Of a stretch of DNA of 64,000 nt, positions 1 through 64,000 are shown one piece after another (positions within the stretch are counted from its first letter, which is position 1; every line of letters begins with the position of its first letter). Made by a program: the position numbers and the translations under genes. The notes below the pieces were generated by a model that did no database searches, was not told where the DNA came from, and saw nothing but the letters and a program-made list of their open reading frames with translations. This DNA is from an uncultured Verrucomicrobiae bacterium (GTDB lineage Bacteria; Verrucomicrobiota; Verrucomicrobiia; Chthoniobacterales; UBA10450), in the NCBI GenBank assembly GCA_963756875.1, contig CAVWPA010000001.1, positions 640,001 to 704,000 on the forward strand, in the 5' to 3' direction.

Positions 1-2101
1 GTAAGCTGCAGGCCGCGCTCGACGAAATAAAGCGGCGCGTCGTGGAATTGGAGAGCGGCAAGGAGGCCCGCGCTGCGCAGCCTGCGTCACCAAAGCACGC
101 CATCCCGCCGCCGCTGCCCGCTTTCCTAAAGCCGCCGCCACCTTCTCCTGCGGTGCCCAGGACTCCTGTGCCGCCGCCGGCGAACGCGATCAACTGGGAG
201 TCAATCTTTGGCGTCAAGTTGTTCGCCTGGGTTGGCGGACTCGCCCTGTTTCTCGGCGTCGTTTTCTTTGTGAAGTATGCGTTTGAAAACAATTTGCTTA
301 CGCCGCTGATGCGAATTGTCGGCGGTGCCGCCGCCGGAACGTTGCTCGTAGGGATCAGCATCTTTCCCGCGGTGAGGCGGTATCGCGTTCCTGCCCAAAG
401 CCTTTGTGCGACCGGTCTGCTGATTCTCTATGCGGACGCTTATGCGGCGTAACTCTCTACGGTCTGATTTCTCTCACCACGACCATGCTTGTGATGTGGC
501 TTTTGACCGGGTTTGCGCTTCTTTTGGCGACCCGACTCGATGCGCACAGCGTGGCGTGGCTGGGTGTGATCGGCGGGTTTCTTACTCCCGTGCTGCTCCG
601 GACAAAGTACACGAACCCGGTGGCGCTCTTTGCGTACATCGGCGTCTTAGATTGCGGGATCGTTCTGGTGGCCGCTCTAAAGCGCTGGAATTATCTCGTG
701 CTTCTCGCAGCAATGGGCTCAGTGCTGATCGAGTGCGGCTGGGTAGAGCAGTCATTTGGCCCGGCGCCACCGCAAGCTGCGCGGGTAATCTTTCTAGCGA
801 TCGAGGCGTTGTTCCTGGCTATTTGCATCGCACGCCGGGTAACCAAGGCCGAAGAAAGTTGGAGCGCCGGTGCGGCTGCACTAACGGGCTTTGCGACGCT
901 TATTTTCTGCTTCGCCAAGTTCGCCAATCCTCCGGAGCCCGGCTGGCAATTCTTTTTTCCCATGCTCTTCCTCGGCAACGCCGGCTTGATTGCCGTCGCA
1001 GCCATGGCGCGCGCCAAACGAGAATCACAACCGATGGCCGCGATGATCGCGTTTGCGCTTGTCTTTAGCTGGTTCACCGAATGGGCCGCTGGGGCGCAAA
1101 TGTTTGGAAGCCATCACCCATTTGTCGCGATCGCATGGTATGTCGCTCTCCTTTTGTTGTTCGCCGGCTTGCCTTATTTCTGCGGCACGGAGCGATTCTG
1201 GCCGTGGCTCATCGGCGCCATTGCCGGTCCGCTTCAATTCTGGTTCGTCTATCAGTTCATGCATGTGCGTTTTCCGAATGCGGTCAATGCGCTTCTGCCA
1301 ATCGCCTTCGCACTCCCGGCTGCGGCAGGAGTTGCGTATCTGATTAAAGTGAAACGGATCGATCTTGGCTCTGCTGATGCGCGTCTGGCTACGCAGGGTG
1401 CAGCCGTCCTGGCTTTCGTGAGCCTCGTATTTCCCGTCCAATTTGAGCGCGAATGGATCACGCTCGGCTGGGCCATTGAGGGCGTCGCGCTGATTTTCCT
1501 CTACCGCTGGATCCCGAATCCCCGCCTGCGCGCTGTCGCGCTCATCGTCTTTTGTGCGGCCTTTGCGCGTCTCGCGTTAAATCCGGCGGTTTTGGAATAT
1601 CATCCGCGCACCCATGTGCCGGTTTGGAACTGGTACCTCTACGCGTACGGATTGGCCGCGCTTTGCTTTTTTGCGGGTGCCCGCTGGTTTAGCGCTCCGG
1701 GTGCAAAGCTTTATGAACGCCGGGCACCTTTCGGGCTCTACGCGCTAGGTGGAATCGTGCTTTTCCTCCTTATGAATATCGAGATTGCCGATTATTTCTC
1801 GATTGGTCCGACACTGACATTTTCGTTTCAGGGAGATTTTGCCCGGGACATGACGTACACGATCTGTTGGGCAATGTTCGCTTTCGCCCTGCTTTTAATT
1901 GGAATGCTGAAAAATGCGCAGGCCGCGCGGCTTGCCGCTATTGCCCTTCTTTGCGCGGCACTCGCCAAGTTGTTCCTGCACGACCTCGATAATTTAAGTC
2001 AACTTTATCGCATCGGCGCTTTCGTCACGGTAGCGATCATCGCGATCGTGGCTTCGTTCGTCTACCAGCGCTTTCTTTCGCCCAGCACGAAAGGAAGTTA
2101 G
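1..2101 (+). CDS. DUF2339-like polytopic membrane protein; 5'-partial, frameshift near 450
   Basis: Open frame from window start with 'WESIFGVKLFAWVGGLALFLGVVFFVKYAF', continuing in ORF 404-2101 with many TM helices and a 'KLFLHDL...YRIGAF' C-terminus typical of the family. Confidence 0.75.
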
Positions 2102-2166
2102 AGGACTAGAAACCCAGCCCGAGATTTTCCTTTCGTAAATCCCGAGACGTTGTTGTTTGTTCGCCG

Positions 2167-3762
2167 ATGCCTCCGGCACAAGATCAGCGAGTCAGTACCC
2201 GCGCGACGGGGGTCGTCGGGATCGCGATCCTTTGCAGTCGCGTCCTTGGCCTGGTTCGCGAGACGGTTTTTGCCGGTCTTTTCGGCGCGGGACGAAATCT
2301 CGACGCGTTTCTGATGGCGTTTCGGTTGCCAAATCTGCTGCGCGATTTATTTGCCGAGGGCGCGCTTTCCACGGCTTTCATTACGACTTTTTCACAGAAG
2401 ATCGCTGTCGAAGGCGATGAATCGGCATGGCGGCTGGCAAACAAGGTCGCAACGCTCACCGCTGTCTTCATGAGCGTGGTGACATTGCTCGGCATCGCGT
2501 TCGCGCCGCAACTTATTGACCTTCTGACGTGGGGAGCCTGGTCTCCTGACAAGACCGCGCTAACGATTCTGCTCACCCGAATCATGTGGCCGTTCATGCT
2601 GCTCGTATCGCTGTCGGCGCTCGCGATGGGGATGCTCAATGCAAAGCATGTCTTTTTCATTCCGGCGATGGCGTCGAGTTTCTTTAATCTTGGTTCCATC
2701 GTCTGCGGCGTGGCGATTGGTTGGTGGCTCGATCCGCATTTCGGCGCGCGCGCGCTCATCGGCCTGGCCACTGGGACACTCGTCGGCGGCACATTGCAAT
2801 TAACGTCGCAATTCCCGGCGGTATGGAAGGTCGGCTTTAGATTTCGCGCCAACTTTCAATGGCGCGATGAAGGAGTGCGCACGGTGCTCGGACTGATGGG
2901 CCCCGCGGTGATTGCTGCCAGCGCGGTGCAGGTGAACGTGCTGGTCAATAGCGGTTTTGCCGCCAGTCTTGGCAACGGTCCTGTAAGCTGGCTGAGCATT
3001 GCATTTCGGCTGATGCAGCTGCCCCTTGGAATTTTTGGCGTCGCGATCGGTACCGTGACATTGCCGCTCGTTTCGAAAAGTGCCGCGGTCGGAAACATGG
3101 GTGATTTTCGTGCCATTCTCGCCCACGGGATGCGGCTCGCGTTTTTGCTCACCGTTCCATCGGCTGTCGGCCTCGCCATGCTTGCCGCGCCGATCATCAG
3201 CGTGATTTACGGACACGGAAGATTCAACGTCGAGATGACAAGACAGACGGCGGGCGCGCTCCGTTTTTACGCCATCGGCCTTGTTTCCTACTCGGTGCTC
3301 AAGGTGCTGACGCCGGCATTTTACGCAATCGGCAAACGCAAAACGCCTATGATGGTGAGCTTTCTTGCGATCGGCATGAATCTTTTCCTCAACTGGCTGT
3401 TCACGTTCCGGTTGGGCTGGGGGCATCGCGGCCTGGCCTTCTCAACAAGCCTCGTCGCGACCATTAATTTTCTTCTCCTTTACGCCCTGATGTGGCGGCA
3501 CACGCGCAGATTGGAAACGCATCGATTGTTGGTTGGTCTGGGCAAGATTTGCCTGGCCGGGCTGCTTCTCGGGCTTGTCTGCTGGGCGGCGAACTATTGG
3601 TGGCTCGATGCGTGGCAGCAGTTGCGTTTCGTCAAAAAGTTGTGCCTGCTCCTTGTGACTATTGCCGCTGGCTCGGCGACATTTTTCGGCGCGGCGTTTT
3701 TGCTGGGAGTGGATGAAGTGCGCGAGGTGCTCGATCTTGCGCGGCGGAGACTTCGAGCGTGA
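2167..3762 (+). CDS. murJ: Lipid II flippase MurJ (MviN)
   Basis: SRVLGLVRE, AFRLPNLLRDLFAEGALS, RLMQLPLGIFG motifs; 531 aa, multi-TM. Confidence 0.95.
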   Translation: MPPAQDQRVSTRATGVVGIAILCSRVLGLVRETVFAGLFGAGRNLDAFLMAFRLPNLLRDLFAEGALSTAFITTFSQKIAVEGDESAWRLANKVATLTAVFMSVVTLLGIAFAPQLIDLLTWGAWSPDKTALTILLTRIMWPFMLLVSLSALAMGMLNAKHVFFIPAMASSFFNLGSIVCGVAIGWWLDPHFGARALIGLATGTLVGGTLQLTSQFPAVWKVGFRFRANFQWRDEGVRTVLGLMGPAVIAASAVQVNVLVNSGFAASLGNGPVSWLSIAFRLMQLPLGIFGVAIGTVTLPLVSKSAAVGNMGDFRAILAHGMRLAFLLTVPSAVGLAMLAAPIISVIYGHGRFNVEMTRQTAGALRFYAIGLVSYSVLKVLTPAFYAIGKRKTPMMVSFLAIGMNLFLNWLFTFRLGWGHRGLAFSTSLVATINFLLLYALMWRHTRRLETHRLLVGLGKICLAGLLLGLVCWAANYWWLDAWQQLRFVKKLCLLLVTIAAGSATFFGAAFLLGVDEVREVLDLARRRLRA

Positions 3763-3763
3763 A

Positions 3764-3840
3764 GTGGAGGGACGACCGAAGCCTGCTCGCCGCGGCGAGT
3801 GTCGTCCCTAATTGGGACGTAACGGAGCACGTCCCTCCAT
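3764..3840. repeat. REP-like palindromic element between convergent genes, same family as those flanking the RAYT gene
   Basis: GGAGGGACGAC...GTCGTCCC...GGGACG...CGTCCCTCC; matches 32144-32203 and 32684-32737. Confidence 0.7.
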
Positions 3841-4955
3841 CAGGCCAACGCTTGATCGAGGTCGTCGATCAGGTCGTCCGCGTTTTCGAGGCCGATGGAT
3901 AGTCGCAGCAGCCCCTCCGGCGAAGTCGCTCCAGGGCCCTCAATCGATGCGCGATGTTCGATCAAGCTCTCCACGCCGCCAAGGCTGGTCGCCCGAATGA
4001 AAATCTTCGTTTTGGCTGCGACGCTCATTGCTGCTTCGCCTCCACCTTTCACTTCAAAGGAAAGCATGCCGCCGAACATCGACATTTGTTTTCGCGCAAT
4101 TGCATGGCCGGGATGCGACGGAAGACCGGGATAATGCACGCGTTCCACGCGCGGATGTTGCGCGAGAAAACTTGCAACCTTCATCGCATTTTCGGCGTGA
4201 GCGCGCATGCGCCATGGCAACGTGCGCATCCCTCTCAGAATCAACCAGCAATCAAAAGGTGAGGGGACCGCGCCGCCCGAATACTGAATCCGGCGAATCC
4301 GTTGGAAAAACTCATTATCAGTCTTTGTAACGACAATTCCGCCAAGGACGTCGCAATGACCGCCGAAGTATTTTGTGGTGGAATGGAGGATCAGGTCGGC
4401 GCCGAGATCGAACGGCCGTTGCAGGACCGGCGCCCAGGTGTTGTCACAAACGCAAATCGCGCCGCCGGCATGAACGATTTTTGCCACCGCGGCAAGATCG
4501 ACAATCTTCAGCAGCGGATTGGAAGGCGTTTCCATCCAGGCCAGCTTCGTCGTGGGCCGCAGAGCTTTCTTCACCGCCGCGAGATCGCTCATGTCGATAA
4601 AATCCGCCTCCAGTCCCCAGCGCAGAGAAATTTCGTGCAGCACGCGCGAGGTCCCGTAATACGCATCGACGTGTGCGAGAACGTGGTCTCCCGGTGCCAG
4701 CGCCTGAAAAATGGCCATGGTTGTTCCTGTGCCGGAAGCAAACGCCGCGGCGACCGCTCCGCCTTCGAGCGCGGCGACACCCTGCTCCAACGCCTGGCGA
4801 TTCGGATTATCGTTACGCGTGTACATGAATCCGCGGGAGTAAGTGCCTTCCACATCGCGCTCGAAAGTGGTGGAAAGGTAGATCGGCGAGGAGACCGCTC
4901 CGGTTGTCGGATCGACAGTATGGCCTGCGTGGACCGCTAGAGTTTCAATTTTCAT
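3840..4955 (-). CDS. Cystathionine gamma-synthase / gamma-lyase family PLP enzyme
   Basis: YTRNDNPNR, ETPSNP, DNT, HSTTKYFGGHCD (PLP lysine), SLGGVESL, RLSIGLE. Confidence 0.92.
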   Translation of the reverse strand: MKIETLAVHAGHTVDPTTGAVSSPIYLSTTFERDVEGTYSRGFMYTRNDNPNRQALEQGVAALEGGAVAAAFASGTGTTMAIFQALAPGDHVLAHVDAYYGTSRVLHEISLRWGLEADFIDMSDLAAVKKALRPTTKLAWMETPSNPLLKIVDLAAVAKIVHAGGAICVCDNTWAPVLQRPFDLGADLILHSTTKYFGGHCDVLGGIVVTKTDNEFFQRIRRIQYSGGAVPSPFDCWLILRGMRTLPWRMRAHAENAMKVASFLAQHPRVERVHYPGLPSHPGHAIARKQMSMFGGMLSFEVKGGGEAAMSVAAKTKIFIRATSLGGVESLIEHRASIEGPGATSPEGLLRLSIGLENADDLIDDLDQALA

Positions 4956-5018
4956 CCAGGCGCGACGTTAATTGATTTGATGCGTGCTTGTCGATCTTGC
5001 CTCTAACGAATTGCAGGT

Positions 5019-5097
5019 TGTAGCCACGGCGCTGTGCGCCGTCGGAGGACGGCTCGAATTCATGCAGCGGCAGACGCCCCACAGGGGCGTGGCTACA
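5019..5097. repeat. GTAG-type REP doublet (inverted pair)
   Basis: TGTAGCCACG ... CGTGGCTACA inverted ends with internal hairpins. Confidence 0.65.
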
Positions 5098-5182
5098 GGT
5101 TTCGATTTGACGACGCCGCGAGCACAGCGCAAATAGCAACTGCATTTCGCGACGGGATGTCCCAATTTTCAAACGCGTTTCC

Positions 5183-6445
5183 ATGACTATTTACGACGAC
5201 GAAATCTTCAAAATGGCCTGCGATCAGTTTCAGGTCATTGCCGATTACCTGAGCATCGACAAGAACGACCGCGAGTGGGCGACCTATCCCAAGCGCGCCG
5301 TCGCGGTGACTCTGCCGGTGCACATGGATGATGGCAGCACGAAAGCCTTCCAGGGGTATCGCGTTCAGCATCACATCGCGCTTGGCCCGACCAAGGGCGG
5401 AACGCGGTTCGCGCCCTCCTTGTCGATGGGTGAAACCGCGGCGCTGGCGATGTGGATGAGTTGGAAATGCGCGCTGGCCAGTTTGCCCTACGGCGGCGCA
5501 AAAGGCGGGGTGGCTGTGGATCCGTCCAAATTGTCGCACAACGAGCTCGAAGCCGTCTCGCGCAGGTACATGCAGGAGATGATTCCGTTCGTGGGTCCAC
5601 ACACCGACATCATGGGTCCGGACATGGGCACGAACGAACAAATCATGTCGTGGTTCATGGACACGTACTCAGTCTATCAAGGCTTTGCCGTGAACGAGAT
5701 TGTGACCGGTAAGCCGGTTTCTATTGGCGGGACGGAAGGCCGGCGCGAGTCCACCGGTCGCGGCGTCGTTTACCTGGTCGAGCGCGCCCTGAACATGCTG
5801 AAAATAGATCCTGAAAAGTGCACGGCCATCGTCCAGGGATTCGGCAATGTCGGCTCCGTCGCGGCCCTTTCGCTTGCTTACAAAAGCGGGGTCAAAGTCG
5901 TCGGCATCAGCGACGCGTATGCTGCGATTTACAATCCCAAAGGCATCGATATGCAGGCGGCCGAACAACACGTTATGAAAAAAGGATCCCTGAAGGCTTT
6001 TCACCAGGGCGACCACATCGACCCCGCCGAATTGCTTGTCCAACCCTGCGACATCCTGGTGCCTGCGGCGGTCGACCGAGTGATCAACGAAAAGAACGCG
6101 GGCAAAATCAAGTGCCGCATTCTTGCCGAAGGCGCGAATGGGCCGACTACGCCGGAAGCCGATTTGATCCTCGAAAAACGCTTGGACGAGATTTTCGTGA
6201 TCCCGGACATTTTATGCAACGCCGGAGGCGTGATTGTTTCCTATTTCGAATGGGTGCAGGGGTTGCAGAGTTTTCTCTGGAGCGAAACGGAAGTAACGGA
6301 CAAACTTTTCCGCATTCTCGAGCACTCTTTCAGCCAGGTCATTCGCCGCGCGAAAGAGCATAAAATCTCGCACCGCACCGCAGCGATGGCCATCGGCGTG
6401 GAAAGGGTGCTCAAGGCCAAACAGATGCGGGGCCTCTTTCCATGA
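5183..6445 (+). CDS. gdhA: Glu/Leu/Phe/Val dehydrogenase (glutamate dehydrogenase)
   Basis: GPTKGGTRF, GGAKGG, GPDMGT, VTGKP, QGFGNVG, EGANGP, NAGGVIVSYFEW. Confidence 0.92.
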   Translation: MTIYDDEIFKMACDQFQVIADYLSIDKNDREWATYPKRAVAVTLPVHMDDGSTKAFQGYRVQHHIALGPTKGGTRFAPSLSMGETAALAMWMSWKCALASLPYGGAKGGVAVDPSKLSHNELEAVSRRYMQEMIPFVGPHTDIMGPDMGTNEQIMSWFMDTYSVYQGFAVNEIVTGKPVSIGGTEGRRESTGRGVVYLVERALNMLKIDPEKCTAIVQGFGNVGSVAALSLAYKSGVKVVGISDAYAAIYNPKGIDMQAAEQHVMKKGSLKAFHQGDHIDPAELLVQPCDILVPAAVDRVINEKNAGKIKCRILAEGANGPTTPEADLILEKRLDEIFVIPDILCNAGGVIVSYFEWVQGLQSFLWSETEVTDKLFRILEHSFSQVIRRAKEHKISHRTAAMAIGVERVLKAKQMRGLFP

Positions 6446-6446
6446 G

Positions 6447-7385
6447 ATGTTTTCGCATCGCGAAGAAACGCGGGAAAATCGACTGTTCGACGTTCTGACC
6501 GACGAACCGAACGGTCTGCGTCTCGTTGTGTCCCGGCTTGGCGCGGAGTTGATCAGCCTCGCGCGGCGAAGCGAATCTGGCGATTGGGTCGGGTTTCTTT
6601 ATCGCGACAACGACATTACTCCGCCGGCAACAGGCTGGGCGAACCACGCGACGGTGATGGGTTACTATCTCCATCGCCTCAAAAATGGACACAGTTTCTA
6701 TCGCGGCCGGGAAATCAAGGGTGGCAATCACGGTTTCCTCAGAACAAAGACGTGGTCGTTTGTCGAAGGTGAGGTTAAGAATGGCGCCTTAGCCTATCGC
6801 ATGATGCCGGCCGATTTTTCCAAAGCAGATTATCCGCTGAACGTCGGCGTTGATTTGAGCTACCAGATTCAGGGTTCGCAGGTGAATGTCGCGTTCAAAT
6901 TCCGGAATTACGAACCGGAATTGACTGCGCACGTTTCTTTCGGCTTGCATCCGGGCTTTGCTGCGACCTCGTTCGATTCGTTTCACTTTCGAATGCCGGC
7001 CGGGCGGTATCGCCGGCATTTTTCCCCTGACAATTACCTCTCGGGTGGGACAGAGGACGTCGATTTCGCCGGAGGCGAGATGCCTTTTCCGCGCGACCAA
7101 CTGAGCGGCTCGTTCATTCTTGAGTTCGTCGATGTGCCGGACCGTAATTTTGACTATGTCGATCCACCGACTGGCCGGTCAGTGACGATGGACCTTACTG
7201 GCGTGCCCTATCTCACCTTGTGGTCGGATGGCGGACCGTTTCTTTGTGTGGAACCGTGCTGGGGTCTTACCGATCATCACAGGCAGCGGGCGTTTGAAGA
7301 TAAGGAAGGAATTCAAACCATCGGTGCGGGCCAGGAGCTGCGCGCGAGCTTTACGATGCAACCGCGGCTTGAAATTTTGGAATAA
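6447..7385 (+). CDS. Aldose 1-epimerase (galactose mutarotase-like) family protein
   Basis: GAELIS, HGFLR, SFGLHPGF, FLCVEP motifs. Confidence 0.8.
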   Translation: MFSHREETRENRLFDVLTDEPNGLRLVVSRLGAELISLARRSESGDWVGFLYRDNDITPPATGWANHATVMGYYLHRLKNGHSFYRGREIKGGNHGFLRTKTWSFVEGEVKNGALAYRMMPADFSKADYPLNVGVDLSYQIQGSQVNVAFKFRNYEPELTAHVSFGLHPGFAATSFDSFHFRMPAGRYRRHFSPDNYLSGGTEDVDFAGGEMPFPRDQLSGSFILEFVDVPDRNFDYVDPPTGRSVTMDLTGVPYLTLWSDGGPFLCVEPCWGLTDHHRQRAFEDKEGIQTIGAGQELRASFTMQPRLEILE

Positions 7386-7387
7386 CG

Positions 7388-8368
7388 ATGCGTCTTGCCA
7401 CCATTCTTCCAGAGAACGGAACGGGGCCGGTCCCGGCGGTCTCCGTGGACGCTCATAATTGGGTGCCGCTCCATCCCTTCCTTCGTTTTTTTGGCGTAAA
7501 AGGGTTGCCGGAAGACCCGCTTGAGCCCCTGGAACTGTTTCTTCCGATCCTGATCCCGCGGTTCGCGGAGTTCACGCGGAAGGTGAACGACTGGCCGGAG
7601 CACGGCCGTGTTTTTCAAAAAAAGGGCGGCAAAACGGTGCGCGCGCGGAGATTTCTCCCACCGATCAACAAGCCGCCTACTTTTCGCGATTTCTACGGGT
7701 TCGAACAGCACGTGCGAAACACGCGGGCCCGGCGCGGACTCGACATGATTCAGACGTGGTATGAAATCCCTGTCTTTTATTTCTCCAACGCAAACTCGCT
7801 TGTAGGAAACGACGCTGGGATTTTTGCGCCGGCCGGGTCGAACGAGTTGGATTACGAGTTGGAACTTGGTCTTGTGATCGGCAAACCCGGACGCGACATT
7901 CCCGTGGAGCAGGCGTGGGATTATGTGGCGGGGCTTACCGTTATCAACGGCTTCAGCGCCCGCGATCTGCAGCGCGCGGAGATGGAGGTCGGCCTTGGAC
8001 CGGCAAAAGGAAAAGATTTTGCCACTGCGGTTGGGCCGGTGCTGGTAACGCGCGATGAATTTTCCGACAAGATCGACCGGGAGAGAATCTCCCTCGATAT
8101 GCGGGCGCGCGTAAACGGCCGCGAGCTTTCTCTCGGAAACAGTTCGACGTTGTTTCATTCTCTTCCAAGGATGATCGCGCACGCCTCGCGTGACGCAGAT
8201 CTGTTCCCGGGTGCGGTAATCGGCAGCGGCGCGATTGGCGCCGGTTGCATCTGGGAACTCGGTCCGGAAAATACCGGCGGCTGGTTGAAACCCGGCGACG
8301 TCGTCGAGCTTGAAGTCGAGCGGATTGGAACTCTGCGAACGACCATCACGTCGCGGCCGTCTGCGTGA
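7388..8368 (+). CDS. Fumarylacetoacetate hydrolase family protein
   Basis: RDFYGFEQH, PVFYFSN, LDYELELG, SARDLQ, KGKDFAT, GDVVELEVERIG. Confidence 0.9.
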   Translation: MRLATILPENGTGPVPAVSVDAHNWVPLHPFLRFFGVKGLPEDPLEPLELFLPILIPRFAEFTRKVNDWPEHGRVFQKKGGKTVRARRFLPPINKPPTFRDFYGFEQHVRNTRARRGLDMIQTWYEIPVFYFSNANSLVGNDAGIFAPAGSNELDYELELGLVIGKPGRDIPVEQAWDYVAGLTVINGFSARDLQRAEMEVGLGPAKGKDFATAVGPVLVTRDEFSDKIDRERISLDMRARVNGRELSLGNSSTLFHSLPRMIAHASRDADLFPGAVIGSGAIGAGCIWELGPENTGGWLKPGDVVELEVERIGTLRTTITSRPSA

Positions 8369-8389
8369 TTTCGCGCGGGCCGTGTACGC

Positions 8390-8482
8390 AAAAGGCCGCA
8401 CAGCGAAAGCAATTCGCGGTGCGGCCTTTTGTTCTGCGAATTAAGGAAACCGCATTGCGGGGTCGAACCACAATGCGGCCTC
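8390..8482. terminator. Two adjacent hairpins; probable bidirectional intrinsic terminator between the FAH gene and peptide gene 1
   Basis: AAAAGGCCGCAC...GTGCGGCCTTTT (8390-8430) and ACCGCATTG...CAATGCGG (8446-8482). Confidence 0.75.
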
Positions 8483-8495
8483 GTCGTTAGTCAGG

Positions 8496-8708
8496 TTAGT
8501 TCTTCGAAGCGCCACCGCCGAGGCTGGATGAGCCGCCGCCGAGACTGGAGGAACCGCCACCGAGGCTGGAGGAACCGCCGCCGAGGCTCGAGGAGCCACC
8601 GCCGAGGCTGGATGAGCCGCCGCCGAGATAATGTCCGCCGCCGCCTTTGGCATCCTTGGATGGTTTGAGGTCACGAACTTTGATGTTTTTCTTAGTCTTT
8701 TTAGCCAT
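8496..8708 (-). CDS. Secreted precursor peptide 1 (70 aa): basic double-glycine leader + GGHY(LGGGSSS)5LGGGASKN core
   Basis: ATG at 8708 after an A-rich spacer; MAKKTKKNIKVRDLKPSKDAKGG|GGHY...; 21-nt repeat with synonymous variation; paralog at 9419-9601; downstream of a C39 exporter. Confidence 0.85.
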   Translation of the reverse strand: MAKKTKKNIKVRDLKPSKDAKGGGGHYLGGGSSSLGGGSSSLGGGSSSLGGGSSSLGGGSSSLGGGASKN

Positions 8709-8725
8709 GTTGTTTTCTTCTTTCT

Positions 8726-8914
8726 TTATTTGTTTGGGTTTGTTGTTTGTGTTGGTTGAGTGGCACCGAGCAACAATTGAACGCCCGCCAACGATATTCT
8801 GTTTTGGAATCAGGTCGCCGGGCGGACCAATCTTTCCTTTCTGCGCTTTGGCCGCTGGCCGACTGCCTCTCCGGCGGGCGCATTTGTTTTGTTTTTGTTT
8901 TTCGGTGTGTTCAC
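8726..8914 (-). pseudogene. Probable third leader-bearing peptide, broken by two compensating 1-nt indels (or read errors)
   Basis: GTG 8914 MNTPKNKNKTNAPAGEAVGQRPKRRKERLVR / GDLIPKQNIVGG / RQLLLGATQPTQTTNPNK* (TAA 8726-8728); total length 189 nt is a multiple of 3; DL-x5-I-x-GG matches the other two leaders. Confidence 0.5.
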
Positions 8915-8928
8915 TTTCGACCGCCCTA

Positions 8929-8947
8929 TTACCACCATTCGTGCCAG
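8929..8947 (-). promoter_or_regulatory. Sigma-54-like -24/-12 box for peptide unit 1
   Basis: Minus strand CTGGCACGAATGGTGGTAA (GG-N10-GG instead of GC); near-identical to 9662-9680. Confidence 0.65.
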
Positions 8948-8988
8948 CTCTTTGCGGGTCCGAAAAGTTCACTGCGTTTCTTCTTCTA

Positions 8989-9001
8989 AATCAGGTAGTT
9001 A
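8989..9001 (+). promoter_or_regulatory. IHF-like binding site, unit 1
   Basis: AATCAGGTAGTTA fits WATCAR-N4-TTR; lies between -24 box and enhancer dyads. Confidence 0.55.
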
Positions 9002-9046
9002 CAAAACGAAGATTTCACAATTGCGTAAAATCAACGTCGCCACGAC

Positions 9047-9085
9047 GGTCTAATTATGAGGCCGGGCTGGTCTATTATTGAGGCC
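9047..9085. promoter_or_regulatory. Tandem dyad enhancer (UAS) candidate, unit 1
   Basis: GGTCTAATTATGAGGCC (9047-9063) and GGTCTATTATTGAGGCC (9069-9085), 22-bp period. Confidence 0.6.
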
Positions 9086-9119
9086 CCGCCCGGCGCAGAT
9101 GTGGCGCGTTTTTTGTAAA

Positions 9120-9275
9120 CGTGTTTCCTTGGCTCCTGGGCATGATCGCACCCCTTCCGCGACGCGGATCTCCTTGTCACGATTGGCCGCGGCGCCGTTG
9201 GCCGGCGACGTCGTCGAGCTGGAGATCGAGCGGATCACGCTGCAGACGAAGATCACGTCGCGTCCCTCTTTGTAA
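9120..9275 (+). pseudogene. Decayed duplicate of the 3' end of the FAH-family gene
   Basis: GDVVELEIERITLQTKITSRPSL* versus GDVVELEVERIGTLRTTITSRPSA* of 7388-8368; upstream ATGATCGC...GACGCGGATCT also aligns. Confidence 0.8.
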
Positions 9276-9322
9276 CGTTCCCCTGGGGCGGGTGTATGTA
9301 CACGTAGATCACAATGTACATA

Positions 9323-9412
9323 AAGAGCCGCACAGCGGATATATCGCGGTGCGGCTCTCTGTTCTGCAAATGATGGAAACCGCACTGCGGGATGGAACCG
9401 CAGTACGGTCTC
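9323..9412. terminator. Duplicated double-hairpin terminator downstream of peptide gene 2
   Basis: AGAGCCGCAC...GTGCGGCTCT and ACCGCACTGCGG...CCGCAGTACGGT, homologous to 8390-8482. Confidence 0.7.
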
Positions 9413-9418
9413 GTTTCG

Positions 9419-9601
9419 TCAATTACGTGATGCGCCGCCGCCGAGGCTCGATGCGCCACCGCCCAGGCTCGATGCGCCGCCGCCCAGGTTCTTGGAGCCA
9501 CCACCGAGGTGGTGAACTCCGTGGCCGTGCTGGCCGCCACCTGTGACATCTTTCTTCACTTTAAGGTCACGGACTTTGTTTTGCTTCTTTCCTTTTTTCA
9601 T
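9419..9601 (-). CDS. Secreted precursor peptide 2 (60 aa): basic double-glycine leader + GQHGHGVHH-LGGGSKN-(LGGGASS)2-LGGGASRN core
   Basis: MKKGKKQNKVRDLKVKKDVTGG|; AAGGA RBS upstream; paralog of 8496-8708. Confidence 0.85.
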   Translation of the reverse strand: MKKGKKQNKVRDLKVKKDVTGGGQHGHGVHHLGGGSKNLGGGASSLGGGASSLGGGASRN

Positions 9602-9661
9602 GGGGTTTGGGTCCTTTCTGTTTGGTTTGACTCTGCATCTGCATTTACTTCGGTTGTTCGG

Positions 9662-9680
9662 TTACCAGCATCCATGCCAG
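9662..9680 (-). promoter_or_regulatory. Sigma-54-like -24/-12 box for peptide unit 2
   Basis: Minus strand CTGGCATGGATGCTGGTAA (GG-N10-GG). Confidence 0.65.
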
Positions 9681-9721
9681 ATCTTCGTATGTGCGGAAGC
9701 GTTCCTTTGCTTCCTGTTCTC

Positions 9722-9734
9722 AATCAGATACTTG
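9722..9734 (+). promoter_or_regulatory. IHF-like binding site, unit 2
   Basis: AATCAGATACTTG fits WATCAR-N4-TTR; same offset from the -24 box as in unit 1. Confidence 0.55.
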
Positions 9735-9779
9735 CGAACCGAAGATTTCCAGGCCGTGTAGGAACGGAATCGTTAAGCC

Positions 9780-9818
9780 GGTCTAAGTTTTGGTCCACGC
9801 TGGTCGATTATTAGGACG
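9780..9818. promoter_or_regulatory. Tandem dyad enhancer (UAS) candidate, unit 2, overlapping the 3' end of the activator gene
   Basis: GGTCTAAGTTTTGGTCC (9780-9796) and GGTCGATTATTAGGACG (9802-9818), 22-bp period. Confidence 0.55.
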
Positions 9819-10832
9819 CTGGTGGCTCCGTAACTGAGCCGCATTTCGCAGGTGTCTCGCCAGTGTCGCCCGGGAAATGCCGAGCAGCTTCGCCGTGCGC
9901 CTCTGGTTGCGGTTCGTTTGTTCGTACACAAAGTGAACATGCCTTTTGACGGCGCTGGCCAGGGAGAGATCGACCTTGTTCTGATGCGCCAGGGGTGTGT
10001 TTTGAGGCACGTATGGGCTGTGGTTGCCATCTCCTGGCAATCGATCGGGTTCGAGATCGGGAGGGAAGACGACATGCTGTGGAAGAACGACCCGGCCGTC
10101 GCAGAAAAGTGCCATCGTTCGCACCGTGTGATTTAGTTCGCGAAGATTGCCGCGCCAGTCGTGATGAACGAGTTTCTCCATCGCCTCGGGATGAATCGCG
10201 CTGATCGTCTTGCCTTCTTTCGCCGCTGCAGTGGTTAGTTCTCCAGCGATCAAAGCGGGCAATTCTTCGAGACGTTCCCGTAACGGCGGAATGAGCAGCG
10301 TGAGTCCGTTGAGCCGCTGATAGAGGTCTTCGCGAAATTTTCCCTGCCGAACGCGCTCTCGCAAAGAGCAGTTTGATGCGCACAGAATTCGGGCGTTCGA
10401 TTTCAGCATTTGCTCGGAGCCAAGCCGCTCAAATTCGCCGTACTCAAGCACGCGCAGAATCTTAACCTGGGCAAGCGGGCTCATTTCCGAAATCTCATCG
10501 AGGAAAAGAGTCCCTCCGTCGGCAAGTTCAAATTTTCCTTTGACGCTCTGTTGCGCGCCGGTGAACGCCCCTTTCTCGTGCCCAAAAAGCTGGCTTTCGA
10601 GCAGCGTGTCGCTCATGGCCGACGCGTTGAAGGAAATAAACGGCCCGTGCGACCGCGCAGACGAATTATGGATGGCGTGCGCGAGGAGCGTTTTTCCGGT
10701 GCCGGTTTCGCCCAGAAGCACGACTGGCACCTCCGATATTGCGGCGAGTCTCGCCAGGCGCAGACAACGCGCCATTCCCGCGTTGTCGGTCGTGAGATCT
10801 TCGATTTTGAGTCGGTCCAGTGATTCTTGCAT
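9783..10832 (-). CDS. Sigma-54-dependent transcriptional activator (AAA+ and Fis HTH, no N-terminal sensor/receiver)
   Basis: GETGTGKT, ESQLFGHEKGAFTGA, LFLDEI, FREDLYQRL, WRGNLREL, NQRRTAKLLGISRATL. Confidence 0.93.
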   Translation of the reverse strand: MQESLDRLKIEDLTTDNAGMARCLRLARLAAISEVPVVLLGETGTGKTLLAHAIHNSSARSHGPFISFNASAMSDTLLESQLFGHEKGAFTGAQQSVKGKFELADGGTLFLDEISEMSPLAQVKILRVLEYGEFERLGSEQMLKSNARILCASNCSLRERVRQGKFREDLYQRLNGLTLLIPPLRERLEELPALIAGELTTAAAKEGKTISAIHPEAMEKLVHHDWRGNLRELNHTVRTMALFCDGRVVLPQHVVFPPDLEPDRLPGDGNHSPYVPQNTPLAHQNKVDLSLASAVKRHVHFVYEQTNRNQRRTAKLLGISRATLARHLRNAAQLRSHQRPNNRPAWTKT

Positions 10833-10845
10833 GAATGCTGCCGGT

Positions 10846-12033
10846 TTACCGCTTTATGTTTTCGCGCAACTGACGGATTGGCTCGAATGCGTACTCGACC
10901 ATCGTGCGGCTGCCGACGATGATGTGCGCTTCTCCCTTCATTCCAACGCGCAACTTGAGAGATTTGGCGGACCCTCCTGGGATATTCGTCCGATCGAGCG
11001 ATGCCAGGGCGATAAACCGGGAGCCATCGGGCGAAGTGACGGCCGAAGGGCTGATCCAATCCAGCCGGCCATCTACGGCGCCGTAACGCTGGTACGGAAA
11101 CGCATCGAAGAAATAGCGGACCTTTTGTGCAACCGCCAGTTTGGGCAGACCGGTTTCGTTTATGATCATGCGCGCACGCAACTTGGTGTTCTGCTGCGCC
11201 AATTGACATAGCACCTGGCCTTGTTGAACAACGCTCCCAACGGTCCGCTGATCCACCGAGATGACGGCGCCATCATAAGGGCTGCGCACCACGAGCAAAT
11301 TCTGCTGCGCATTTTCCAGGTCCGCCTTGAGAGCGGCTATGCGCACCTTCAGTTTTTCAATTTCGGCCTGGTGCTCGCTGCGCGTGTTCGCATGCTCTGT
11401 ATCCATCCGCTGGCGATCGAGGATGCTTTGCTGAAGCGTTCGCTGTGCGACGCTGAAATCTTTTTCCGCGCCGGCCGCCTCGAGCCGAAGCTTAATGAGA
11501 TCGACGTCCGACATGCCGCCTTCCAGCGCCAGCTTTTCCATTCGTGTGGCAAGATCGCGGCTCGTCTTGGCGTAGTTTTCCCGGAACTTTACTTCACTTT
11601 TCGCTTGTTCGATCTCTTCCAGCTTGATCTTCAGCTGCGCCGCGTAGGCGATTTCGCCTCGCTTCAGGCTTTGTTCTCTGGTGTGCAGATCTTCCGTCAA
11701 GGTCTGCATTTGTGTGTCCCAGCTGCGGATTTCGTCTGACCGCAAAGCAAACAGTTCCGCTCCCTTTTTGACAGTCTGGCCTTCGCGGACTGAGACACGC
11801 GTAATAATACCCTGATGCGGCGATTGAATCGGGTCGGCTCCGGTGGCCGGGACCAAAATGAATGGGCAACGGACTGTCTCTGGCAGGCGCATGACGATTG
11901 CCATCACAAGGGCTAATAGGAATGCCCCCAGCAGGCACCAGCCAGCGGAACGAATGATCCACGCAGGCGGTTCTTGTGGAAGCATTTCCGATTCGGTGTC
12001 GATGGACGCGCGCGATAGGGATGTCGTGCTCAT
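10846..12033 (-). CDS. HlyD-family membrane fusion protein
   Basis: N-terminal TM, IQSPHQGII..VREGQTVKKG, coiled coil, VRSPYDG, FDAFPYQRYG, LRVGM. Confidence 0.92.
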   Translation of the reverse strand: MSTTSLSRASIDTESEMLPQEPPAWIIRSAGWCLLGAFLLALVMAIVMRLPETVRCPFILVPATGADPIQSPHQGIITRVSVREGQTVKKGAELFALRSDEIRSWDTQMQTLTEDLHTREQSLKRGEIAYAAQLKIKLEEIEQAKSEVKFRENYAKTSRDLATRMEKLALEGGMSDVDLIKLRLEAAGAEKDFSVAQRTLQQSILDRQRMDTEHANTRSEHQAEIEKLKVRIAALKADLENAQQNLLVVRSPYDGAVISVDQRTVGSVVQQGQVLCQLAQQNTKLRARMIINETGLPKLAVAQKVRYFFDAFPYQRYGAVDGRLDWISPSAVTSPDGSRFIALASLDRTNIPGGSAKSLKLRVGMKGEAHIIVGSRTMVEYAFEPIRQLRENIKR

Positions 12034-12039
12034 TGTAAC

Positions 12040-15000
12040 TCAGATACCCAACTGTTGACTCGAGAGATAGTAATAGAGGCCCCGCTGTGCCATCAGTTCG
12101 TCGTGCGTTCCTACTTCGGCGACGCTTCCTTTTTCCAGGACGACGATCGCATGCGCTTCGCGGATCGTGCTGAGGCGATGCGCGATCACAATCGTGGTGC
12201 GTCCCGCCATTAATCTTCCAAGATTGTCCTGAATGGCGCGCTCCGATTCCGTGTCCAGGGCGCTCGTTGCTTCGTCAAAAATCAAAACGGGGGGATTATT
12301 GTAAATCGCACGGGCAATCGCGATTCGCTGTTTTTGTCCGCCGGAAAGGGAAAGGCCCGATTCGCCAATTTTCGTTTCGTAACCAAGCGGCAGCCGCATG
12401 ACAAAATCATGTGCCGCAGCGGCCTGGGCTGCGCTCAGGACACGATCGAGATCCGGCTCCGGATCGCCGAATGCGATGTTGCGCGCGATCGTTTCATTAA
12501 ACATGTGGTTTTCCTGCAGGACCATTCCGATATGCCGGCGCACATCGCGATAGTTGAGAGTTTTTAAATCGACGTTGTCGAAGAAGATGGTTCCCTCGGT
12601 CGGCTCGAGCAGTCCGGCAATCAGCTTGATCAGCGTTGTTTTCCCGCAACCGCTCCGACCCACGAACGCCACCATTCTGCCCGGCGCGAGATCGAGGTTT
12701 ACATTCGTCAGAATGTTCGGCGCTTCCGGGCCGCCGTATTTGAAACAAACACCGCGCAATTCGATCCGGCCTTCCAGACTATGCACCGGCGCGAGCTGGG
12801 AGCGGTCGTGCCCTTGCTCCGGCTCCTGCTCGAAAATGTCGTTCAATCGATTGAGCAGCACGGAGGCCAGTTGCAGGCTGTCCCAAACGCCGAGCGTGCG
12901 CAGGATGCCGGAGTAGGCCATTGCCGTCAGCGAGCTAAACGCGACGAACCCGCCGACGCTCAAATGTCCGTGAATGACTTGCGTGGCGCCCACCCAGAGA
13001 AAGATCGCCGTGGAAAGCAAACCAATGCTCTGCAGCACGCTGTCGTAAGACATGACAATAAAGCCCGCTCTGAACATCTGCTTCGAGACCGACAGGAACT
13101 CGTTCAGCATCGCGTCGCGAAACGCGCTTTCGGCCGATGCAGCTTTGACCGCCTCGATCCCTTTAATGGCGTCGATTTGATGCGAACTGTATTTGCCCTG
13201 GCTTTCTTCCACGCCCGCAAACAACGGGCGTAGCACTTTGACGGAGAAAATCATCAGCCCCACGTACAGTGGCGTGGTTGCCAGAAACGCGAGCATCAGC
13301 AGCGGGCTGTAGAGGCCCATCAGGCAAAGCGCGCCGGACAGATAAATGAGAGCCAATAGTGCGCCGATCCCTTGTTGTACCGCGAACTGTCGGACCTGGC
13401 GTGCGCCGTCGAGTCGCCGCTGAATATCGCCTGTGCGCCGGCTTGTAAAATAAGTCATGGGCAGCGAAAGAAGTTTGCGGCTCAGAAAATCAAGCACCGC
13501 CGTATCCAGCCGCACCGCCGCAAAGGCGAGGAGGTACTCCTGCGCGAGCGTGCACAGTTGCACGAATACGATCGCGGCGAGCATTCCGAGCAGGATGATG
13601 TGGAGCAGTCCGATGTCGTTTTCCACGATTACTTTGTCGACGACTATTTGCGTGAAAACGGGGAAAAGAAGTTGCAAAAGGCTAACGGCCACGGCCAGTC
13701 CGAGCACTTGCAACAGGATTACCTTGAATCGCGCGAGGAACGGGAGGATCCACGCCAGCGCCGGCTTGCTCTCCGGCGCAGTTTCAAATGCAGTCGTGTA
13801 GTCAAATAACGCGGTGTATCCGGTCCACTTTGCTTCAAATTCGCGCCGAGGAACTTTGCGCAACCCAAGCGCCGGGTCCGCTACGCGCACGAATTCCGCA
13901 TCGACATCGTAGAGGACGATCCAATGGTTACCTTCCCAGTGAACGATCGCCGGCAACGGCATTGTCGACAGATTGCGCAGTGACACCTTCAGCGCGCGAG
14001 CCGCCAGCCCCAGCTCCGATGCAGCCCGCACGAGCGCCTTCAAACTGGTGCCGTCGGTCGCCGTGTGGCAAAGCTGCCGAATGCGAGCCAGGCTCACTTT
14101 TCTTCCGAAATGACGGCAGATCATGCCCAGGCTCGCCGCGCCGCAATCCATTTCGTCGATTTGTTGAACGTGTTCGATCTTGCGGATGCGCTTCCCGCGT
14201 TTGCGGAAATAGCCCTGCTCGTCCGCGAACGGGTCTTCCCCGTCTTCGGCTTCACCCGGCGGCTGTTCGCCATCGAGCTCGGTTTTGTCAGCCCGTCGCG
14301 TCTCGGCCGGAAGCAATTCCTCCGTAAAATCGAGCGGAATTCGCGCTTCCGTTCTCGCCTGATAAATTGCCAGCCGCTCGCCAAGCAGTTTGTCGAATTC
14401 CGGGAAACGGCCTCGCAATTCCAGAACGGAATTCGGATCGAGCGCGAGCAGTTTGCAGTCCGTAAACGCTTCTACCGACGCTCCTCGCGGCGCGCCGATC
14501 AAGATCGATAATTCGCCAAAAAAATCGCCCTCGCGATAAAAAGCGAGGTTGGTTTCGTGCCCGCTCCCATTGGTAAACGCGCGCGCGCGCCCTTTCTCGA
14601 TCACGTACATCGGGCCGGCAACATCGCCTTCCCGGATGATTAAATGGCCTTTGGAGACCCCGAGAGGCGTCAGCTTGTCGATCATACTGCGTAACGCCGG
14701 CCCTGGAAGCCGTCCGAAATTGCTGAATTGATACAGAAAGCTCTGGACGGCGCGGTTTCGCCCAATCATCTCGATGTAGTGCCGAAGATCGGGAACCTGT
14801 TGGACCAGCTGGAGAAAAGCCTCTCGGTCGATTCGCAAAACTTCCACTGCTGTGCTGCATCGTACCGTCGCTGAGCGCGTGCCGCCCTCCGCCAGCGCCG
14901 CTTCGCCGAAGCTGTCGCCAGGTTTTAGGATCCCGAGCGGAATTTCTTCTCCGTCGGATTTAATTTTAAGCGCGCGGGCGCGTCCGTGCGTCAGGATGTA

Positions 15001-15153
15001 AAACGAATCGGCCGGATCGTCCTGCCTGACAATGATGTCTCCGAAATCGTAGTGTTCTTCCTGCAAAAGCGGTTCCAGCGCGGCAAAATGCTCGTCGGAA
15101 AGAAATCGGAACGCTGAGGACCGCCTGATAATCTCGGTATCGCGCGCACTCAT
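12040..15153 (-). CDS. Peptidase C39-containing ABC transporter (PCAT) with two N-terminal cyclic-nucleotide-binding domains
   Basis: Two CNB motifs (FGEAAL...RSATV; FFGELSI...RGASV); C39 QQIDEMDCGAASL, HWEGNHWIV, VADPA; TMD; GRSGCGKT, LSGGQKQR, DEATSALD, AHRL. Confidence 0.95.
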   Translation of the reverse strand: MSARDTEIIRRSSAFRFLSDEHFAALEPLLQEEHYDFGDIIVRQDDPADSFYILTHGRARALKIKSDGEEIPLGILKPGDSFGEAALAEGGTRSATVRCSTAVEVLRIDREAFLQLVQQVPDLRHYIEMIGRNRAVQSFLYQFSNFGRLPGPALRSMIDKLTPLGVSKGHLIIREGDVAGPMYVIEKGRARAFTNGSGHETNLAFYREGDFFGELSILIGAPRGASVEAFTDCKLLALDPNSVLELRGRFPEFDKLLGERLAIYQARTEARIPLDFTEELLPAETRRADKTELDGEQPPGEAEDGEDPFADEQGYFRKRGKRIRKIEHVQQIDEMDCGAASLGMICRHFGRKVSLARIRQLCHTATDGTSLKALVRAASELGLAARALKVSLRNLSTMPLPAIVHWEGNHWIVLYDVDAEFVRVADPALGLRKVPRREFEAKWTGYTALFDYTTAFETAPESKPALAWILPFLARFKVILLQVLGLAVAVSLLQLLFPVFTQIVVDKVIVENDIGLLHIILLGMLAAIVFVQLCTLAQEYLLAFAAVRLDTAVLDFLSRKLLSLPMTYFTSRRTGDIQRRLDGARQVRQFAVQQGIGALLALIYLSGALCLMGLYSPLLMLAFLATTPLYVGLMIFSVKVLRPLFAGVEESQGKYSSHQIDAIKGIEAVKAASAESAFRDAMLNEFLSVSKQMFRAGFIVMSYDSVLQSIGLLSTAIFLWVGATQVIHGHLSVGGFVAFSSLTAMAYSGILRTLGVWDSLQLASVLLNRLNDIFEQEPEQGHDRSQLAPVHSLEGRIELRGVCFKYGGPEAPNILTNVNLDLAPGRMVAFVGRSGCGKTTLIKLIAGLLEPTEGTIFFDNVDLKTLNYRDVRRHIGMVLQENHMFNETIARNIAFGDPEPDLDRVLSAAQAAAAHDFVMRLPLGYETKIGESGLSLSGGQKQRIAIARAIYNNPPVLIFDEATSALDTESERAIQDNLGRLMAGRTTIVIAHRLSTIREAHAIVVLEKGSVAEVGTHDELMAQRGLYYYLSSQQLGI

Positions 15154-16244
15154 TCAGCGGAGTCTGCGGAAGGCAGACGCGGTTCGATGTATTTCCCCGT
15201 TAGCTCGGAAAAGTGTCGTTCAACCAGCCGTCGATCGATCCGTAGCTGCACCTCCGGATCGTCCGGTTGCGGTTCCACTTTCTTGACGATTCGATAAAGC
15301 TCAAAGCCGTCGCCTCGCGCGACCGGTTCCAGGATGTCGTCCACCGCGACGCTTAGAAATCTCTGCTGCAAATCGGGCGGCACATCCTGGCGCAGGAAAG
15401 AAACGTTGTTGTAAGGGTATCGACCCTCGGCGGCCACTTCCTCCATCGACATCCCGTCTTCGCGAATGCAAAACAAAGCTTCCTTGGCTGCATCGCGCGA
15501 TTCTACCTGAATGACCTCCGCCTCGAATCGCGTAAGCGGCATTCGCATCGTGGCCAGCTCTTTTTGTCGTGCCTGCGGCTCGAGCAACGTTTCTCTCCGG
15601 CGCCGGTACGCAGCTTCCATGGCCAGCGTTTCTTCAAACCACTGCGCGTCACGCCCGAGCCGACTCAACCAATCGGAGAGCTCTGCCTCTGTGATCTTGG
15701 TTCGATCGAGAAATCGTTGCCGCTCGGCGGCGTTTGTCTCCGTATCGACACTTTCGTTCGCTTGTGCCGCCAGGGCCGCCAGATGCCACATCAACTCTGT
15801 CGTCAAAAGATCCAGCTGACCCGACAAAATTAATTCGGCGATGAAAAGTTCGCGCAGTTCAGGCGGCGCTGAAAGGAGATCGATCGCGCCCGGCTCGATG
15901 GCTTCGTTTACGGCGTTGATCCAATACTGCCGCGCGAGATGATCGCCGAGATGGTCAAGATTCAAGCCGCGAACCGCCAGCCATTGTTCGGTTTCCTCCG
16001 CCGTGATCAGGTCGCGCTGGTAACGGAAAGCTTCCGCGTCGCTGTCGATCGCATCTTGATCCAACTCCAATTCAAGCGCGTCTGCCCTCTCCTCCGCTTT
16101 GATCCGACGCAGAAATTCGCTCCAGGTCGGCCCGATCTCGCCGCGAAAGACTGCGGCGTGGATCGCGTCGCGCGCTTTGTCACTCCTGGGGCCGCATGCG
16201 CAGACGACCAGGTCGTCAAGCGAGAGTGATTGGAGATCGCTCAC
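15150..16244 (-). CDS. PpiC/SurA-related (peptidylprolyl isomerase-like) peptide maturation/secretion protein
   Basis: AEAFRYQRDLITAEETEQWLAVRGL motif and C-terminal parvulin-like segment (SMEEVAAE...DVPPDLQQRFLS...ILEPV...GFELYRI); overlaps the transporter start (ATGA). Confidence 0.65.
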   Translation of the reverse strand: MSDLQSLSLDDLVVCACGPRSDKARDAIHAAVFRGEIGPTWSEFLRRIKAEERADALELELDQDAIDSDAEAFRYQRDLITAEETEQWLAVRGLNLDHLGDHLARQYWINAVNEAIEPGAIDLLSAPPELRELFIAELILSGQLDLLTTELMWHLAALAAQANESVDTETNAAERQRFLDRTKITEAELSDWLSRLGRDAQWFEETLAMEAAYRRRRETLLEPQARQKELATMRMPLTRFEAEVIQVESRDAAKEALFCIREDGMSMEEVAAEGRYPYNNVSFLRQDVPPDLQQRFLSVAVDDILEPVARGDGFELYRIVKKVEPQPDDPEVQLRIDRRLVERHFSELTGKYIEPRLPSADSAE

Positions 16245-16397
16245 GAAAGCGACTTTCTAAATTTTTTTGCGCAAAAAGTCGAGCCAATCGTGGCGCCAAT
16301 TTTAGGCCAGTTGTTACTGTCGCATAAACAACTCGACGTGTGACTGTTATGCAAAACCGGTTGACGAGAGGTCGCAGTAGACTGTTCACTTTGAGCC

Positions 16398-17312
16398 ATG
16401 CCGCTGACCGCTTCCCTTCGCCACCTGCTCGCGCTCTCCATTGACTACGCCGGAATGTTTCCGCCGTGCAGTCTGGCCTTGACGCCGGCGCTGGAAAATC
16501 AGGCCATTTACGTGCGGTCAACCGATGCCTGGATGCTTTCCGGGTTCGTCCTGCCGGTGGCGCAGTTTCACGCCGCCGGCAACAGTCTTTCCCGCTTCGA
16601 TTCGGAGCATCCTTTAAAGATCTCCGCGCTGGGGCCCAAGGCCAGTGACGCAACTGATTTTATCAACGCTTTGAAGAGCACAATCGAGACGATTCATTCC
16701 TTCGAGGCGCAACACGGCGATTCTGTTTCGGTCGTTCAACTTGAAATGCCTTTGCCAGCGGAATTTGACGACGTTCTGCTACTCACGGACGCGAGGACGA
16801 TCGTCGGCGGCCTTACGGTTTTTTGGGAGGCCCCCGCAAATACGGCGGAACGCATCATCGCGTTGCTGGCCGAGCACCGATCCGGGAAGGCCCCCTTTGG
16901 TTATAAGCTGCGGACCGGCGGCGTGACCCCAGATGCATTCCCGGCGCCGGCGTCGGTTGCGCGAGCTCTGATGGCCTCTGCGAAACATGAGGTGCCGATC
17001 AAGTTCACCGCCGGTCTGCATCATCCGCTGCGACAATTTCGACATGAAGTGAACACGAAGATGTACGGATTTCTTAATGTACTCGGTGCGGCCGTGCTGG
17101 CAGCCGAGCATCGTTGGAACGAGCAACAGACCCTGGCGATGCTTGAAGACGAGAACGCCGCCTCGTTTGCCTTCGACGACAATTTCTTTGCCTGGCGTGA
17201 ATGGAAGATCGAGAATCGGCAGATCGAAGCGCGCCGGAAATTCGTGAGTTCGTTCGGCAGTTGTAGTTTCGACGAACCGCGCGAAGATTTGCGCGCCTTG
17301 AATTTATTGTAG
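16398..17312 (+). CDS. Conserved hypothetical protein upstream of fumarylacetoacetase
   Basis: IDYAGMFPP, KLRTGG, KFTAGLHHP, GFLNVL, SFGSCSFDEP motifs; 304 aa. Confidence 0.75.
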   Translation: MPLTASLRHLLALSIDYAGMFPPCSLALTPALENQAIYVRSTDAWMLSGFVLPVAQFHAAGNSLSRFDSEHPLKISALGPKASDATDFINALKSTIETIHSFEAQHGDSVSVVQLEMPLPAEFDDVLLLTDARTIVGGLTVFWEAPANTAERIIALLAEHRSGKAPFGYKLRTGGVTPDAFPAPASVARALMASAKHEVPIKFTAGLHHPLRQFRHEVNTKMYGFLNVLGAAVLAAEHRWNEQQTLAMLEDENAASFAFDDNFFAWREWKIENRQIEARRKFVSSFGSCSFDEPREDLRALNLL

Positions 17313-17444
17313 GCGGTCCGTGCCAGACGGCATAGTTGGCGTTTCGCAGAATGGAGCCGGCGGGCGCCGAGCGACATAGACGGGAAGCCTGGAAGGTGAA
17401 GCGAGCTGGCGTGAGCGAATCAAACGCCCTACAATTGCTCCCTG

Positions 17445-18707
17445 ATGTCTCGCAAATCCTTCATCGAAGTTTCGCCCGAGTCCCACTTTCCGCTCGAAAA
17501 TCTTCCATTCGGGATCTTTCGGCCGCGCACGGGCGCGCCCCGTGCCGGAGTCGCCATCGGCGAGTACGTTGTCGATCTCTCGCTCCTCGAGGGAAAAGGG
17601 CACTTTCGTTCACCCGAATTTCAAGATCGAAATGTCTTCGCGCAGGATTCGTTGAATGCGTTCCTGTCTCTCGGTCGCCCGGCCTGGCGCAAAGCACGAG
17701 AGATTCTTCAACATTTGCTCGACGCCGGCACGCCCACATTGCGTGATGACGCGCAGCTTCGGCAACAGATCTTGCTTCGACAACGCGATGTCACCATGCA
17801 GCTGCCGGTGCGCGTCGGTAATTACACCGACTTTTATTCGTCTTATCATCATGCGTTCAATGTCGGCACGATGTTTCGCGGGCCGGAAAACGCGCTCATG
17901 CCGAATTGGAAATGGCTGCCGGTCGCATATCACGGACGCGCCAGTTCCGTTGTGGTAAGCGGCGCGGCTGTTCGCCGGCCAAGTGGGCAAAGCAAGCCGC
18001 CCGACGCGGGCCAGCCGGTCTTTGGCCCAAGCAAAAGCCTCGATTACGAACTCGAGATGGCGTTCCTGGTGGGGCCTGGAAATTCGTTAGGCGAACCCGT
18101 CCCAATCGAGCGCGCGGCCGACCATATTTTCGGACTGGTTTTGATGAACGACTGGAGCGCGCGCGATATTCAGGCGTGGGAATACCAGCCGCTTGGCCCT
18201 TTTCTGGCCAAGAATTTTTGCACGAGCGTTTCGCCGTGGGTGGTCACGCTGGAAGCGCTCGAGCCGTTCCGCAAACCGCTCCCTCCGCAGGACCCTGCGC
18301 CGCCTGGCTACTTGCGCGCAGCGAAAGATTTTACGTTCGACATTCATCTCGAGGCGCTGCTGCAAACGGCAAAAATGCATGCCCCCCACGTCATTACTCG
18401 CACGAATTTCCAAAATCTTTACTGGAGCATTTCGCAGCAACTCGCCCATCATACGGTGGGCGGCTGCAATCTTGAACCGGGCGACCTGCTTGCCAGCGGA
18501 ACAATCAGCGGTCCCACCGAGGACTCTCGCGGATGCATGCTGGAGCTGACCTGGCGCGGCGCAAACCCGTTAAAGTTGCCCGATGGAGAAGTGCGCAAAT
18601 GGCTCGAGGACGGCGACACTCTGACAATTGCGGGGTGGTGTCAGGGCGATGGCTATCGTGTCGGATTCGGCGAAGTGAGCGGCCGAATTATCGGTAGCGA
18701 CACGTGA
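17445..18707 (+). CDS. fahA: Fumarylacetoacetase
   Basis: FPLENLPFG, YTDFYSS, PVAYHGRASS, LDYELEM, NDWSARDIQAWEY, GTISGP, GFGEV. Confidence 0.95.
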   Translation: MSRKSFIEVSPESHFPLENLPFGIFRPRTGAPRAGVAIGEYVVDLSLLEGKGHFRSPEFQDRNVFAQDSLNAFLSLGRPAWRKAREILQHLLDAGTPTLRDDAQLRQQILLRQRDVTMQLPVRVGNYTDFYSSYHHAFNVGTMFRGPENALMPNWKWLPVAYHGRASSVVVSGAAVRRPSGQSKPPDAGQPVFGPSKSLDYELEMAFLVGPGNSLGEPVPIERAADHIFGLVLMNDWSARDIQAWEYQPLGPFLAKNFCTSVSPWVVTLEALEPFRKPLPPQDPAPPGYLRAAKDFTFDIHLEALLQTAKMHAPHVITRTNFQNLYWSISQQLAHHTVGGCNLEPGDLLASGTISGPTEDSRGCMLELTWRGANPLKLPDGEVRKWLEDGDTLTIAGWCQGDGYRVGFGEVSGRIIGSDT

Positions 18708-18732
18708 GATCCTCATTGAACGAAACGCGGCT

Positions 18733-21351
18733 TCAGCGGTTTCGTCCTGTTTTCGTAAAGAATGCCGTGGCGATCGCGCTGGGGTTGTATCCGGACCTGT
18801 AAGCCTCCGCTTTAATCATCTTAGAGGCGCGTATGGTGAATGGGCTGGTGTAGCGCGTTGATGCGGTCGTCGGATTGGCCCCGTTTGTTGTGTAATAGAT
18901 CGTTGCGCCTGACGTCGAGCACGACAGCGATATCTTCAGTTTTCCCTTAAACGTTCCCCCGTTGGGAGAAATGTTCGGCGTGGATACGGTAGGGATCGGG
19001 GTAGGAGTCGGTGTCGGAGTCGGAGTCGGCGTTGGCGTTGGCGTTGGCGTTGGCGTTGGTGTCGGAGTAGGAGTCGGCGTAGGCGTCGGTGTAGGCGTCG
19101 GCGTAGGCGTGGGTGTCGGTGTAGGCGTCGGTGTCGGAGTGGGTGTAGGAGTAGGAGTAGGAGTAGGCGTTGGAGTTGGCGTTGGAGTTGGAGTTGGGGT
19201 TCCAGAAGTAACACTGAGAATCGCGGGACCAGTTCGGGCTTGTCCATCGGGATTTGTTACCGTCACATTGGCTTGTCCAGAGGAAGCTCCGTTGGTGTTC
19301 AAGTCCAGAACGATATGAGTCGGGTCCGTGTAGGTGACGGAATTGACGACGATGCCGTTCGTTAATGTGGCGCCTATGCGATTCGGGAACCCTGAACCTG
19401 GGTCGAAGAAACCCGAGCCCGAAATTGAAGTTCCGGTAATCGTAACATTTACCGATGATTCTCCCGTCGCCACGCTCGAACTGGCCGAGGAAGGGGTCGC
19501 CGGTGGCGGAGCGATGAGCTGGGTGAATTGCACGCCGTAGGTATTCGTTCCGTTGCAAAACTCCTGGACCGTCCACATCGTCATGTCGTCGGTGGGGTCG
19601 ACGCTGGTAAAGGAGTAGTCGCCCCAGCGCCGGCCGTAGCTACCTCCGGTGTCCCCTGAGGGGTTGTAAGCTGTGTTGCTCGACGTTAAAAATGTCGGAA
19701 CGCTCAGCGCACCGGCCGGATCTGATGCCAGACGGCCGCTAAACGCGGCGTCTACATGATATGGCGTTCCGGCGGTGCTGAAGCCGACAACGGCATGCCC
19801 CTGACCCGAAACCACGACCGACGGAATCCAATATTGGCGCGCCGATGCGACACTTGCCGCAGAATCGAAAATCGTGCCCGATTCAACAACGACTGGATTG
19901 CCTCCGTTGTCCGAACTGCGAATCCCGTTTAGCTCGTACCAGCGAACAGCGTCCCGCCGCTGAGAGTCGCTGCTGGATGCGACACCGGCAGAATCGACGG
20001 CGATATTATGAGCCGTCCAGAGCTTGCCGTTGCGGATATGCGCGGCAAAGAGCCGGTCGTCGAGCGAATCGAGTTGTCCGTTGGTGCCCCGGGTGTTGCC
20101 GAGATGATCGACAGTAATTGGAAAAGCGGTTGCGACGACGGTAATCGGGATGTTGCCTGAGATGGTTGGTGCGCCGCCTGGGTTAAACACACGCCGCAGG
20201 ACCAGGCGGCCGCGGAAACTGTCGCTCGGGCCGATAAAATATCCTTCAGTCGCGGTTGGATCGTAATTGTCCACTCCCCGCGGGCTGTCCGGTCCATCAC
20301 CTTCGGTGATCAGCCTGCGAAACGCCGTCGCGACCACCGGGCCGCCGTTCAGGATAGAGCTTTTTCGAATGACGAAAACAGACGTATTTGAAAACGCTCC
20401 GGACGAGGCAATAAACATGTTGCCGCCGACATAAAGCGCGTTGTTATCGACCCCGAGCGAGTCGTAATCGAGAAACTCGCCGGTGTTTGCGCCGCCAACC
20501 GTGTTTTGCTGGACGTAATAAAAGGACCACACCGTATGGCTGGTGATGACGCCCACGCTGGCGGCATCCGATACCGCGATGAGAATACGGTTCGGATGGT
20601 CCCCAATGCTCGAACTCGAGCTGCTGGGAACGTCGATGATCGTCAGTATCCAGCGGTTCGACAGACGATCGTAACGAATCTGCGGATCGCTTGCAAAATT
20701 AACGCCCCGCCTGCTGACCGGCGTCATTACGGAAGAGAAAAAGAAATCTGGATTTGCCGAGAGCACCCCGTCGGGAAAACCGCTTGCCTTGCTAAAACTT
20801 ACCAGGTCTCCGTTAACAAAGACGACAAACTGCGTGGGGCCGACCGCACCCATCGAATCCGGTGGAAACGCCCCCGTTTGATTTGGCCCGGTGATGCCAT
20901 CGTGGTTTATTCCGATGGTTTGTGGAGCGCTGCCGTTAATCGACGTGTCGGCGTTCACGCTCATGGTGGTCGACGACGCGGAAGAGGAAGCCTTGATTGG
21001 CGACTTGGGCCAGCGGGAGAGTGGCAATGCATCCGGATCTTGGGGGCGGTTTTCCCGGCCTGGAATCTCCAATTCTCGTTTCAAGTAAACGTAGTCCCTG
21101 TGGTGACCTACTGCCGCCGCCTGGGTCATGATTTCGGCGGTCGATCTTTGGGTCGCGTGTTCTCCGACAGACATCTGGCCCTGGATCCGCGCCGAGGCGC
21201 CGGTCGTCACCGAGCTTACCGTTTGACCGGAAACGGAAGCGGCCGCTGCTACGATGAATCCGGCAAGCACCGAGACGACCGATCTGGGACTCACCCGGAC
21301 CTCTCTTTTAGTGAACGCCAGGCGTTTTTGAGTTCTCATTTTCCTGGGCAT
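18733..21351 (-). CDS. Secreted protein: large N-terminal domain, Ig-like segment, long Thr-Pro linker, C-terminal chitobiase/FN3-associated domain
   Basis: Signal peptide; [10 protein letters not shown]...RWGDYS core; about 34 TP repeats (18998-19203); PNISPNGG...[11 protein letters not shown]...YTSPF. Confidence 0.8.
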
Positions 21352-21639
21352 GCGCTCTTTGGGTTTACTTCGAGGCCAGGTAACCTGTTAAATATGCAGC
21401 AGATTTCAAGCGAGACGCGTGTTTGCGGGCAAATACAGCGGAGAATATTGCCATGGGGGCCGGGTTCAGCTTGATAGTCGAAAATTGATTGTCAATTTCG
21501 AAAATCCATCGCGATATTCGCACCGAATCATTGGCAATCAAACCTCATTTTATTTCGGGGGAGACCCTTGCAGGACTGGCGAACAGTTGAGTATTCGGAA
21601 TTGGTCATTTAAGACCTGCCATGCTATTCCAAAAGTGCG

Positions 21640-21713
<74 letters not shown>

Positions 21714-21717
21714 GCCT

Positions 21718-22125
21718 TCGCTTTGAAGCGCAGCAAAAGCGAAGGCTGCCACGCCGTAACAAAGTAAAGGCGGGCGTGTTTTAAACTTCAACTTCGGCGC
21801 TTCAAAGGCTACGGCTTGGCAGGCCAGCCAATGACGAAGAAGTTCTTCTATGTCTACCTTCTGGTTAGTGAAATAGACTCCAAAGTCCACTACACCGGTA
21901 TTACAGAGGATCTCAAGGAGCGCTTGGCCATGCACAATCGAGGCAAATGCGCTAACACCGCGGCGCGTCGACCGTGGCGATTGGAAACTGCAATTGCATT
22001 TATTTCGGAGGCTAAGGCGCGTGCGTTTGAACAATATTTGAAAAGTGGATCGGGACGGGAGTTTGCCCGGCGTCACTTTTGGTCGCTTTGAAGCGCAGCA
22101 AAATGCCAAGGCTGCCACGCCGTAA
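21718..22125 (+). repeat. ~42-bp direct repeats (21718-21759, 22083-22125) bracketing the GIY-YIG gene
   Basis: TCGCTTTGAAGCGCAGCAAAA(T)GC(G/C)AAGGCTGCCACGCCGTAA twice. Confidence 0.85.
21831..22091 (+). CDS. Small GIY-YIG nuclease family protein
   Basis: YVYLL...HYTGIT.DLKERL..HN.G...T..RRPW...A..FEQYLKSGSGR. Confidence 0.88.
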   Translation: MTKKFFYVYLLVSEIDSKVHYTGITEDLKERLAMHNRGKCANTAARRPWRLETAIAFISEAKARAFEQYLKSGSGREFARRHFWSL

Positions 22126-22185
22126 TGGCGTGGAGGCACCAAGTTTTGGATTGCGAATTGCTGACCGTGGATTTGGGATAGCGCG

Positions 22186-23811
22186 ATGTTTCGACGCATT
22201 GGCGCATGGACGTTGCGGATTTTTGAAATCCTACTCCTTAGCGCGCTCATCCTCGGGACGCGCTGCGCGAATTATCCCGACGTGGTGACGGCTGGAAATG
22301 TCTACTTCACCGATGCCGACTGCTATGCCCGGATGACCAGGGTCCGGATGTGCGCAGAACACGCGGGATTGATCGTGCGCCATCATACTTTCGAAAATTT
22401 TCCGCAGGGCACGACTCCGCACACGACTGCGCCACTCGACTATCTGATTCTCGGATTGTCGATTCTTCTGAGACCGCTTACGGCTCACGCGCTCGATCTG
22501 GCGGGCGCATTGATTTCACCACTGCTCGCGCTCCTGGGAGGCTGGTTCCTTTGGTGGTGGTCGCTGCGAATGAAGTTTCGTTATCGATGGGCGATGCTCC
22601 TCATTTATGCGATCAGCCCAATTCTCGTTCACGGCGCCGAATTGGGCCGACCGGATCATCAATCCTTGTTGATGTTGCTGGTCACTATTGCGATTTGCGC
22701 GGAGTGGAGCCTGCGAACGGAACCGACCAGGTCCTGGAGTGCCGCAAGCGGAATCGCGTGGGGTCTCGCGATCTGGGTTTCTGCTTACGAACCACTCGTG
22801 CTACTCCTGGTCCTGCTCGCTTGCCTTGCGGTCGCCGGGCGAAGGCGGCCCGGCCCGGAAAGCCCGGCGCAAAGTGTCCCAGCCACAGCCATTTTTGGGA
22901 AGCAGCGGCGACCTGGCTGGATTCTATTTGCAGCGGCGATCGCGCTTGCGTTTTTGATCGAGCGACGCGTTCCATCGCTCCCCTTGTTTCATTCCTCCTG
23001 GGCTTTTCGAAACTGGCTGGGCACGATCGGCGAATTGACCTCTGTGTCTCCGCTGGATCCGGTCTGGTTTCGTTGGGCCGGGTACCTGATCGTCCTCGCA
23101 CCAATTTTGGCCGTCCTGGGATGGCGCGAGAAGAAGAAAACCGGCCTGGACGAGCCTGACAGAATCGCGCCGCTGTTCCTCCTGGTCCTGCTTGCTGCGA
23201 CTTATCTATTGACGATCTGGCAGGCGCGGTGGGCTTATTTTTTCCTGTCCATTTTTGCAATTGCGCTTCCCGGTTTGTTGCAGCCGCTCAAAGCAAGGAC
23301 CGCGGTGTGGGTCGCCTTGGCAATTTCGGTTTTACCAGTCTTGCGCGCCTGGGATGGCCGCCTTTGGCCTAACGAATACATGCTGGCTCTCCGCATTGAA
23401 CGTCGAAACGAATCGGTGCAATTACGCGAGCTGGCTACGATGATGCGGTCGGACCAGGTGCACCCTTTCCTTGCACCATGGTGGCTTTCGCCCTCTGTCG
23501 CATACTGGTCCGGGCAACCGGGAGTTGCCGGAAGTTCGCACCAAAGCATGCCAGGCATTGTCGATAGCGCGCGCTTCTTTCTTGCTCAGGATTGGCACAA
23601 GGCCCGGGAGATTCTGGCAAGGCGCCAGGCGGGGTGGGTGATTAGTTATGACAGCGACCGGGTGGCCCGAAATTCTGCCGCGATTCTGGGGGAGCCGATC
23701 CCCGAACATCCAATGTGCTGGTTCCTCGACCGCAGGCCGTCGCAGGCACCCCGTTATCTGGTTCTTTCGGCCCAAAATGACACAGGCAAACTCTTCCGGG
23801 TCCGGGAATAG
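22186..23811 (+). CDS. GT-C fold membrane glycosyltransferase, STT3/PglB-like
   Basis: YFTDADCYARM (DxY motif), NFPQG, RPDHQ, many TM helices, C-terminal soluble domain with PWWLS..AYWS. Confidence 0.55.
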   Translation: MFRRIGAWTLRIFEILLLSALILGTRCANYPDVVTAGNVYFTDADCYARMTRVRMCAEHAGLIVRHHTFENFPQGTTPHTTAPLDYLILGLSILLRPLTAHALDLAGALISPLLALLGGWFLWWWSLRMKFRYRWAMLLIYAISPILVHGAELGRPDHQSLLMLLVTIAICAEWSLRTEPTRSWSAASGIAWGLAIWVSAYEPLVLLLVLLACLAVAGRRRPGPESPAQSVPATAIFGKQRRPGWILFAAAIALAFLIERRVPSLPLFHSSWAFRNWLGTIGELTSVSPLDPVWFRWAGYLIVLAPILAVLGWREKKKTGLDEPDRIAPLFLLVLLAATYLLTIWQARWAYFFLSIFAIALPGLLQPLKARTAVWVALAISVLPVLRAWDGRLWPNEYMLALRIERRNESVQLRELATMMRSDQVHPFLAPWWLSPSVAYWSGQPGVAGSSHQSMPGIVDSARFFLAQDWHKAREILARRQAGWVISYDSDRVARNSAAILGEPIPEHPMCWFLDRRPSQAPRYLVLSAQNDTGKLFRVRE

Positions 23812-23846
23812 TCGCTAAAAAAGCGGCAGTTTTCCACGGGAATCCG

Positions 23847-23875
23847 TTGACATAACCGCCGACTGTTACAATAAT
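23847..23875 (+). promoter_or_regulatory. Sigma-70-type promoter for the bactofilin operon
   Basis: TTGACA-N17-AATAAT. Confidence 0.55.
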
Positions 23876-23910
23876 AGCACGTGTTGAAAAAATTCATACC
23901 TCAGAAACCC

Positions 23911-24426
23911 ATGTCATCGATCGGAGAAGGATCGTTGACTTCGGCGACTGAGGAGACGAACCGCGCCACTTACGGCGAATCAACAAGAACAACAACTACC
24001 GATTACCACAAGTTTATGGCTGAACATTCTGGCAAAGACGTGCTCTCGAGCGACGTCGAAATTAAAGGATCGATCAAGTTCCAAAAGGAGCTGTTGATCG
24101 ACGGAAAGGTCGAGGGAGAAATTAACTCCGAGGGAGTGTTGACGATTGGCGAAAACGCCGACATTCGGGGCGAAATCAAAACCAAATCGATCACGGTGTT
24201 CGGCAAAGTTCAGGGCAACATTACGGTCAGCGAGCGTTGCGAGCTGAAGTCCAAGTGCACGCTGCAAGGCGATCTGAAAGCATCGCGCCTCATTATTGAA
24301 GAGGGTGCCACCTTTATCGGAAAATCGGAAGTCTCCAGCGGGACCGCCGCGACGAAGCCTGCTTCTCGACCGGAAATTGTCCGCCACGAAGAGGCGGCCA
24401 AGCCCGCCTTTGCGGCTCGCGCCTAG
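23911..24426 (+). CDS. Bactofilin (polymer-forming cytoskeletal protein); start uncertain (23881/23911/24016)
   Basis: VEIKGSIKFQKELLIDGKVEGEI...LTIGENADIRGEI...GDLKASRLIIEEGATFIG. Confidence 0.88.
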   Translation: MSSIGEGSLTSATEETNRATYGESTRTTTTDYHKFMAEHSGKDVLSSDVEIKGSIKFQKELLIDGKVEGEINSEGVLTIGENADIRGEIKTKSITVFGKVQGNITVSERCELKSKCTLQGDLKASRLIIEEGATFIGKSEVSSGTAATKPASRPEIVRHEEAAKPAFAARA

Positions 24427-24456
24427 TCTTCCAGAGCCTCTGCCCCCGCCGACCGA

Positions 24457-25302
24457 GTGACCAAGTCATCGCCTGCTAAGGCCAGTGTGGAGTGTCCGCA
24501 TTGTGGCTTTAAGCAGATGGAGTACGCGGCGGCGAAGAGCACGATCTGCCGCCAGTGCGGTCGTAACTTCTGCCCTTCGGCGCCAAAGCCGGGGCTTAAG
24601 CTTCGCAGCAAGCAGGAGGCGCCCGCGTCAGATCCGTCGTCGCCGCTCAGGAAATTTGAAGGCATCTGGAACCGCCAACGCAGCCGCGTTGTCGCCTGTT
24701 TTGAATGTAAGCGGAAACACGAGGTAAGCGACGCCGCAAACTCGACAAATTGTCCGGGATGCAGCGCGCATATCGATCTGCGCGATTACAAAATCGCGAC
24801 CAGCTTTAGCCGCTCGATTCGGACGCGAGGCGACCTTCATCTTACCAACAAGGGCGATCTTAGCAGCACGAGCGTCATTTGCCGGACCGCGCTGGTCGAA
24901 GGAAAATTGCGCGGCAACCTTCAGTGTGAGGACTTGGTCACTATCAATTTCTCAGGAAAGATTCCCGGTCGCGTGACCGCGGAGCACGTCATTGTCGAGC
25001 GAAAATCCGATGTGCAATGCTTTCGACGTATGACAGTCGGCAGCATCGACATCAAAGGTCGCATGGCAGGCGAGATCGCAGCGAGCGGCGCGGTGACCAT
25101 TCACAAAACCGGAATGTTGGAAGGCGACGTTGTGGCGAAATCGATTGTCATAGAAAAGGGCGGAATTTTCTCGGGTCAGCTCGCCATCGGTCGTGCTGAT
25201 CTTACCCAGGGCGAACTTTTGCCGGCGCAATCACCGGCGGCTGCCCAGGAAAATAAATCTGCAATCCCGCTCAATTCGGCGCAACCCTTGCCGGCCACGT
25301 AG
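24457..25302 (+). CDS. Bactofilin-domain protein with two N-terminal zinc ribbons
   Basis: CPHC/CRQC and CFEC/CPGC pairs; C-terminal IDIKGRMAGEI...LEGDVVAKSIVIEKGGIFSG. Confidence 0.8.
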   Translation: MTKSSPAKASVECPHCGFKQMEYAAAKSTICRQCGRNFCPSAPKPGLKLRSKQEAPASDPSSPLRKFEGIWNRQRSRVVACFECKRKHEVSDAANSTNCPGCSAHIDLRDYKIATSFSRSIRTRGDLHLTNKGDLSSTSVICRTALVEGKLRGNLQCEDLVTINFSGKIPGRVTAEHVIVERKSDVQCFRRMTVGSIDIKGRMAGEIAASGAVTIHKTGMLEGDVVAKSIVIEKGGIFSGQLAIGRADLTQGELLPAQSPAAAQENKSAIPLNSAQPLPAT

Positions 25303-25311
25303 CCCGGCTTA

Positions 25312-25731
25312 ATGCGAAAACTCCTTCCGCGCAGTCCGTACGAAAAGCTCGGCGGGTACGTGCACCTGCCGCGGCTGATCGATAAGGCCAAGCTTCACCG
25401 AAACGGGTTGCTCGACGGATACAACTACAAGACGGTCGGCTTCGACAAGCATCTCCTCGCGTTCCTAAAGATTAATGGCGATGCGTTTGAGGAAGCGGTC
25501 CATCGGCTGGAAACTGACGATGCCATCTGGAAGTGGGTCCAGGAAAATGGCGTCCGACATTCCGCCGAGGCGGTCGCGCATTGGAACGAAGCCATGATTT
25601 TGCGGCGCCCGGATACGGCGGAAAAAAAAGCGCGCTTCACGCACTTTCTCAAAGAGTCGGGTGGCGCGGGGCGAAAAGATATCAAGACCTATTTCGATTT
25701 GATCGAATTCGACGAAGGCCGATTAAAATGA
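25312..25731 (+). CDS. DUF5069-like protein
   Basis: PRSPYEKLGGYVHLPRLIDKAKL...FDLIEFDEGR. Confidence 0.75.
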   Translation: MRKLLPRSPYEKLGGYVHLPRLIDKAKLHRNGLLDGYNYKTVGFDKHLLAFLKINGDAFEEAVHRLETDDAIWKWVQENGVRHSAEAVAHWNEAMILRRPDTAEKKARFTHFLKESGGAGRKDIKTYFDLIEFDEGRLK

Positions 25732-25841
25732 CGAAGCGCGAATGAACGAATGACGAAGGAAATTCGAATGATTAAACTACGGGAAGAGAGAACCCATTCG
25801 TCATTAGGATTTCGGCATTTTCCCCAGCGCAGGATCGGCAA

Positions 25842-26624
25842 TTACGTCTTACTCGCGCCGAAAATCTTGTTCGCCTTTTCGAGTGTTTCCTTGCTCCCGA
25901 TGTCGAGCCATTCGCCCTTGATCTGAAACGTGCTGACAGGCACGCGGCGATAAAGCCACTGCAGAAAGCGTCCAGGCTGGTCTGGATTGTTGCCGGCAGA
26001 CAGGTACGTCGTAAAGAGCGGCAGCATGTCGCGCGAGTAGTAGTAAAGAGCAAGCGCGGCAAGGGTGCTTTGCGGCTTCTCCGGCTTTTCTTCGAACTGC
26101 GTGATTATTCCCTCGCGGTCGATCACCACACATCCGTATTTTTTCATCGTCTCGAGGTTGCCAACATCATGAATCGCCACGGTGGCTTGTGCATTCCTGG
26201 CATGCTCGACAAAGTGAGCCAGTGGTTCGTTAAAAAGGTTGTCACCCGCCACGATCAGCAGATCGCTCTTCTCCAGATGTTCGCGATTTAGAACCAGTTG
26301 AATATCGCCAATCGCACCCAGTTTATCCTCGTCGCTCGTTGAGCCGTCGTTAATGATTTTGACAGGCTGGCTGGAACCAGTGTGCGCCCCGCGATGATTT
26401 TGAAGGTGCCGCTTCTGATAATCGTCGGCCCAAACTTGAAAATCGCCCGCGAATTTGCTGTTGGTCACCACATAAATGGTTTCGAGGTCGGAAATCGATT
26501 CGAGACTGTCAACCAGCCATTCGATGATGGGCTTGCCAGCGACTTCCAACAGTGGCTTCGCCTTGTTAAGCGTAAGCGGGTACAGGCGTGTCGCGTAACC
26601 GGCGGCCAGAATCAGCGCGTTCAT
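25842..26624 (-). CDS. Sugar-phosphate nucleotidyltransferase family protein
   Basis: LILAAGYATRLYPLT..KAKPLL, AGDNL, EEKP, WLDIG. Confidence 0.9.
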   Translation of the reverse strand: MNALILAAGYATRLYPLTLNKAKPLLEVAGKPIIEWLVDSLESISDLETIYVVTNSKFAGDFQVWADDYQKRHLQNHRGAHTGSSQPVKIINDGSTSDEDKLGAIGDIQLVLNREHLEKSDLLIVAGDNLFNEPLAHFVEHARNAQATVAIHDVGNLETMKKYGCVVIDREGIITQFEEKPEKPQSTLAALALYYYSRDMLPLFTTYLSAGNNPDQPGRFLQWLYRRVPVSTFQIKGEWLDIGSKETLEKANKIFGASKT

Positions 26625-26678
26625 AAAACCGGCACGATAGGCGTATGGAGCGGACGCGCCAGTTGAAGTTGCCGGGTT

Positions 26679-29447
26679 CTATTGCGCTCCCTGCCCTAAC
26701 GCCGCGGCGTGCAGATGTTTCTGCAGGGCCACGATCCTGTTTGGGTCTGTGATCTTGTTCCGCGTGGCCCCGTCTATCACATAGAAAGTATCCGTAGCCG
26801 CGCCATTCTGCGTGCTGACACGCGAAAGCACGATGTAAACGCCATTTGCGCCAAGACTCGAGAGCAAGTCGTAAAGCAACCCAAGGCGATCGGGAGTTTG
26901 AATTTGGACCAGCGTGTAAGCCGGATGCGCTCTGTTGTCCACCGCGATAGTCGTTGGAAATTCCAGCCCCTGCAATGGCTGGCTGCGGATCTCTCGTCGC
27001 GCCGCCTCAATCAACGGATAAAAATCAAAATTCGATTCTTCCAGTGCCCGGCGCAGAGTATTTTCAACCAGCTCAAAATCTCGCTCGCTGGTCACGGCAT
27101 GCCCCTTTGTGTCGCAGACCCGGAAGAGATCGAGCACGGAATGATCGCCGCGCGTGAAAATGTCGGCGCTAAGGATGTTGAGCGGAACGACCGAAAACGA
27201 TCCGGCAATTTTTGCAAGCAACTGCTGCCGGTCCCATGTGCAGAAGGAAGCAATGGTGTGGCCCTGCTCCGGAAACGGTTCCCATTTGGTGACCGGAAGC
27301 AGCGGATGTTCGCTCTCGGTCGCATTCTCAATAAACAAACGAAACAGCTTTACATGTTTAACGACATCCGGGACGCGCGATGCGTGGAAATAATTGTCTG
27401 GCATGAAATCAAAGTGCGCTTCGATTTCACCCGCGTAGTCCGCCGGAAGTTGCGCTGCCACTGCGGCCCGCAAGGTATCGCGCTCAATCTTAATTTGCTC
27501 GTAATAGGCTTTTCGATCCCCCAGATAGCGGGAAGTGGCGTAGAAAAGCTGCCAGACCAGCGATTCTTTCCAGTCGGACCAGCTCTGGCCGCTCGTCCCC
27601 TGGCCATCCGCCAACGTGAGAAGAAGTAGAAAGTTTAGATTTTTCTGGTTTTTGATGATGCTTGCGAATTCTCCCACTGTCGCCGGATCGTCGATATTAC
27701 GCTGCTGGGCCATGCTCGAGAGCGTGACGTGGTGATCGACCAGCAGAACGAGCGACTTGCTTTGTTCGGACGAGAGTTGAAGCCGGCTGGCCACGCGTTG
27801 TGCGAAGAGAGCGCTCGCTTCCGAATGCGGCCGGGCGCCGACCGCTCGGCCCGTATCGTGAAGTAACAGCGCAAGATATAGCACAAGCGGATCCTCTACT
27901 TCTTCGAAAAGACGACGGTACCCGCTTAACTTGGCATCGTCGGTGCGAGCAAGGGCATCAAGTTTGTCGATACACAGCAGCGTATGCTCGTCGGCAGTAT
28001 AGCGATGGAAGAATTCGTGCTGAACAAGGCATGTTAGCTGGCCAAATTCCGGGATGTAACGGCCTAAAAAATCAACGCGGTGCATCATGCGAAGAACCCG
28101 GCCGACATCTCCTTTTCGCAACAGGATCGCCTTGAAGATTTCGCGCGGCTCCTTCGCGTACCGGTAGAAACGAGTGATCTGACCCAGATGCCGGCTCATC
28201 AAATCCATCAGTTCCGCGCTCAGATCTACCTCGCGTTCCTGTGCGATCTGAAACGCATGCATCATTTGCAACGGGCTCTCCTTAAAAAGGTCTCGCCGAT
28301 CGGTATGGAGTTGGCGGTCACGAATAAAAAAGGGTCCCACCCGTGTCCGGGCGGCGCTGCGTCGCAACGGCAGGAAACTAAAGAGCGAACGGGTGCGGCC
28401 GGTCGTGTACCCGCGGGCGAATTGGTCGGTGATTCGCTCGGTCACGCGGAAGATGTTTCGTGTGTGTTCGTAATAATCGCGCATCAGAGCTTCGCTTCGC
28501 AGCTGCCCGCCTTTTTTCGGGTAATTGAGACGCTGGGCAATCTGTTCCTGCATGTTCAGGTGTAAGACATCGGTTGCCCGGCCGGTCGCGTAATGGAGGT
28601 CAGTGCGGACGCGCAACAGAAAGTCGTACGCCCGCTCGATCCGCCGTTGATCCGATTCGCTTAACCAATCCTTGCCCACCAGGTGAGTGGTGGTGAGCGC
28701 GCCCTCTTTGAAATAAGACATCCAAAGCAGGTTCTGGTAGTCGCGTAAACCTCCGCATCCGTTCTTCAGATGCGGCTCCTGCATATAAACGCTGTCGCCG
28801 AATTTGCTGTGACGCGCCGCCTGGTCTCGCATCCGCATCTCCACGTATTCGCGTTCGAAGCCCTCGACACATTTGAGCCGAAATTGCTTGCGAAAATCGT
28901 CCGCCATCCCAGGCTCGCCCGCGATATGGCGCGACTCCAGCATCGCGGTTTTCGTTTGCATGTCGCGATTTGCCTGCGCGATGGCTTCCTTAATGGATCG
29001 TGTGGAGTGGCCTACCTTGAATCCGATGTCCCAAAGCAGATAGAGAATTTGTTCCGCCATTTCCTCGATGTAAGGCGAGATTTTCCCGCCGTTGCCGCCG
29101 TGCAGTAACATGAAATCCACATCGCTGAATGGATTGAGCTCGCCGCGGCCATAACCACCAAGCGCGATGAGCGTCAGCGGGGTTTCCGTTAGTCCCAGCG
29201 CTTGGCCCGTGGCGGCCGCCGCCGCGGCGAAAATATGACGCAGAAGAACATCAACCAGGTCCACCCGGCGCGCGCAAATTTCGCGGCCTCCTCCACCGGC
29301 CCGATGTTTCAAAAGCAAACGGTGCTCTTCGATCTTGAGGAATTTTTTGTAAATCGGCAGGACCTCGGTAGGTCGCTGCGCACCCGAGATCGAGAGTTGT
29401 TCTTCTGCGTGCGCCAGAACCTGTTCCAGATGTCGAGACTTCGGCAT
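26679..29447 (-). CDS. glnD: Bifunctional PII uridylyltransferase/uridylyl-removing enzyme
   Basis: ALGGYGRGELNPFSDVD, KNGCGGLRD, HRYTADEH, LLHDTG (HD), two C-terminal ACT domains (DRLGLL). Confidence 0.95.
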   Translation of the reverse strand: MPKSRHLEQVLAHAEEQLSISGAQRPTEVLPIYKKFLKIEEHRLLLKHRAGGGGREICARRVDLVDVLLRHIFAAAAAATGQALGLTETPLTLIALGGYGRGELNPFSDVDFMLLHGGNGGKISPYIEEMAEQILYLLWDIGFKVGHSTRSIKEAIAQANRDMQTKTAMLESRHIAGEPGMADDFRKQFRLKCVEGFEREYVEMRMRDQAARHSKFGDSVYMQEPHLKNGCGGLRDYQNLLWMSYFKEGALTTTHLVGKDWLSESDQRRIERAYDFLLRVRTDLHYATGRATDVLHLNMQEQIAQRLNYPKKGGQLRSEALMRDYYEHTRNIFRVTERITDQFARGYTTGRTRSLFSFLPLRRSAARTRVGPFFIRDRQLHTDRRDLFKESPLQMMHAFQIAQEREVDLSAELMDLMSRHLGQITRFYRYAKEPREIFKAILLRKGDVGRVLRMMHRVDFLGRYIPEFGQLTCLVQHEFFHRYTADEHTLLCIDKLDALARTDDAKLSGYRRLFEEVEDPLVLYLALLLHDTGRAVGARPHSEASALFAQRVASRLQLSSEQSKSLVLLVDHHVTLSSMAQQRNIDDPATVGEFASIIKNQKNLNFLLLLTLADGQGTSGQSWSDWKESLVWQLFYATSRYLGDRKAYYEQIKIERDTLRAAVAAQLPADYAGEIEAHFDFMPDNYFHASRVPDVVKHVKLFRLFIENATESEHPLLPVTKWEPFPEQGHTIASFCTWDRQQLLAKIAGSFSVVPLNILSADIFTRGDHSVLDLFRVCDTKGHAVTSERDFELVENTLRRALEESNFDFYPLIEAARREIRSQPLQGLEFPTTIAVDNRAHPAYTLVQIQTPDRLGLLYDLLSSLGANGVYIVLSRVSTQNGAATDTFYVIDGATRNKITDPNRIVALQKHLHAAALGQGAQ

Positions 29448-29639
29448 TACGGATTACGGATTACGGATTGCACTGCCACCCAATCTAAAAGCGAAAACCC
29501 AAAATCCAAAATGGTACTCGGACCTCCGAATAACTTCTGTGCCCTCGGTGTCGCTCGGGAACGTTAGGGGAACGCACGCGCCTCGCGTGCGATGCCAGTC
29601 CGGATCGGACTTGCGACGCCATCGCCGCAATGCGAGGGG

Positions 29640-29789
29640 GTAGAGATCGATCGCGTAACGCTTCAACTTGTTATAAAGCGTTCGGCCGTCTCCGTGACGT
29701 AAACCATGCCTGCTCAAAAGCGCCTCGAGCGTCAGCAGAATGGGGCACTCATCGTCGATGATCAGGATCCGGTGATTCTCTTTCCTCAT
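29640..29789 (-). pseudogene. Internally deleted NtrC-family response regulator (receiver start fused to Fis-HTH end)
   Basis: MRKENHRILIIDDECPILLTLEALLSRHG joined within a few codons to RTLYNKLKRYAI. Confidence 0.7.
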
Positions 29790-30490
29790 GAGGAATGGCG
29801 TTCGTTAGACAACGGCAATGTCACCGTCGTAAGCAGCGCCGATGCCGCCGCGTCGTACTCAGCGTCCAATTTGCCTCCGTGCGCTTCGATGATCGCGCGT
29901 GCGCGGCTCAACCCGAGACCATAATGACCCTGGCTCACTTTGCGCAGCGGCTCGCGCCCCCAATTTTCCGTGCTCAAATCGAATCGCCTCTTTGGCTCGC
30001 GCAACGTGAATACAAGGCGGTCCTTGTCGATATGAGCTTTCACGGCTGGCGCCCCTTCACCCGGCTCGTGCTGAAACGCGTTTGCGAAAAGCTCCACGAA
30101 CGCTTGCAGCAACAGTTGCGGATCGATGTTCAAATCGGCGTCGCCGACTTGCATGTCCCAGGTGGTCGTCGCAGCCTCGCCGGCAAAATCATTTGTTACT
30201 CTATGTTTCAAATCGCCCAGGAAATCAGCCAAGTCATAGGAGATGAAAACAGGATTGACCTCGGCCAGCGCGCTGCTGAGACGTTGCAGGTTTGTGCCCA
30301 CTTGAGCGACCATCTCACGCAGTCGCTGGATTTCGCTTTTGAGCTCGGCATTCTCCGTGAGCTCACTGAGATAGGCGGATTGCAGTTCGACCGCGTTCAG
30401 ATTGTTTCGAAGATCGTGATTCAACTGCCGAACAAACCGAACCATGTCGCTCCAGGCAATATCTCGATTTTGCGAAGGCAATGTTGCCAT
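29786..30490 (-). CDS. Short sensor-less histidine kinase-like protein (HisKA + degenerate HATPase)
   Basis: QLNHDLRNNL (H box), ELFANAFQH (N box), GLGL (G2); D/G1 box not recognisable. Confidence 0.75.
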   Translation of the reverse strand: MATLPSQNRDIAWSDMVRFVRQLNHDLRNNLNAVELQSAYLSELTENAELKSEIQRLREMVAQVGTNLQRLSSALAEVNPVFISYDLADFLGDLKHRVTNDFAGEAATTTWDMQVGDADLNIDPQLLLQAFVELFANAFQHEPGEGAPAVKAHIDKDRLVFTLREPKRRFDLSTENWGREPLRKVSQGHYGLGLSRARAIIEAHGGKLDAEYDAAASALLTTVTLPLSNERHSS

Positions 30491-30505
30491 ATTCAGGGGT
30501 AATTT

Positions 30506-32086
30506 CTATTGGTCTGCCAGCGAAAATCGATCTTCCACCGGCTGGTCGCCTGTAGACACCTCGACCCGCGGATCGTTGGCGGCCAGGTGGCGCAGCGTGT
30601 GAAACACATCTTCGGGATCGGCATCGATGGCGCGGGCGATTTCCTCCGCGGTCTGGCCGGCGCCGGACGAAAGTTTCTCGCGCACTCGTGCCTGGAGCTG
30701 CAACAGCTTTGTCGCCGCCTTTTTCCCGGCTTCCACTCCCGGTTGATGATACGCGTTGATATTCACCAGCGATCCATAAAAGCCGACTGCCCGTTCGTAC
30801 AGCGCGATTAACGCGCCGATGTTAAACGCATCGACCTCCGGAATGCCCACCGTGATCGATTCGCGTCCCTTTTCGTAAAGCGCCGCGCGCGTGCCACGTA
30901 AAAATCCGTGCAAATAATCGCCGCTGGTGACTCCTTTTTCCACTTCGAACCGGCCCGCGCTGCGGTCTTTGTTTACTTCGATGAAGGTCACAAAAAAATT
31001 GAGAACGCCATCGCGCAATTGTTGCACATAGGCGTGCTGGTCCGTTGAGCCTTTGTTGCCGTAAACAGCGATCCCCTGGTGCACAACCTTTCCGTCGAGA
31101 TCCTTTTCCTTGCCTAACGACTCCATAACGAGCTGCTGCAGGTATCTGCTGAACAACAGGAGCCGATCTTTATAAGGCAGGATCACCATGTCTTTTTCAC
31201 CCTTGCCGTTCCCGGCGTAAAACCACATCAACGCCAGCAGCATCGCTGCATTCTCCATCACATCGGTCGCGCGAGTGTGTTCATCCATCGCGGCCGCGCC
31301 GGCAAGAAAATTGTCGATCTCGAAACCTTGCAAGGCCATGGACACCAATCCAACGGGGCTCATCACCGACGTTCTGCCGCCTACCCAGTCGTGCATGGGA
31401 AAATGAGCCAGCCATCCATTTTTCTCCGCGTATTTGTCCAGGTCGCTTCCAACTCCCGTTACCGCAACGGCCTGTTTGGTAAAATCAATTCCCCTTTGTT
31501 TGAATCGCGCCGCCGCTTCCAGCATTCCATTGTGCGTCTCTTTGGTGCCCCCCGACTTCGAGATCACAACGACAAGTGTCTGGGCGAGCCCGTTCCCGAT
31601 CTTGTCGAAGACGCGATCGAATCCGTTGGGATCGGTATTGTCGAAGAAGTAAATATCCATCGGGTCGCCTGACGCTCCGAGCGCTTCGGAGACGAATTGC
31701 GGTCCCAGCGCCGAACCGCCAATTCCGATCGACAAAATGTGAGTAAATTTATTCCCGTCGGCTGCCGCGATCTTTCCTGCGTGCACGTCGGCCGCGAATT
31801 TCTTTATGCGCGCGTTGGTTTCTTCGATCTCGGCGCGCAATTGCGCATTCGGCGCAAGTGCCGGGTTGCGCAGCCAGTAATGACCAACCATTCGCTGTTC
31901 GTCCGGGTTGGCGATTGCGCCGGCCTCCAGTTCCCGCATCGCCGCGAATGCCTTCTCGATCTTTGGCCGCATTGTTTCGAAGAAATCGTCCGGAAATTTC
32001 ATCCGGCTGATATCGATCGAAAAATCGAGGTCCTCGTAATGCAAAAAATACCGCTGGAACCGGGACCAAAGCGAAGAAAACGCCAT
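30506..32086 (-). CDS. pgi: Glucose-6-phosphate isomerase
   Basis: [54 protein letters not shown]. Confidence 0.96.
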
Positions 32087-32143
32087 GAGGCGAATTGTAG
32101 GCCGTCTGTGTCAGACGGCAATAACTCGCTGCTGCCCTGTTGC

Positions 32144-32203
32144 TGGAGGGACGACCGCTGTGTCGTCCCATTAATTTCGGGGACGGGACAGCGCCCGTCC
32201 TTC
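32144..32203. repeat. REP double hairpin downstream of RAYT
   Basis: GGGACGACCGCTGTGTCGTCCC-ATTAATTTC-GGGGACGGGACAGCGCCCGTCC. Confidence 0.8.
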
Positions 32204-32205
32204 CG

Positions 32206-32676
32206 TTACCATTGCAAAATATTTAACTCGCCTTGATAAGGCCAGTCTCCGGAACGGTCGGTCAGCCCGGCACGAACGGGGTTTTGTTCGACATATTCCC
32301 ATTTGTCCCGGTAATTTTCGTCTCGCCGCAATTGCGTGTCCCAAAAATGTCGCTGCCAGATCGGCGCGTCCTCGCGCTGCGCCCAATGCCGCGCCGCGTG
32401 CGATTTCCAAAGAGCTACCCATTGCATTAAGGGTTTGGGAACCAAGTCAGCCGGCGCGCAAAAGAGATGGATGTGATCGGGCATAATCATATACCTTCCG
32501 ACAAGCCAGGACCGCGCATCAACCCATCCTCCTCGCAAGAGTTCGTGGGCCGCGCGGTTTGCAAAAATCGGCTTACGATGTTTTGCGCAAACCGTTAGAA
32601 AAACGATGATCGGCGTGTTATGACGCTGCCGGACCGGCGAATGCGCCGGATGTCTGCGGCCAGCGTTTTCTTCCAT
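32206..32676 (-). mobile_element. REP-associated tyrosine transposase (RAYT, Y1/HUH family)
   Basis: FLTVC, YMIMPDHIHLF (HUH), WQRHFWD, YVEQNPVRAGL, WPY; flanked by near-identical REP copies. Confidence 0.9.
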
Positions 32677-32683
32677 TCTCGTT

Positions 32684-32737
32684 ACGACCGCTATGTCGTC
32701 CCATTAATTTCAGGGACGGGACAGCGCCCGTCCCTCC
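32684..32737. repeat. REP double hairpin upstream of RAYT (direct copy of 32150-32203)
   Basis: ACGACCGCTATGTCGTCCCATTAATTTCAGGGACGGGACAGCGCCCGTCCCTCC. Confidence 0.8.
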
Positions 32738-32741
32738 TGAG

Positions 32742-34052
32742 CTACATATGCTCGATGACATTCGTTCCAAATTCGCTACACTTGATCTCGGTCGCGCCTT
32801 CCATCAGTCGCGCGAAATCGTAGGTGACGCGCTTGCTCGCGATCGCGCCGTCCAGTCCTTTTAGAATGAGATCCGCCGCTTCGGTCCAGCCCATGTAACG
32901 GAACATCATTTCCCCCGACAAAATCACGGAGCCGGGATTCACCTTGTCCTTGTTCGCATACTTCGGCGCGGTGCCGTGCGTTGCCTCGAAAATCGCGTGC
33001 CCGGTGATGTAATTAATGTTGCCGCCGGGCGCGATGCCGATGCCGCCCACCTGCGCAGCCAGCGCGTCGCTCAGGTAATCGCCATTGAGATTCAGCGTCG
33101 CGATCACGTCGAAATCCTCGGGCCGGGTCAGCACTTGTTGCAGCGTGATGTCGGCAATCGCGTCCTTGATCACAATACCGGCGCCCGGTTTGCCTTTCGG
33201 AATCTGGCACCACGGTCCGCCGTCGATTTCTTCCGCCCCGAAATAATTTTTCGCGGTTTCGTAGCCCCAATCGCGAAAGGCGCCTTCGGTGAACTTCATG
33301 ATGTTGCCCTTGTGCACAATTGTGACGCTTTTGCGCTTGTTCTGAATCGCGTACGAAATAGCGCTGTGAATCAAACGAATGCTCCCGGAGCGGCTGACCG
33401 GCTTCAACCCGAGCCCGACCATCACGTCGCTTTTTTCCGGTGCGCCGACTTTCTTCCAAAACTCGGCCGCTTTCTCGCGTGTGCCGAACCGAATTTTGCT
33501 GAACTGTTTTGGAAATTCTTTGGCCAGGAAGTCCAGGATCTTTTGCGATTCCGGCGTGCCTGCTGCCCACTCGATCCCGGCATAGATGTCCTCGGTGTTC
33601 TCGCGGAAGATCACCATTTCGATCTTCTCCGGGTGCTTTACAGGCGAGGGGACGCCCTTGAAGTAATGAATCGGGCGCAGGCAGACGAAAAGATCGAGAA
33701 GCTGCCGGAGCGCCACGTTGAGCGAGCTAATGCCTCCGCCCACCGGCGTGGTCAGCGGACCTTTGATTCCTACCAGATATTCGCGGAACGCCTGGACCGT
33801 GTCGTCGGGCAACCAGCTGTCGAATTTGTCCTTGGCCGACTGGCCCGCGAACACTTCGAACCACGAAATTTTCTTTTTACCGCCGTACGCCTTTTCCACC
33901 GCGGCATCGAAAACGCGCACGCCGGCCGCCCAAATGTCCGGCCCCGTCCCGTCGCCCCGAATAAACGGAATCACCGGCCGATCCGGCACTTTCAATGTTT
34001 GATCGCGTGTAATTTTCTCGCCTGCTGGCGGTGTAACATCTTTGTACGGCAT
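32742..34052 (-). CDS. icd: NADP-dependent isocitrate dehydrogenase
   Basis: [64 protein letters not shown]. Confidence 0.96.
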
Positions 34053-34062
34053 AGGGGATCAC

Positions 34063-34500
34063 TGTAGCGGCAGGCGTGTCGCCTGCAATCCTCTGTAGCG
34101 GCGGTCTACCTGTCGCGCCGTAGCCTTGGCGAAGGCGGATGACCGTCGCATTTAACCGCGGATGACGCTGGATGTTCTCTGACCAAAGGGCAACGAGACG
34201 ACAGGGCAACGAGACAACCGACCACAGCGCCGGTTTGGGAATTGTAGGGCAACCGCATCGGTTGCCATGTTTTGGTTTGGCAAGCGGAGCGCGTGCCCTA
34301 CAACGGCAGGCGTCGCCTGCAATCTCCTGTAGCGGCGGTCTCGCCATAGAGGGCGAAGGGCGAAGGGCGAAGGGGTAAGGGCTAAGCGGCAAGGGGTTCG
34401 CCGGCAAGGGCCAAGGGGCAAGCGCATAGGGCGACAAGACCACAGGACGATAGGAGCATCGGAGCTTTCACAAAAGGTAACGAAGGCAACGAAGTAGCCC
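34063..34500. repeat. Cluster of TGTAG-initiated REP-like hairpins and 7-nt AAGGGCG repeats
   Basis: TGTAGCGGCAGGCGTGTCGCCTGC, TGTAGCGGCGGTC (x2), TGTAGGGCAACCGCATCGGTTGCC, CGCCGTAGCCTTGGCGAAGGCGG, (GAAGGGC)n. Confidence 0.7.
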
Positions 34501-34586
34501 CAGAATCCAGGACCTCTTCTTCTTCCAATCCGCAATCCGCACTCGGCAATCGATTCCCCCTTAGCCCTTCCCTCTTACCGCTTTGC

Positions 34587-34745
34587 TCAATACGTGACCC
34601 AGCCGCCGCGCTTCCGGTTGCGTCGTTTGCGCAAGTAGATCCGCAAACGAAATACAACGATGAGCAAAAAAGCAACGACGCCAACGACTGCCAGCACCTG
34701 AAGAAGCGGGTCGAGTCCTGTGAACGCGTCAAATAAACCAAACAT
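34587..34745 (-). CDS. Small single-pass membrane protein (52 aa), not in the ORF track
   Basis: TAAGGA RBS; MFGLFDAFTGLDPLLQVLAVVGVVAFLLIVVFRLRIYLRKRRNRKRGGWVTY. Confidence 0.6.
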   Translation of the reverse strand: MFGLFDAFTGLDPLLQVLAVVGVVAFLLIVVFRLRIYLRKRRNRKRGGWVTY

Positions 34746-34886
34746 GGCGGTCCTTACAATCTACAGCAGATGAGCGTTGTGTGAAAGTCCTACGAGCGAG
34801 CAACCCGTAGCAAAATGAATTGTAGGGCAAGCGCATCGCTTGCCGCTCTTTTGCTTAGTGATGGCAGGCGGCCGCCTACGCCAAGG

Positions 34887-35654
34887 CTACGGCGCGCCGT
34901 GGAGCGCCCGCCGTACAAAACGCTCCTGCGACGTTTGAGCCTTCGCCGCCTGATAAACCAAGAACTCCGACATTCGTCGCGAGCGGAGCTGATAACCAAT
35001 AACTGCCAGCGCCAGCGCCGCAGCCAGCCACGTCGAAGGCTCGGGGACCGCTTCGACACTTCCGTTGAGTTGAACGTTTACAACGTTGCTGGCCGTATCA
35101 AAGCCGCCGGTCCCCGAGGTCCCGGTTGCGCCGTAACGCGTAGAAGACGGAACGTCGTGGCCGCCGTGATGTCAGATAGTCCCGAGATCGTAATGGTGTT
35201 CCCCGTTGTCAAGCTTGCGGACAGACCGGTGACCGATCCCAAATCGCTTCCAAAGGAATCAGCGGAGGATCGAAGGGTTAGCGATGAGGGTCCTGTGCTC
35301 GAGTGATCCCAAGAGAAGACAAACGATGATGGCGTAAACGCGAATCCCGAGTCCGGAGTAACGATGAACTGAATATAATCGTTTCCCGAGATCGAATTCG
35401 GATAGGCAGTCGGGTTCGAATCGCCTGTATCGAACCAGTTCGAGCCGCCGAATCGATTCGTATTAGCTGCGGCTGTTACGCCGGCTCCGAGGGTAAGATT
35501 AGTAGCGTCAATTCCTGCAGCGTTGAAGACGCTCGGGCTCGTTGTTTCGGTGCCAGCGTTGCCAAAAGTGTCCCATTGGAGCAGCTGCCCACGGACGACG
35601 GAAGTAGCCAATCCAATAAACTGTTAAACTAGCGTTAACGAGTTTTCTATTCAA
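34887..35654 (-). CDS. PEP-CTERM module C (frameshifted)
   Basis: ...VVRGQLLQWDTFGN..., DYIQFIVTP..., then after a frameshift AVPEPSTWLAAALALAVIGYQLRSRR. Confidence 0.7.
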
Positions 35655-36880
35655 AGTGAGAGTATCTGCCAGTATGCACGGGCGAATCGCCGCCGTTGCA
35701 TAAATCCAACTGCGCCCAGTGCGAGTAGACCGGCAACCCAAGTGCTCGGTTCTGGCACGGCTTGGACAAAGGTGGGCACGATTTCGCCATAATTGATCGT
35801 TGCGAAAGACGCGCCGCCACCGCCAAGGAGCGTCATACCACTATCGGAATAGAAGTTGATCTCGCCGAGCTGGTCGCGCTAAGGCCGGACATATCGATCC
35901 GAAAAGCTGATCGGTGCCACCGCCCGTCTGCCGGTGTGCCGGTCCAGTTCCAGAGTATCAACGTGCCGGTCCATGATTGCGTGTGGCTGTCAGCGAAATT
36001 GATGTGCTCTCGACCATTAGCAAGGTCGATGACGGAACTGCTCGTCAAACTCAGCGGTCCCATGCCTTGACCGAGCCTTTCTCGGAAAGACCGGCTGGTG
36101 TTGAATGTCCCGCCCGCCATGATCATGGTCGCGTTGTCATTGATATGGTTGGTCGTCGGCGCCATCGGCCAACTTCAGCGTGTACTGTTAATTGTAATGC
36201 TAGACGTTCCGCCCAAAGCGTTCGCCGCGCCCGCGACCAGGGTACCGCCGCTCACCGTTGTCGAGCCAGTGTATGTGTCCGCGCCACTAAAACAGCAGTG
36301 CCGGCTCCGGTTTTTGTGATCGAGCGAGCCCCGCCCGTTTCGCTAATCGCAACACCAATGCTAAGAGTGGCGCCTGGGTTCTCCACATCGACGTTTCCGC
36401 TCGTGCCGAAGAAAGTAGCTCAACTGTCCAGCGCCAGCGCCCGCATTAGGATTAAGGGTGAGCGTGTTGGTCGTCGCGCTCGTTCCCCCATCAAGAGAAG
36501 ATCGCCTGTAGCGCCCCCAGCTGCGATGGCTGCAGTGCTGCCACCGCCACCGCTCAGGGTAATCGTTCTGTTCGTCGACGTGCCCGTGTTAATAGTGATC
36601 GTCGAGCTGTTGTTGGTGTTCCAAATCAGATCCCCCCCACGTTTGGTTGTTGCTTGTGGTTGTAAATTGCGTCGGCAAGGTGGGTGATATGCTGGAATTA
36701 TCGAACAGCACCTCATCTGTTGTCACAGGAAGACCGTCAGGATTCCAATAAGTTGTATATACCCAAATTAAAGTTGGTAGCGCTGCCGTTGCCGTCCCAA
36801 GTCTTCGTTCCCGCCTGCGCGGATTGGCTGAGCCCGAGCGTTAACAATGTAGCAATCGCGAGGGTGCCGGTAAGAGAAAG
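35651..36880 (-). CDS. PEP-CTERM module B with autotransporter-associated beta-strand repeat (multiple frameshifts)
   Basis: Signal-like LAIATLLTLGLSQSAQA-GTKTWDG; ITKTGAGT..SGADTYTGSTTVSGGTL; GPLSLTSSSVIDL; QAVPEPSTWVAGLLALGAVGFMQRRR. Confidence 0.7.
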
Positions 36881-38697
36881 CCGTCGCGCAAGCCGCGGAG
36901 AACACGCCGCCGTTGAGCAAATCCGATTGCGCCCAGTGCAAGCGCCGCGACAAGCCAGGTGCTGGGCTCGGGAACGGGAACAATCTCGTAGAAGCCGTTG
37001 CCCAACGCAATTTGTGTGGCAGATATTCCGCCGAAACTAAAGTCACCTAGATTCCCAGCCAGAGCCTGATCTGATTGAAGATCAGACGGTCGTCTGTGTT
37101 ATCAACACCCGAGATCCCGCTTGGTGCGAAAGCACTGCTGGTCCAATTAAAATGTCCAACACATTCGAATTCGGGACAAAACTTGCAAAAGTGAGTGTGC
37201 CGACTCCACCGGTTCCGAAATCCAGCGTGGAATTCAGTCTCAACGTTAACGCCCCCAGTCCGACAGCGCTTGTTCCCGTGTGACTCGCACCGCCATCAGT
37301 CGTGCTGGCCCCTGTACCTTCGCTGGCCGTCCCAGTTCGTGCCAAAGTTCCCGCAGCGCCTGCGATGGTGCCGAGTGCGATTCCCGCAAGAAATCAGTGA
37401 CGCGATTGAGATTTCCCGTGCCGCTCAAGAGAAGTGTCCCGCCGCTATTGACGGTAACTCCGGAAGTCGATGCGAGCGCGCCGGACGCCGCCGCCTCTAG
37501 CGTGCCACCGTCTACGCTGGTGGTGCCGGAGTAGGTATTGTTACCTTGGTAAATTACCGTTCCGACACCGAGTTTTTGAACATTGTTCGTGTTGCCATTA
37601 TTGTTCGTAATTTGGCCCGTGACAGTTTTCGTTTCGCCGGTGTTCGCTGTGTACGTAATCGTGGCAAGATCGGCAACTGAAACGCTTCCAAAAAAGGCGT
37701 CACTATTGTTCCAGCCGCGGTTAAAGAAAGAAAAGCTGTCGAGAGAGGCCCCCGGATATTCCGCCTAAAGTGACCCGACATTGTAAACTGCCCCGCCACC
37801 TGAAACGGTGAAATTGTACTCGTTGGTGGATACGAGCGTGAATGTATAAGTTAGTCCGCCAGCGAATGAGCGATCCAGGTAAACCCGCACTCTGGGTGCC
37901 GCTATCGTAAATCTTAGCGGAGCTGTCGCCCCCGGTATAATGAATATTCGAAGCGACCTCCGGAATTGTAGTCCTGTTAACGCTGGAGGCGCTTGTTCCA
38001 TTGTTCAGACTGAACCCAATTGAACGGCCCTGTATGCCGGGACTTGAACTCCCGTTCATGGTGACAAATACCTGGAATGACTGACCTACTTGAAGCGAAA
38101 TCTGAGTACCCCCAAGCGAACCATCCGTTGTAAAAGGATGGAACACCACAGCCTGAGAATACTACCAAAGTTGCCGTTTCCCCATTAGCGTAAAGCCGGG
38201 TTGCTTCCACTCGTCTGCTCAGGCGCCAGCATATGGCGCGGAAAAATTATCTTGAGTCTGTATCGTAAAATTACTTGTCGAGCTCGTGTCGGTCCGAGAG
38301 TCGTCGACTGTATGGTATCACCTCCTCCGCCGCCGTGGATCGGGATGGGCAAGATGTTATCGCCGCCGCCGCCGCCGCTTACTGGCGGAATTGGTTGGAT
38401 GTTATCGCCGCCTGAGCCTCCGCCGCTAACCGGCGAGAGGCTGGTTGATCCTCCTCCGCCAGAGGCTACGGCGGACAAGGAGGACGTTGAAGCGTTAACG
38501 GGTTGAAGCGTTGAATCGGAGGAGCTTGAAGAAGCTTTGCGGGCTTTGACGAGATCGCGAGCATCATTCGACTCCGCTGGTTGCGCGCCCGCGAAGAGAG
38601 TTACGCTGCTGCAAATCAGCAGAAATGGGACAACAAGACCACGGACAACGGACCGAACGGACCACGGGAAAGCGGGGTGCCGTGCGAGTGCACACAA
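36841..38697 (-). CDS. PEP-CTERM module A with autotransporter-associated beta-strand repeat (multiple frameshifts)
   Basis: Signal peptide (LVVPFLLICSSVTLFAGAQP); VQKLGVGTVIYQGNNTYSGTTSVDGGTL; LTLRLNSTLDFG; FYEIVPVPEPSTWLVAALALGAIGFAQRRR at 36900-36990. Confidence 0.7.
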
Positions 38698-38839
38698 CGC
38701 GCGTAAACCCTGTGTAAGGCGGTATCCACTTTTTAGGGACTTTTTAAGGGGCTAATCGGAACAATTTCTCTACCGCGCGATCACATCAATTTCAGAGGGA
38801 AAAGTCAATCCAAATTTTGCCTGAAATTCCAGAAAATTT

Positions 38840-39135
38840 GACCACGGATTTCACGGATTTTGGCGGATGGGATTTTGCTTCGCGGTAAGGGGTAAGGGCG
38901 AAGGGCGAAGGGCGAAGGGCGAAGCGGTAAGGGGTAAGGGGTAAGGGCGAAGGGAAGAGAGCATGGAGCACGGAGCGTGGAGCGGGGAGACTCAAGGGGT
39001 AAGCGGGAAGGGGGAAGGGCGAAGCAGAAAACGCCTCTCCGAACCGTATGGCTCTACGAGTAGGAGGCGAACGCTCAATTCCGAAATCAGATTTTCACAG
39101 AAGGAAACTAAGGGAACGAAGGCGAAGGGAAAGAA
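38840..39135. repeat. Composite 7-nt/9-nt tandem repeat block
   Basis: (CACGGATTT)2, (AAGGGGT/AAGGGCG)n, (GGAGCA/C)n, TTCACAGAAGGAAAC(T)AAGGGAACGAAGG. Confidence 0.8.
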
Positions 39136-39178
39136 GCGTCGGATTTCTGCATTTCAGCAGATGCTGCACGGCGAATGA

Positions 39179-39484
39179 TCACTTCCCGGGTTCGCTTAAT
39201 CGGTCTTTCCAGTTCTGCGGCTTTCTCGAAGCGTGAAAAACCGCCACGACGTGAACGGTTTCTTGCAGGATAATGTAGAAGACGGAGAAAGGGAACCGAC
39301 GCGTTATCGCCTGTCGCACATTATCGTGCACGACGGGATACATTTCCGGATGCCTCTTAATCTGGTCGAGACTAGCCTCTATGGCGCGAATGAACTCAGC
39401 ACCAAGTCCTCTGTCGCGTTCTTCATACCATTGATATGCTTCGGCAAGATCGAGTTGCGCTTCGGGTCTGAAGATGATTATCAC
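39179..39484 (-). CDS. RelE/ParE family toxin
   Basis: FRPEAQLDLAEAYQWYE...LGAEF...RRFPFSVFY...VVAVFHASRKP; GTG overlaps the antitoxin stop. Confidence 0.88.
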   Translation of the reverse strand: MIIIFRPEAQLDLAEAYQWYEERDRGLGAEFIRAIEASLDQIKRHPEMYPVVHDNVRQAITRRFPFSVFYIILQETVHVVAVFHASRKPQNWKDRLSEPGK

Positions 39485-39702
39485 GGCGCTTCGAGAACCC
39501 GCCGCTTGACCTCTTCCCATGGAGATCCCGCTTCAGGATTCTTGCGAAGAGCCTCGAGGCGACGATCCAGTTCTGCGCGCTGAGCGTCGGTAAGAGGAGG
39601 TCGAGTTTGCGTCGTGGCGATTGAATCCCAAATATCTTCAACCAGCTGAATCCGCTCCGAAACGCTCAAATCGAGGAGATCTGCCGCAGAAATTTTGCTC
39701 AT
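39481..39702 (-). CDS. Addiction-module antitoxin component (TIGR02574-like)
   Basis: LSVSERIQLVEDIWDSI...LTDAQRAELDRRL...PWEEVK. Confidence 0.88.
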   Translation of the reverse strand: MSKISAADLLDLSVSERIQLVEDIWDSIATTQTRPPLTDAQRAELDRRLEALRKNPEAGSPWEEVKRRVLEAP

Positions 39703-39821
39703 GAAGCCAAATCGTATCATCCGAGAACCCGCAGGGCAAGATTCGCATAGTGAAAGTGCGCAGGGAAGTCAGACGTCAGAAATTCTAAAAAACTGAAAAG
39801 TCCGCCTGCGAAGCGGAACGA

Positions 39822-40320
39822 CCCCGAAGGCTTTCGGGGCTGAAACGGATGTTTCACAGAAGGAAACGAAGGGAACGAAGGGGGAGGAACGCAAAGCGGT
39901 AAGGGCGAAGGAAGGGCGAGGGGAAGCGGTAAGGGGTAAGGGGAAGGGCGAAGGGAAGAGAGCATGGAGCACGGAGCGTGGAGCGGGGAGGCCTCAAGGG
40001 GTAAGCGGTAAGGGGGAAGGGCAGGGAAAAACCACCAAATTCCAAGCACCAAACCTCAGGGAAACTTCAAGCTCCAAGCTTCAAGGGTTACGGAGCGGCG
40101 GGGATGCAGAGAGGTAAGGGGTAAGGGCTAAGGGCGAAGGGCACGGAGCATGGAGCGGGGAGCATGGAGCGGGCGGAAAAGCATTCTCACAGAAGGCAAC
40201 GAAGGGAACGAAGGGGGAGGAACGCAAAGCGGTAAGGGGCAAGGGCTGGGAAAAACCCCAAGCTCGCCGCGGCGAGTCCGTCCTGTGGCGGCAGAGCGCC
40301 GTGGCTACACCGACGGCCAG
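39822..40320. repeat. Composite repeat block between two TA modules
   Basis: Contains copies of 38943-39006 (at 39944-40008) and of 40937-41077 (at 40016-40156), CCCCGAAGGCTTTCGGGG hairpin and a REP half (CGTGGCTACA). Confidence 0.85.
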
Positions 40321-40401
40321 GCCAAGAGGTAAGCCGTCTTCTGTGCCGGTCCTCGATATGTAAAAAAGTATGGATATTTATCAATATCACTTTAGGTTCT
40401 G

Positions 40402-40677
40402 ATGGTGAGGTTTGAATGGGACGAAAAAAAGGAGGCAGCCAACATCGCCAAGCACGGCGTCGATTTCACGGAGGTGCAACGCGCGTTTTTGGATCCGCGT
40501 CGACTGGTTTTCGAGGATCGCGCCCATAGCGGGAACGAGCCGCGTCTGCTGTGCATCGGCAAAACGGCCCGCGGAATTTTGAGCGTCCGTTACACACGTC
40601 GAGACGGACGTCTTCGTATCATCGGCGCGGGTTACTGGAGAAAGGGCAGGAAAATGTATGAGAAAGAAAACGGTTAA
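40402..40677 (+). CDS. BrnT family toxin
   Basis: FEWDEKKEAANIAKHGVDF...HSGNEPR...RIIGA. Confidence 0.88.
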   Translation: MVRFEWDEKKEAANIAKHGVDFTEVQRAFLDPRRLVFEDRAHSGNEPRLLCIGKTARGILSVRYTRRDGRLRIIGAGYWRKGRKMYEKENG

Positions 40678-40909
40678 ATACACAGACGATAAAGGCGAGC
40701 TCACGGGCGATTGGCATCGCATCAAGGACGATCTGCCTTCGCCGGATGAACTCGCAGGCGAAATCAGCAAGCGAACTAAAATTACCCTTGAGCTGGACGA
40801 TGAGGCTCTGGCGTTTTTCAAACGCGAGGCGAACCGAAGGCACACCAGCTACCAACGAATGATCCGGAATCTTGTCCGATCGTACGCCAGGGCAGCGTCT
40901 TCTCGCTAA
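40658..40909 (+). CDS. BrnA/CopG-like antitoxin
   Basis: DDLPSPDEL...KITLELD..LAFFK..A.....SYQRMIRNL; overlaps toxin 3' end. Confidence 0.82.
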   Translation: MRKKTVKYTDDKGELTGDWHRIKDDLPSPDELAGEISKRTKITLELDDEALAFFKREANRRHTSYQRMIRNLVRSYARAASSR

Positions 40910-40914
40910 AAGAG

Positions 40915-41298
40915 CAAAGCGGCAAGCGGTAAGGGCGAAGGGCAGGGAAAAGCCACCAAATTCCAAGCACCAAACCTCAGGGAAACTTCAAGCTCCAAGC
41001 TTCAAGGGTCACGGAGCGGCGGGGATGCAGAGAGGTAAGGGGTAAGGGGTAAGGGCGAAGGGCACGGAGCATGGAGCATGGAGCATGGAGCGGGGAGCAT
41101 GGAGCATGGAGCAGGGAGCAGGGGGAAGGCGGAAAAGCATTCTCACAGAAGGCAACGAAGGCAACGAAGGGGGAGGAACGCAAAGCGGTAAGGGCTAAGG
41201 GCAGGGAGCATGGAGCAGGGGGAAGGCGGAAAAGCATTCTCACAGAAGGCAACGAAGGCAACGAAGGGGGAGGAACGCAAAGCGGTAAGGGCGAAGGG
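40915..41298. repeat. Composite repeat block (direct copy of 40016-40240 with an extra unit)
   Basis: CCACCAAATTCCAAGCACCAAACCTCAGGGAAACTTCAAGCTCCAAGCTTCAAGG...; two copies of GGCGGAAAAGCATTCTCACAGAAGGCAACGAAGGCAACGAAGGGGGAGGAACGCAAAGCGGTAAGGG. Confidence 0.85.
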
Positions 41299-41319
41299 TG
41301 GTTCGCGGAGCGCAGGGAG

Positions 41320-41655
41320 CTACGGCGTAACGGACAAGGGCGTTGCCGCGGGGCCTGGCGACGGCGCGGGATGCTCGAAACTGATGCGGTATTTTGTGAC
41401 CAACGCGCGCGCGTCATCGTCGCTCTGCGAAACATTCACCAGATCGCGCGCCAGCAGTTCGAGCCCATGCTGGATCTTCTTCGATTCTTCAACCGCTCGC
41501 GTCTGTTGTTCGCGCAACCGCTGACCATTAAGACGCGTCTGGTTTCCAATCCACAACTGCCACCCCAGGATAGCAATCAGGCTGATGGCGATTAAGACGA
41601 ACGGGAAAAAACTGCTGCTGCGAATCCGGTTCGGTTGTGACGTCGTCTCGGGCAT
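41320..41655 (-). CDS. Small membrane-anchored coiled-coil protein
   Basis: N-terminal TM, Gln-rich coil, LARDL...ARALVTKYRI. Confidence 0.7.
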   Translation of the reverse strand: MPETTSQPNRIRSSSFFPFVLIAISLIAILGWQLWIGNQTRLNGQRLREQQTRAVEESKKIQHGLELLARDLVNVSQSDDDARALVTKYRISFEHPAPSPGPAATPLSVTP

Positions 41656-42120
41656 GGGGAGGGGAATTGTTAGTCGTTATCAGTTATCAGGTTATCGGTT
41701 ATCGGAAGAATCTCACAGAAGGAAACGAAGGGCCAAGCGTCAAGGGGTAAGGGCAAGGGAAAGTAGAAAGCAGTCTCACAGAAGGAAACTCCGAAAGCTT
41801 TCGCGAGCAGGCGAAGGTAACAAAGGGGTAAGTGGTAAGGGCGAAGAAAACGCCGAACGCCGAAGTCAGAACGTTTCTTTGTCTTGTCACTCATCACTGT
41901 GTCACTTGGGAAGGCAGATCTGCAAAAGAGTTGGAACTTGGAGCTTTGGAATTTCTCTGGTGCTTGGTGCTTGGAACTTGGGGTTTCGCAGCGCGGCTGC
42001 GCGCTGCCTTCGGTTATCTGTTATCAGTTCTCTGTTCTCTGTTTCTCGTCCTGTCTCTGTCCTGTCCTCTGTCCTCTGTCCTCTGTCCTCTGTCCTCTCC
42101 TCTGTCACCTGGGTGTCGGA

Positions 42121-42387
42121 CTAGGTGGGCGAATTTTCTTTCAGCCTGAACCCGTGGCGAGTAAGTAGATCGCGCAGTGTTTGGTTCTTTTCGGCCGCTG
42201 CGGCAATGTCGCGTACAAGGGTCGTGCCGACCTGCTGGCCGTGAATCCCCTTATTGATTTCTATTTGCTGCGCCTGCAGTTCGACTTGCAGATCTTGATT
42301 TGATTTGCTGGAAACGATCACGGCGCCGCTCAGGCCGACACAGATCAGGCCGAGTATCACTGCGAAAACAAATTGCCAGCGAGCCAT
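42121..42387 (-). CDS. Small membrane-anchored coiled-coil protein, similar in layout to 41320-41655
   Basis: N-terminal TM, LQVELQAQQIEIN, LVRDIA...LRDLLTRHGF. Confidence 0.72.
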   Translation of the reverse strand: MARWQFVFAVILGLICVGLSGAVIVSSKSNQDLQVELQAQQIEINKGIHGQQVGTTLVRDIAAAAEKNQTLRDLLTRHGFRLKENSPT

Positions 42388-42435
42388 TGAGAGGAATTAA
42401 AGAAAAAAGCGGAAGTTAGAAAAGGAAAAAATAGG

Positions 42436-42622
42436 CGGCAGGGAGCACGGAGCAGGGAGCAGGGAGCAGGGAGCTGGGAGCTGGGAGCTGGGAGCTGGGA
42501 GCTGGGAGCTGGGAGCTGGGAGCTGGGAGCTGGGAGCTGGGAGCTGGGAGCTGGGAGCTGGGAACTGGGAACTGGGAGCTGGGAACTGGGAGCAGGGAAC
42601 TGGGAGCTGGGAGCTGGGAACT
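42436..42622. repeat. Long (GGGAGCT/GGGAACT/GGGAGCA)n heptamer array
   Basis: More than 20 consecutive 7-nt units. Confidence 0.9.
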
Positions 42623-43042
42623 GCCAAGCAGAAAACGCCCAACTCCGAAAGCTTTGATTCGTTTGCTGCCCGCTCTCTCACCCTCGCCCCTCGGGTTGTA
42701 TGATCTATGTCGCGGTGTCCCCACTCGCTCCATTCGCGAGCAGGCGCTCAACGCCGAACGCCGAAGACCGAAACGGATTTTTCACAAAAGTAAACGAAGC
42801 AAACGAAGGTCGGAGATCGGACGTCGGAGGTCAGCTTTCGGCGGTCGGATCGAAGTTCGTTGCGGCGAGGGCGCCGCAACCAACACCCGAGGCGGGTGTG
42901 CTCCCCGGAAGCGGAGATCAGAAGGTCCTATCCAGCCGCGAGCATCAAGCATCAAGCGCCTCTCCGAGCCCCTTAGCCCTTACCGCTTTGCCAGCGTTGT
43001 TACCGCTGGAATCGCAGGCGACACGCCTGCCTCTACAGGGTT

Positions 43043-44956
43043 TTAGTGCGCGGGTTGCGTTTCCTTGGGAAGAAAGGCGCGCTCTTCGGGGAGGAGCTGC
43101 TCGGGATGGAGATGGGCGAGCTCGGCCTGGGCTTCTTTTTTCTCGCCCGCTGCGAAGAGCACTGCCGCGTGCACTGCAATGGCCGAGGGACTCACCGCAT
43201 TCTTTGGGACCGTCAGGCCCCGGTAAAGCGCCAGCGCAGTGAACGGACGGTTTTGTTTCAGAAGCGCCAGTGCCAGCAACGTCCGATGCGGAAGGCTGGC
43301 CGGTTCCTCTTGCACGAGTTTCTCGCCGAGGCGCTCAATCTCTTCCAGCTCCGAAGAAGCTGAAAGAGACTGGTTATCAGTTATCGGTTCTTTGTTATCA
43401 GGAGGCTGGCTGTCCTCTGTCCTCTGTCCTGTGTTCTCTCTCCGAGCCGTAGGCTCTACAGAGCCGGAGGCTGTCTTCTCCGTCGAATCCAAGAGCAGCA
43501 GCCGCGTGTACGCTTCGTCGTTCTGCAGGCCGGTGTCGTTAGGCCAGATTTTCAACAAGTCCACGAGCGCGGCATGGATCTTTTTCGTGTCGCGACCTTC
43601 ATAAATCGTGCGCAACCGCCCCAGCTGTGCCGCGCGCGATTTGGGCGAGATCGTTGCCGCGGCATCGTAAGCGGTCGCCGCCACCTGATGCGCGCCGTTT
43701 TTCTCGGCGTAATCGCCGAGCATCAGCAGTTTGTTCACGTCGCCGGCTGCATCCTCGACCGCGCGTTGCCAGTTGTTATCGGCCCCTTTTTGCTGGCCTT
43801 GCTGCGCGTAACAGCGCGCCAGATACATGTCCTGAATCACCTGATCGAGCGGGAACCGTTCGTTCTCGAGAATTTTTCGAATGTCGTCCCAGCGGCCGAG
43901 CGCGCCGAGCGCGTCCACGTGTTGCAGGAAAAGCTCGCGCGTTTGGGTGGCGCGAGTGAGCGGAACGGTATCGAGAATACGCTGATATTCGCCGCGCCGG
44001 TAAAGCCAGGCGGACAGCGCGTACAAATCTTCGTTGCTCGCGCTTTTCCAGCGATCGATCGCGCGCTGCTCGATCTCTTGTTTCTGTTCGGGGTGCTCCG
44101 AAATATCGAGGTCCACCGCGATCAGCTTGTGCGCAATTTTCGCCCGCGGATGATTGTCGATGTCGTGAATCAACTGGTCGATTGGGATCGGCGACGAAAC
44201 TTTTGCATTAGCCGGCGTCGCGAGAACGTGTTGCGCGGTCACGATGAGCGCGTCGAGCGAGACATCGTCGTCGCCCTTGGCGAGCGCGGCCATGCGATCG
44301 CCAATCTGTTTGGGATCGCCCACCAGACTGGCTCCGCCGTTCTGGCCTACGGTGTCGAGGACGATTACCGCCCGCAATTGATCGCGTCGCGTCGCGCCCT
44401 TATCGGCCAAAACTCTTTGGGCGAGCTCGCTGGCTCGGTCGAACCGGCGTTTATCCAAAGAAACTTCCGCGGCCAGGAGAAGGTCCGCCGGGGCAGGTTT
44501 TGCGCCGGGATATTTGAGCAGATGTTCGACGGCGGTTTCCGCGGCGGCGAGATCTTTCACTTTTATCGCGAGCCCTGCTTCGTCGCGCAAATCCTGGCGG
44601 GTGAGCGTTGTCACCGCCGCCAGATTTTTCCAAAACTCGAGCGCATCCGCCTGTCCGGCGCGCGACAGCAAACGGGCGACGGCGCGAAGAGCCTGCGGCT
44701 CGTTAGGCTGGAGGCGGTACGCGGCGGTGGCTTCGTCCCGGGCTTCGCGCCATTTCTGTTGATCGAGGAAAGTAAACGCGCGCGCGGCGTGACGCCTTGC
44801 CTGCCAGCTTCGGATTCCGTTTCGCACGGGCCGCGCCACGAGAACTCCAACGACCGCGACGATCACCACGGCCAGCGCGATGAAGAGGATCCGGCGGCGT
44901 TTGCGTTTTCGATAACGCAGCTCTTCCGGGGTGAGCATGAAATCGCTTTTTGCCAT
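43043..44956 (-). CDS. Membrane-anchored TPR-like helical repeat protein downstream of exosortase
   Basis: Basic N-terminus + TM, Ala/Leu-rich helical repeats ([33 protein letters not shown]). Confidence 0.75.
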
Positions 44957-45213
44957 GAAGGGAAGTTTTAAGTCTTAAGTTTTAAGCTTTAAGTAGAACC
45001 GCGGATTTCCCGCCACGGCGGGCATGGCGAATGACGAAAGAAGAAGAGAGAAAACGCCGAACGCCCAACACCGAACGTCCAACGTCCAATGGAAGACCAA
45101 GAAATGACGAATGGCGAAGGAGATCGCAGCCGACACGGCTGCCTCCACAGCGGCAACAGAAAAGAGGAGAAAGGCACGGATCAAAAACTCTGGAGAAAGG
45201 TCGTTTCCGGATT

Positions 45214-46980
45214 CTACTTTGTTTCGATCAGATTGGGAAGAAGCTTGGCGAATTGCTGGTCGGCGATGGAATCGTCGGCCTCCGGGGGTATCAACATGAT
45301 CAGTTCGAACACCTGTTGGCCGCGGTTGCGGATCCCGTTTCGCACGACACGCCAGCGGTCGGCCCAATCCCAATTGGAATACAAGCCGGCGGCTGCCCCG
45401 GCGCCCATTTCCGTTTTGTGAGCGACATCTTCGTGCAGAGTGAAAAACGCGACGGCGTGCAACGGCGGCCCGCCGCGGTTTGGCTTGACGAAATCGAATC
45501 GCCGGAAAGGAAGGGATCGATTCGGACCAACAAGGTAACTCTCGATTCGAGCCTTCCCCACTTCTCGCCAGCCGGCCGCCGGCAGACAGATGTCCGGCCG
45601 GTGCGCGCGCGCGCGCAAAATGGTTCCGCTGCCGGGGTTCCAACGGAAGAAGAAAAGATAATCAACGGCGGAACGGGGCGCCGCGGCGGGGCTGTTTTCT
45701 CTCGGGGTCCAGGCGACTTCGCGGCCCGAATCGAAGCGCAAAATGTTGCGCACTTCGCTGTCGATCTTTAGCTCGCGATAGCCCGGCTCATTGTTTGGCC
45801 ATCGCACAGACCATCCGGGCCTGACGACCAGGTCGCGTTCGTGGATCCGATACCAGAACTCCGCGCCAATCTCGGCTACGATCACCCACAAAAGGAGAGC
45901 GGCGGAAAAGTAGAAAGTAGAACGTAGAAAATTGAAACCCGAGGCTAACCTCCGGCCTCTGACCTCTGGCTCCGGCTCCGTAGAGGCGACGCCTCGGAGA
46001 GGCTTCTGATCTCCGTGCTCCAAGCTCCCAGCTCCCGGCTGATGATGCGTTTTCCACCGCGACGCGATCCACATTGTCCCGATAAAGACCAGCACCACGA
46101 TGGCGTAACCGGCGACATCGTGCCACCGGCTGAGTGCGGCGAGTCCGTCGGCCGACGCGATCCACACCAAAAAAGTCGCGCGCAAAAAATTGGCGAACAA
46201 CGCGATGGCGACCGCGCTGGCGATGAGAATGAAGCGGGGACCCAGGCGCAACCGTTTTAGCTCGCCGAAAAGAAGACCGATAGTCAGCGAGGTTTGAAGC
46301 GAGCGCACACCGCTGCAGGCTTCGTTCACCCCGACCAGTCCGTGCGGAAGCGCGATCAGGTTGCCTTGCACTTCCGCGGGAATGCCGAACAACGCCAATA
46401 CCTCGGCCGCGCTCGCCGCGATGATGCGCATGAGACCTTGCACAATCGGTTCCTCGATCGGCGTCGGCCACGGCACCGCCACGAAAAAGAAGAGCACCGG
46501 AAAACTGAAATGGCGGAGCCAGCGTGTTCCGCCGGCAAGATAAATCATCGACAGCGTGATGGTCGCCACAGCCGCGACGTGCACCCATCCGAGCGGCCGC
46601 CAATCGGCGCTGCCGATTTCAAAGATGCGCAGCGGCAACAAGATCAACGCCGCGCCGATGATCAGCGCAATCGCTGCCGATTTGGGATTTGGGGTTTGGG
46701 GTTCCGGGTTTTACCGGCTGGGCCGATCTTCCCAACGCAGCCAGAACAGGTATGCCGCGAAGAACGGGACGAACCAGCCGTAGTTATATTGTTCGTTAAA
46801 ACTCCATTCGTCGCTGAGATACCGGCAGACAACGAACCAGAGCGCGCCGAGGGCGAGCACGAGGAGAATAAAGGTCGTACGGTTGGGCGCGCGATCGGTT
46901 GCGACCAAATTTGTGCTGCTGGCAGACTCTACGGCGGATTGCGCGTCCAAGCCCAAATCATACGATGATTCTGCGTCCAC
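45214..46980 (-). CDS. Exosortase with C-terminal extracytoplasmic (EpsI-like) domain; frameshift near 46700
   Basis: WSFNEQYNYGWFVP (ORF 46711-47040); VNEACSGVRSL (Cys), ANFLR (Arg), WHD (His); HRPDICLPAAGW. Confidence 0.88.
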
Positions 46981-47132
46981 GAAAAACGGAAATAGTTGTC
47001 GCTTGTAGGGCGTGTGTGTCAAACGCCTGCAATTACCCACTCTGGTTTCAACATTGGACGTTGGGCGCCTGCCGCGCCGTAGCCTTGCGAAGGAGGGTTC
47101 GGCGTTGGACGTTGCAGCTGAACATTTCTCAA

Positions 47133-48020
47133 GTGCTTCCCACTCAACAGATTCTTGGAATTCGATTTTTCGACGGGAACGTCGATCAGGCGGTCGATCG
47201 CATGTTTCGCGACGGCGGATTTCTAGTCGCGCCGTCCGGGACTTGTTTCGCGCGGTTGCGCCGCGACGCGGCGTATCGCGACGCGGTGACTCAGGCCGAT
47301 GTCGCGATTCCCGACAGCGGCGCGATGGTTACTTTCTGGAAACTTTTTCGGGGACGCGCGCTGACCCGCATTTCCGGGCTGAAATATCTTCAACATGTGT
47401 GCGCGCGATTGTTTGCCGCAAAATCGCGAACCCTTTGGGTCCTGCCTAACGAACGCGCCCTGCAAAAGACCATAAAATGGTTACGTACAAATCAATTCGC
47501 AATCGACCAGGACGACTTTTACATCGCGCCAATGTACGCCGAGCCGGTGCAGGACCCCGGCCTGCTCGCACTGATCGAAACGCGCAGACCGGAGCACGTG
47601 ATCGTGGCGATCGGGAGCGGCCCGCAGGAAAAGCTGGGCCATTATTTGCGCGATCGTTTGAGTTACCGGCCGGCCATTCATTGCATCGGCGCTGCGCTCG
47701 GATTTCTGACCGGCGACCAGATCAAAATTCCCGACTGGGCGGACCGGCTTTATCTTGGCTGGTTCCTTCGATTGCTTGCACAGCCGCGCGTTTTTATTCC
47801 GCGACTGACGCGCGCGGCACAATTACCGCTGCTCATTTATCGCTATGGAGAGAAATCCGCCGCCGCTCGCGGCAGCGCAGAGGACAGAGGACAGAGGACA
47901 GAGGACAGAGGACAGAGGACAGAGGACAGAGGACAGAGGACAGAGGACAGAAAACAGCTGACAAAAGACCGGGAAAGACGAAGTAACAGGCTATGCAAAT
48001 CGAATCAGCAAAAGATTTGA
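47133..48020 (+). CDS. WecB/TagA/CpsF family glycosyltransferase (true 3' end probably near 47880; ORF runs into heptamer repeat)
   Basis: ADVAIPDSGAM, RISGLKYL, YIAPMY, VAIGSGPQEK, CIGAALGFLTG, LGWFLRL..QPR. Confidence 0.82.
   Translation: MLPTQQILGIRFFDGNVDQAVDRMFRDGGFLVAPSGTCFARLRRDAAYRDAVTQADVAIPDSGAMVTFWKLFRGRALTRISGLKYLQHVCARLFAAKSRTLWVLPNERALQKTIKWLRTNQFAIDQDDFYIAPMYAEPVQDPGLLALIETRRPEHVIVAIGSGPQEKLGHYLRDRLSYRPAIHCIGAALGFLTGDQIKIPDWADRLYLGWFLRLLAQPRVFIPRLTRAAQLPLLIYRYGEKSAAARGSAEDRGQRTEDRGQRTEDRGQRTEDRKQLTKDRERRSNRLCKSNQQKI
47877..47951 (+). repeat. (CAGAGGA)n heptamer array; inverted counterpart (TCCTCTG)n at 48420-48478
   Basis: About 10 perfect units upstream of the four-helix-bundle gene. 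Confidence 0.9.
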
Positions 48021-48376
48021 ACGTGTACAAAATTGCGTATGAGCTCGCGATGGAGATTTTTGAAGCCACGAAAGGATTTCCGGTTGAAGAGACGTATGCC
48101 CTAACGAGCCAGATTCGCAGGTCTTCAAGATCAGTTTGTCTGAATTTGCGTGAGGCATGGGCAAAACGACGTTATGAAGCTCACTTTCTGAGTAAGCTGA
48201 CTGATTGTGATGGAGAAGCGAATGAGACAGATTCTGCGATCGATTTCGCGAAGGACTGCGGTTATATCCCACACGACCAGCATGAAACGCTCGTCGCCAA
48301 ATGCACGGAAGTGCGCCGAATGGTCGGCGGAATGATAAACAAGCCCGAGGCCTTCATTGTTCCGGGGAAGCTGTAG
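47993..48376 (+). CDS. Four helix bundle protein (23S rRNA intervening-sequence protein family)
   Basis: DLNVYK.AYELAMEIF..TKGFP.EE.YALTSQIRRSSRSVCLNLREAW.KRRY...DGEANET. Confidence 0.9.
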   Translation: MQIESAKDLNVYKIAYELAMEIFEATKGFPVEETYALTSQIRRSSRSVCLNLREAWAKRRYEAHFLSKLTDCDGEANETDSAIDFAKDCGYIPHDQHETLVAKCTEVRRMVGGMINKPEAFIVPGKL

Positions 48377-48480
48377 GAGCATTCGTGTAATGACGGCATT
48401 CCGGTTTGGTATCGTGCTTGCCCTCTGTCCGCTGTTCTGCCTGTTTTCTGTCCTCTGTTACCTGTCCTCTGTCCTCTGGA

Positions 48481-50821
48481 ATGAACATCCTCGGCCTTAA
48501 CGCTTACCACGGCGATTCCGCCGCTTGTTTGTTTGTCGATGGCAAACTCGTGGCCGCGGCCGAAGAGGAACGCTTTCGGCGGATCAAGCATTGGGCCGGT
48601 CTGCCCACGAACGCCATCGATTATTGTCTGCGCGAGGCGCAATTGTCCGTGGCGCGAGATCGATCATATCGCAATCAATCGCAAGCCAGGCGCCAACAAC
48701 CTGCGGCGGCTGGGCTTCGTTGTTTCCCGCTGGCCGCACCCGAAATTGATGCTGCAGAAAATCCGGAACATTCGCAGCGCGGCCTCCATCAAGGAAACGC
48801 TGGAGAAGGCGTACGGAATCGAGCTGAAAGCCCAGGTCCACCACGTCGAGCATCACCTCGCGCATCTGGCTTCGGCGTTTCTCGTTTCCGGATTCAACGA
48901 GGCGGCCTGCATCTCGATCGACGGGTTCGGCGACTTTGCCAGCACCGCATTCGGGTTCGGGCGCGGCAGCGAGATCAAAATCGACAACCGCGTTTATTTC
49001 CCGCACTCGTTAGGCATCTTTTATTCCGCGCTCACCCAGTTTATCGGATTCCCGAATTACGGCGACGAATACAAGGTGATGGGACTGGCGCCTTACGGTG
49101 AGCCCACGTTTTTCGAGCAGATGCGCGAGATCGTTCGCATCCGGCCGGATGGCACGTTCCGGTTGAATTTGAAATATTTCCGGCACCACAGCGACAACGT
49201 TTCTTACACGCTGGAAAGATTGCGCCCCGGAAGTCGGACCGCTTTACCGGAAAGAACTGGCCGATCTGTTAGGGCCGCCGCGAAAACCGGACGAGCCGCT
49301 CGAACAAAAACACAAGGACATCGCCCGTTCCGTCCAGACGATTTACGAGAAAGCGTTCTTCGAGTTGCTGCATGCGCTGCACAAAAAACATCCGTCCGAT
49401 AATCTCGCGTTGGCTGGCGGTTGCGCGATGAACTCGGTCGCCAACGGCAAGGTGTATCGCCGCACGCCGTTCAAGAAAATGTATCTGCCTGCCGCGGCCG
49501 GCGACGCCGGCGGCGCGATCGGGGCGGCCGCTTTTGTCCAATGTCAATTGGGCAAAAGCGAAGAAGATCGAAGTTCGAAGAATGAAGATGGGTCCTCCAG
49601 CCGCCGAGCTGCCGTCTCCCAGCTACCAACTTCAACGGCGGTGTCCGCCTGGACTCCGCGATACTCTCGGCTCCCGAAGCGACACCGGAAGAACTGCACG
49701 CGCTGGTCGAATGGAAGAAAAAGGAGATCGCGGATGCCGGTTGCCCCATAGCGCTGATCACTGGTGAAGAAGAACTGGTGCGCAAAACCGCGCAGGCCAT
49801 CGCCGACGGAAAAATCGTGGGCTGGTTTCAGGGACGAATGGAATGGGGACCACGCGCGCTGGGGCACAGGTCCATTCTGGCCGATCCGCGCCGGGCCGAC
49901 ATGAAGGAAATTTTGAATGCGAAGATCAAACGGCGCGAATCGTTCCGGCCGTTTGCGCCTTCGATTTTACGAGAGGCGGTCGGGGAATGGTTCGAACAGG
50001 AGGACGACGTTCCGTTCATGATGGAAGTGTTCCAGATCCGGCCGAAACATCGGGAGCTTATTCCCGCGGTCACGCACGTCGATGGGAGCGGCCGGTTGCA
50101 TACCGTGACCAGGGAAACCAACCCGCGTTACTATGGCGTGATCGAACATTTTCGCGATCTGACCGAGGTCCCGATGGTTCTCAATACGTCGTTCAACGAA
50201 AACGAACCGATCGTCTGTTATCCGGAAGAAGCGCTCGAATGCTTCTTGCGGACGAAAATGGATGTGCTGGTGCTGGAAAACTTTTTCCTGGATCGAACCG
50301 GCGACGAGGGCGGGGAGGGCCAAGGGCAAAGAGCAAAGGGCAAAGAGGAAGCGGAAGGGCAGAGGAAGAAGCAAAGGGGAAAGAGCGGTAAGAGCGAGGA
50401 GCACGGAGCGAAGAGCGCGGAGCAGGGAGCGAAGGGCAAAGAGGGAAGCGGTAAGGGCGAAGAGGAAGAAGCAAAGGGCGAAGAGGGAAGCGGTAAGAGG
50501 GGAGCGAGGAGCAAGAGCACGGAGCAGGGAGAGAAAGGCAAAGAAAGCGAGAGCAAAGAGGAAGAAGCAAAGGGCGAAGAGGAAAGCGGTAAGGGCGAGG
50601 AGCGAGGAGCTAAGAGCACGGAGCAGGGAGCGAAGAGCAAAGAGGAAAGTGCAAAGGGCAAGGAAGAAGGAGCGCGAAGTGGCGAGCAGCTTCCAAAAGC
50701 AGAGGCGAAAGAGCAGGGGACAACCACCGAAGATAAGCGCGAGACGAAAACTGAGGAAGCTCCGATGAAAAAAGCCGAGCCGGAACCGCCTGTGAACGAG
50801 CTCGAAATCGGCGGCGCATGA
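48481..50821 (+). CDS. NodU/CmcH-family carbamoyltransferase (several frameshifts) with repeat-derived C-terminal tail
   Basis: MNILGLNAYHGDSAACL, AAEEERF.RIKH, HHLAHLAS, IDGFGD, EYKVMGLAPYG, AGGCAMNSVANG, GDAGG, EWGPRALGHRSIL, RESFRPFAP, HVDGSGR, LNTSFN. Confidence 0.88.
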
Positions 50822-50848
50822 GTTGGAACGACTTTAGAACTCAGCGAT

Positions 50849-50972
50849 ATGGAAAACTACCTTAAGGAGATGCTGGTAATTTTGACCGACTCGAAGGTGG
50901 AATTTGTTGTAGGCCGGGGGGCCTGTGTTCTTCATGGGGTGGAACGCGTTACACTCGACCTCGATATTGCAC
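50849..50972 (+). pseudogene. Truncated nucleotidyltransferase-like gene fragment
   Basis: MENYLKEMLVILTDSKVEFVVG(G.)ACVLHGVERVTLDLDIA: GG...HG...DLD motif, then ends. Confidence 0.55.
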
Positions 50973-51001
50973 CAGCGGCAGACATGGCGAGACCTCCGGA
51001 A

Positions 51002-51042
51002 TTCAGTTTGCAGTCAAACTGAAGTGGTGGGATAATCCCACC
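51002..51042 (+). promoter_or_regulatory. Promoter/operator of the vapBC module with two perfect palindromes
   Basis: TTCAGTTTG-CAGT-CAAACTGAA and GGTGGGAT-A-ATCCCACC overlapping TTGCAG-N17-GATAAT; ATG follows directly (leaderless-like). Confidence 0.6.
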
Positions 51043-51273
51043 ATGACGTTAACCGCCGACAGCAAGAAAAGAGTCGTGCTGCCCGGAGCGGCGCCCGGTG
51101 ATGTTTTTACATATGAGCAGACCAGTCAGGGTGTGGTCCTGCGGCGTATTTATCGTCCTGAGCCCGGGAAAAAAAGGATGACCAAAAAACAGGTTTTGGC
51201 GGAGATCCGAAAATGGAAAGCTCTCCGTGGCGTGAAATGGGAGGAGCTCCGTAAGCTCACCCGAGAGCCGTGA
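51043..51273 (+). CDS. AbrB-like antitoxin
   Basis: LTADSKKRVVLPGAAPGDVF; overlaps PIN gene start (GTGA). Confidence 0.7.
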   Translation: MTLTADSKKRVVLPGAAPGDVFTYEQTSQGVVLRRIYRPEPGKKRMTKKQVLAEIRKWKALRGVKWEELRKLTREP

Positions 51274-51689
51274 TCCTGCTGGACACGAATATAGTGGTCG
51301 ATGCGCAGAATGAAGCGTCGCCTTTCTTCGAGCGGACCAGGAAGCTAATCGTCGAAGCCGTCGTCTCCACAGGCGCAGCCGTAAACACGGTGATTTTGGC
51401 GGAACTCTGCGCAGGAAAGCGCGATATCGCCGACTTGATTCAATCCGAACTGCGTCGAGGAGGCGTTCAATTTTTCGATTTGCCCGCGAATACAGCGCCA
51501 ATCTGCGGGGACGCTTATCGTAAGTATCGACTTTCAAGAAAAAAGTCGGCTGGAGGTAGCGCGCCAACAATGCCGTTGCCGGATTTTTTTATTGGCGCGC
51601 ACGCGGAACTGATGGGTTGGAAACTGGCGACGCGCGACACGGAACGTTACCGGCTTTACTTTCCAAACGTGCAGATTATCGAGCCTTGA
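51270..51689 (+). CDS. VapC-family PIN domain toxin
   Basis: ILLDTNIVVD, ILAEL, LPDFFIGAHA, LATRD..RYRLYFP. Confidence 0.9.
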   Translation: MILLDTNIVVDAQNEASPFFERTRKLIVEAVVSTGAAVNTVILAELCAGKRDIADLIQSELRRGGVQFFDLPANTAPICGDAYRKYRLSRKKSAGGSAPTMPLPDFFIGAHAELMGWKLATRDTERYRLYFPNVQIIEP

Positions 51690-51877
51690 GTGGGGCGATT
51701 GCGCCGCGATCGCAGTTATCCGTTATCGGCCTGCCATCGGACGGCCCCGAAAGCTTTCGGGGTTAACGGTTATCGGTTGCCGAGTTCAAAGCAGGGGAAG
51801 GGATTTAAACAGTCGCCACGGCGACTTCGTCAGACAGAAGGAGAAGACCGCTTAAGTCCGCGGTACTGCGCGGGCGC

Positions 51878-52912
51878 CTACTCGGTTGAAGAGCCGGAAC
51901 CGGACTGTTCCAAATTTCGCGATCCGGACGGGTTCAAGGCATAATCGATAAAAACGGAGTGTCTGTCACCGTCGGTTCGAATGCTCACGCGTCCGTAGGT
52001 ATGCGACTGATTGAGCACGAAATAGAACTTTTTCGCGAAGGCTACCCCTTCCATACCGTTTTGGACATGAAACGAATATTCAAGCGTCGGCTGATAACCG
52101 GTTTCAGGTGCCTTGAACGGAAATTCGTCGGCATGCTCAATCAAACCGCCGCCCGGCACCGAAATTGAGATGCTCCAGTCATACGGAAACCGCGGCTGAT
52201 GAGGTGGTGGCTTCGACACATTGAGAACCAAGTGGCCATCGGGCGATTCACGGCCGGTAAACAAATCTATCCGAGCCGAACGATTTTCCCCAAAAGGAAT
52301 CGAAGTGCTGATTGACTTCGCAATTAGGTCTTTGGTTCCTTCTTTTTTCCGCAACTGAAATATCACCGGCGCATTCGGGCTCGGAGTGTAAAAGATCTTC
52401 TCATACGGGTTGGCAAATTCATAGCTCATTTCATTTGCCTGAGTGGGTGTGTAATAGCCATCTTTTGAGACTCGCACCTCCAAACGTTTGCCGTGCGTAC
52501 CCGTCAAGGAGAATAACCCTTGCGCATCAGACGTTGTTTCGGCTCGGGAGGTACCGCGCGGCGAAATATCAGTCCACAGAAATTGAACTTTCGCATTCGG
52601 TACGGGTCGCAATTGCTCGTCCACCACCTTACCATAGAATCGAATCGGAACTTTCCATTCCCATTGGCGATCTTGGGCATGGCGGCGTGTTACTTCGTCT
52701 GCGACTTGTTGCTTCGAAAGCGATCTGGCATCTATTTGGGGGTAAGCATTTGTCGGGCGGAATATCTTGCCGGCAGCGTCTGTTAAGCGTCTCGTCGAAA
52801 GATGCGCACGCTGTTTATGGTTTGGGTAATCTCGCTCGCGTCGGAGTCCGTACAGGATGAAACCACCAAGCGCCACTAGGACCAGCAAGACGGCGATCCA
52901 GTACTTACGCAT
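51878..52912 (-). CDS. Membrane-anchored exported protein with carboxypeptidase-regulatory-like (prealbumin) fold; candidate immunity/partner protein
   Basis: N-terminal TM; PIRFYGKVVDEQLRPVPNAKV...SDAQGLFSL...VSKDGYY; NPSGSRNLE; starts 1 nt after the upstream gene's stop. Confidence 0.7.
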   Translation of the reverse strand: MRKYWIAVLLVLVALGGFILYGLRRERDYPNHKQRAHLSTRRLTDAAGKIFRPTNAYPQIDARSLSKQQVADEVTRRHAQDRQWEWKVPIRFYGKVVDEQLRPVPNAKVQFLWTDISPRGTSRAETTSDAQGLFSLTGTHGKRLEVRVSKDGYYTPTQANEMSYEFANPYEKIFYTPSPNAPVIFQLRKKEGTKDLIAKSISTSIPFGENRSARIDLFTGRESPDGHLVLNVSKPPPHQPRFPYDWSISISVPGGGLIEHADEFPFKAPETGYQPTLEYSFHVQNGMEGVAFAKKFYFVLNQSHTYGRVSIRTDGDRHSVFIDYALNPSGSRNLEQSGSGSSTE

Positions 52913-52913
52913 A

Positions 52914-55900
52914 TTATTGTCGAAGCTCTCCCACTATCTGGCTGTAAAATGGGTTCAGTATTTGAATTGGACGTTCAAATTGGCCACTGTGATCTTCCAC
53001 GTTCGCTCCAAAATTGCATATTGCCTTGAGGCTTACCGCCGAGTTAAAAATTGTCACGTTGTTGGGCTCGGCACCAGCAGCTTTTGACCGTGGTCGAGCA
53101 ACAAATGCCATGGATTCGTGAATATCGTTTACTGGCCGCGTGACAAGGTAGTCTCCGGACAAGGTGCGGCTCCAGTTCAAGGTCACTCGTTGGCCGATTG
53201 GCTGGTCGCTCGCGTACAGATAATCACCCGCCGTCGAATCCTGATCGTTAAACCTGTTCGGCTTGTAATCGATTTCGTTTTGTTCCCAGTTTGTTTCAAA
53301 CGGCCAGCCGGGAACGATGCCGATTGTGCCGGTCGCCAGTGCATAATCGTCAACATTATAGAACGAGATAAATTTACCTGCGTTCAATCCGGTTGAATAC
53401 AACCGATAACCGAGATCGTTCCCCGAATCGGGTGTTGGACTAGTCTGTTCTGCGGTCAAAAACGGTGCGTAATTATTGACACTATCGTTGAAGCAGCCCG
53501 CGGGAATGGCCGCCTGCATCAGAAAATATCGATCAACGACTCATTCCACGCTTGAGCGCTGACGTGGTAACGATGTTGCCCATACTGTGGGCGGCGACGT
53601 TGATGGTGTAGCCCGGAAGTTGATTCTTCAGGTAGTTCTCGACATAGCTGGCCAATGATTTTCCGTATTTCCAGGCAAGCCATTCGCTGGTGTTATACGA
53701 ATCAAATGACGTCTGGGTGGCCCACCGAAACGCGGCGAAACGTCCCTTGTATCCCTGCCACCAAAGGCGTTTAAAGAATGTTTCGCTGAAGCTGATCGAA
53801 TCGTCATAACTCATTCGCCAGCCATGAACAAAGACGAGACACTGCGCTTCCTCATCGGGCGCTTGTTCAAAGTGCGGATTGACGTCCACGGTGTAGTAGA
53901 TCTCGCTGTCATCGAACGTGCTGTTTGAGGATGTGTATGGAAGGGGTCCAACGGGTCGGGCGTTGCGCTCGCTCGTTGGTACATCTTCTTAATATTCTTC
54001 AGCTCCAGCCAGACGCTGCTGCCTTCAGTCAGCTCGTTGCCGTCGCGGTCCAGCAGAACGACTGTCAGTTCGCCTTTGCCTTCGTGGACTCCTTCGAACA
54101 GCAGACATTTCCTGGGGTTCTGAGAGCTAAGACCGTTCCAAAAATCGCTCTTAAACAAAAAGACACCGTTTGGGTCGACTGTTATTCGGTTGTTTTGGTC
54201 GGTAATGGCGTTGTTGAACACGCCTTGGATCTGCCTTGCCGCCGCGGCTTGGTCGGTAAGGTAATTGTGTCGAACCGTCACCATCTTCAGAGGGATAAAT
54301 GTTAATCGCCGGCGCGTCCGACTCGACCGTTTTCCATTTCAACCCAACCTGGATGTCGCCAGCCAGGACTTGATCTTTAATCCCGGTCAAATTGATCCAG
54401 AGACGCGCGAAATCCTCGAGGTTTCGATGGGTCACGATATGATATTGCGAGTAGTCCGGCTGAAGAGGAGGTACCTGCTCTGTTCCAATAAATGACGGTT
54501 CCGTGGTCTGGTAATCGATTTCGGTGTCATCGTCATCATTCAACCAGAATCGGTACGGTCGATCCTCACTTGTCAGATCTTTGTTGTGAATGGCGCCGTC
54601 GGTGATCGACATTTCACCGTCTCGATTTCCGTCTACCATTAACTCGCCGGCAAGAATCTGGATCCCGTAATATCCCGGACGATCGGGAGTCAAATAGTAG
54701 ATGTCTGTCTCGGTTCCGGTTCCTTCCCAGCGACGCACCGTTTTTATGGGAGTGCCGTCTTCCTGCTCCGGTGTTCGCTGGTCGTCCAGAGGATAAAAAA
54801 TTTCGATCCAGGAGATCGATTTTCGATCGGGCAAATTCGGACTCGGGCTCCATTTGAACTGATAATTAGAGTGACTGATATAAACGCCTTCCTGGTTGCC
54901 CGGCAGAAACTCGAAATCGGCAAAGATCGCGTCATCGTCGATGGTAGGAGGGGCATCAAACGGCGGAATGGCCGGTAACGCGGCGCGGGTGCGACCGATC
55001 AGTTCGTCCGTCGTGTACTCTTCGCTCAAGGTCGTTCTTTCTTCAGCAGTGGCCTGCCAATCGTCGATCAAGTTGGGCGGATCATCGTACGCGCCGCCGT
55101 CCGCCTCTGCCCCGAAAAACACAGTCAGGCGATCAAACCGAAAGGTCGCCGTCGGCGCAGGGTCCCAATCCATGGACCCGTAGTAGGGCGCAGGAGCGTT
55201 GCCTGTCGTCGTGGTCTGCTGCTCTCCCGTATCCGGATCGACGTTCACCTCGATGGTTCCATGCACGGGGCTTTCCGGATTGCCGCCCACAAGATCGATG
55301 ATCATTTCACTTTTCAAATAGTAGGCCGGCGGTTGGGTCGGAACGAACGGCCGCAGTCCCGTTTTTCGCTTTCCTACTCCGCGACTGCGATTAAGCATTC
55401 TCGGATACGGCACGCCGCCATCGTAATAATCATTGGCCATGCCGCCCGCCTGGAACTCCTCTAAATTACTCAGGCCGTCGCCGTCGAAATCGCCATCGCC
55501 CGTTTGGCCGAGGTTTCCGAAATTCGCCATCTCCCACTCATCCCCTAATCCGTCGCCGTCGGAATCGTGGTCCACCTCCACATATCGCGGCGCAGATACG
55601 GCCTGTAGCTCCCTGCTCGTCGACCGCCCGTGCTGTCAGGATAAACGAGCCTGCTCCGCTTGGTTGCCAGACGACTGTGAAAGGGGGCTGCGTGCTCGCA
55701 CCGATAAGAGTCGATCCTTCGTAAAACTCTACCATGACGACCTGGCCTTGCCGATCCTGCGCCTGCGCTTCAACGGCGACATTCTCTCCCGCAATAACTC
55801 CGGCGTTCTGCAAGGGAGCGACAAGTTCGACCTCCGGAGGCGCGTTCGCCGTGGCCGTGGCGGGAATCTCCAGCATGCTTTGGTCTGCGTTTGATTGCAC

Positions 55901-58900
55901 ACGCAGCAACCCGGCATAGTTTCCATCCGCCAAACCGGAACCGTCGGCGGTAACCATTACTTCGGCCGTTCCGCCGGGATCGATCTCACCGTTCGCGGGC
56001 GATACCTGGAGCCAGGAATTGTCACGGCTGAGCCGGACAGCGAGACCATCCCTGATGTAAGGCTTTTCAAACGCTACTTCTAAGCCTTGATCCTGCTCCA
56101 AATTCTGCAGGCCCACGGACGCGGCATTGAGTGTGCCGGTCATCGATTTGTACCTGAAACGTTATCGCGCCGGTTTCATCGAGCCGGATCTGGAATGTCA
56201 CCGGTCCGCTGCCGTCGTAATGGGACACCTGATCGAACTGAATGACCGTGTGATCGGAGCTATTTAAATAACGAACCTGTCCGCCGGCCGCGGGATTGAG
56301 ATCGGTGTGAAACGCTGCGATCTCGCCCGGTGCGGCTTCGGTCCCGGGAAAGGAACCTGGACCAGGGTTGCTCGAGCCCGACCCGACGGTTACGAATCCG
56401 TCGCTGCTGACGTAAATTCTTGTGTAGAGACTTCCAAAAAACGGAAAGCTAAACGGCAGATCGATCGCCTCGAAATCGTCATCTGACTGGGACACGACCG
56501 AAAGCACCGTACCCGTGCTGGTAATGTCGTCCCACTGATAGACAGGGCCATCCGCCGAGTTGGAATCCTTGAACGAGTAGGATAACGCGTCTGTCTCGCA
56601 GGCAAAATCGAGGGGGAGCGGTCCCGTGTTGTGAAGAACGACGTTTTGAGACTGCGTGTCCGGTATGTTCAGAGCGAAGCTTAAGCTCTCGGGTGTCGCC
56701 TCCAGAAATGCATCGGCCTTTTCGGTGAACGTGACAGCCGCAGTTTGATTTCCTCCCGCGTGAATCTCGGCGACGACCGACGACTTTGAGCCGCGCGTTT
56801 CCGGTGCGACCAGGGAAACAGATCCCTCACCGGATGCATTGGTGCGCACCTGGAGCGAGGGCACCGGGTTGCTGTCATCCCCGGCGACGGCGCCGCTACC
56901 GGCCCCGACATAAAAATCCACCGGAGCGTTGGCCAGGGGCGATCCCTGTGGATCGCTTACCAGGACGGTTGCGGACAACGGCAGCGTGGATCCCGCCGGT
57001 CCATGTTGATTGTCTCCCTCCACAATCGTGATATTCGGCAGGACGCCGTTGAAATAGTCCGCCGGATCGGACCCATTCAGGTATTCCTGCTCATTCGTTA
57101 GGCCATCGCCGTCGAAATCGTCGCCGCCCGTCTGGTCGAGATTTCCGAAATGCTCCAGTTCCCAGACGTCCGGCAGACTGTCTCCGTCGCTGTTCGTCCA
57201 CACGATCAAATGCGTCGCGTTCGAAAGAGCAGTCGAATTGCGGTCGTCAGTCGCGCGCGCTGTCAAAACATGGTTGCCAGCCGGCGGAGACTGCCAGATA
57301 CAACTAAAAGGCGGGGCTGCGGCTTCGCCGATTAATTGGTCGTCAGCAAGGAACTCGACCTTTGTCACGACGCCGTCTTCATCGGAAGCATCGGCCGAGA
57401 CAGTGAGCGCCTGGTTCTCGAGACACTCGAAGTTGTCCGGCGGGAAAATAATTGCCGATTGCGGTTCGTGATTCACCGTCAAAGTAACCGCCACCGATTG
57501 AAATGGCGGCGTTGAACCATCGAGCGACAACGCCAATTGCCCATTGTAAATCCCGCTCGGGAGATTTGAGGTGTCGAAGGAGACAGTTACCGGTTGATTC
57601 TGGGCCGGATCGAGAGTCCCTGCTTCCGGCGAAACGGCAAACCATTGGCTCGCGGTGATAACACGTATCGCCATGTTCGAATGCAGGTAATTCTGCCCGT
57701 AGGAGACAGTCAGGCCTTTGTCGCGGGTTTCGTTTTGAATGCCCACGGTAACGTCGTCCACAACCGCAGGAACATCTTTGTACTCGAGATCGATAACGCC
57801 GTCGCGATGCAGGATAATCTCGAAATCGACGATATCGTCGTCATCCAGCCGCGCGACATGATCAAATTGAATGATGCTCCGATCGGTTTCGTTCTGGTAA
57901 TAGATCGCACCCGGGCCTTCCGTGGTTAGGTCCACGTGAAATCCGGCAATCTCATTGGCCGGCATGTTCTCGCCGGGTAATGGATAATTATCGTACTGGT
58001 CGGAGCCTTCCCCGAACGTGATGAAGCCGTTCGAACTGACAAAGACAGTCGAAAAACTCTGGCCGAAATACGGAAAAGAAAACGGAAGCTCGAAGCTCTC
58101 GAACCTGTCGTCGGCTTCCGAAACACTGGAAAGCATCGTCCCGGTCGTCTTGATGTCCTCCCATGTGTAAGATGGGCCGGACGGCTGATCGGAGTCCGTG
58201 TACGCGGGATTCTCGATTACATTATCGACGGGGGTTATCTGGAACATCGAAGGCAAAACCGATGTGTTCGTCAGCGTGAGCAACCCATCCGCGGTTTGGT
58301 TGGCATTGAGAAGCATGGAAATGCTTTGCGGCGAAAGTTGCAGCGGCATTACCGAGTCGGAATCGTTCGGATCGGTTCCGCGTTGATACTCCTCCAGATT
58401 GCTAACGCCATCGCCATCCGCGTCTCCGGCGGCGTCGTCCGTCGTCGGGTCGAGGTGATGGACAAATTCCCATTGGTCCGGCATTCCATCGCCGTCGCTG
58501 TCAGGATCTGAGTCGCTCGTCCCCAGCTGGTTCTCTTCCCAGGCAGTCAGACCATCGCCGTCCTGGTCGATGTCGCCTGCAAGAAGTCCGCGATAAACGA
58601 TCACGCCGGCGCCGGGTTGATCAGGGCGCGGAACGGGAGTCTCCACGACGCCGCCCGTTCCCGTGATCTGAGTACCAAAACTCGACCAGCCCGAAAGATC
58701 GTTGCTCGACTGAATCTGGTAAAGCTTGCCAAAAGCGGTGTGGATCAAAAGCTTGAACGTGTTCGCGTCGTCGCCCGGCCCGAGCTCCAGCGGAAAAGCG
58801 GAATGCGGGTCGTGCGGATCGGTCCCCAGCGCGCTCTCCTGTCGGTTGGTCAATCCGTCTCCATCGTCATCGCCATCCGCGGCGCTCCCGTTCACACCAT

Positions 58901-59090
58901 AAATCCTCTCCCAAACGTCGCTCAATCCATCCTGGTCCAGATCGATCGCATCGACGCTGAGCAGTGCGCCACTGAACAAAGCGGCGCCGAACACGGCGCA
59001 CAGCTTGCCCAACTTCCAACCCCTGGTGCGCGTCGCCCATCGTCTCCGCCGTCGTGCGGGAGAACCTGAGCGTATCTGGTTTCGCGGCAT
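52914..59090 (-). CDS. ~2000-aa secreted multidomain protein (DxDGDG Ca-binding repeats, Ig-like domains) with C-terminal alpha/beta-hydrolase; about five frameshifts
   Basis: Collinear ORFs 56067-59090, 55538-56143, 54151-55581, 53811-54284, 53533-53889, 52914-53519; signal peptide; DSDGDGMPDQWE repeats; LTARATDD Ig domains; FVHGW, AHSMG, MQAA, EDHS. Confidence 0.75.
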
Positions 59091-59426
59091 GGTTCAAAAT
59101 AGGACCGCCGACGATAGTGAAGTCAGGCGTTGCCCGACAAGATGATTTCGTTCGTGAACGCCAAAAGTTATTCACAATGGACTTCGTTTTCCGACATCCG
59201 AACTCCGAAAGCCCGCCCTTAGCTTATCCCTTCAAAAATCTCACAGAAGATAACGCATCCAGCCCGTAGGCTTTCCTGGCCGGAGGCGAAGGTAACAAAG
59301 ATCAGATGATCGCTGCATCCAGCCCCGAAATGCTTCGGCGTTGTCATGCTTCGCAGAGGACATCCAGAATCGAGCATCTGCCCCGCCAAACCCATCCGCG
59401 AAATCCGTGTAATCCGCGGTTAGATC

Positions 59427-59625
59427 TCAGGCGTTATCGAAACTCCAGCGCCGTCACGATCGCGATATTCGTGATGTGCGTTCCTTCTTGCGCGAGGGAC
59501 TGATTCAGGTGGATCGTTTGCATGAGATGTTCGCACAAATTGAACCGGGCCTGATCCGGTATCCCGCGATTGATCCAGTCTCGTTTCGCGCCGCAGTCAC
59601 GGAGTTTTGTGATGAAAACCGCTGA
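59427..59625 (+). pseudogene. 3' fragment of a DUF6036-like nucleotidyltransferase gene
   Basis: ALSKLQRRHDRDIRDVRSFL...LIRYPAIDPVSFRAAV...ENR*; no 5' part, preceded by repeats. Confidence 0.55.
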
Positions 59626-59953
59626 CCTGATCGCCGGCCTGCCTGGGGAAACGCTGGTGCGAAAGGGTTTGTCTGATTTTCGGTCGGGCCGCTGCACCAT
59701 TGCGGCTTGTCTGGTGGCCATCGCGCGCAGTCGACTGGCCGGCGCGGGAGTGATCCGCGATTCAGAAGCGCCCACGTTCGTTGAACCTGAGCTTCAACTT
59801 TATCGGCTGCTTCAACGGGAAGGGGGCGATCCCTATTCGCGATACAACGCTTTGCTGCGCGAACTGGTTAGCTTCGAACAAGCTTTGGACTGGCGCCGCA
59901 GCAGACAACATCTGAGCGAAAAGACTCGCCCCGGCAAGGTTTCCGACGTCTGA
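59612..59953 (+). CDS. Hypothetical protein, partner of the truncated nucleotidyltransferase
   Basis: LPGETLVRKGLSD...ACLVAIARSRL...PELQLYRLL...YSRYNALLRELVSFEQAL; overlaps upstream stop. Confidence 0.65.
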   Translation: MKTADLIAGLPGETLVRKGLSDFRSGRCTIAACLVAIARSRLAGAGVIRDSEAPTFVEPELQLYRLLQREGGDPYSRYNALLRELVSFEQALDWRRSRQHLSEKTRPGKVSDV

Positions 59954-60089
59954 TCTCGCGTTTTCCGCTCAGGCTTCGACGTTTTCTTCGCCCCGGCTCT
60001 TACCGCTTACCGCTTCGCGCTTGGCATTGCTAATCCCGAAGGCTTTCGGGGCCGTCCGCTGGCAGGCCATTAACCTATAACCGGTAACT

Positions 60090-60938
60090 GCGCGTCTGCG
60101 TGGACCCGTGGAGCAGGTCCGCCGCCAACAGAATCATTCGCAGGTGATGAACAAGATGAACCTGTTCAATGTTAACCTGAGCTATCAAGCCACGCCACGC
60201 TGGAGCTTCTCTGCGGACGTCCCTGTATTGTTCGCAACCCGACGTGGCCAGAGTTCCCCGTATACCACTGCTGCCCAAGGTGTCGGAGATATTATTCTCA
60301 CCGCGCAATCCTGGCTCTGGAGACCTCCGACAGAATCCGCGGGCAATGTGGCTGTAGGATTTGGCGTGATGCTGCCAACCGGCAGGTCCAATGTCAAGAA
60401 CACCGTCGACAACGGGACCGACATAGTCACCATACCCGTCGACTATTCGATCCAGCCCGGTCAGGGAGGTTGGGGAATCGTGGGACAGGTTCAGGCTTTC
60501 AAGGCGGTCAGCAAGGCGGTATTCTACTTCGACGCCAGTTATATTGCGACTCCGCAGAGCGTTAACGGCACTTTCAGAGGCGGAACTAACCCCCTGACCC
60601 AATACAATTCCATCTCCGATCAGTACCTGGCTGAAGCCGGCATTGCTTACCCGATCAGCCGCATTCCGGGACTGTCTCTAACCTTTGGGCCGCGCGACGA
60701 AGGCGTCCCGGTGCGGGACCTCTTCGGCAAAAGCCTCGGGTTCCGCAGGCCGGGTTTTGCGATTTCGGTCGAGCCGGGATTCGAGTATGCTCGGGGAAAG
60801 AGCATCTATACTTTTGGGATCGGCAAGGCCGTGTATCGTACCCGCGAGCGCAGCGTTCCGGATTTCGTGAGCGGCGGCCATGGAGATGCTGCCTTCGCGG
60901 ACTGGGTATGGCTCGCGAACTACACTTATCGGTTTTAG
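60090..60938 (+). CDS. Outer-membrane beta-barrel 'transporter'-like protein, 5'-truncated
   Basis: Amphipathic beta strands, [20 protein letters not shown]-terminal YTYRF; no signal peptide or start context. Confidence 0.6.
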
Positions 60939-63271
60939 TGACGACTTGCGATCGACCAACTTCGAGCCCAGGAGAGGCCAAACGTCCCGGCCTTCGAGCG
61001 GCGCGGCGTCCCTACTCTCCTGTAAGAAGAAGGTTGTTACCGCTGGTGGGCGTTTCACTCACCACGTTCTTCCTTCTTCCGATCGGAACGCGAAGCAATC
61101 TTCGAGGGGCGCCCGGCAATATGCGGGCGCCCTCTCTCTTGGCCCGCGGCGAAGACACTGGGAACCATCTTGTCTCCCAGAAGAGCCCTTATCTTCTCGA
61201 TCACGCGCACGACCTCGTGAATTGGTATCCGTGGGGACCTGCCGCGTTCGAGAGAGCACGCAAGGAGAACAAGCTTATCTTCCTCTCCATTGGCTACTCC
61301 TCATGCCACTGGTGCCACGTGATGCAACGAGAGAACTTTGAGGATCCCGGCGTTGCGAAGCTCATGAATCAGGCGTTCGTCGCCATTCTCGTCGACCGGG
61401 AGGAGCGCCCCGATATCGACCGCGAATACCTGGCCGTCTCGGAGATGCTCACCGGGTCAGCGGGGTGGCCACTAAACATCATCATGACTCCGGACAGGAA
61501 GCCGTTCTTTGCGGCAACCTACATCCCCAAACAAAGCCGCCCCGGCATGCCCGGGATGCTGGAATTGATTCCAAGGGTCGAGCGAACGTGGCAGAGAAAT
61601 CCGGCCGAGTTATCAGCCGGTGGCGACAAGGTGAGGGGCTTGCTTGAGCAATCACTGAATCGGAAAGCGCCGGGGCAGGACATCGGACAGTCCGTGTTAG
61701 ACACGGCCTACAGGCAGCTCTCTTCGAGCTTCGATCCGCTCTATGGAGGCTTTGGCGGAGCCCCAAAGTTTCCCCCGGCGATGGACGTGCTTTTCCTTCT
61801 TCGCTACTGGAGGCGTACCCGCGACAGCAAAGCGCTGGTCATGGTGGAAAAGACTCTGGATGCCATGCGCCTGGGCGGGGTCTATGACCAGGTTGGGTTC
61901 GGTTTCCATCGCTACGCCACGGATCGGGAGTGGCGGGTGCCGCATTTCGAGAAGATGCTCTACGATCAGGCCCTGATCGCGATGGCCTACACCGAAGCCT
62001 ACCAGGCCACTCACCAGGAGCGCTATGCGCGGACGGCGCGGGAGATTTTTGCCTACGTGGCGCGAGATCTTACGTCGCCCGAAGGCGCATTTTACGACGC
62101 CCAGGATTCCGATTCCGAAGGCCAGGAGGGCAAGTTTTACCTGTGGACAGAAAGGCAGATTCGTGAGGTCCTGGAAAAGCGTGAGGCGGACCTGATCGTG
62201 AAGGTGTTCGGCGTGAACGACGCCGGCGATTTCTCTCCAGGCGGGCGTGCAGGTGGACCTTCAGGTGAAAAAGATCAGAATGTGCTTCGCCTGCGTGCTC
62301 CGTTAAGCCAGATCGCTTCGGAACTGAGCATCTCCCAAGACGATCTTGAACGGCGCCTCGAATCAGCACGTGAAAAGTTGTTCAGAGCGCGCGCGAGGCG
62401 CGTGCATCCGAAGACGGATGACAAGATACTGACCGCCTGGAACGGCTTGATGATTGCCGCGCTGGCCAAGGGTGCCCAGGCGCTAGGTGAGAAGCAGTAT
62501 GCCGACGCAGCTCGGCGCGCCGCCGATTTCGTCCTGAGCAAGATGCGAACCTCCGATCGTTCGGCAACGGGCCGGCTGCTCCACCGCCATGCCGGCGGAG
62601 AGGCGTCGCTTGCTGCAAATCTGGACGACTACACTTACCTGACGTGGGGATTGCTTGAACTCTACGAAGCCACTTTCCAGATAGCGTATCTTCGAGCAGC
62701 GATCGACTTGAATCGGCAGGCCATGGAGCAGTTCTGGGACGCAAACGATGGCGGTCTTTTTCTGACCGCCTCCGCCAATCGCGATGATCTGGTAAGGCAG
62801 AAGAGTTTTGATGACAGTGATCTGCCCTCGGGAAATTCCGTCGCTGCGCTCAACCTGATCCGGTTGGCGACCCTGACCGGCAATACGGCGCTCGAAAAGA
62901 AGGCCACGGAAATCAGGCGCGCCCTCGCGAGCATCATTCAAAAATCCCCTTCGGAATACCCGGTAATGCTTATTGCGGCGGATTTCGCCTTAGGGCCGTC
63001 CTATGAAGTTGTGATCGCGGGCAGACCGCGGGCCGCGGATACTGAGGCCATGTTGCGGGCGGTGACGGCTCCGTTCGCGCCTAACAAGGTTGTCCTGCTG
63101 CGGACCACGGAAGAGGCCTCGCCCGAAATCGTTCATTTCGCGGATTACACGCGCTACCAGTCGGCAATTCAGGGGAAGGCGACCGCGTACGTCTGTGTCA
63201 AGTACAACTGCAAGCTTCCCACGACAGACGCCGGGAAGATGCTGGAGCTGCTCGGCGTCAAGTCGGAGTGA
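60938..63271 (+). CDS. Thioredoxin-domain protein of the YyaL/SSP411 family (start uncertain, alternatively 61121)
   Basis: [77 protein letters not shown]. Confidence 0.92.
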
Positions 63272-63397
63272 GGATTGGAGGCGAGGTCGGTCCATCGGCT
63301 TGGGTAATAGCCGCTGAAAGAACCGGAGCTTGTCATTCGCAGCGTAGCAAAAATCAAAATCCTGATGAGCATAACAAATCACAGTGACGCTCAATTC

Positions 63398-63451
63398 TGT
63401 AGCGGCGCTGTCCCCAGCGCCGAAATCGCCGGTGCGGACACCGGCGCTACA
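63398..63451. repeat. GTAG-type REP-like palindrome
   Basis: TGTAGCGGCG...CGGCGCTACA inverted ends. Confidence 0.55.
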
Positions 63452-63485
63452 GGAAAAGCGGTTAGAGCACTGACGTTGCACGGCA

Positions 63486-64000
63486 ATGAAATTCTCAATC
63501 TTCAAAATTAGTGCCGTTGCGGCGTATCTCGCTCTCACAACGCTCGGGAGCGCGAGAGCAGCAGACCCGGCGCCGGAACTGGGTCTGTGGGACCTTAACG
63601 GCCAGATGCAGAAGCTGACCCAGTACCGGGGCAAGATCGTCATCCTCAACTTTTGGGCCACGTGGTGCGTTCCCTGCCAGGAAGAGTTGCCCCTGCTCGC
63701 TGAGGAACGGAAACGCTACGGCGATCGCATCGTGGTGATCGCCGCGTCCGTTGATGATGCGACCACCGTCAAGAAGGTCCGGCCTTTCGCGAAAAAGGAG
63801 AAGCTCAATTTTCCGGTGTGGATTGGCGCGACTGTCGATCACATGGAGCAGTTCAAACTCGGCGACGCGGTCCCGGCGACTGCATTTCTCGACAGCGACG
63901 GCAACGTCGTCGGGCGCGTGATGGGCCTGCTTCGCAAAGACGACCTCGAGCACCGCATCGAGTGGCTTCTTGGCGACCGCCACGGGACCGCACCTCCGCC
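63486..64000 (+). CDS. TlpA-family disulfide reductase, 3'-partial (not in the ORF track)
   Basis: MKFSIFKISAVAAYLALTTLGSARA signal; GKIVILNFWATWCVPCQEELP; VPATAFLDSDG. Confidence 0.9.
   Translation, partial: MKFSIFKISAVAAYLALTTLGSARAADPAPELGLWDLNGQMQKLTQYRGKIVILNFWATWCVPCQEELPLLAEERKRYGDRIVVIAASVDDATTVKKVRPFAKKEKLNFPVWIGATVDHMEQFKLGDAVPATAFLDSDGNVVGRVMGLLRKDDLEHRIEWLLGDRHGTAPP

Follow-up and report, generated by a model that had tools for sequence, protein, structure and literature searches.

A conserved PCAT-HlyD cassette with hypervariable GG-leader peptides, a putative regulated export module of Udaeobacter-type Chthoniobacterales

Processing of several GG-leader peptides by a single PCAT is known from the streptococcal blp/com systems, where one such exporter handles a conserved signal peptide together with variable peptides. 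Class II microcins leave the cell through a PCAT, an HlyD-type adaptor and a TolC supplied in trans (CvaAB-TolC); many class II peptides are Gly-rich. In the NHLP/Nif11-type leader families and among the prochlorosins, which go with TIGR03796 exporters, the leaders are long, enzyme-derived domains, and core modification is the work of LanM or radical SAM enzymes. On the regulatory side, sigma-54 activators of the PspF type have no regulatory domain. A different PCAT, HetC of Nostoc PCC 7120, requires its cNMP domain for function, and this domain binds ppGpp in vitro; the substrate is given as still unidentified in the published account (PMC10986499). MirC, a TIGR04500-family protein of the rosaritide system, is described as cytoplasmic, with an N-domain and a SurA-like chaperone/parvulin part, and is encoded beside a TIGR03796-like PCAT and a precursor (PMC13097080; PMC8939145). 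According to that description, graspetide synthesis is the only setting in which such SurA-like partner proteins have been known up to now (PMC13097080).

The locus analysed here lies in a window of 64,000 nucleotides from an uncultured Verrucomicrobiae bacterium (GCA_963756875.1, CAVWPA010000001.1:640001-704000), the genome of which has a size of 2.69 Mb and is 87.6% complete. An earlier note on this DNA had described four tightly coupled genes on the minus strand, and ORF calling recovered them as such: a PpiC-like protein (15150-16244, 364 aa), a PCAT (12040-15153, 1037 aa), an HlyD-family periplasmic adaptor (10846-12033, 395 aa) and a sigma-54 activator or bEBP (9783-10832, 349 aa). The first two genes overlap by 4 nt, a 6-nt gap follows, and 13 nt separate the HlyD stop from the activator ATG. 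Upstream of the PpiC-like gene, a block reading GGCTCGACTTtctt...TAgAAA was the sole strongly conserved stretch in 27 loci and the window. It probably acts as a sigma-70-type promoter of the four-gene operon, predicted at 16254-16282 on the minus strand (TCGACT, 17 nt, TAGAAA), with some 10 nt between it and the GTG start at 16244. Two kinds of small GG-leader genes, hereafter type-1 and type-2, come after the activator.

Analysis of the distribution of this cassette was based on 79 genome loci and 80 metagenome loci, synteny counts among the former being restricted to loci whose contig reaches far enough. The order of PpiC-like gene, PCAT, HlyD and activator was kept among relatives, the PpiC-like gene always adjoining the PCAT gene (PCAT, 64/64 loci; HlyD, 54/59; activator, 46/47), and peptide genes came next (type-1, 36/44; type-2, 41/44). 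The same cassette was found in metagenome loci of sufficient length, and relatives of it occurred in at least 224 species-level genomes. Only the four operon genes and the peptide genes were conserved. The locus was single-copy, its flanks were syntenic in relatives, and its GC content (0.53-0.61 vs 0.568 genome-wide) carried no compositional island signature. What had been called an island is thus a vertically inherited chromosomal cassette of Chthoniobacterales/Udaeobacter and not a mobile element.

The PCAT displayed two N-terminal cNMP_binding stretches (PF00027, 155.6 bits) in addition to Peptidase_C39 (PF03412, 127 bits), ABC_membrane (PF00664, 143 bits) and ABC_tran (PF00005, 126 bits). 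The catalytic residues of the C39 domain were all present, namely Gln331 and Cys337 (QIDEMDCG), His410 (GNHW) and Asp426 (VADP), in agreement with the Cys (DCG), His (NHW) and Asp (ADP) first read from the sequence, as were Walker A, the signature motif, Walker B and the H-loop of the ABC domain. C39 is fused to the ABC exporter and GG-leader genes lie nearby (two intact, one broken), both features of PCATs, and this C39 domain was the only one detected by a profile search of the 2.69-Mb genome. The score against TIGR03796 (NHLP-family bacteriocin export ABC transporter) reached 541 bits, below the cut-off of 853.3, and an assignment as an equivalog of that family was rejected. In the cNMP stretches, a Glu and an Arg read by eye (FGEAALAEGGTRSA, FGELSILIGAPRGA) occupy positions which we take to be those of the phosphate-binding cassette. 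Compared by described architecture, HetC likewise has an N-terminal cNMP domain followed by C39 with catalytic Cys/His and by the ABC part; however, one cNMP domain is drawn in HetC and two stretches were found here, and the published account presents HetC without nearby adaptor gene or recognisable GG-leader substrate, whereas HlyD, regulator and substrates adjoin the exporter in this cassette (PMC10986499). Since the cNMP domain of HetC, as reported, is needed and binds ppGpp, a PCAT gated by a nucleotide is not without precedent. Up to nine cyclase-domain matches and other cNMP-binding proteins were found in the genome.

The adaptor, which has an N-terminal membrane anchor, matched HlyD_3 (PF13437) at 65 bits, above the cut-off of 22, and TIGR01843 at 149 bits, below the cut-off of 209. 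No outer-membrane factor was found within the cassette; four TolC-family (OEP) genes occur elsewhere in the genome, one of which would supply the channel. Among relatives, the HlyD deletions have at least two distinct junctions. Type-1 genes were kept in one of five HlyD-less loci (its leader substituted) versus 35 of 39 loci with HlyD (Fisher p = 0.002, the genomes being kin and not independent), so that HlyD and type-1 vary together; type-2 was intact in four of the five. Type-1 went undetected at four HlyD-bearing loci (L019, L056, L065 and L069), the search pattern being one that would miss divergent leaders.

The product of the first gene gave sub-threshold matches to Rotamase_2 (18 bits) and TIGR04500. 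The relationship with the latter family, which had been put forward as a check, is real (E = 4e-10), but the score of 39.4 bits stays far from the cut-off of 180. All 16 other relatives scored below 180 as well, 15 of them at 20-82 bits and one without match. The protein thus appears related to the graspetide partner proteins while remaining under the family threshold. Its AlphaFold2 model (pLDDT 96) had PEB4, PrsA and SurA as best Foldseek matches (E = 9e-6 to 1e-3), with TM-scores of only 0.2-0.37 because the domains are arranged differently. The sequence lacks a hydrophobic N-terminus, and its net charge is -30 versus +8 and +9 for the type-1 leaders. It is best described as an acidic, cytoplasmic chaperone-type protein resembling SurA/PrsA, and a role as leader-binding partner or chaperone is proposed. 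Like MirC, it joins an N-domain to a SurA-like chaperone/parvulin part and has a TIGR03796-like PCAT and precursor peptides encoded beside it. In one locus (L110), a fragment of a radical SAM/SPASM maturase (TIGR04068, E = 1.4e-33) is directly followed by a distant relative of the protein (31% identical), ahead of a PCAT.

The fourth gene encodes a protein with Sigma54_activat (PF00158, 208 bits), its AAA+ domain starting around residue 15 and carrying GAFTGA at residue 88. A C-terminal HTH was matched by HTH_8 at 19.8 bits, below the cut-off of 22. The protein combines the AAA+ domain with GAFTGA and the DNA-binding HTH of bEBPs, the latter match being sub-threshold, and Pfam and NCBIfam domain profiles detected no sensor or receiver domain. 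This AAA+ and HTH make-up, GAFTGA and a full-length match to TIGR02974 (239 bits) recall PspF; however, the PspF cut-off of 443 is not reached, the cassette is devoid of a PspA-like negative regulator and the putative target is a peptide operon.

The sigma-54 promoter consensus is TGGCAC-N5-TTGCW, with GG at -24 and GC at -12 spaced by 10 nt. A related motif, TGGCAY-N6-TG[AGT]T, was situated 209-245 nt 5' of the type-1 ATG in 29 of 31 loci. The two copies in the window have it as well, TGGCACGAATGGTGGT at 8931-8946 (copy A, by motif search) and TGGCATGGATGCTGGT at 9664-9679 (copy B, canonical at -24 and non-canonical at -12), both on the minus strand. Conservation in these 29 loci and both window copies covers TGGCAY at -24 and the G at -13, with G, A or T in place of the C at -12. 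Genome-wide, the motif occurs only 18 times, and the genome carries one copy of rpoN. A sigma-54-type promoter served by the activator of the cassette is proposed. It is worth noting that the -12 element without the canonical GC counts against this assignment; the same genome holds seven canonical sites (TGGCAY-N5-TTGCA). Further upstream, a block with ..AAATCT..GCGTAAGT.. was conserved in the multi-locus alignment; its copies at 8995-9030 (copy A, with an imperfect TTAC..N..GTAA inverted repeat) and 9725-9760 (copy B, from the alignment and direct repeat D2), on the minus strand, are candidate activator-binding sites. The system had been called self-contained, which holds only in part: the activator is without a sensor domain, and the outer-membrane channel would come from elsewhere.

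Two intact type-1 precursors are encoded on the minus strand. Precursor A (8496-8708) has a leader of 23 aa (8640-8708) ending in AKGG and a core of 47 aa (8499-8639) made of LGGGSSS heptads; precursor B (9419-9601) has a leader of 22 aa (9536-9601) ending in VTGG and a core of 38 aa (9422-9535). The Lys-rich GG leaders and LGGG(S/A)SS cores reported earlier were thus found again in the translations, and a repeat search gave a period of 21 nt or 7 aa with identities of 0.85 and 0.61 in the two genes. Each precursor is followed by two terminator-like hairpins on the minus strand, at 8389-8478 for A (inverted repeat I1; hairpins shared with the convergent FAA-hydrolase-family gene at 7388-8368) and at 9324-9414 for B (inverted repeat I2, direct repeat D3). 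An ORF at 9078-9275 ends like the FAA-hydrolase-family gene, and the pseudo-copy of the 3' end of that gene at 9202-9275, on the plus strand (D5, 91%; D4, 79%), marks a duplication in tandem, some 0.9 kb long, from which the second precursor arose. The promoter regions are likewise repeated (D2, 9662-9749 vs 8929-9016, 70% identity).

A third peptide gene, overlooked by the earlier note, lies at 8726-8914 on the minus strand, with a GTG start at 8912-8914. It belongs to type-2, a highly conserved GG-leader gene of about 60 aa that comes first behind the sigma-54-type promoter and was present in 45 loci, with GTG as start in 44 of 46 calls and third-codon-position changes in the alignment; its 1121 database relatives are all named 'hypothetical'. 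Alignment with 28 loci revealed two frameshifts in the window: a single nucleotide is deleted at 8820/8821, a TGA (8810-8812) then falls in the shifted part, and a single nucleotide is inserted at 8780/8781. The insertion recurs in a public short contig identical over 8590-8803, outside of which the deletion falls. The type-2 gene is therefore probably dead in this genome.

Judged from conservation, the small ORFs are real genes and not chance ORFs because leader-bearing ORFs come after the activator in the 36 related loci counted above. No Pfam or NCBIfam family matched the small peptides, and the two type-1 peptides were the only ones in the genome, no other leader motif of this type being found there. 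Together with the conserved gene order and promoter, these observations support the proposal of a dedicated export system for an unrecorded peptide class. The Gly/Ser heptads, in contrast, do not define this class. Mean pairwise identity (1081 pairs) was 77% for a 16-aa leader block and 22% for the cores, versus 20% for shuffled cores, and no conserved core motif was found across the loci compared. The heptads are thus the version, in one lineage, of a hypervariable, low-complexity core.

Core length and composition are nevertheless constrained although the sequence is not. Core length was 12-47 aa but for a single core of 121 aa: of 49 cores, none was shorter than 12 aa versus 33% in shuffles (binomial 4e-9) and one was longer than 47 aa versus 21%, while metagenome loci of one subclade had cores down to 9-10 aa. 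Frame-specific composition differed from the shuffles (G 0.22 vs 0.10, N 0.06 vs 0.02, D+E 0.017 vs 0.067, C 0 vs 0.018). The cores were polar, of low complexity, rich in Ser and Thr and almost free of hydrophobic or acidic residues, and 20 of 49 were simple tandem repeats with a period identity of at least 0.5. As selection would bear on length and composition and not on sequence, type-1 cores are proposed to act through bulk properties and not through a receptor or target that recognises their sequence. Of the two kinds of peptide, the conserved type-2 is the likelier specific signal.

As noted from the start, no maturase is present in the locus, and ORF inspection found none in any of the 79 cassettes. 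A profile search of the genome (87.6% complete) gave no match for SPASM or YcaO; its sole ATP-grasp maturase match was TIGR04187 at 72.7 bits against a cut-off of 350, a kind of match that control genomes give too. No MirC-type partnership with an ATP-grasp graspetide synthetase was thus recognisable in cassette or genome. Since the cores are devoid of Cys and nearly so of acidic residues (1.7% D+E, none in 32 of 48 cores), thioether, azole and graspetide chemistries were discarded as general fates, as was an identity as graspetide precursors, for which the Asp/Glu acceptor residues are wanting. Systems of the NHLP, Nif11 and prochlorosin kind resemble this one in their conserved GG leader and hypervariable cores, in having several precursors at a locus and in a PCAT nearest TIGR03796, but here the leader is short and Lys-rich, the cores are Cys-free and of low complexity, a maturase is absent and the exporter remains under the family cut-off. 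A maturase might act in trans, since relatives of the PpiC-like protein work with maturases (MirC with ATP-grasp) or adjoin them (L110) and the genome is incomplete.

The favoured explanation, with a probability of roughly 0.55, is a regulated two-operon PCAT-HlyD export module of Udaeobacter-type Chthoniobacterales, with TolC in trans and a new cargo class. The sigma-70-type promoter would express the PpiC-like protein, PCAT, HlyD and activator; the activator would then drive the second operon from the sigma-54-type promoter, yielding the type-2 peptide followed by one to three type-1 peptides (two here). The acidic chaperone-like protein would hold the very basic leaders, the C39 domain would cut after the conserved ..KDAKGG or ..KDVTGG, and the ABC pump, HlyD and a TolC homologue would expel the cores of 47 and 38 aa. 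A nucleotide second messenger bound by the cNMP domains would gate the pump. Type-1 cores may leave as unmodified, disordered, polar peptides.

Other explanations can be based on the nature of the cargo. Type-1 peptides may serve as weapons in the manner of microcins or bacteriocins, or as tokens of kin recognition; an arms race would then lie behind their hypervariability, and type-2 would be an inducing pheromone as in blp/com. The export route is that of class II microcins, HlyD adaptor and TolC in trans included, one conserved and several variable GG peptides stand under one promoter and pass through one PCAT as in blp/com, and the cores are Gly-rich and unrelated between species. Yet no immunity-type gene was seen among the conserved genes from the activator out to the housekeeping genes of the flank, no two-component sensor kinase accompanies the cassette, control would be of the sigma-54 type through a sensor-less activator, and a cytoplasmic SurA-like partner is encoded. 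The polar, often repetitive, non-amphipathic cargo, constrained in composition and length and not in fold or motif, and the single-copy, syntenic, vertical locus, unlike typical bacteriocin islands, also make weapons unlikely. Precursors of RiPPs modified by an enzyme encoded elsewhere, which the PpiC-like protein would recruit as MirC does for MirB, are a quite unlikely alternative: MirC is reported to be required for, and to co-purify with, its ATP-grasp maturase (PMC13097080), the L110 arrangement is suggestive and the cores offer Ser and Thr, but the failed searches for maturases in genome and cassettes, the absence of Cys, the scarcity of Asp and Glu, and the want of a conserved core motif for an enzyme all point the other way. 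The present protein departs from MirC in its TIGR04500 score of 39 bits versus the cut-off of 180, in having no recognisable ATP-grasp maturase and in cores without the Asp/Glu required for graspetides.

A regulatory function of the leader can also be considered. In a secretion-coupled device, the tails would be translocation handles, and the basic leader or uncut precursor would be active inside the cell, for instance by titrating the chaperone-like protein or the activator, the cNMP-gated PCAT turning a second-messenger signal into sigma-54 transcription. The leader is indeed the only conserved part of type-1, the tails are constrained merely in length, polarity and non-acidity, a sensor-less activator needs a partner, and the HetC paper proposes that the N-terminal piece cut from a PCAT substrate could target a regulator in the cell (PMC10986499). 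However, GG-leader families normally have strongly conserved leaders, as peptidase recognition explains, and losses of type-1 accompany those of HlyD, which fits products that must cross the outer membrane, so that this device was judged very unlikely. A small probability was given to a second-messenger-gated 'secrete-to-signal' switch, in which the PCAT senses the nucleotide and then cuts and exports the precursors, the hypervariable tails are mere translocation handles, and the conserved basic leader kept inside, the type-2 peptide sent out, or both, couple the messenger to sigma-54 transcription via the sensor-less activator and the acidic chaperone-like protein. Finally, the small ORFs might not be genes at all, the true substrate of the exporter being a larger protein elsewhere. 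Low-complexity small ORFs without Pfam/NCBIfam match are easily spurious, but these have leaders conserved at the amino-acid level, in the same place and behind a conserved promoter in dozens of species, with frame-specific composition and constrained length, and the genome contains no other such GG-leader motif or C39 domain; this last reading is scarcely credible.

For the export module favoured here, the machinery is of a known kind while the cargo class is new. Four elements known singly, a HetC-like PCAT, a SurA-like partner, sigma-54 control and GG-leader peptides, are joined in one cassette, which supplies clear candidate substrates for a cNMP-domain PCAT. A constant Lys-rich leader with cores keeping only their length and a polar, Gly-rich, non-acidic make-up is unusual for exported bacterial peptides. 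Should the 'secrete-to-signal' switch prove true, these would be the first identifiable substrates for the HetC class of PCATs and would represent a new signalling logic in a very abundant soil lineage. Among the bacteria of soil, Candidatus Udaeobacter and its relatives belong to the most abundant; their genomes are small and they are essentially uncultured. A cassette kept at a fixed chromosomal place in so many of their species-level genomes likely matters for soil-bacterial ecology.

The cassette was built on a head-to-tail run of four minus-strand genes encoding a PpiC-like protein of 364 aa (15150-16244), a peptidase-containing ABC transporter (PCAT) of 1037 aa (12040-15153), an HlyD-family adaptor of 395 aa recognised by Pfam/NCBIfam (10846-12033) and a sigma-54 activator of 349 aa (9783-10832). 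The first two genes overlapped by 4 nt, and the next two junctions were gaps of 6 and 13 nt. The PCAT combined two cNMP-binding stretches with Peptidase_C39, ABC_membrane and ABC_tran domains, and its best NCBIfam equivalog, TIGR03796, scored 541 bits, under the cut-off of 853. Every ABC motif was kept, as were the catalytic residues Gln331, Cys337, His410 and Asp426, the last three of which had already been recognised in an earlier note made from the sequence. This C39 domain was the sole one in the genome. The activator retained GAFTGA; since its AAA+ domain began at about residue 15 and the protein ended in an HTH, it is devoid of a sensor or receiver domain. No outer-membrane factor was found within the cassette, and four TolC-family genes were located elsewhere in the genome. 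The gene coordinates, domains, catalytic residues and two small genes reported in the earlier note were correct in every checkable detail, and the export machinery, taken alone, is very probably what it seems.

As read from the sequence, both cNMP-binding domains of the PCAT retained the phosphate-binding cassette's Glu and Arg. Together with up to nine cyclase-domain matches and further cNMP-binding proteins in the genome, their retention makes it plausible that a nucleotide gates the transporter. HetC of Nostoc is the one studied PCAT with a cNMP domain; according to PMC10986499, this domain is essential and bound ppGpp in vitro, and the substrate is unknown.

Analysis of the distribution of the PpiC-like protein yielded 1086 relatives in a large protein collection, the named ones belonging to Verrucomicrobia or Candidatus Udaeobacter. 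When one genome per species was scanned with a pattern, 224 stretches proved to encode a relative, and the best 79 of these loci were labelled almost exclusively as Chthoniobacterales, Udaeobacter or Verrucomicrobia. Three loci were binned as Terriglobales (L003), Terriglobia (L026) and Nitrospirota (L031); the cassettes of L003 and L026 were identical to those of the Udaeobacter-type loci L002 and L025, respectively, and that of L031 was sister to loci of this type. This identity or near-identity suggests mis-binned contigs rather than transfer, so the odd phylum labels are probably no evidence of the latter. A metagenome scan based on a five-sequence alignment recovered mainly the same Udaeobacter-type cassette, plus one distant locus (L110). 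Among loci whose contig extended far enough, the PpiC-like gene was followed by a PCAT in 64 of 64 cases, by HlyD in 54 of 59 and by the activator in 46 of 47, so that the synteny to which the earlier note had drawn attention is conserved across related loci.

The same note had spoken of an island. The cassette is instead chromosomal, its GC content does not deviate from that of the genome, and its flanks are syntenic in relatives: 32 loci had a divergent 304-aa gene, 26 had one for fumarylacetoacetase and 17 had one for glutamate dehydrogenase. The 304-aa protein (16398-17312, plus strand, divergent from the cassette) had no match in Pfam or NCBIfam, and in its 32 related loci its gene always adjoined the fumarylacetoacetase gene (17445-18707 in the window). 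An 872-aa secreted-looking protein (18733-21351, minus strand) had, close to the C-terminus, a long linker of perfect (Thr-Pro)n repeats, whose DNA reads as a (GV)n ORF on the opposite strand. Strong matches among 401 evenly sampled genomes of the phylum were confined to the host's own family (2/2) and one other family (two genomes). In the latter, a PpiC-like gene was followed by a cNMP-PCAT (37-42% identical, full length) without HlyD or activator, so that this pair is the older module.

Two small minus-strand genes downstream of the activator encoded the type-1 precursors, sole peptides of their kind in this genome: in precursor A (8496-8708), LGGGSSS heptads form a core of 47 aa after the 23-aa leader MAKKTKKNIKVRDLKPSKDAKGG, and in precursor B (9419-9601) a leader of 22 aa precedes a core of 38 aa. 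Fifty such precursors (49 distinct) were collected downstream of the activator at 39 loci including the window, and metagenome loci and the protein collection yielded others. Their leader, ..KKxIKVRDLKP(K/S)KDAKGG, was almost invariant, with V, D, L, K, D and GG invariant among 25 aligned sequences. Mean pairwise identity reached 77% over a 16-aa leader block and fell to 22% among cores, compared with 20% once the cores were shuffled (1081 pairs). In 20 of the 49 cores, a unit of 3 to 10 residues was obviously repeated in tandem, examples being HQMQG, GQTGH, PTQHG, STPHG, GATRQQ, GSSLS/GSSMS, AATG and TNVG. The LGGG(S/A)SS heptads on which the earlier note had centred are thus real in the window, as one more such unit, but do not define the class, since cores are unrelated between loci.

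Core length and composition were far from free. Cores measured 12-47 aa, apart from one of 121; none of 49 was shorter than 12 aa, as opposed to 33% in shuffled DNA (binomial 4e-9), and one of 49 exceeded 47 aa, as opposed to 21% in shuffles. Gly (22%), Ser (11%), Thr (9%), Gln (9%), Asn (6%) and His (6%) were abundant, Asp and Glu together accounted for 1.7%, and Cys was absent; shuffles and the other two frames had far less Gly and Asn and far more Pro, Arg, Asp/Glu and Cys. His made up at least 10% of 13 of 48 cores. These length limits and this frame-specific composition argue that selection maintains a polar, flexible, non-acidic and Cys-free peptide of about 20-45 residues while being indifferent to its sequence, with the exception of one metagenome subclade whose cores had just 9-10 residues. 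A diversity-generating retroelement was considered but rejected, the cassette having no reverse transcriptase. By eye, many cores at several loci ended in Asn (..SKN, ..SRN, ..AHN, ..GRN, ..HNHN) and many in the window's clade began with GGH, which may represent a terminal signature. In the two most divergent cassettes (L056 and L065), neither a sigma-54-type motif nor a recognisable precursor was seen within 1.5 kb after the activator; their substrates may therefore sit elsewhere or bear a different leader.

A strongly conserved stretch of about 220 nt separated the promoter from the type-1 ATG. It encoded, in 45 loci, a second precursor (type 2, about 60 aa) missed by the earlier note, typically VSAPKNKKNAPAGESGNQRPKRRKDK-LIRLDDLIPKQDVTGG-(R/H)QLLFGATD and then a tail rich in T, N, Q and K. 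A GTG start was found in 44 of 46 calls, the alignment displayed synonymous third-position variation (GAT/GAC, CTG/CTC/TTA, ATT/ATC), and the protein collection held 1121 relatives, all unnamed. Both types shared the leader pattern (I/V)x(L/V)xDL(I/K)Pxx(D/N)(V/A)xGG, the type-2 core being conserved. Compared with 28 aligned loci, the window's own type-2 gene had a 1-nt deletion (8820/8821) and a 1-nt insertion (8780/8781). Programmed frameshifting was rejected because the shifted frame between them holds a TGA (8810-8812) and several substitutions surround it. A public short contig of 214 nt was exact over 8590-8803, which covers the insertion and leaves out the deletion, the promoters and copy B; the insertion is therefore not peculiar to this assembly, allowing that the contig may share its sample. 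Were the insertion the only real change, the type-2 leader would run on in frame into the type-1 gene as a fusion. Other read matches to the window, from the three runs compared, were short cross-matches to a fragment of the convergent FAA-hydrolase-family gene (9202-9275). This fragment belongs to a tandem duplication of about 0.9 kb that comprised the type-1 gene, its promoter and terminators and left out the type-2 segment. Among public sequencing runs, no RNA run with the stretch was listed, and one soil-metagenome DNA run had 12% of its words.

In 29 of 31 loci, the 16-mer TGGCAY-N6-TG(A/G/T)T preceded the type-1 ATG by 209-245 nt and hence the type-2 GTG by about 20 nt. The motif matched at 8931-8946 and 9664-9679 in the window and had just 18 occurrences genome-wide. 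Its -24 element is canonical but its -12 element keeps the G and not the C, and it was therefore called sigma-54-type with moderate confidence; at seven other sites in the genome the motif is canonical throughout. The genome has one rpoN, four intact sigma-54 activator genes and an apparently broken one. A sigma-54 activator gene at 110919-111412 (minus strand) of contig C1 in the window's genome (G000) seemed to be interrupted by a TAA within its AAA+ domain. Further upstream, the conserved block ..AAATCT..GCGTAAGT.. (8995-9030 and 9725-9760) is a candidate site of the activator. The four-gene operon was preceded by a sigma-70-like TCGACT-17-TAGAAA (16254-16282), conserved in the alignment; a stock sigma-70 consensus scan of the region found no promoter, and a search of 8200-16500 against Rfam gave no RNA family at E up to 0.1.

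The PpiC-like protein showed weak similarity to Rotamase_2 (18 bits, below cut-off). The link to TIGR04500 raised in the earlier note was recovered, but below threshold (39.4 bits for a cut-off of 180), and 16 of 16 relatives tested also missed this cut-off; at E up to 0.001 the family comprised 1064 cluster representatives. An AlphaFold2 model derived from 70 diverse relatives (pLDDT 96, pTM 0.90) had as top Foldseek matches the SurA-like chaperones PEB4 and SurA and the foldase PrsA (E = 9e-6 to 1e-3), with low TM-scores because the domain arrangement differs. As read from the sequence, the N-terminus had no signal-peptide-like stretch. The protein was very acidic (net charge -30), the type-1 leaders carrying +8 and +9; a complex prediction with type-1 precursors, run without controls, scored 0.15 against a mark of 0.32, which speaks neither for nor against binding. 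In PMC13097080, the one study from which true TIGR04500 members are known, the graspetide synthetase MirB requires MirC and co-purifies with it, and MirC adjoins a TIGR03796 PCAT. At L110, a relative 31% identical was flanked by a PCAT and a fragment of a radical SAM/SPASM maturase. This fragment (L110:2-799, plus strand), directly upstream of the PpiC-like gene, was the C-terminal part of a CcpM-like peptide maturase (TIGR04068, E = 1.4e-33). The MirC partnership and the L110 context suggest that members of the wider family handle precursors as partners in GG-leader peptide systems; within the cassette of Udaeobacter, the PCAT was the only partner visible.

HlyD was deleted at five loci (L032, L034, L036, L037 and L051), and the junctions were of at least two kinds: both ends of the HlyD gene remained at L034, L036 and L037, and just 21 nt separated the PCAT and activator matches at L032 and L051. 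On a quick IQ-TREE phylogeny of the PpiC-like protein, these loci did not form one clade among all rows. Type 1 was absent from three of them, a start-less relic in one and altered by a leader substitution in one, and type 2 was intact in four. Type 1 was present at 35 of 39 loci with HlyD (Fisher p = 0.002, overstated as the genomes are kin). This joint loss of HlyD and type 1 hints that type-1 products are truly secreted across the outer membrane. The cassette might otherwise constitute a secretion-coupled intracellular switch, a reading that we consider quite improbable.

Other explanations concern the nature of the peptides. Peptides modified in trans (RiPPs) seem rather unlikely. As the earlier note had stated for this locus, no maturase was present in any cassette, and the genome (87.6% complete) had no SPASM or YcaO match; its only ATP-grasp match was generic and far under cut-off, of a sort that control genomes also give. 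The absence of Cys and near absence of Asp/Glu exclude thioether, azole and graspetide chemistry as a general fate of the cores, on which glycosylation or other Ser/Thr chemistry in trans may occur. Microcin-like weapons or kin tokens are unlikely as well, if somewhat less so, but the cores are polar and of low complexity, no immunity-type gene was seen among the conserved genes of the cassette and the cassette is vertically inherited. That the small ORFs are spurious is scarcely credible, given their conservation near homologous transporters.

We favour, with a probability of about 0.55, a reading in which the sensor-less activator would switch on the sigma-54-type promoter, the acidic chaperone-like protein would hold type-2 and type-1 precursors, the C39 domain would cleave them after GG, and the cNMP-gated ABC transporter, working together with HlyD and a TolC homologue, would pump the products out. 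Type-1 products would act through their bulk properties, and type 2 would be a specific peptide, probably for signalling. Counterparts are known for every part (PCAT/HlyD export, HetC, MirC, PspF-like activators). Their combination, which includes a short Lys-rich leader, cores held to a composition and not to a sequence, a conserved companion peptide and sigma-54 control, had no description in the literature searched, subscription journals lying outside, and no Pfam or NCBIfam family, in keeping with the earlier impression of an unrecognised peptide class. The cassette matters as a fixed feature of a lineage that is dominant in soil and uncultured, and as a source of candidate substrates for a PCAT that senses nucleotides.

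Follow-up and report, generated by a model that had tools for sequence, protein, structure and literature searches.

The locus described here poses the question of whether small basic peptides whose leaders end in Gly-Gly, and which are encoded beside an exporter of the PCAT type, carry the familiar double-glycine leader or one of a family of its own, and what such a leader might serve. The window that we analysed is a 64,000-nt stretch from the genome of an uncultured Verrucomicrobiae bacterium of the order Chthoniobacterales. Its first-pass annotation had proposed a single distinct leader family, with Leu at -10 and a hydrophobe at -4, that standard models could miss and that could be used for mining new substrates. 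We consider it probable that the precursors are cleaved after Gly-Gly and exported by the adjacent PCAT and its HlyD partner, with the leader acting as a lineage-specific, non-canonical export tag. Our data support the view that the leader variant is new and lineage-specific and that the system is of a known kind, namely PCAT export of double-glycine peptides.

Two of the small genes are intact, and both encode what we call type-2 precursors. The product of pepA (8496..8708, minus strand) is 70 aa long and consists of a leader of residues 1-23 (8640-8708), MAKKTKKNIKVRDLKPSKDAKGG, and a 47-aa core, GGHYL(GGGSSSL)x5 GGGASKN, which is encoded by 21-nt tandem repeats and ends in Asn. In pepB (9419..9601, minus strand; 60 aa), the leader of residues 1-22 (9536-9601), MKKGKKQNKVRDLKVKKDVTGG, is a variant with Val at both -8 and -4, and it precedes a His/Gly-rich core, GQHGHGVHHLGGGSKNL(GGGASSL)x2 GGGASRN. 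The motif segments themselves read ...KVRDLKPSKDAKGG in pepA and ...KVRDLKVKKDVTGG in pepB, each followed by a Gly/Ser-rich repeat core, and a like-for-like paralogue of pepB (KVRDLKVKKDVKGG) is the first gene after the activator in the relative locus L104. A third gene, which encodes a type-1 precursor (8726..8914, minus strand), was delineated by DNA alignment to five relatives and by the type-1 family alignment. Compared with these five relatives, it has a 1-nt deletion at ~8820-8822 and a 1-nt insertion at 8780/8781. The stretch between them is out of frame, and the native frame runs into a TGA at 8812-8810; the conserved GTG (8914-8912), an internal TTG (8830-8828), the core (V)QLLLGATQPTQTTNPNK and the stop at 8728-8726 are all recognisable, the last two in the original frame. 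The frameshifted leader is GDLIPKQNIVGG, the in-frame reading being ...GPPGDLIPKQNIVGG (~8783-8824, minus strand). Intact type-1 peptides of relatives have ...LIRLDDLIPKxxVxGG followed by RQLLFGATD..., and at the site that is shifted in the window they read ...LIRLDDLIPKQNVVGG, so that the earlier reconstruction of this leader as 'RLGDLIPKQNIVGG' came close. Of the three leaders on which the motif had been based, two are read from intact ORFs, and the third, although real DNA, is a pseudogene copy belonging to a second, type-1 sub-family. An identical 214-nt contig from a public soil run spans positions 8590-8803, insertion site included. Matches to the stretch were found in three public DNA sequencing runs of one soil study (best share 0.11) and in no RNA run; the remaining contigs of this study are short pieces from relatives, which cover the FAA-hydrolase-tail repeat, the peptide repeats and, in part, the leader region of pepA. 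A long ORF at 8496-8972 was rejected as a gene, as it crosses a promoter and fuses the shifted type-1 middle to pepA. The Rfam search over 8200-10000 returned two chance-level rows only (E 0.2 and 0.75).

The second peptide unit arose by a segmental duplication of ~930 bp. Its mark is a copy of the 3' tail of an FAA-hydrolase gene (9202..9269, plus strand; original at 8292-8362), which now forms the fragment ORF ...LAGDVVELEIERITLQTKITSRPSL. Repeat comparison also pairs the promoter regions of both units (8929-9016 with 9662-9749) and reveals a duplicate, at 9324-9358, of a hairpin with 19-nt arms (8389..8431). The original hairpin is located between pepA and the convergent FAA-hydrolase gene and is likely a bidirectional terminator. 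The genes flanking the locus have housekeeping roles (MurJ, a PLP enzyme, glutamate dehydrogenase, aldose epimerase and FAA hydrolases).

Both pepA and pepB bear out the annotated Leu at -10 and hydrophobe at -4 (Ala and Val, respectively). When all six frames of the 2,686,387-bp assembly are translated, the loose motif D-L-x5-[AVI]-x-G-G is matched 25 times; three of the 25 fall within the 1-kb stretch under study, where the other 22 would lead one to expect ~0.008 per 1 kb. The clustering thus exceeds chance, and all three leaders are conserved among relatives. In the larger collection of leaders, the common pattern reads hydrophobic(-15)-x-hydrophobic(-13)-x-D(-11)-L(-10)-x-P(-8)-x-x-[DN](-5)-[AV](-4)-x-G-G, but it is realised by two sub-families rather than by one. 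Type-2 leaders are very basic, of the form M-(K-rich)-KVRDLKPxKDAKGG, with a mean net charge of +6 (range +4 to +8). Among 104 distinct type-2 leaders, position -4 is Ala in 94% and Val in 4%, -8 is Pro in 98%, -10 is Leu in 86% and Met in 12%, -13 is Val in 92%, and -7 is Lys in 47%, Ser in 19% and Ala in 12%, although positions -11, -10, -8, -6, -5, -2 and -1 were partly fixed by the selection pattern used. The 42 type-1 leaders have Val at -4 (98%), Lys at -7 (79%) and, without exception, Pro at -8, Leu at -10 and Leu at -13. The hydrophobes expected at -7 and -12 of a canonical leader are absent: -7 is occupied by K/S/A/R/N in type-2 and K/E in type-1, and -12 by R/Q/G/K/H in type-2 and D/N in type-1, with Pro at -8 in 98-100%. 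Gly-Gly at -2/-1 is found in pepA, pepB, the broken type-1 copy and the collected leaders of both types, with rare DG/AG variants (L052, L114); the collection pattern itself demanded Gly at -2 and Gly, Ala or Ser at -1. In type-1 genes, the codon-position entropy of the leader (0.52/0.18/1.01) points to clear coding constraint. Where the type-1 peptide begins is ambiguous from its sequence: 44 of 46 copies have a conserved GTG in frame, together with third-position variation upstream (entropy 0.60/0.71/1.05), but an internal TTG/ATG/GTG likewise occurs in 44 of 46.

The expectation that standard models would overlook this leader proved right. None of 19 family peptides of both leader types (the window's two, 10 metagenome homologues and seven from related loci) matches a leader or bacteriocin model of NCBIfam or Pfam at E≤10, and their sole matches in these collections are sub-threshold chance matches to low-complexity cores. 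The proposed use for mining was realised as well: a profile built from three leader sequences gave 67 matches among 1.84 billion proteins, of which 61 are leader-bearing small peptides, with the leader always N-terminal in proteins of 34-89 aa. pepA itself matches the leader profile with E 3.5e-14. An exhaustive profile search was needed, as a word-index protein search with pepB retrieved only pepB itself and one 52-aa homologue. In the ESM Atlas, 'hypothetical protein' clusters, some of them from Verrucomicrobiota, were retrieved with scores of 0.86 (pepB) and 0.93 (type-1), to be taken as leads only. No description of the leader or the system was found in the open full-text literature searched.

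The known range of the family is narrow. Within the organism's own family (Ca. Udaeobacter-like Chthoniobacterales), 16 of 24 genomes match the leader profile, against none of 398 Verrucomicrobiota genomes outside it; together with one genome of a neighbouring family, this is the whole range found. Within this range, the peptides go together with the export genes. Using the PpiC-like protein of the module, 79 public loci were retrieved (from the best 80 of 235 relatives), and in 44 of them the activator is present and followed by 700 nt or more of sequence. A type-1 peptide is present in 39 of these 44, a type-2 peptide in 39, both in 35 and at least one in 43, the 44th having an Ala-Gly variant; the counts are slightly low because DG/AG variants and one type-2 peptide escaped the search pattern. 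The co-occurrence of motif and C39 transporter, whose absence would have spoken against the annotated family, is therefore evident. Of 41 related genomes, 18 have the peptide, 17 have the module and 16 have both (16, 16 and 15 of 39, respectively, if the unpublished genomes G007 and G014 are left out). The type-1 stop and the type-2 start are separated by 2-10 nt in the loci tabulated. Satellite peptide loci away from the module also occur, as a second locus in G008 and as loci in G001 and G024.

The module has the order SurA/PrsA-like protein, exporter, HlyD, sigma-54 activator, with the peptide genes downstream; in the window, the two intact and the broken peptide ORFs lie 180-1300 nt downstream of these genes, all on the minus strand. 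The exporter (12040..15153, minus strand; 1037 aa) combines two cNMP-binding domains (cNMP_binding, two stretches, 3.3e-46), a C39 peptidase (PF03412, 5.3e-37), a transmembrane domain (ABC_membrane, 1.7e-41) and an ATPase (ABC_tran, 1.5e-36). Its C39 part aligns with those of ComA (3.2e-21), LahT (1.3e-20) and PCAT1, the three E values ranging from 3e-21 to 8e-19, and the alignment takes in the QxDxMDCG and H(W/Y) motifs; the catalytic residues Q331, C337, H410 and D426 are invariant in eight orthologues. With the catalytic Gln/Cys/His/Asp and the ABC parts in one chain, it qualifies as a PCAT by its sequence, and it has the only C39 domain in the assembly. Next to it is an HlyD-family membrane-fusion protein (10846..12033, minus strand; 395 aa; HlyD_3, 1.2e-17; TIGR01843, 149 bits, below cut-off). 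The SurA/PrsA-like (PpiC-like) protein (15150..16244, minus strand; 364 aa) shows, by inspection, no N-terminal hydrophobic segment. It is distantly related to TIGR04500 (PpiC_rel_mature; 39.4 bits, E 4.2e-10, two stretches) but stays below the cut-off of 180 and hence does not count as a member under the curated criterion; the six-frame genome search gave 23.2 and 21.7 bits for the same model. Its AlphaFold model (pLDDT 90.7) is predicted to have a SurA/Cj1289-like chaperone fold, the Foldseek neighbours being Cj1289 (3rgc_B, 4.9e-6), PrsA (5e-6 to 5e-5) and SurA (2e-4). Whole-chain TM-scores are low (0.20-0.38), which means that its domain arrangement may differ.

Expression of the peptides is likely tied to that of the pump. 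The textbook sigma-54 promoter is TGGCAC-N5-TTGC, with GG at -24 and GC at -12. Putative -24/-12 elements precede both peptide units on the minus strand, at 8931..8946 (TGGCACGAATGGTGGT, upstream of the type-1/pepA unit) and at 9664..9679 (TGGCATGGATGCTGGT, ~62 nt upstream of the pepB start). They are the only two matches of TGGCAY-N6-TGNT in the 64-kb window, and the element is aligned and conserved in 38 related loci. The -24 half, TGGCA(C/T), is conserved and the spacing is correct; since the -12 half is TG[AGT]T instead of TTGC, we infer sigma-54 dependence rather than read it off directly. No sigma-70-like site was found in 8200-10000. The last module gene encodes a sigma-54 activator (bEBP; 9783..10832, minus strand; 349 aa) with an AAA+ domain (Sigma54_activat, PF00158, 1.1e-61), in whose translation GAFTGA can be read, and a C-terminal HTH (HTH_8); the Pfam search detected no N-terminal sensor domain. 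rpoN lies at another genomic site (PF04552, 201 bits; C3:85000-85476). As its gene follows those of the exporter immediately and in the same orientation, the activator is presumably co-transcribed with them and would turn on the promoters of the peptide units, which would confine precursor synthesis to times when the pump is produced. The SurA/PrsA-like protein, probably cytoplasmic, would then likely hold or present the Pro-containing leader, the two cNMP-type domains would likely gate the pump by a small nucleotide, and the C39 domain would cut after Gly-Gly, letting a cationic core leave the cell unmodified. It is tempting to speculate further that the leader rule is unlike that of all studied PCATs, in that the chaperone reads the D-L-x-P kink of the basic leader and passes the precursor on to a PCAT whose opening depends on a second messenger acting through the twin cNMP domains. 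Ca. Udaeobacter and its kin, the dominant uncultured Verrucomicrobia of soil, would then own a sigma-54- and nucleotide-gated channel for fast-evolving repeat peptides and one conserved lineage-wide signal; taken as a whole, we regard this extended scheme as unlikely.

Type-2 cores are hypervariable, free of Cys, nearly free of acidic residues, rich in Gly/Ser/Thr/Ala/Asn/His and often tandem-repeated. In a set of 110 distinct cores (9-49 aa), the composition is G 24%, S 11%, T 9.5%, A 9% and D+E 1.8%, a Cys is present in 1 of 110, 24 are strongly periodic and 30 end in Asn. Their mean charge is +2, and 13% of the residues are hydrophobic. The type-1 core, first in the transcription unit, is conserved, with the consensus RQLLFGATD and invariant F and G.

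That the peptides are substrates of the PCAT is very probable. The opposite reading, according to which they are fortuitous ORFs or basic peptides of the cytoplasm that only happen to neighbour a transporter, would fit the missing -7/-12 hydrophobes and the fact that the window's type-2 peptides match no family; yet it is very improbable in view of the invariant Gly-Gly, the coding constraint on the type-1 leader, the presence of peptides at 43 of 44 module loci, their coinciding presence and absence across 41 genomes and the strictly N-terminal placement of the leader in short proteins. As to what is exported, our tentative preference, held at somewhat less than even confidence, is that the type-2 products are secreted for competition, as glycine-rich, cationic peptides resembling class II microcins. 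The bacteriocin reading is weakened by the lack of an immunity-like gene or an outer-membrane factor conserved at the locus (ORF tables of the window and 18 related 8-20-kb loci, by inspection). The type-1 product could possibly be a conserved co-exported signal or helper peptide, which we hold with less confidence than the type-2 assignment. It might also be that all the peptides are signals, that is, quorum or kin-recognition pheromones and not antimicrobials, with the type-1 core as a shared signal and the type-2 cores as strain tags. Conservation of the type-1 core across the family is what one expects of a ligand with a conserved receptor, and the missing immunity gene, the very short duplicated cores of some relatives (PISWPGRN, for instance, is found twice in L027) and the pheromones exported by PCATs elsewhere (for HetC, export of a signalling peptide has been proposed; PMC10986499) agree with this. 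Nevertheless, the conserved module has no receptor kinase or other sensor, its activator has no sensor domain, at least two relatives (L080 and L107) share with the window a broken type-1 gene beside intact type-2 genes, and pheromones do not usually have repeat-rich cores of 30-47 aa. On balance, this signalling reading appears unlikely.

Two further explanations concern the chemistry of the cores, and both are less probable again. An extracellular role other than signalling or killing, such as metal binding or a contribution to surface or matrix, is suggested by the regularly spaced His of many cores (GHQMQGHQMQGHQNQ, TGHTGHIGHTGH, HGPTQHGPTQHG and GQHGHGVHH of pepB), by their hydrophilic, repeat-based make-up and by the self-assembly and biofilm promotion reported for microcins (PMC13188072). 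Many other cores, however, are His-free, such as the GGGSSSL repeats of pepA or AGRTT repeats, so that there is no common chemistry, and we find such a role rather improbable. A shade less probable still is that the peptides are modified (RiPPs) before export, the SurA-like protein serving an unlinked enzyme as MirC serves a graspetide synthetase. The accessory protein is indeed TIGR04500-like with Cj1289 (3rgc) as its closest solved fold, as is MirC, which PMC13097080 describes as required for ATP-grasp modification, and the Thr, Asp/Glu and Lys of the type-1 core might form ester or amide links. On the other hand, comparison of the window with related loci revealed no modification enzyme conserved in or beside the module, whose flanks vary among relatives. 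The only TIGR04187-like ATP-grasp match in the genome, ~215 kb away, reaches 72.7 bits where the cut-off is 350, similar sub-threshold matches occur in 9 of 14 control genomes, and we rejected it as a graspetide ligase. In type-2 cores, the near absence of Asp/Glu and the lack of Cys exclude graspetide, lanthipeptide and thiazole chemistry. Nor is there an additional conserved small ORF in or after the peptide units of the window and the 18 related 8-20-kb loci by inspection; downstream genes differ among genomes.

If the preferred reading, export of the peptides by the PCAT under a non-canonical tag, is right, it has several consequences. The search for bacteriocin and RiPP precursors depends largely on leader models, so that a whole set of secreted peptides stays hidden behind a leader family unseen by all curated ones; of this set, the leader profile already yields dozens of distinct cores. 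Ca. Udaeobacter-like Chthoniobacterales count among the most abundant bacteria of soils and among the least cultured. Peptide secretion that is both conserved and regulated would offer a concrete lead on their interactions with neighbours. The combination of a canonical-looking C39 with a leader that breaks the -7/-12 rule also puts the true determinants of PCAT specificity to the test, and this C39 could supply a leader-removal protease with a new specificity.

The closest relatives of the system are the double-glycine class II bacteriocins, microcins and competence pheromones processed by ComA, LahT, PCAT1 or CvaB. The family shares with them a short N-terminal leader that ends in Gly-Gly and has a small hydrophobe at -4, a conserved leader joined to variable cores, a location beside a C39-ABC exporter, an HlyD-type adaptor as in Gram-negative microcins, and a C39 that is canonical by sequence. 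Canonical double-glycine leaders are usually acidic. They have hydrophobes at -7 and -12 in an amphipathic helix from about -4 to -12, according to published accounts (PMC6363468, PMC10885120), and in LahT, as its structure and mutagenesis show, -4 to -11 is helical and a charged residue at -7 or loss of the -12 hydrophobe abolishes processing (PMC6363468). In contrast, the leader described here has a net charge of ~+6, Lys and Arg/Asp in place of the -7/-12 hydrophobes, Pro at -8 inside the region that is helical in the LahT complex, and hydrophobes at -10, -13 and -15 instead (compared with the same accounts, PMC6363468 and PMC10885120). The residues at -7, -12 and -8 would make binding in the canonical mode impossible, which implies that either the groove differs or another protein recognises the leader. 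In addition, no leader model matches and no immunity gene was seen. With regard to class II microcin systems, the genes alone provide a small unmodified double-glycine peptide, a PCAT and a membrane-fusion protein, but ORF-table inspection revealed no dedicated adjacent immunity gene. Unlike most membrane-active class II bacteriocins, the cores are hydrophilic. The glycine-rich cationic antimicrobial peptides of plants and arthropods have a similar Gly-rich, His/Arg-containing, Cys-free repeat composition, a compositional likeness only, as their origin is unrelated.

Resemblance to other PCAT pathways is more partial. The best NCBIfam model of the PCAT is the NHLP/Nif11-type TIGR03796 (541 versus a cut-off of 853 bits), and its HlyD partner weakly resembles TIGR03794 (52.9 versus 156 bits), but the long leader domains of NHLP/Nif11 systems are absent from the precursors here. 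The rosaritide graspetide cluster likewise unites a PCAT and small precursors with a SurA/Cj1289-like accessory protein, MirC, a TIGR04500 member that was experimentally required as a partner in the peptide pathway and has the same best structural neighbour, 3rgc (PMC13097080); the window differs in that its accessory protein falls below the TIGR04500 cut-off and no ATP-grasp ligase is present at the locus. HetC of Nostoc PCC 7120 also has a cyclic-nucleotide-binding-type domain before C39; it needs this domain and binds ppGpp in vitro, and according to its description it has neither a known substrate nor a nearby double-glycine leader gene (PMC10986499). The window PCAT, by comparison, has two such domains and candidate substrates next to it. 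By analogy with HetC, export would probably be gated by a small nucleotide, and since the likely substrates adjoin the exporter, nucleotide gating becomes directly testable for the class of cNMP-domain PCATs, of which HetC is the studied example.

Two intact small genes on the minus strand carry the double-glycine leader: pepA (8496-8708, 70 aa), in which MAKKTKKNIKVRDLKPSKDAKGG is continued by GGHYL, GGGSSSL repeated five times and GGGASKN, and pepB (9419-9601, 60 aa), in which MKKGKKQNKVRDLKVKKDVTGG precedes a His/Gly-rich stretch and GGGASSL units. Neither product has a family match in Pfam or NCBIfam. The Leu at -10 and the Ala or Val at -4 before Gly-Gly, claimed in the first-pass annotation, are read so in both. 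Upstream of pepA, in frame, is a third leader string, GDLIPKQNIVGG. Translated in six frames, the 2.69-Mb assembly has 25 matches to a loose form of the motif, 3 of them at the peptide locus; since the other 22 predict only ~0.008 per kb, a chance origin of the third motif is unlikely. The 158-aa ORF enclosing GDLIPKQNIVGG was rejected as artefactual.

At the position of GDLIPKQNIVGG, relatives have an intact small gene of a second kind (type-1, as distinct from the type-2 genes pepA and pepB), whose product reads (M)S/N-x-PKNKKNAPAGES...KRxKEK-[L/M/V]-IRLDDLIPKxxVxGG, then the conserved core RQLLFGATDxxQTxN..., then a stop. Alignment with five relatives reveals that the frame of the window copy is disrupted by a 1-nt deletion at ~8820-8822 and by a 1-nt insertion at 8780/8781, with a TGA at 8812-8810 in the native frame between them; past the insertion the original frame is regained and the core, (V)QLLLGATQPTQTTNPNK, runs to its stop. 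As assembled, the window gene thus looks like a pseudogene. The insertion is not confined to this assembly, because 8590-8803, a segment spanning the insertion but not the deletion site, is identical to a 214-nt contig of a publicly available soil run, which may be the source sample. Frameshifts in the type-1 gene were seen in at least three genomes (the window's, L080 and L107); that in L107 falls at the Gly-Gly/core junction, and the window insertion lies a few bases past this junction. Such breaks could reflect recurrent loss, slippage in a G-rich run or assembly error.

Leader residue frequencies were derived from 104 distinct type-2 and 42 distinct type-1 leaders, bearing in mind that type-2 positions -11, -10, -8, -6, -5, -2 and -1 are partly fixed by the selection pattern. 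Type-2 leaders end in Gly-Gly (-2, -1), preceded by K (95%) at -3, A (94%) or V (4%) at -4, D at -5, K at -6, a mixed -7 (K 47, S 19, A 12, R 8 and N 7%), P (98%) at -8, K (92%) at -9, L (86%) or M (12%) at -10, D at -11, R (76%) or Q (12%) at -12, V (92%) at -13, K (95%) at -14, I (49%) or V (31%) at -15 and a variable -16. Type-1 leaders share the Gly-Gly and have a variable -3, V (98%) at -4, D (55%) or N (45%) at -5, K (79%) or E (17%) at -7, P (100%) at -8, I (98%) at -9, L (100%) at -10, D (100%) at -11, D (95%) at -12, L (100%) at -13, R (88%) at -14, I (100%) at -15 and L, M or V at -16. Type-2 leaders are Lys-rich upstream of -15, and their mean net charge is +6 (range +4 to +8). Canonical double-glycine leaders are usually acidic. 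The present leader also lacks the hydrophobic residues that canonical ones have at -7 and -12. The suggestion that standard HMMs could miss this family was borne out, as none of 19 family peptides matched a leader or bacteriocin model even at E<=10.

Mining with a profile, proposed together with the motif, was productive. The profile, built from pepA, pepB and one homologue found by word search, gave 67 matches at E<=1e-3 among 1.84 billion representative proteins: 61 leader-bearing proteins of 34-89 aa, five long low-complexity proteins and one Gly-rich protein of 97 aa that has no leader. The leader is N-terminal in most of the 61; a few are over-extended at the N-terminus and one has two tandem leader motifs. 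All of the matched proteins that were looked up are unnamed or called 'hypothetical protein'. The window also contains a 7-nt microsatellite, (GGGAGCT)x26, at 42438-42623 (93% matches), on which the peptide profile gives spurious, low-complexity matches in three of the frames.

Upstream of pepA and pepB, and on the minus strand like them, lie four genes that constitute the module. They encode a sensor-less sigma-54 activator (9783-10832; Sigma54_activat 1.1e-61, GAFTGA in the translation), an HlyD-family adaptor (10846-12033), a PCAT of 1037 aa (12040-15153) and an accessory protein of 364 aa (15150-16244), whose sole family signal is a sub-threshold one to TIGR04500 (39.4 bits, cut-off 180). 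By the membership tests for that class the transporter is a PCAT; besides a C39 peptidase (5.3e-37) it has an ABC membrane domain, an ATPase and a pair of cNMP-binding domains. Its C39 domain, the only one in the assembly, has an ordinary sequence: it aligns with ComA, LahT and PCAT1 at E ~1e-20, and Q331, C337, H410 and D426 are invariant. The window genes flanking the module and peptides are housekeeping genes, and the flanks vary between genomes. Divergent from the accessory gene is a 304-aa ORF (16398-17312, plus strand) that matches nothing in Pfam or NCBIfam. It keeps that position only in L025 and L030, the two closest relatives examined, and so probably lies outside the module.

Public genome contigs include 235 stretches encoding a relative of the accessory protein, and the best 80 of these gave 79 loci, which as labelled are nearly all from Verrucomicrobiota, Chthoniobacterales or Candidatus Udaeobacter MAGs. 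Ca. Udaeobacter is abundant in soils. Three short module contigs (L042, L072 and L078) carry the bin labels Terriglobales, Terriglobia and Nitrospirota; their 56-60% identity to the query lies inside the span seen for Verrucomicrobiota loci, and mis-binning seems likelier than transfer. Leaving out 22 loci that stop short of the activator gene and 13 with <700 nt beyond it, 44 remained. Type-1 occurs in 39 of them and type-2 in 39, the two together in 35, and at least one of the two in 43. The expected co-occurrence of the motif with C39 transporters therefore holds in 43 of 44 module loci with at least 700 nt downstream. Even the lone 'empty' locus has a type-1 gene, with an Ala-Gly end, as does one 'type-2 only' locus, where the end is Asp-Gly. 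Type-2 genes are absent from 5 of the 44 loci and present in one copy in 29, two in 7 and three in 3. The type-1 gene comes first, ~300 nt past the activator, and in the loci listed 2-10 nt separate its stop from the start of type-2.

The window carries a segmental duplication of roughly 930 bp (8292 to ~9016, and 9202 to ~9749) that takes in one peptide gene with the promoter as well as a terminator-like hairpin and the 3' tail of the FAA-hydrolase gene. Of that gene (7388-8368), the ~25 terminal codons, at 8292-8362 on the plus strand, recur between pepB and pepA as a dead copy (9202-9269, plus strand), and the pepB unit has no type-1 gene. The window's gene order is shared by a relative, L104, where a pepB-like peptide (KVRDLKVKKDVKGG) is followed by type-1 and then two type-2 genes. 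Satellite peptide loci exist apart from the module. In L027 (G029:C101, ~7400-8850), a relative from a neighbouring family, six leader-bearing genes stand in a row, two of them with an 8-aa core, PISWPGRN, behind the variant leader IKL[AS]DLEPKKDPKGG; this short core looks more signal-peptide-like than the long repeat cores.

The distribution found for the family is narrow. A peptide match was found in 18 of 41 genomes of relatives: 16 of 24 from the same family, 1 of 16 from the order's other families, and the window's own genome. In an even sample of the phylum, matches were confined to 3 of 401 genomes, namely the window's own and two others of the same family, with none in the remaining 398. 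The accessory protein is present in 17 of the 41 genomes and accompanies the peptide in 16 (16, 16 and 15 of 39 for peptide, accessory protein and both, without the unpublished G007 and G014), counts that are not independent across related genomes and thus describe the pattern rather than test it. The exceptions are G014 (68% complete, weak match), G022 (a match at E 0.0024 with a stop codon inside) and G013 (where the module opens a small contig). Taken together, the proposal of a distinct leader family is supported, but with two sub-families and a narrow range; the third leader on which it drew is a real one of the second type, intact in relatives, whose window copy is frameshifted and apparently a pseudogene.

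A TGGCAY-N6-TGNT element precedes each peptide unit (8931-8946 and 9664-9679, both on the minus strand). These are the only two matches in the 64-kb window; as chance would give ~0.5 and at least two arose in 13 of 100 shuffles, the count by itself is weak, and it is position and conservation that bear the argument. The element, with consensus CTTGGCACGAATGnTGnTAATA, aligns in 38 related loci ~35 nt ahead of a conserved GTG. Its -24 half and spacing fit a sigma-54 promoter, whereas the -12 half is TG(A/G/T)T, not TTGC. The genome has rpoN, and we found no sigma-70-like site in 8200-10000. Upstream by 100-150 nt is a partly conserved element, placed where an activator site would be expected. 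No promoter of this type was found before the accessory gene. As for translation, the in-frame type-1 GTG is conserved in 44 of 46 copies, and from it to IRLDDL most variation is at third codon positions (entropy 0.60/0.71/1.05; leader 0.52/0.18/1.01). The codon before IRLDDL, itself preceded by a purine-rich stretch, is TTG in 32, ATG in 6, GTG in 6 and CTA in 2 of the 46 copies. The start site is thus ambiguous, and there may be a long form with a leader of ~42 aa as well as a short one with a leader of 16 aa.

The 110 distinct type-2 cores are 9-49 aa long (median 31) and consist of G (24%), S (10.9%), T (9.5%), A (9.0%), ~6% each of N, R, H, P and Q, and little D (1.5%) or E (0.3%); Cys occurs in one of them. 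Their hydrophobic fraction is 13% and their mean net charge +2, and 24 show strong internal periodicity, mostly with periods of 5-8. Gly is first in 60 and Asn last in 30, against 6% Asn overall; the next commonest C-terminal residues are His (12), Gln (10) and Thr (10). Between genomes, type-2 cores are wholly different and leaders nearly identical; the type-1 core, unlike these, is conserved. Judging from its genes, the system would work like the PCAT/HlyD-type export of double-glycine peptides in class II microcins and bacteriocins, and our first, tentative choice is that type-2 products are competition peptides. A bacteriocin reading is weakened by the hydrophilic cores and by the lack of a conserved immunity gene. 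We rank second a signalling role, especially for type-1, although the module encodes no receptor for a pheromone.

In the freely accessible literature searched, we found no description of this leader or module. PCATs with cNMP domains are already known: HetC needs its cNMP domain and binds ppGpp in vitro, and it has no known substrate (PMC10986499). The accessory protein, modelled with AlphaFold from a 10-sequence alignment (mean pLDDT 90.7), groups with SurA-like chaperones and PrsA foldases in Foldseek, which returned 3rgc_B (Cj1289, 4.9e-6), several PrsA structures (5e-6 to 5e-5) and SurA (2e-4), with parvulin domains alone at ~0.05-0.08, though whole-chain TM-scores are low (0.20-0.38). 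Since inspection of its N-terminus revealed no signal-like hydrophobic segment, it is taken to be cytoplasmic. Cj1289 is also the best structural neighbour of MirC, a TIGR04500 member from a cluster that encodes a PCAT; both MirC and an ATP-grasp ligase are needed for precursor modification, and a chaperone or substrate-delivery role has been proposed for MirC by the authors (PMC13097080, 2026). The accessory protein shares the TIGR04500 fold but misses the family cut-off, and the ATP-grasp ligase is absent here; TIGR04187 had a single match in the genome (72.7 bits, cut-off 350), ~215 kb away. The accessory protein might hold or present the Pro-containing leader. ComA recognises F(-15)-x2-I(-12)-x3-L(-7)-x2-I(-4) (PMC10885120), and in the LahT complex a helix from -4 to -11 sets -4, -7 and -12 into a hydrophobic groove, processing being stopped by charge at -4 or -7 and by most changes at -12 (PMC6363468). 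Compared with that canonical leader, the present one keeps -4 and Gly-Gly, but -7 is Lys, -12 is Arg or Asp, and a Pro falls midway along the stretch expected to form the helix.
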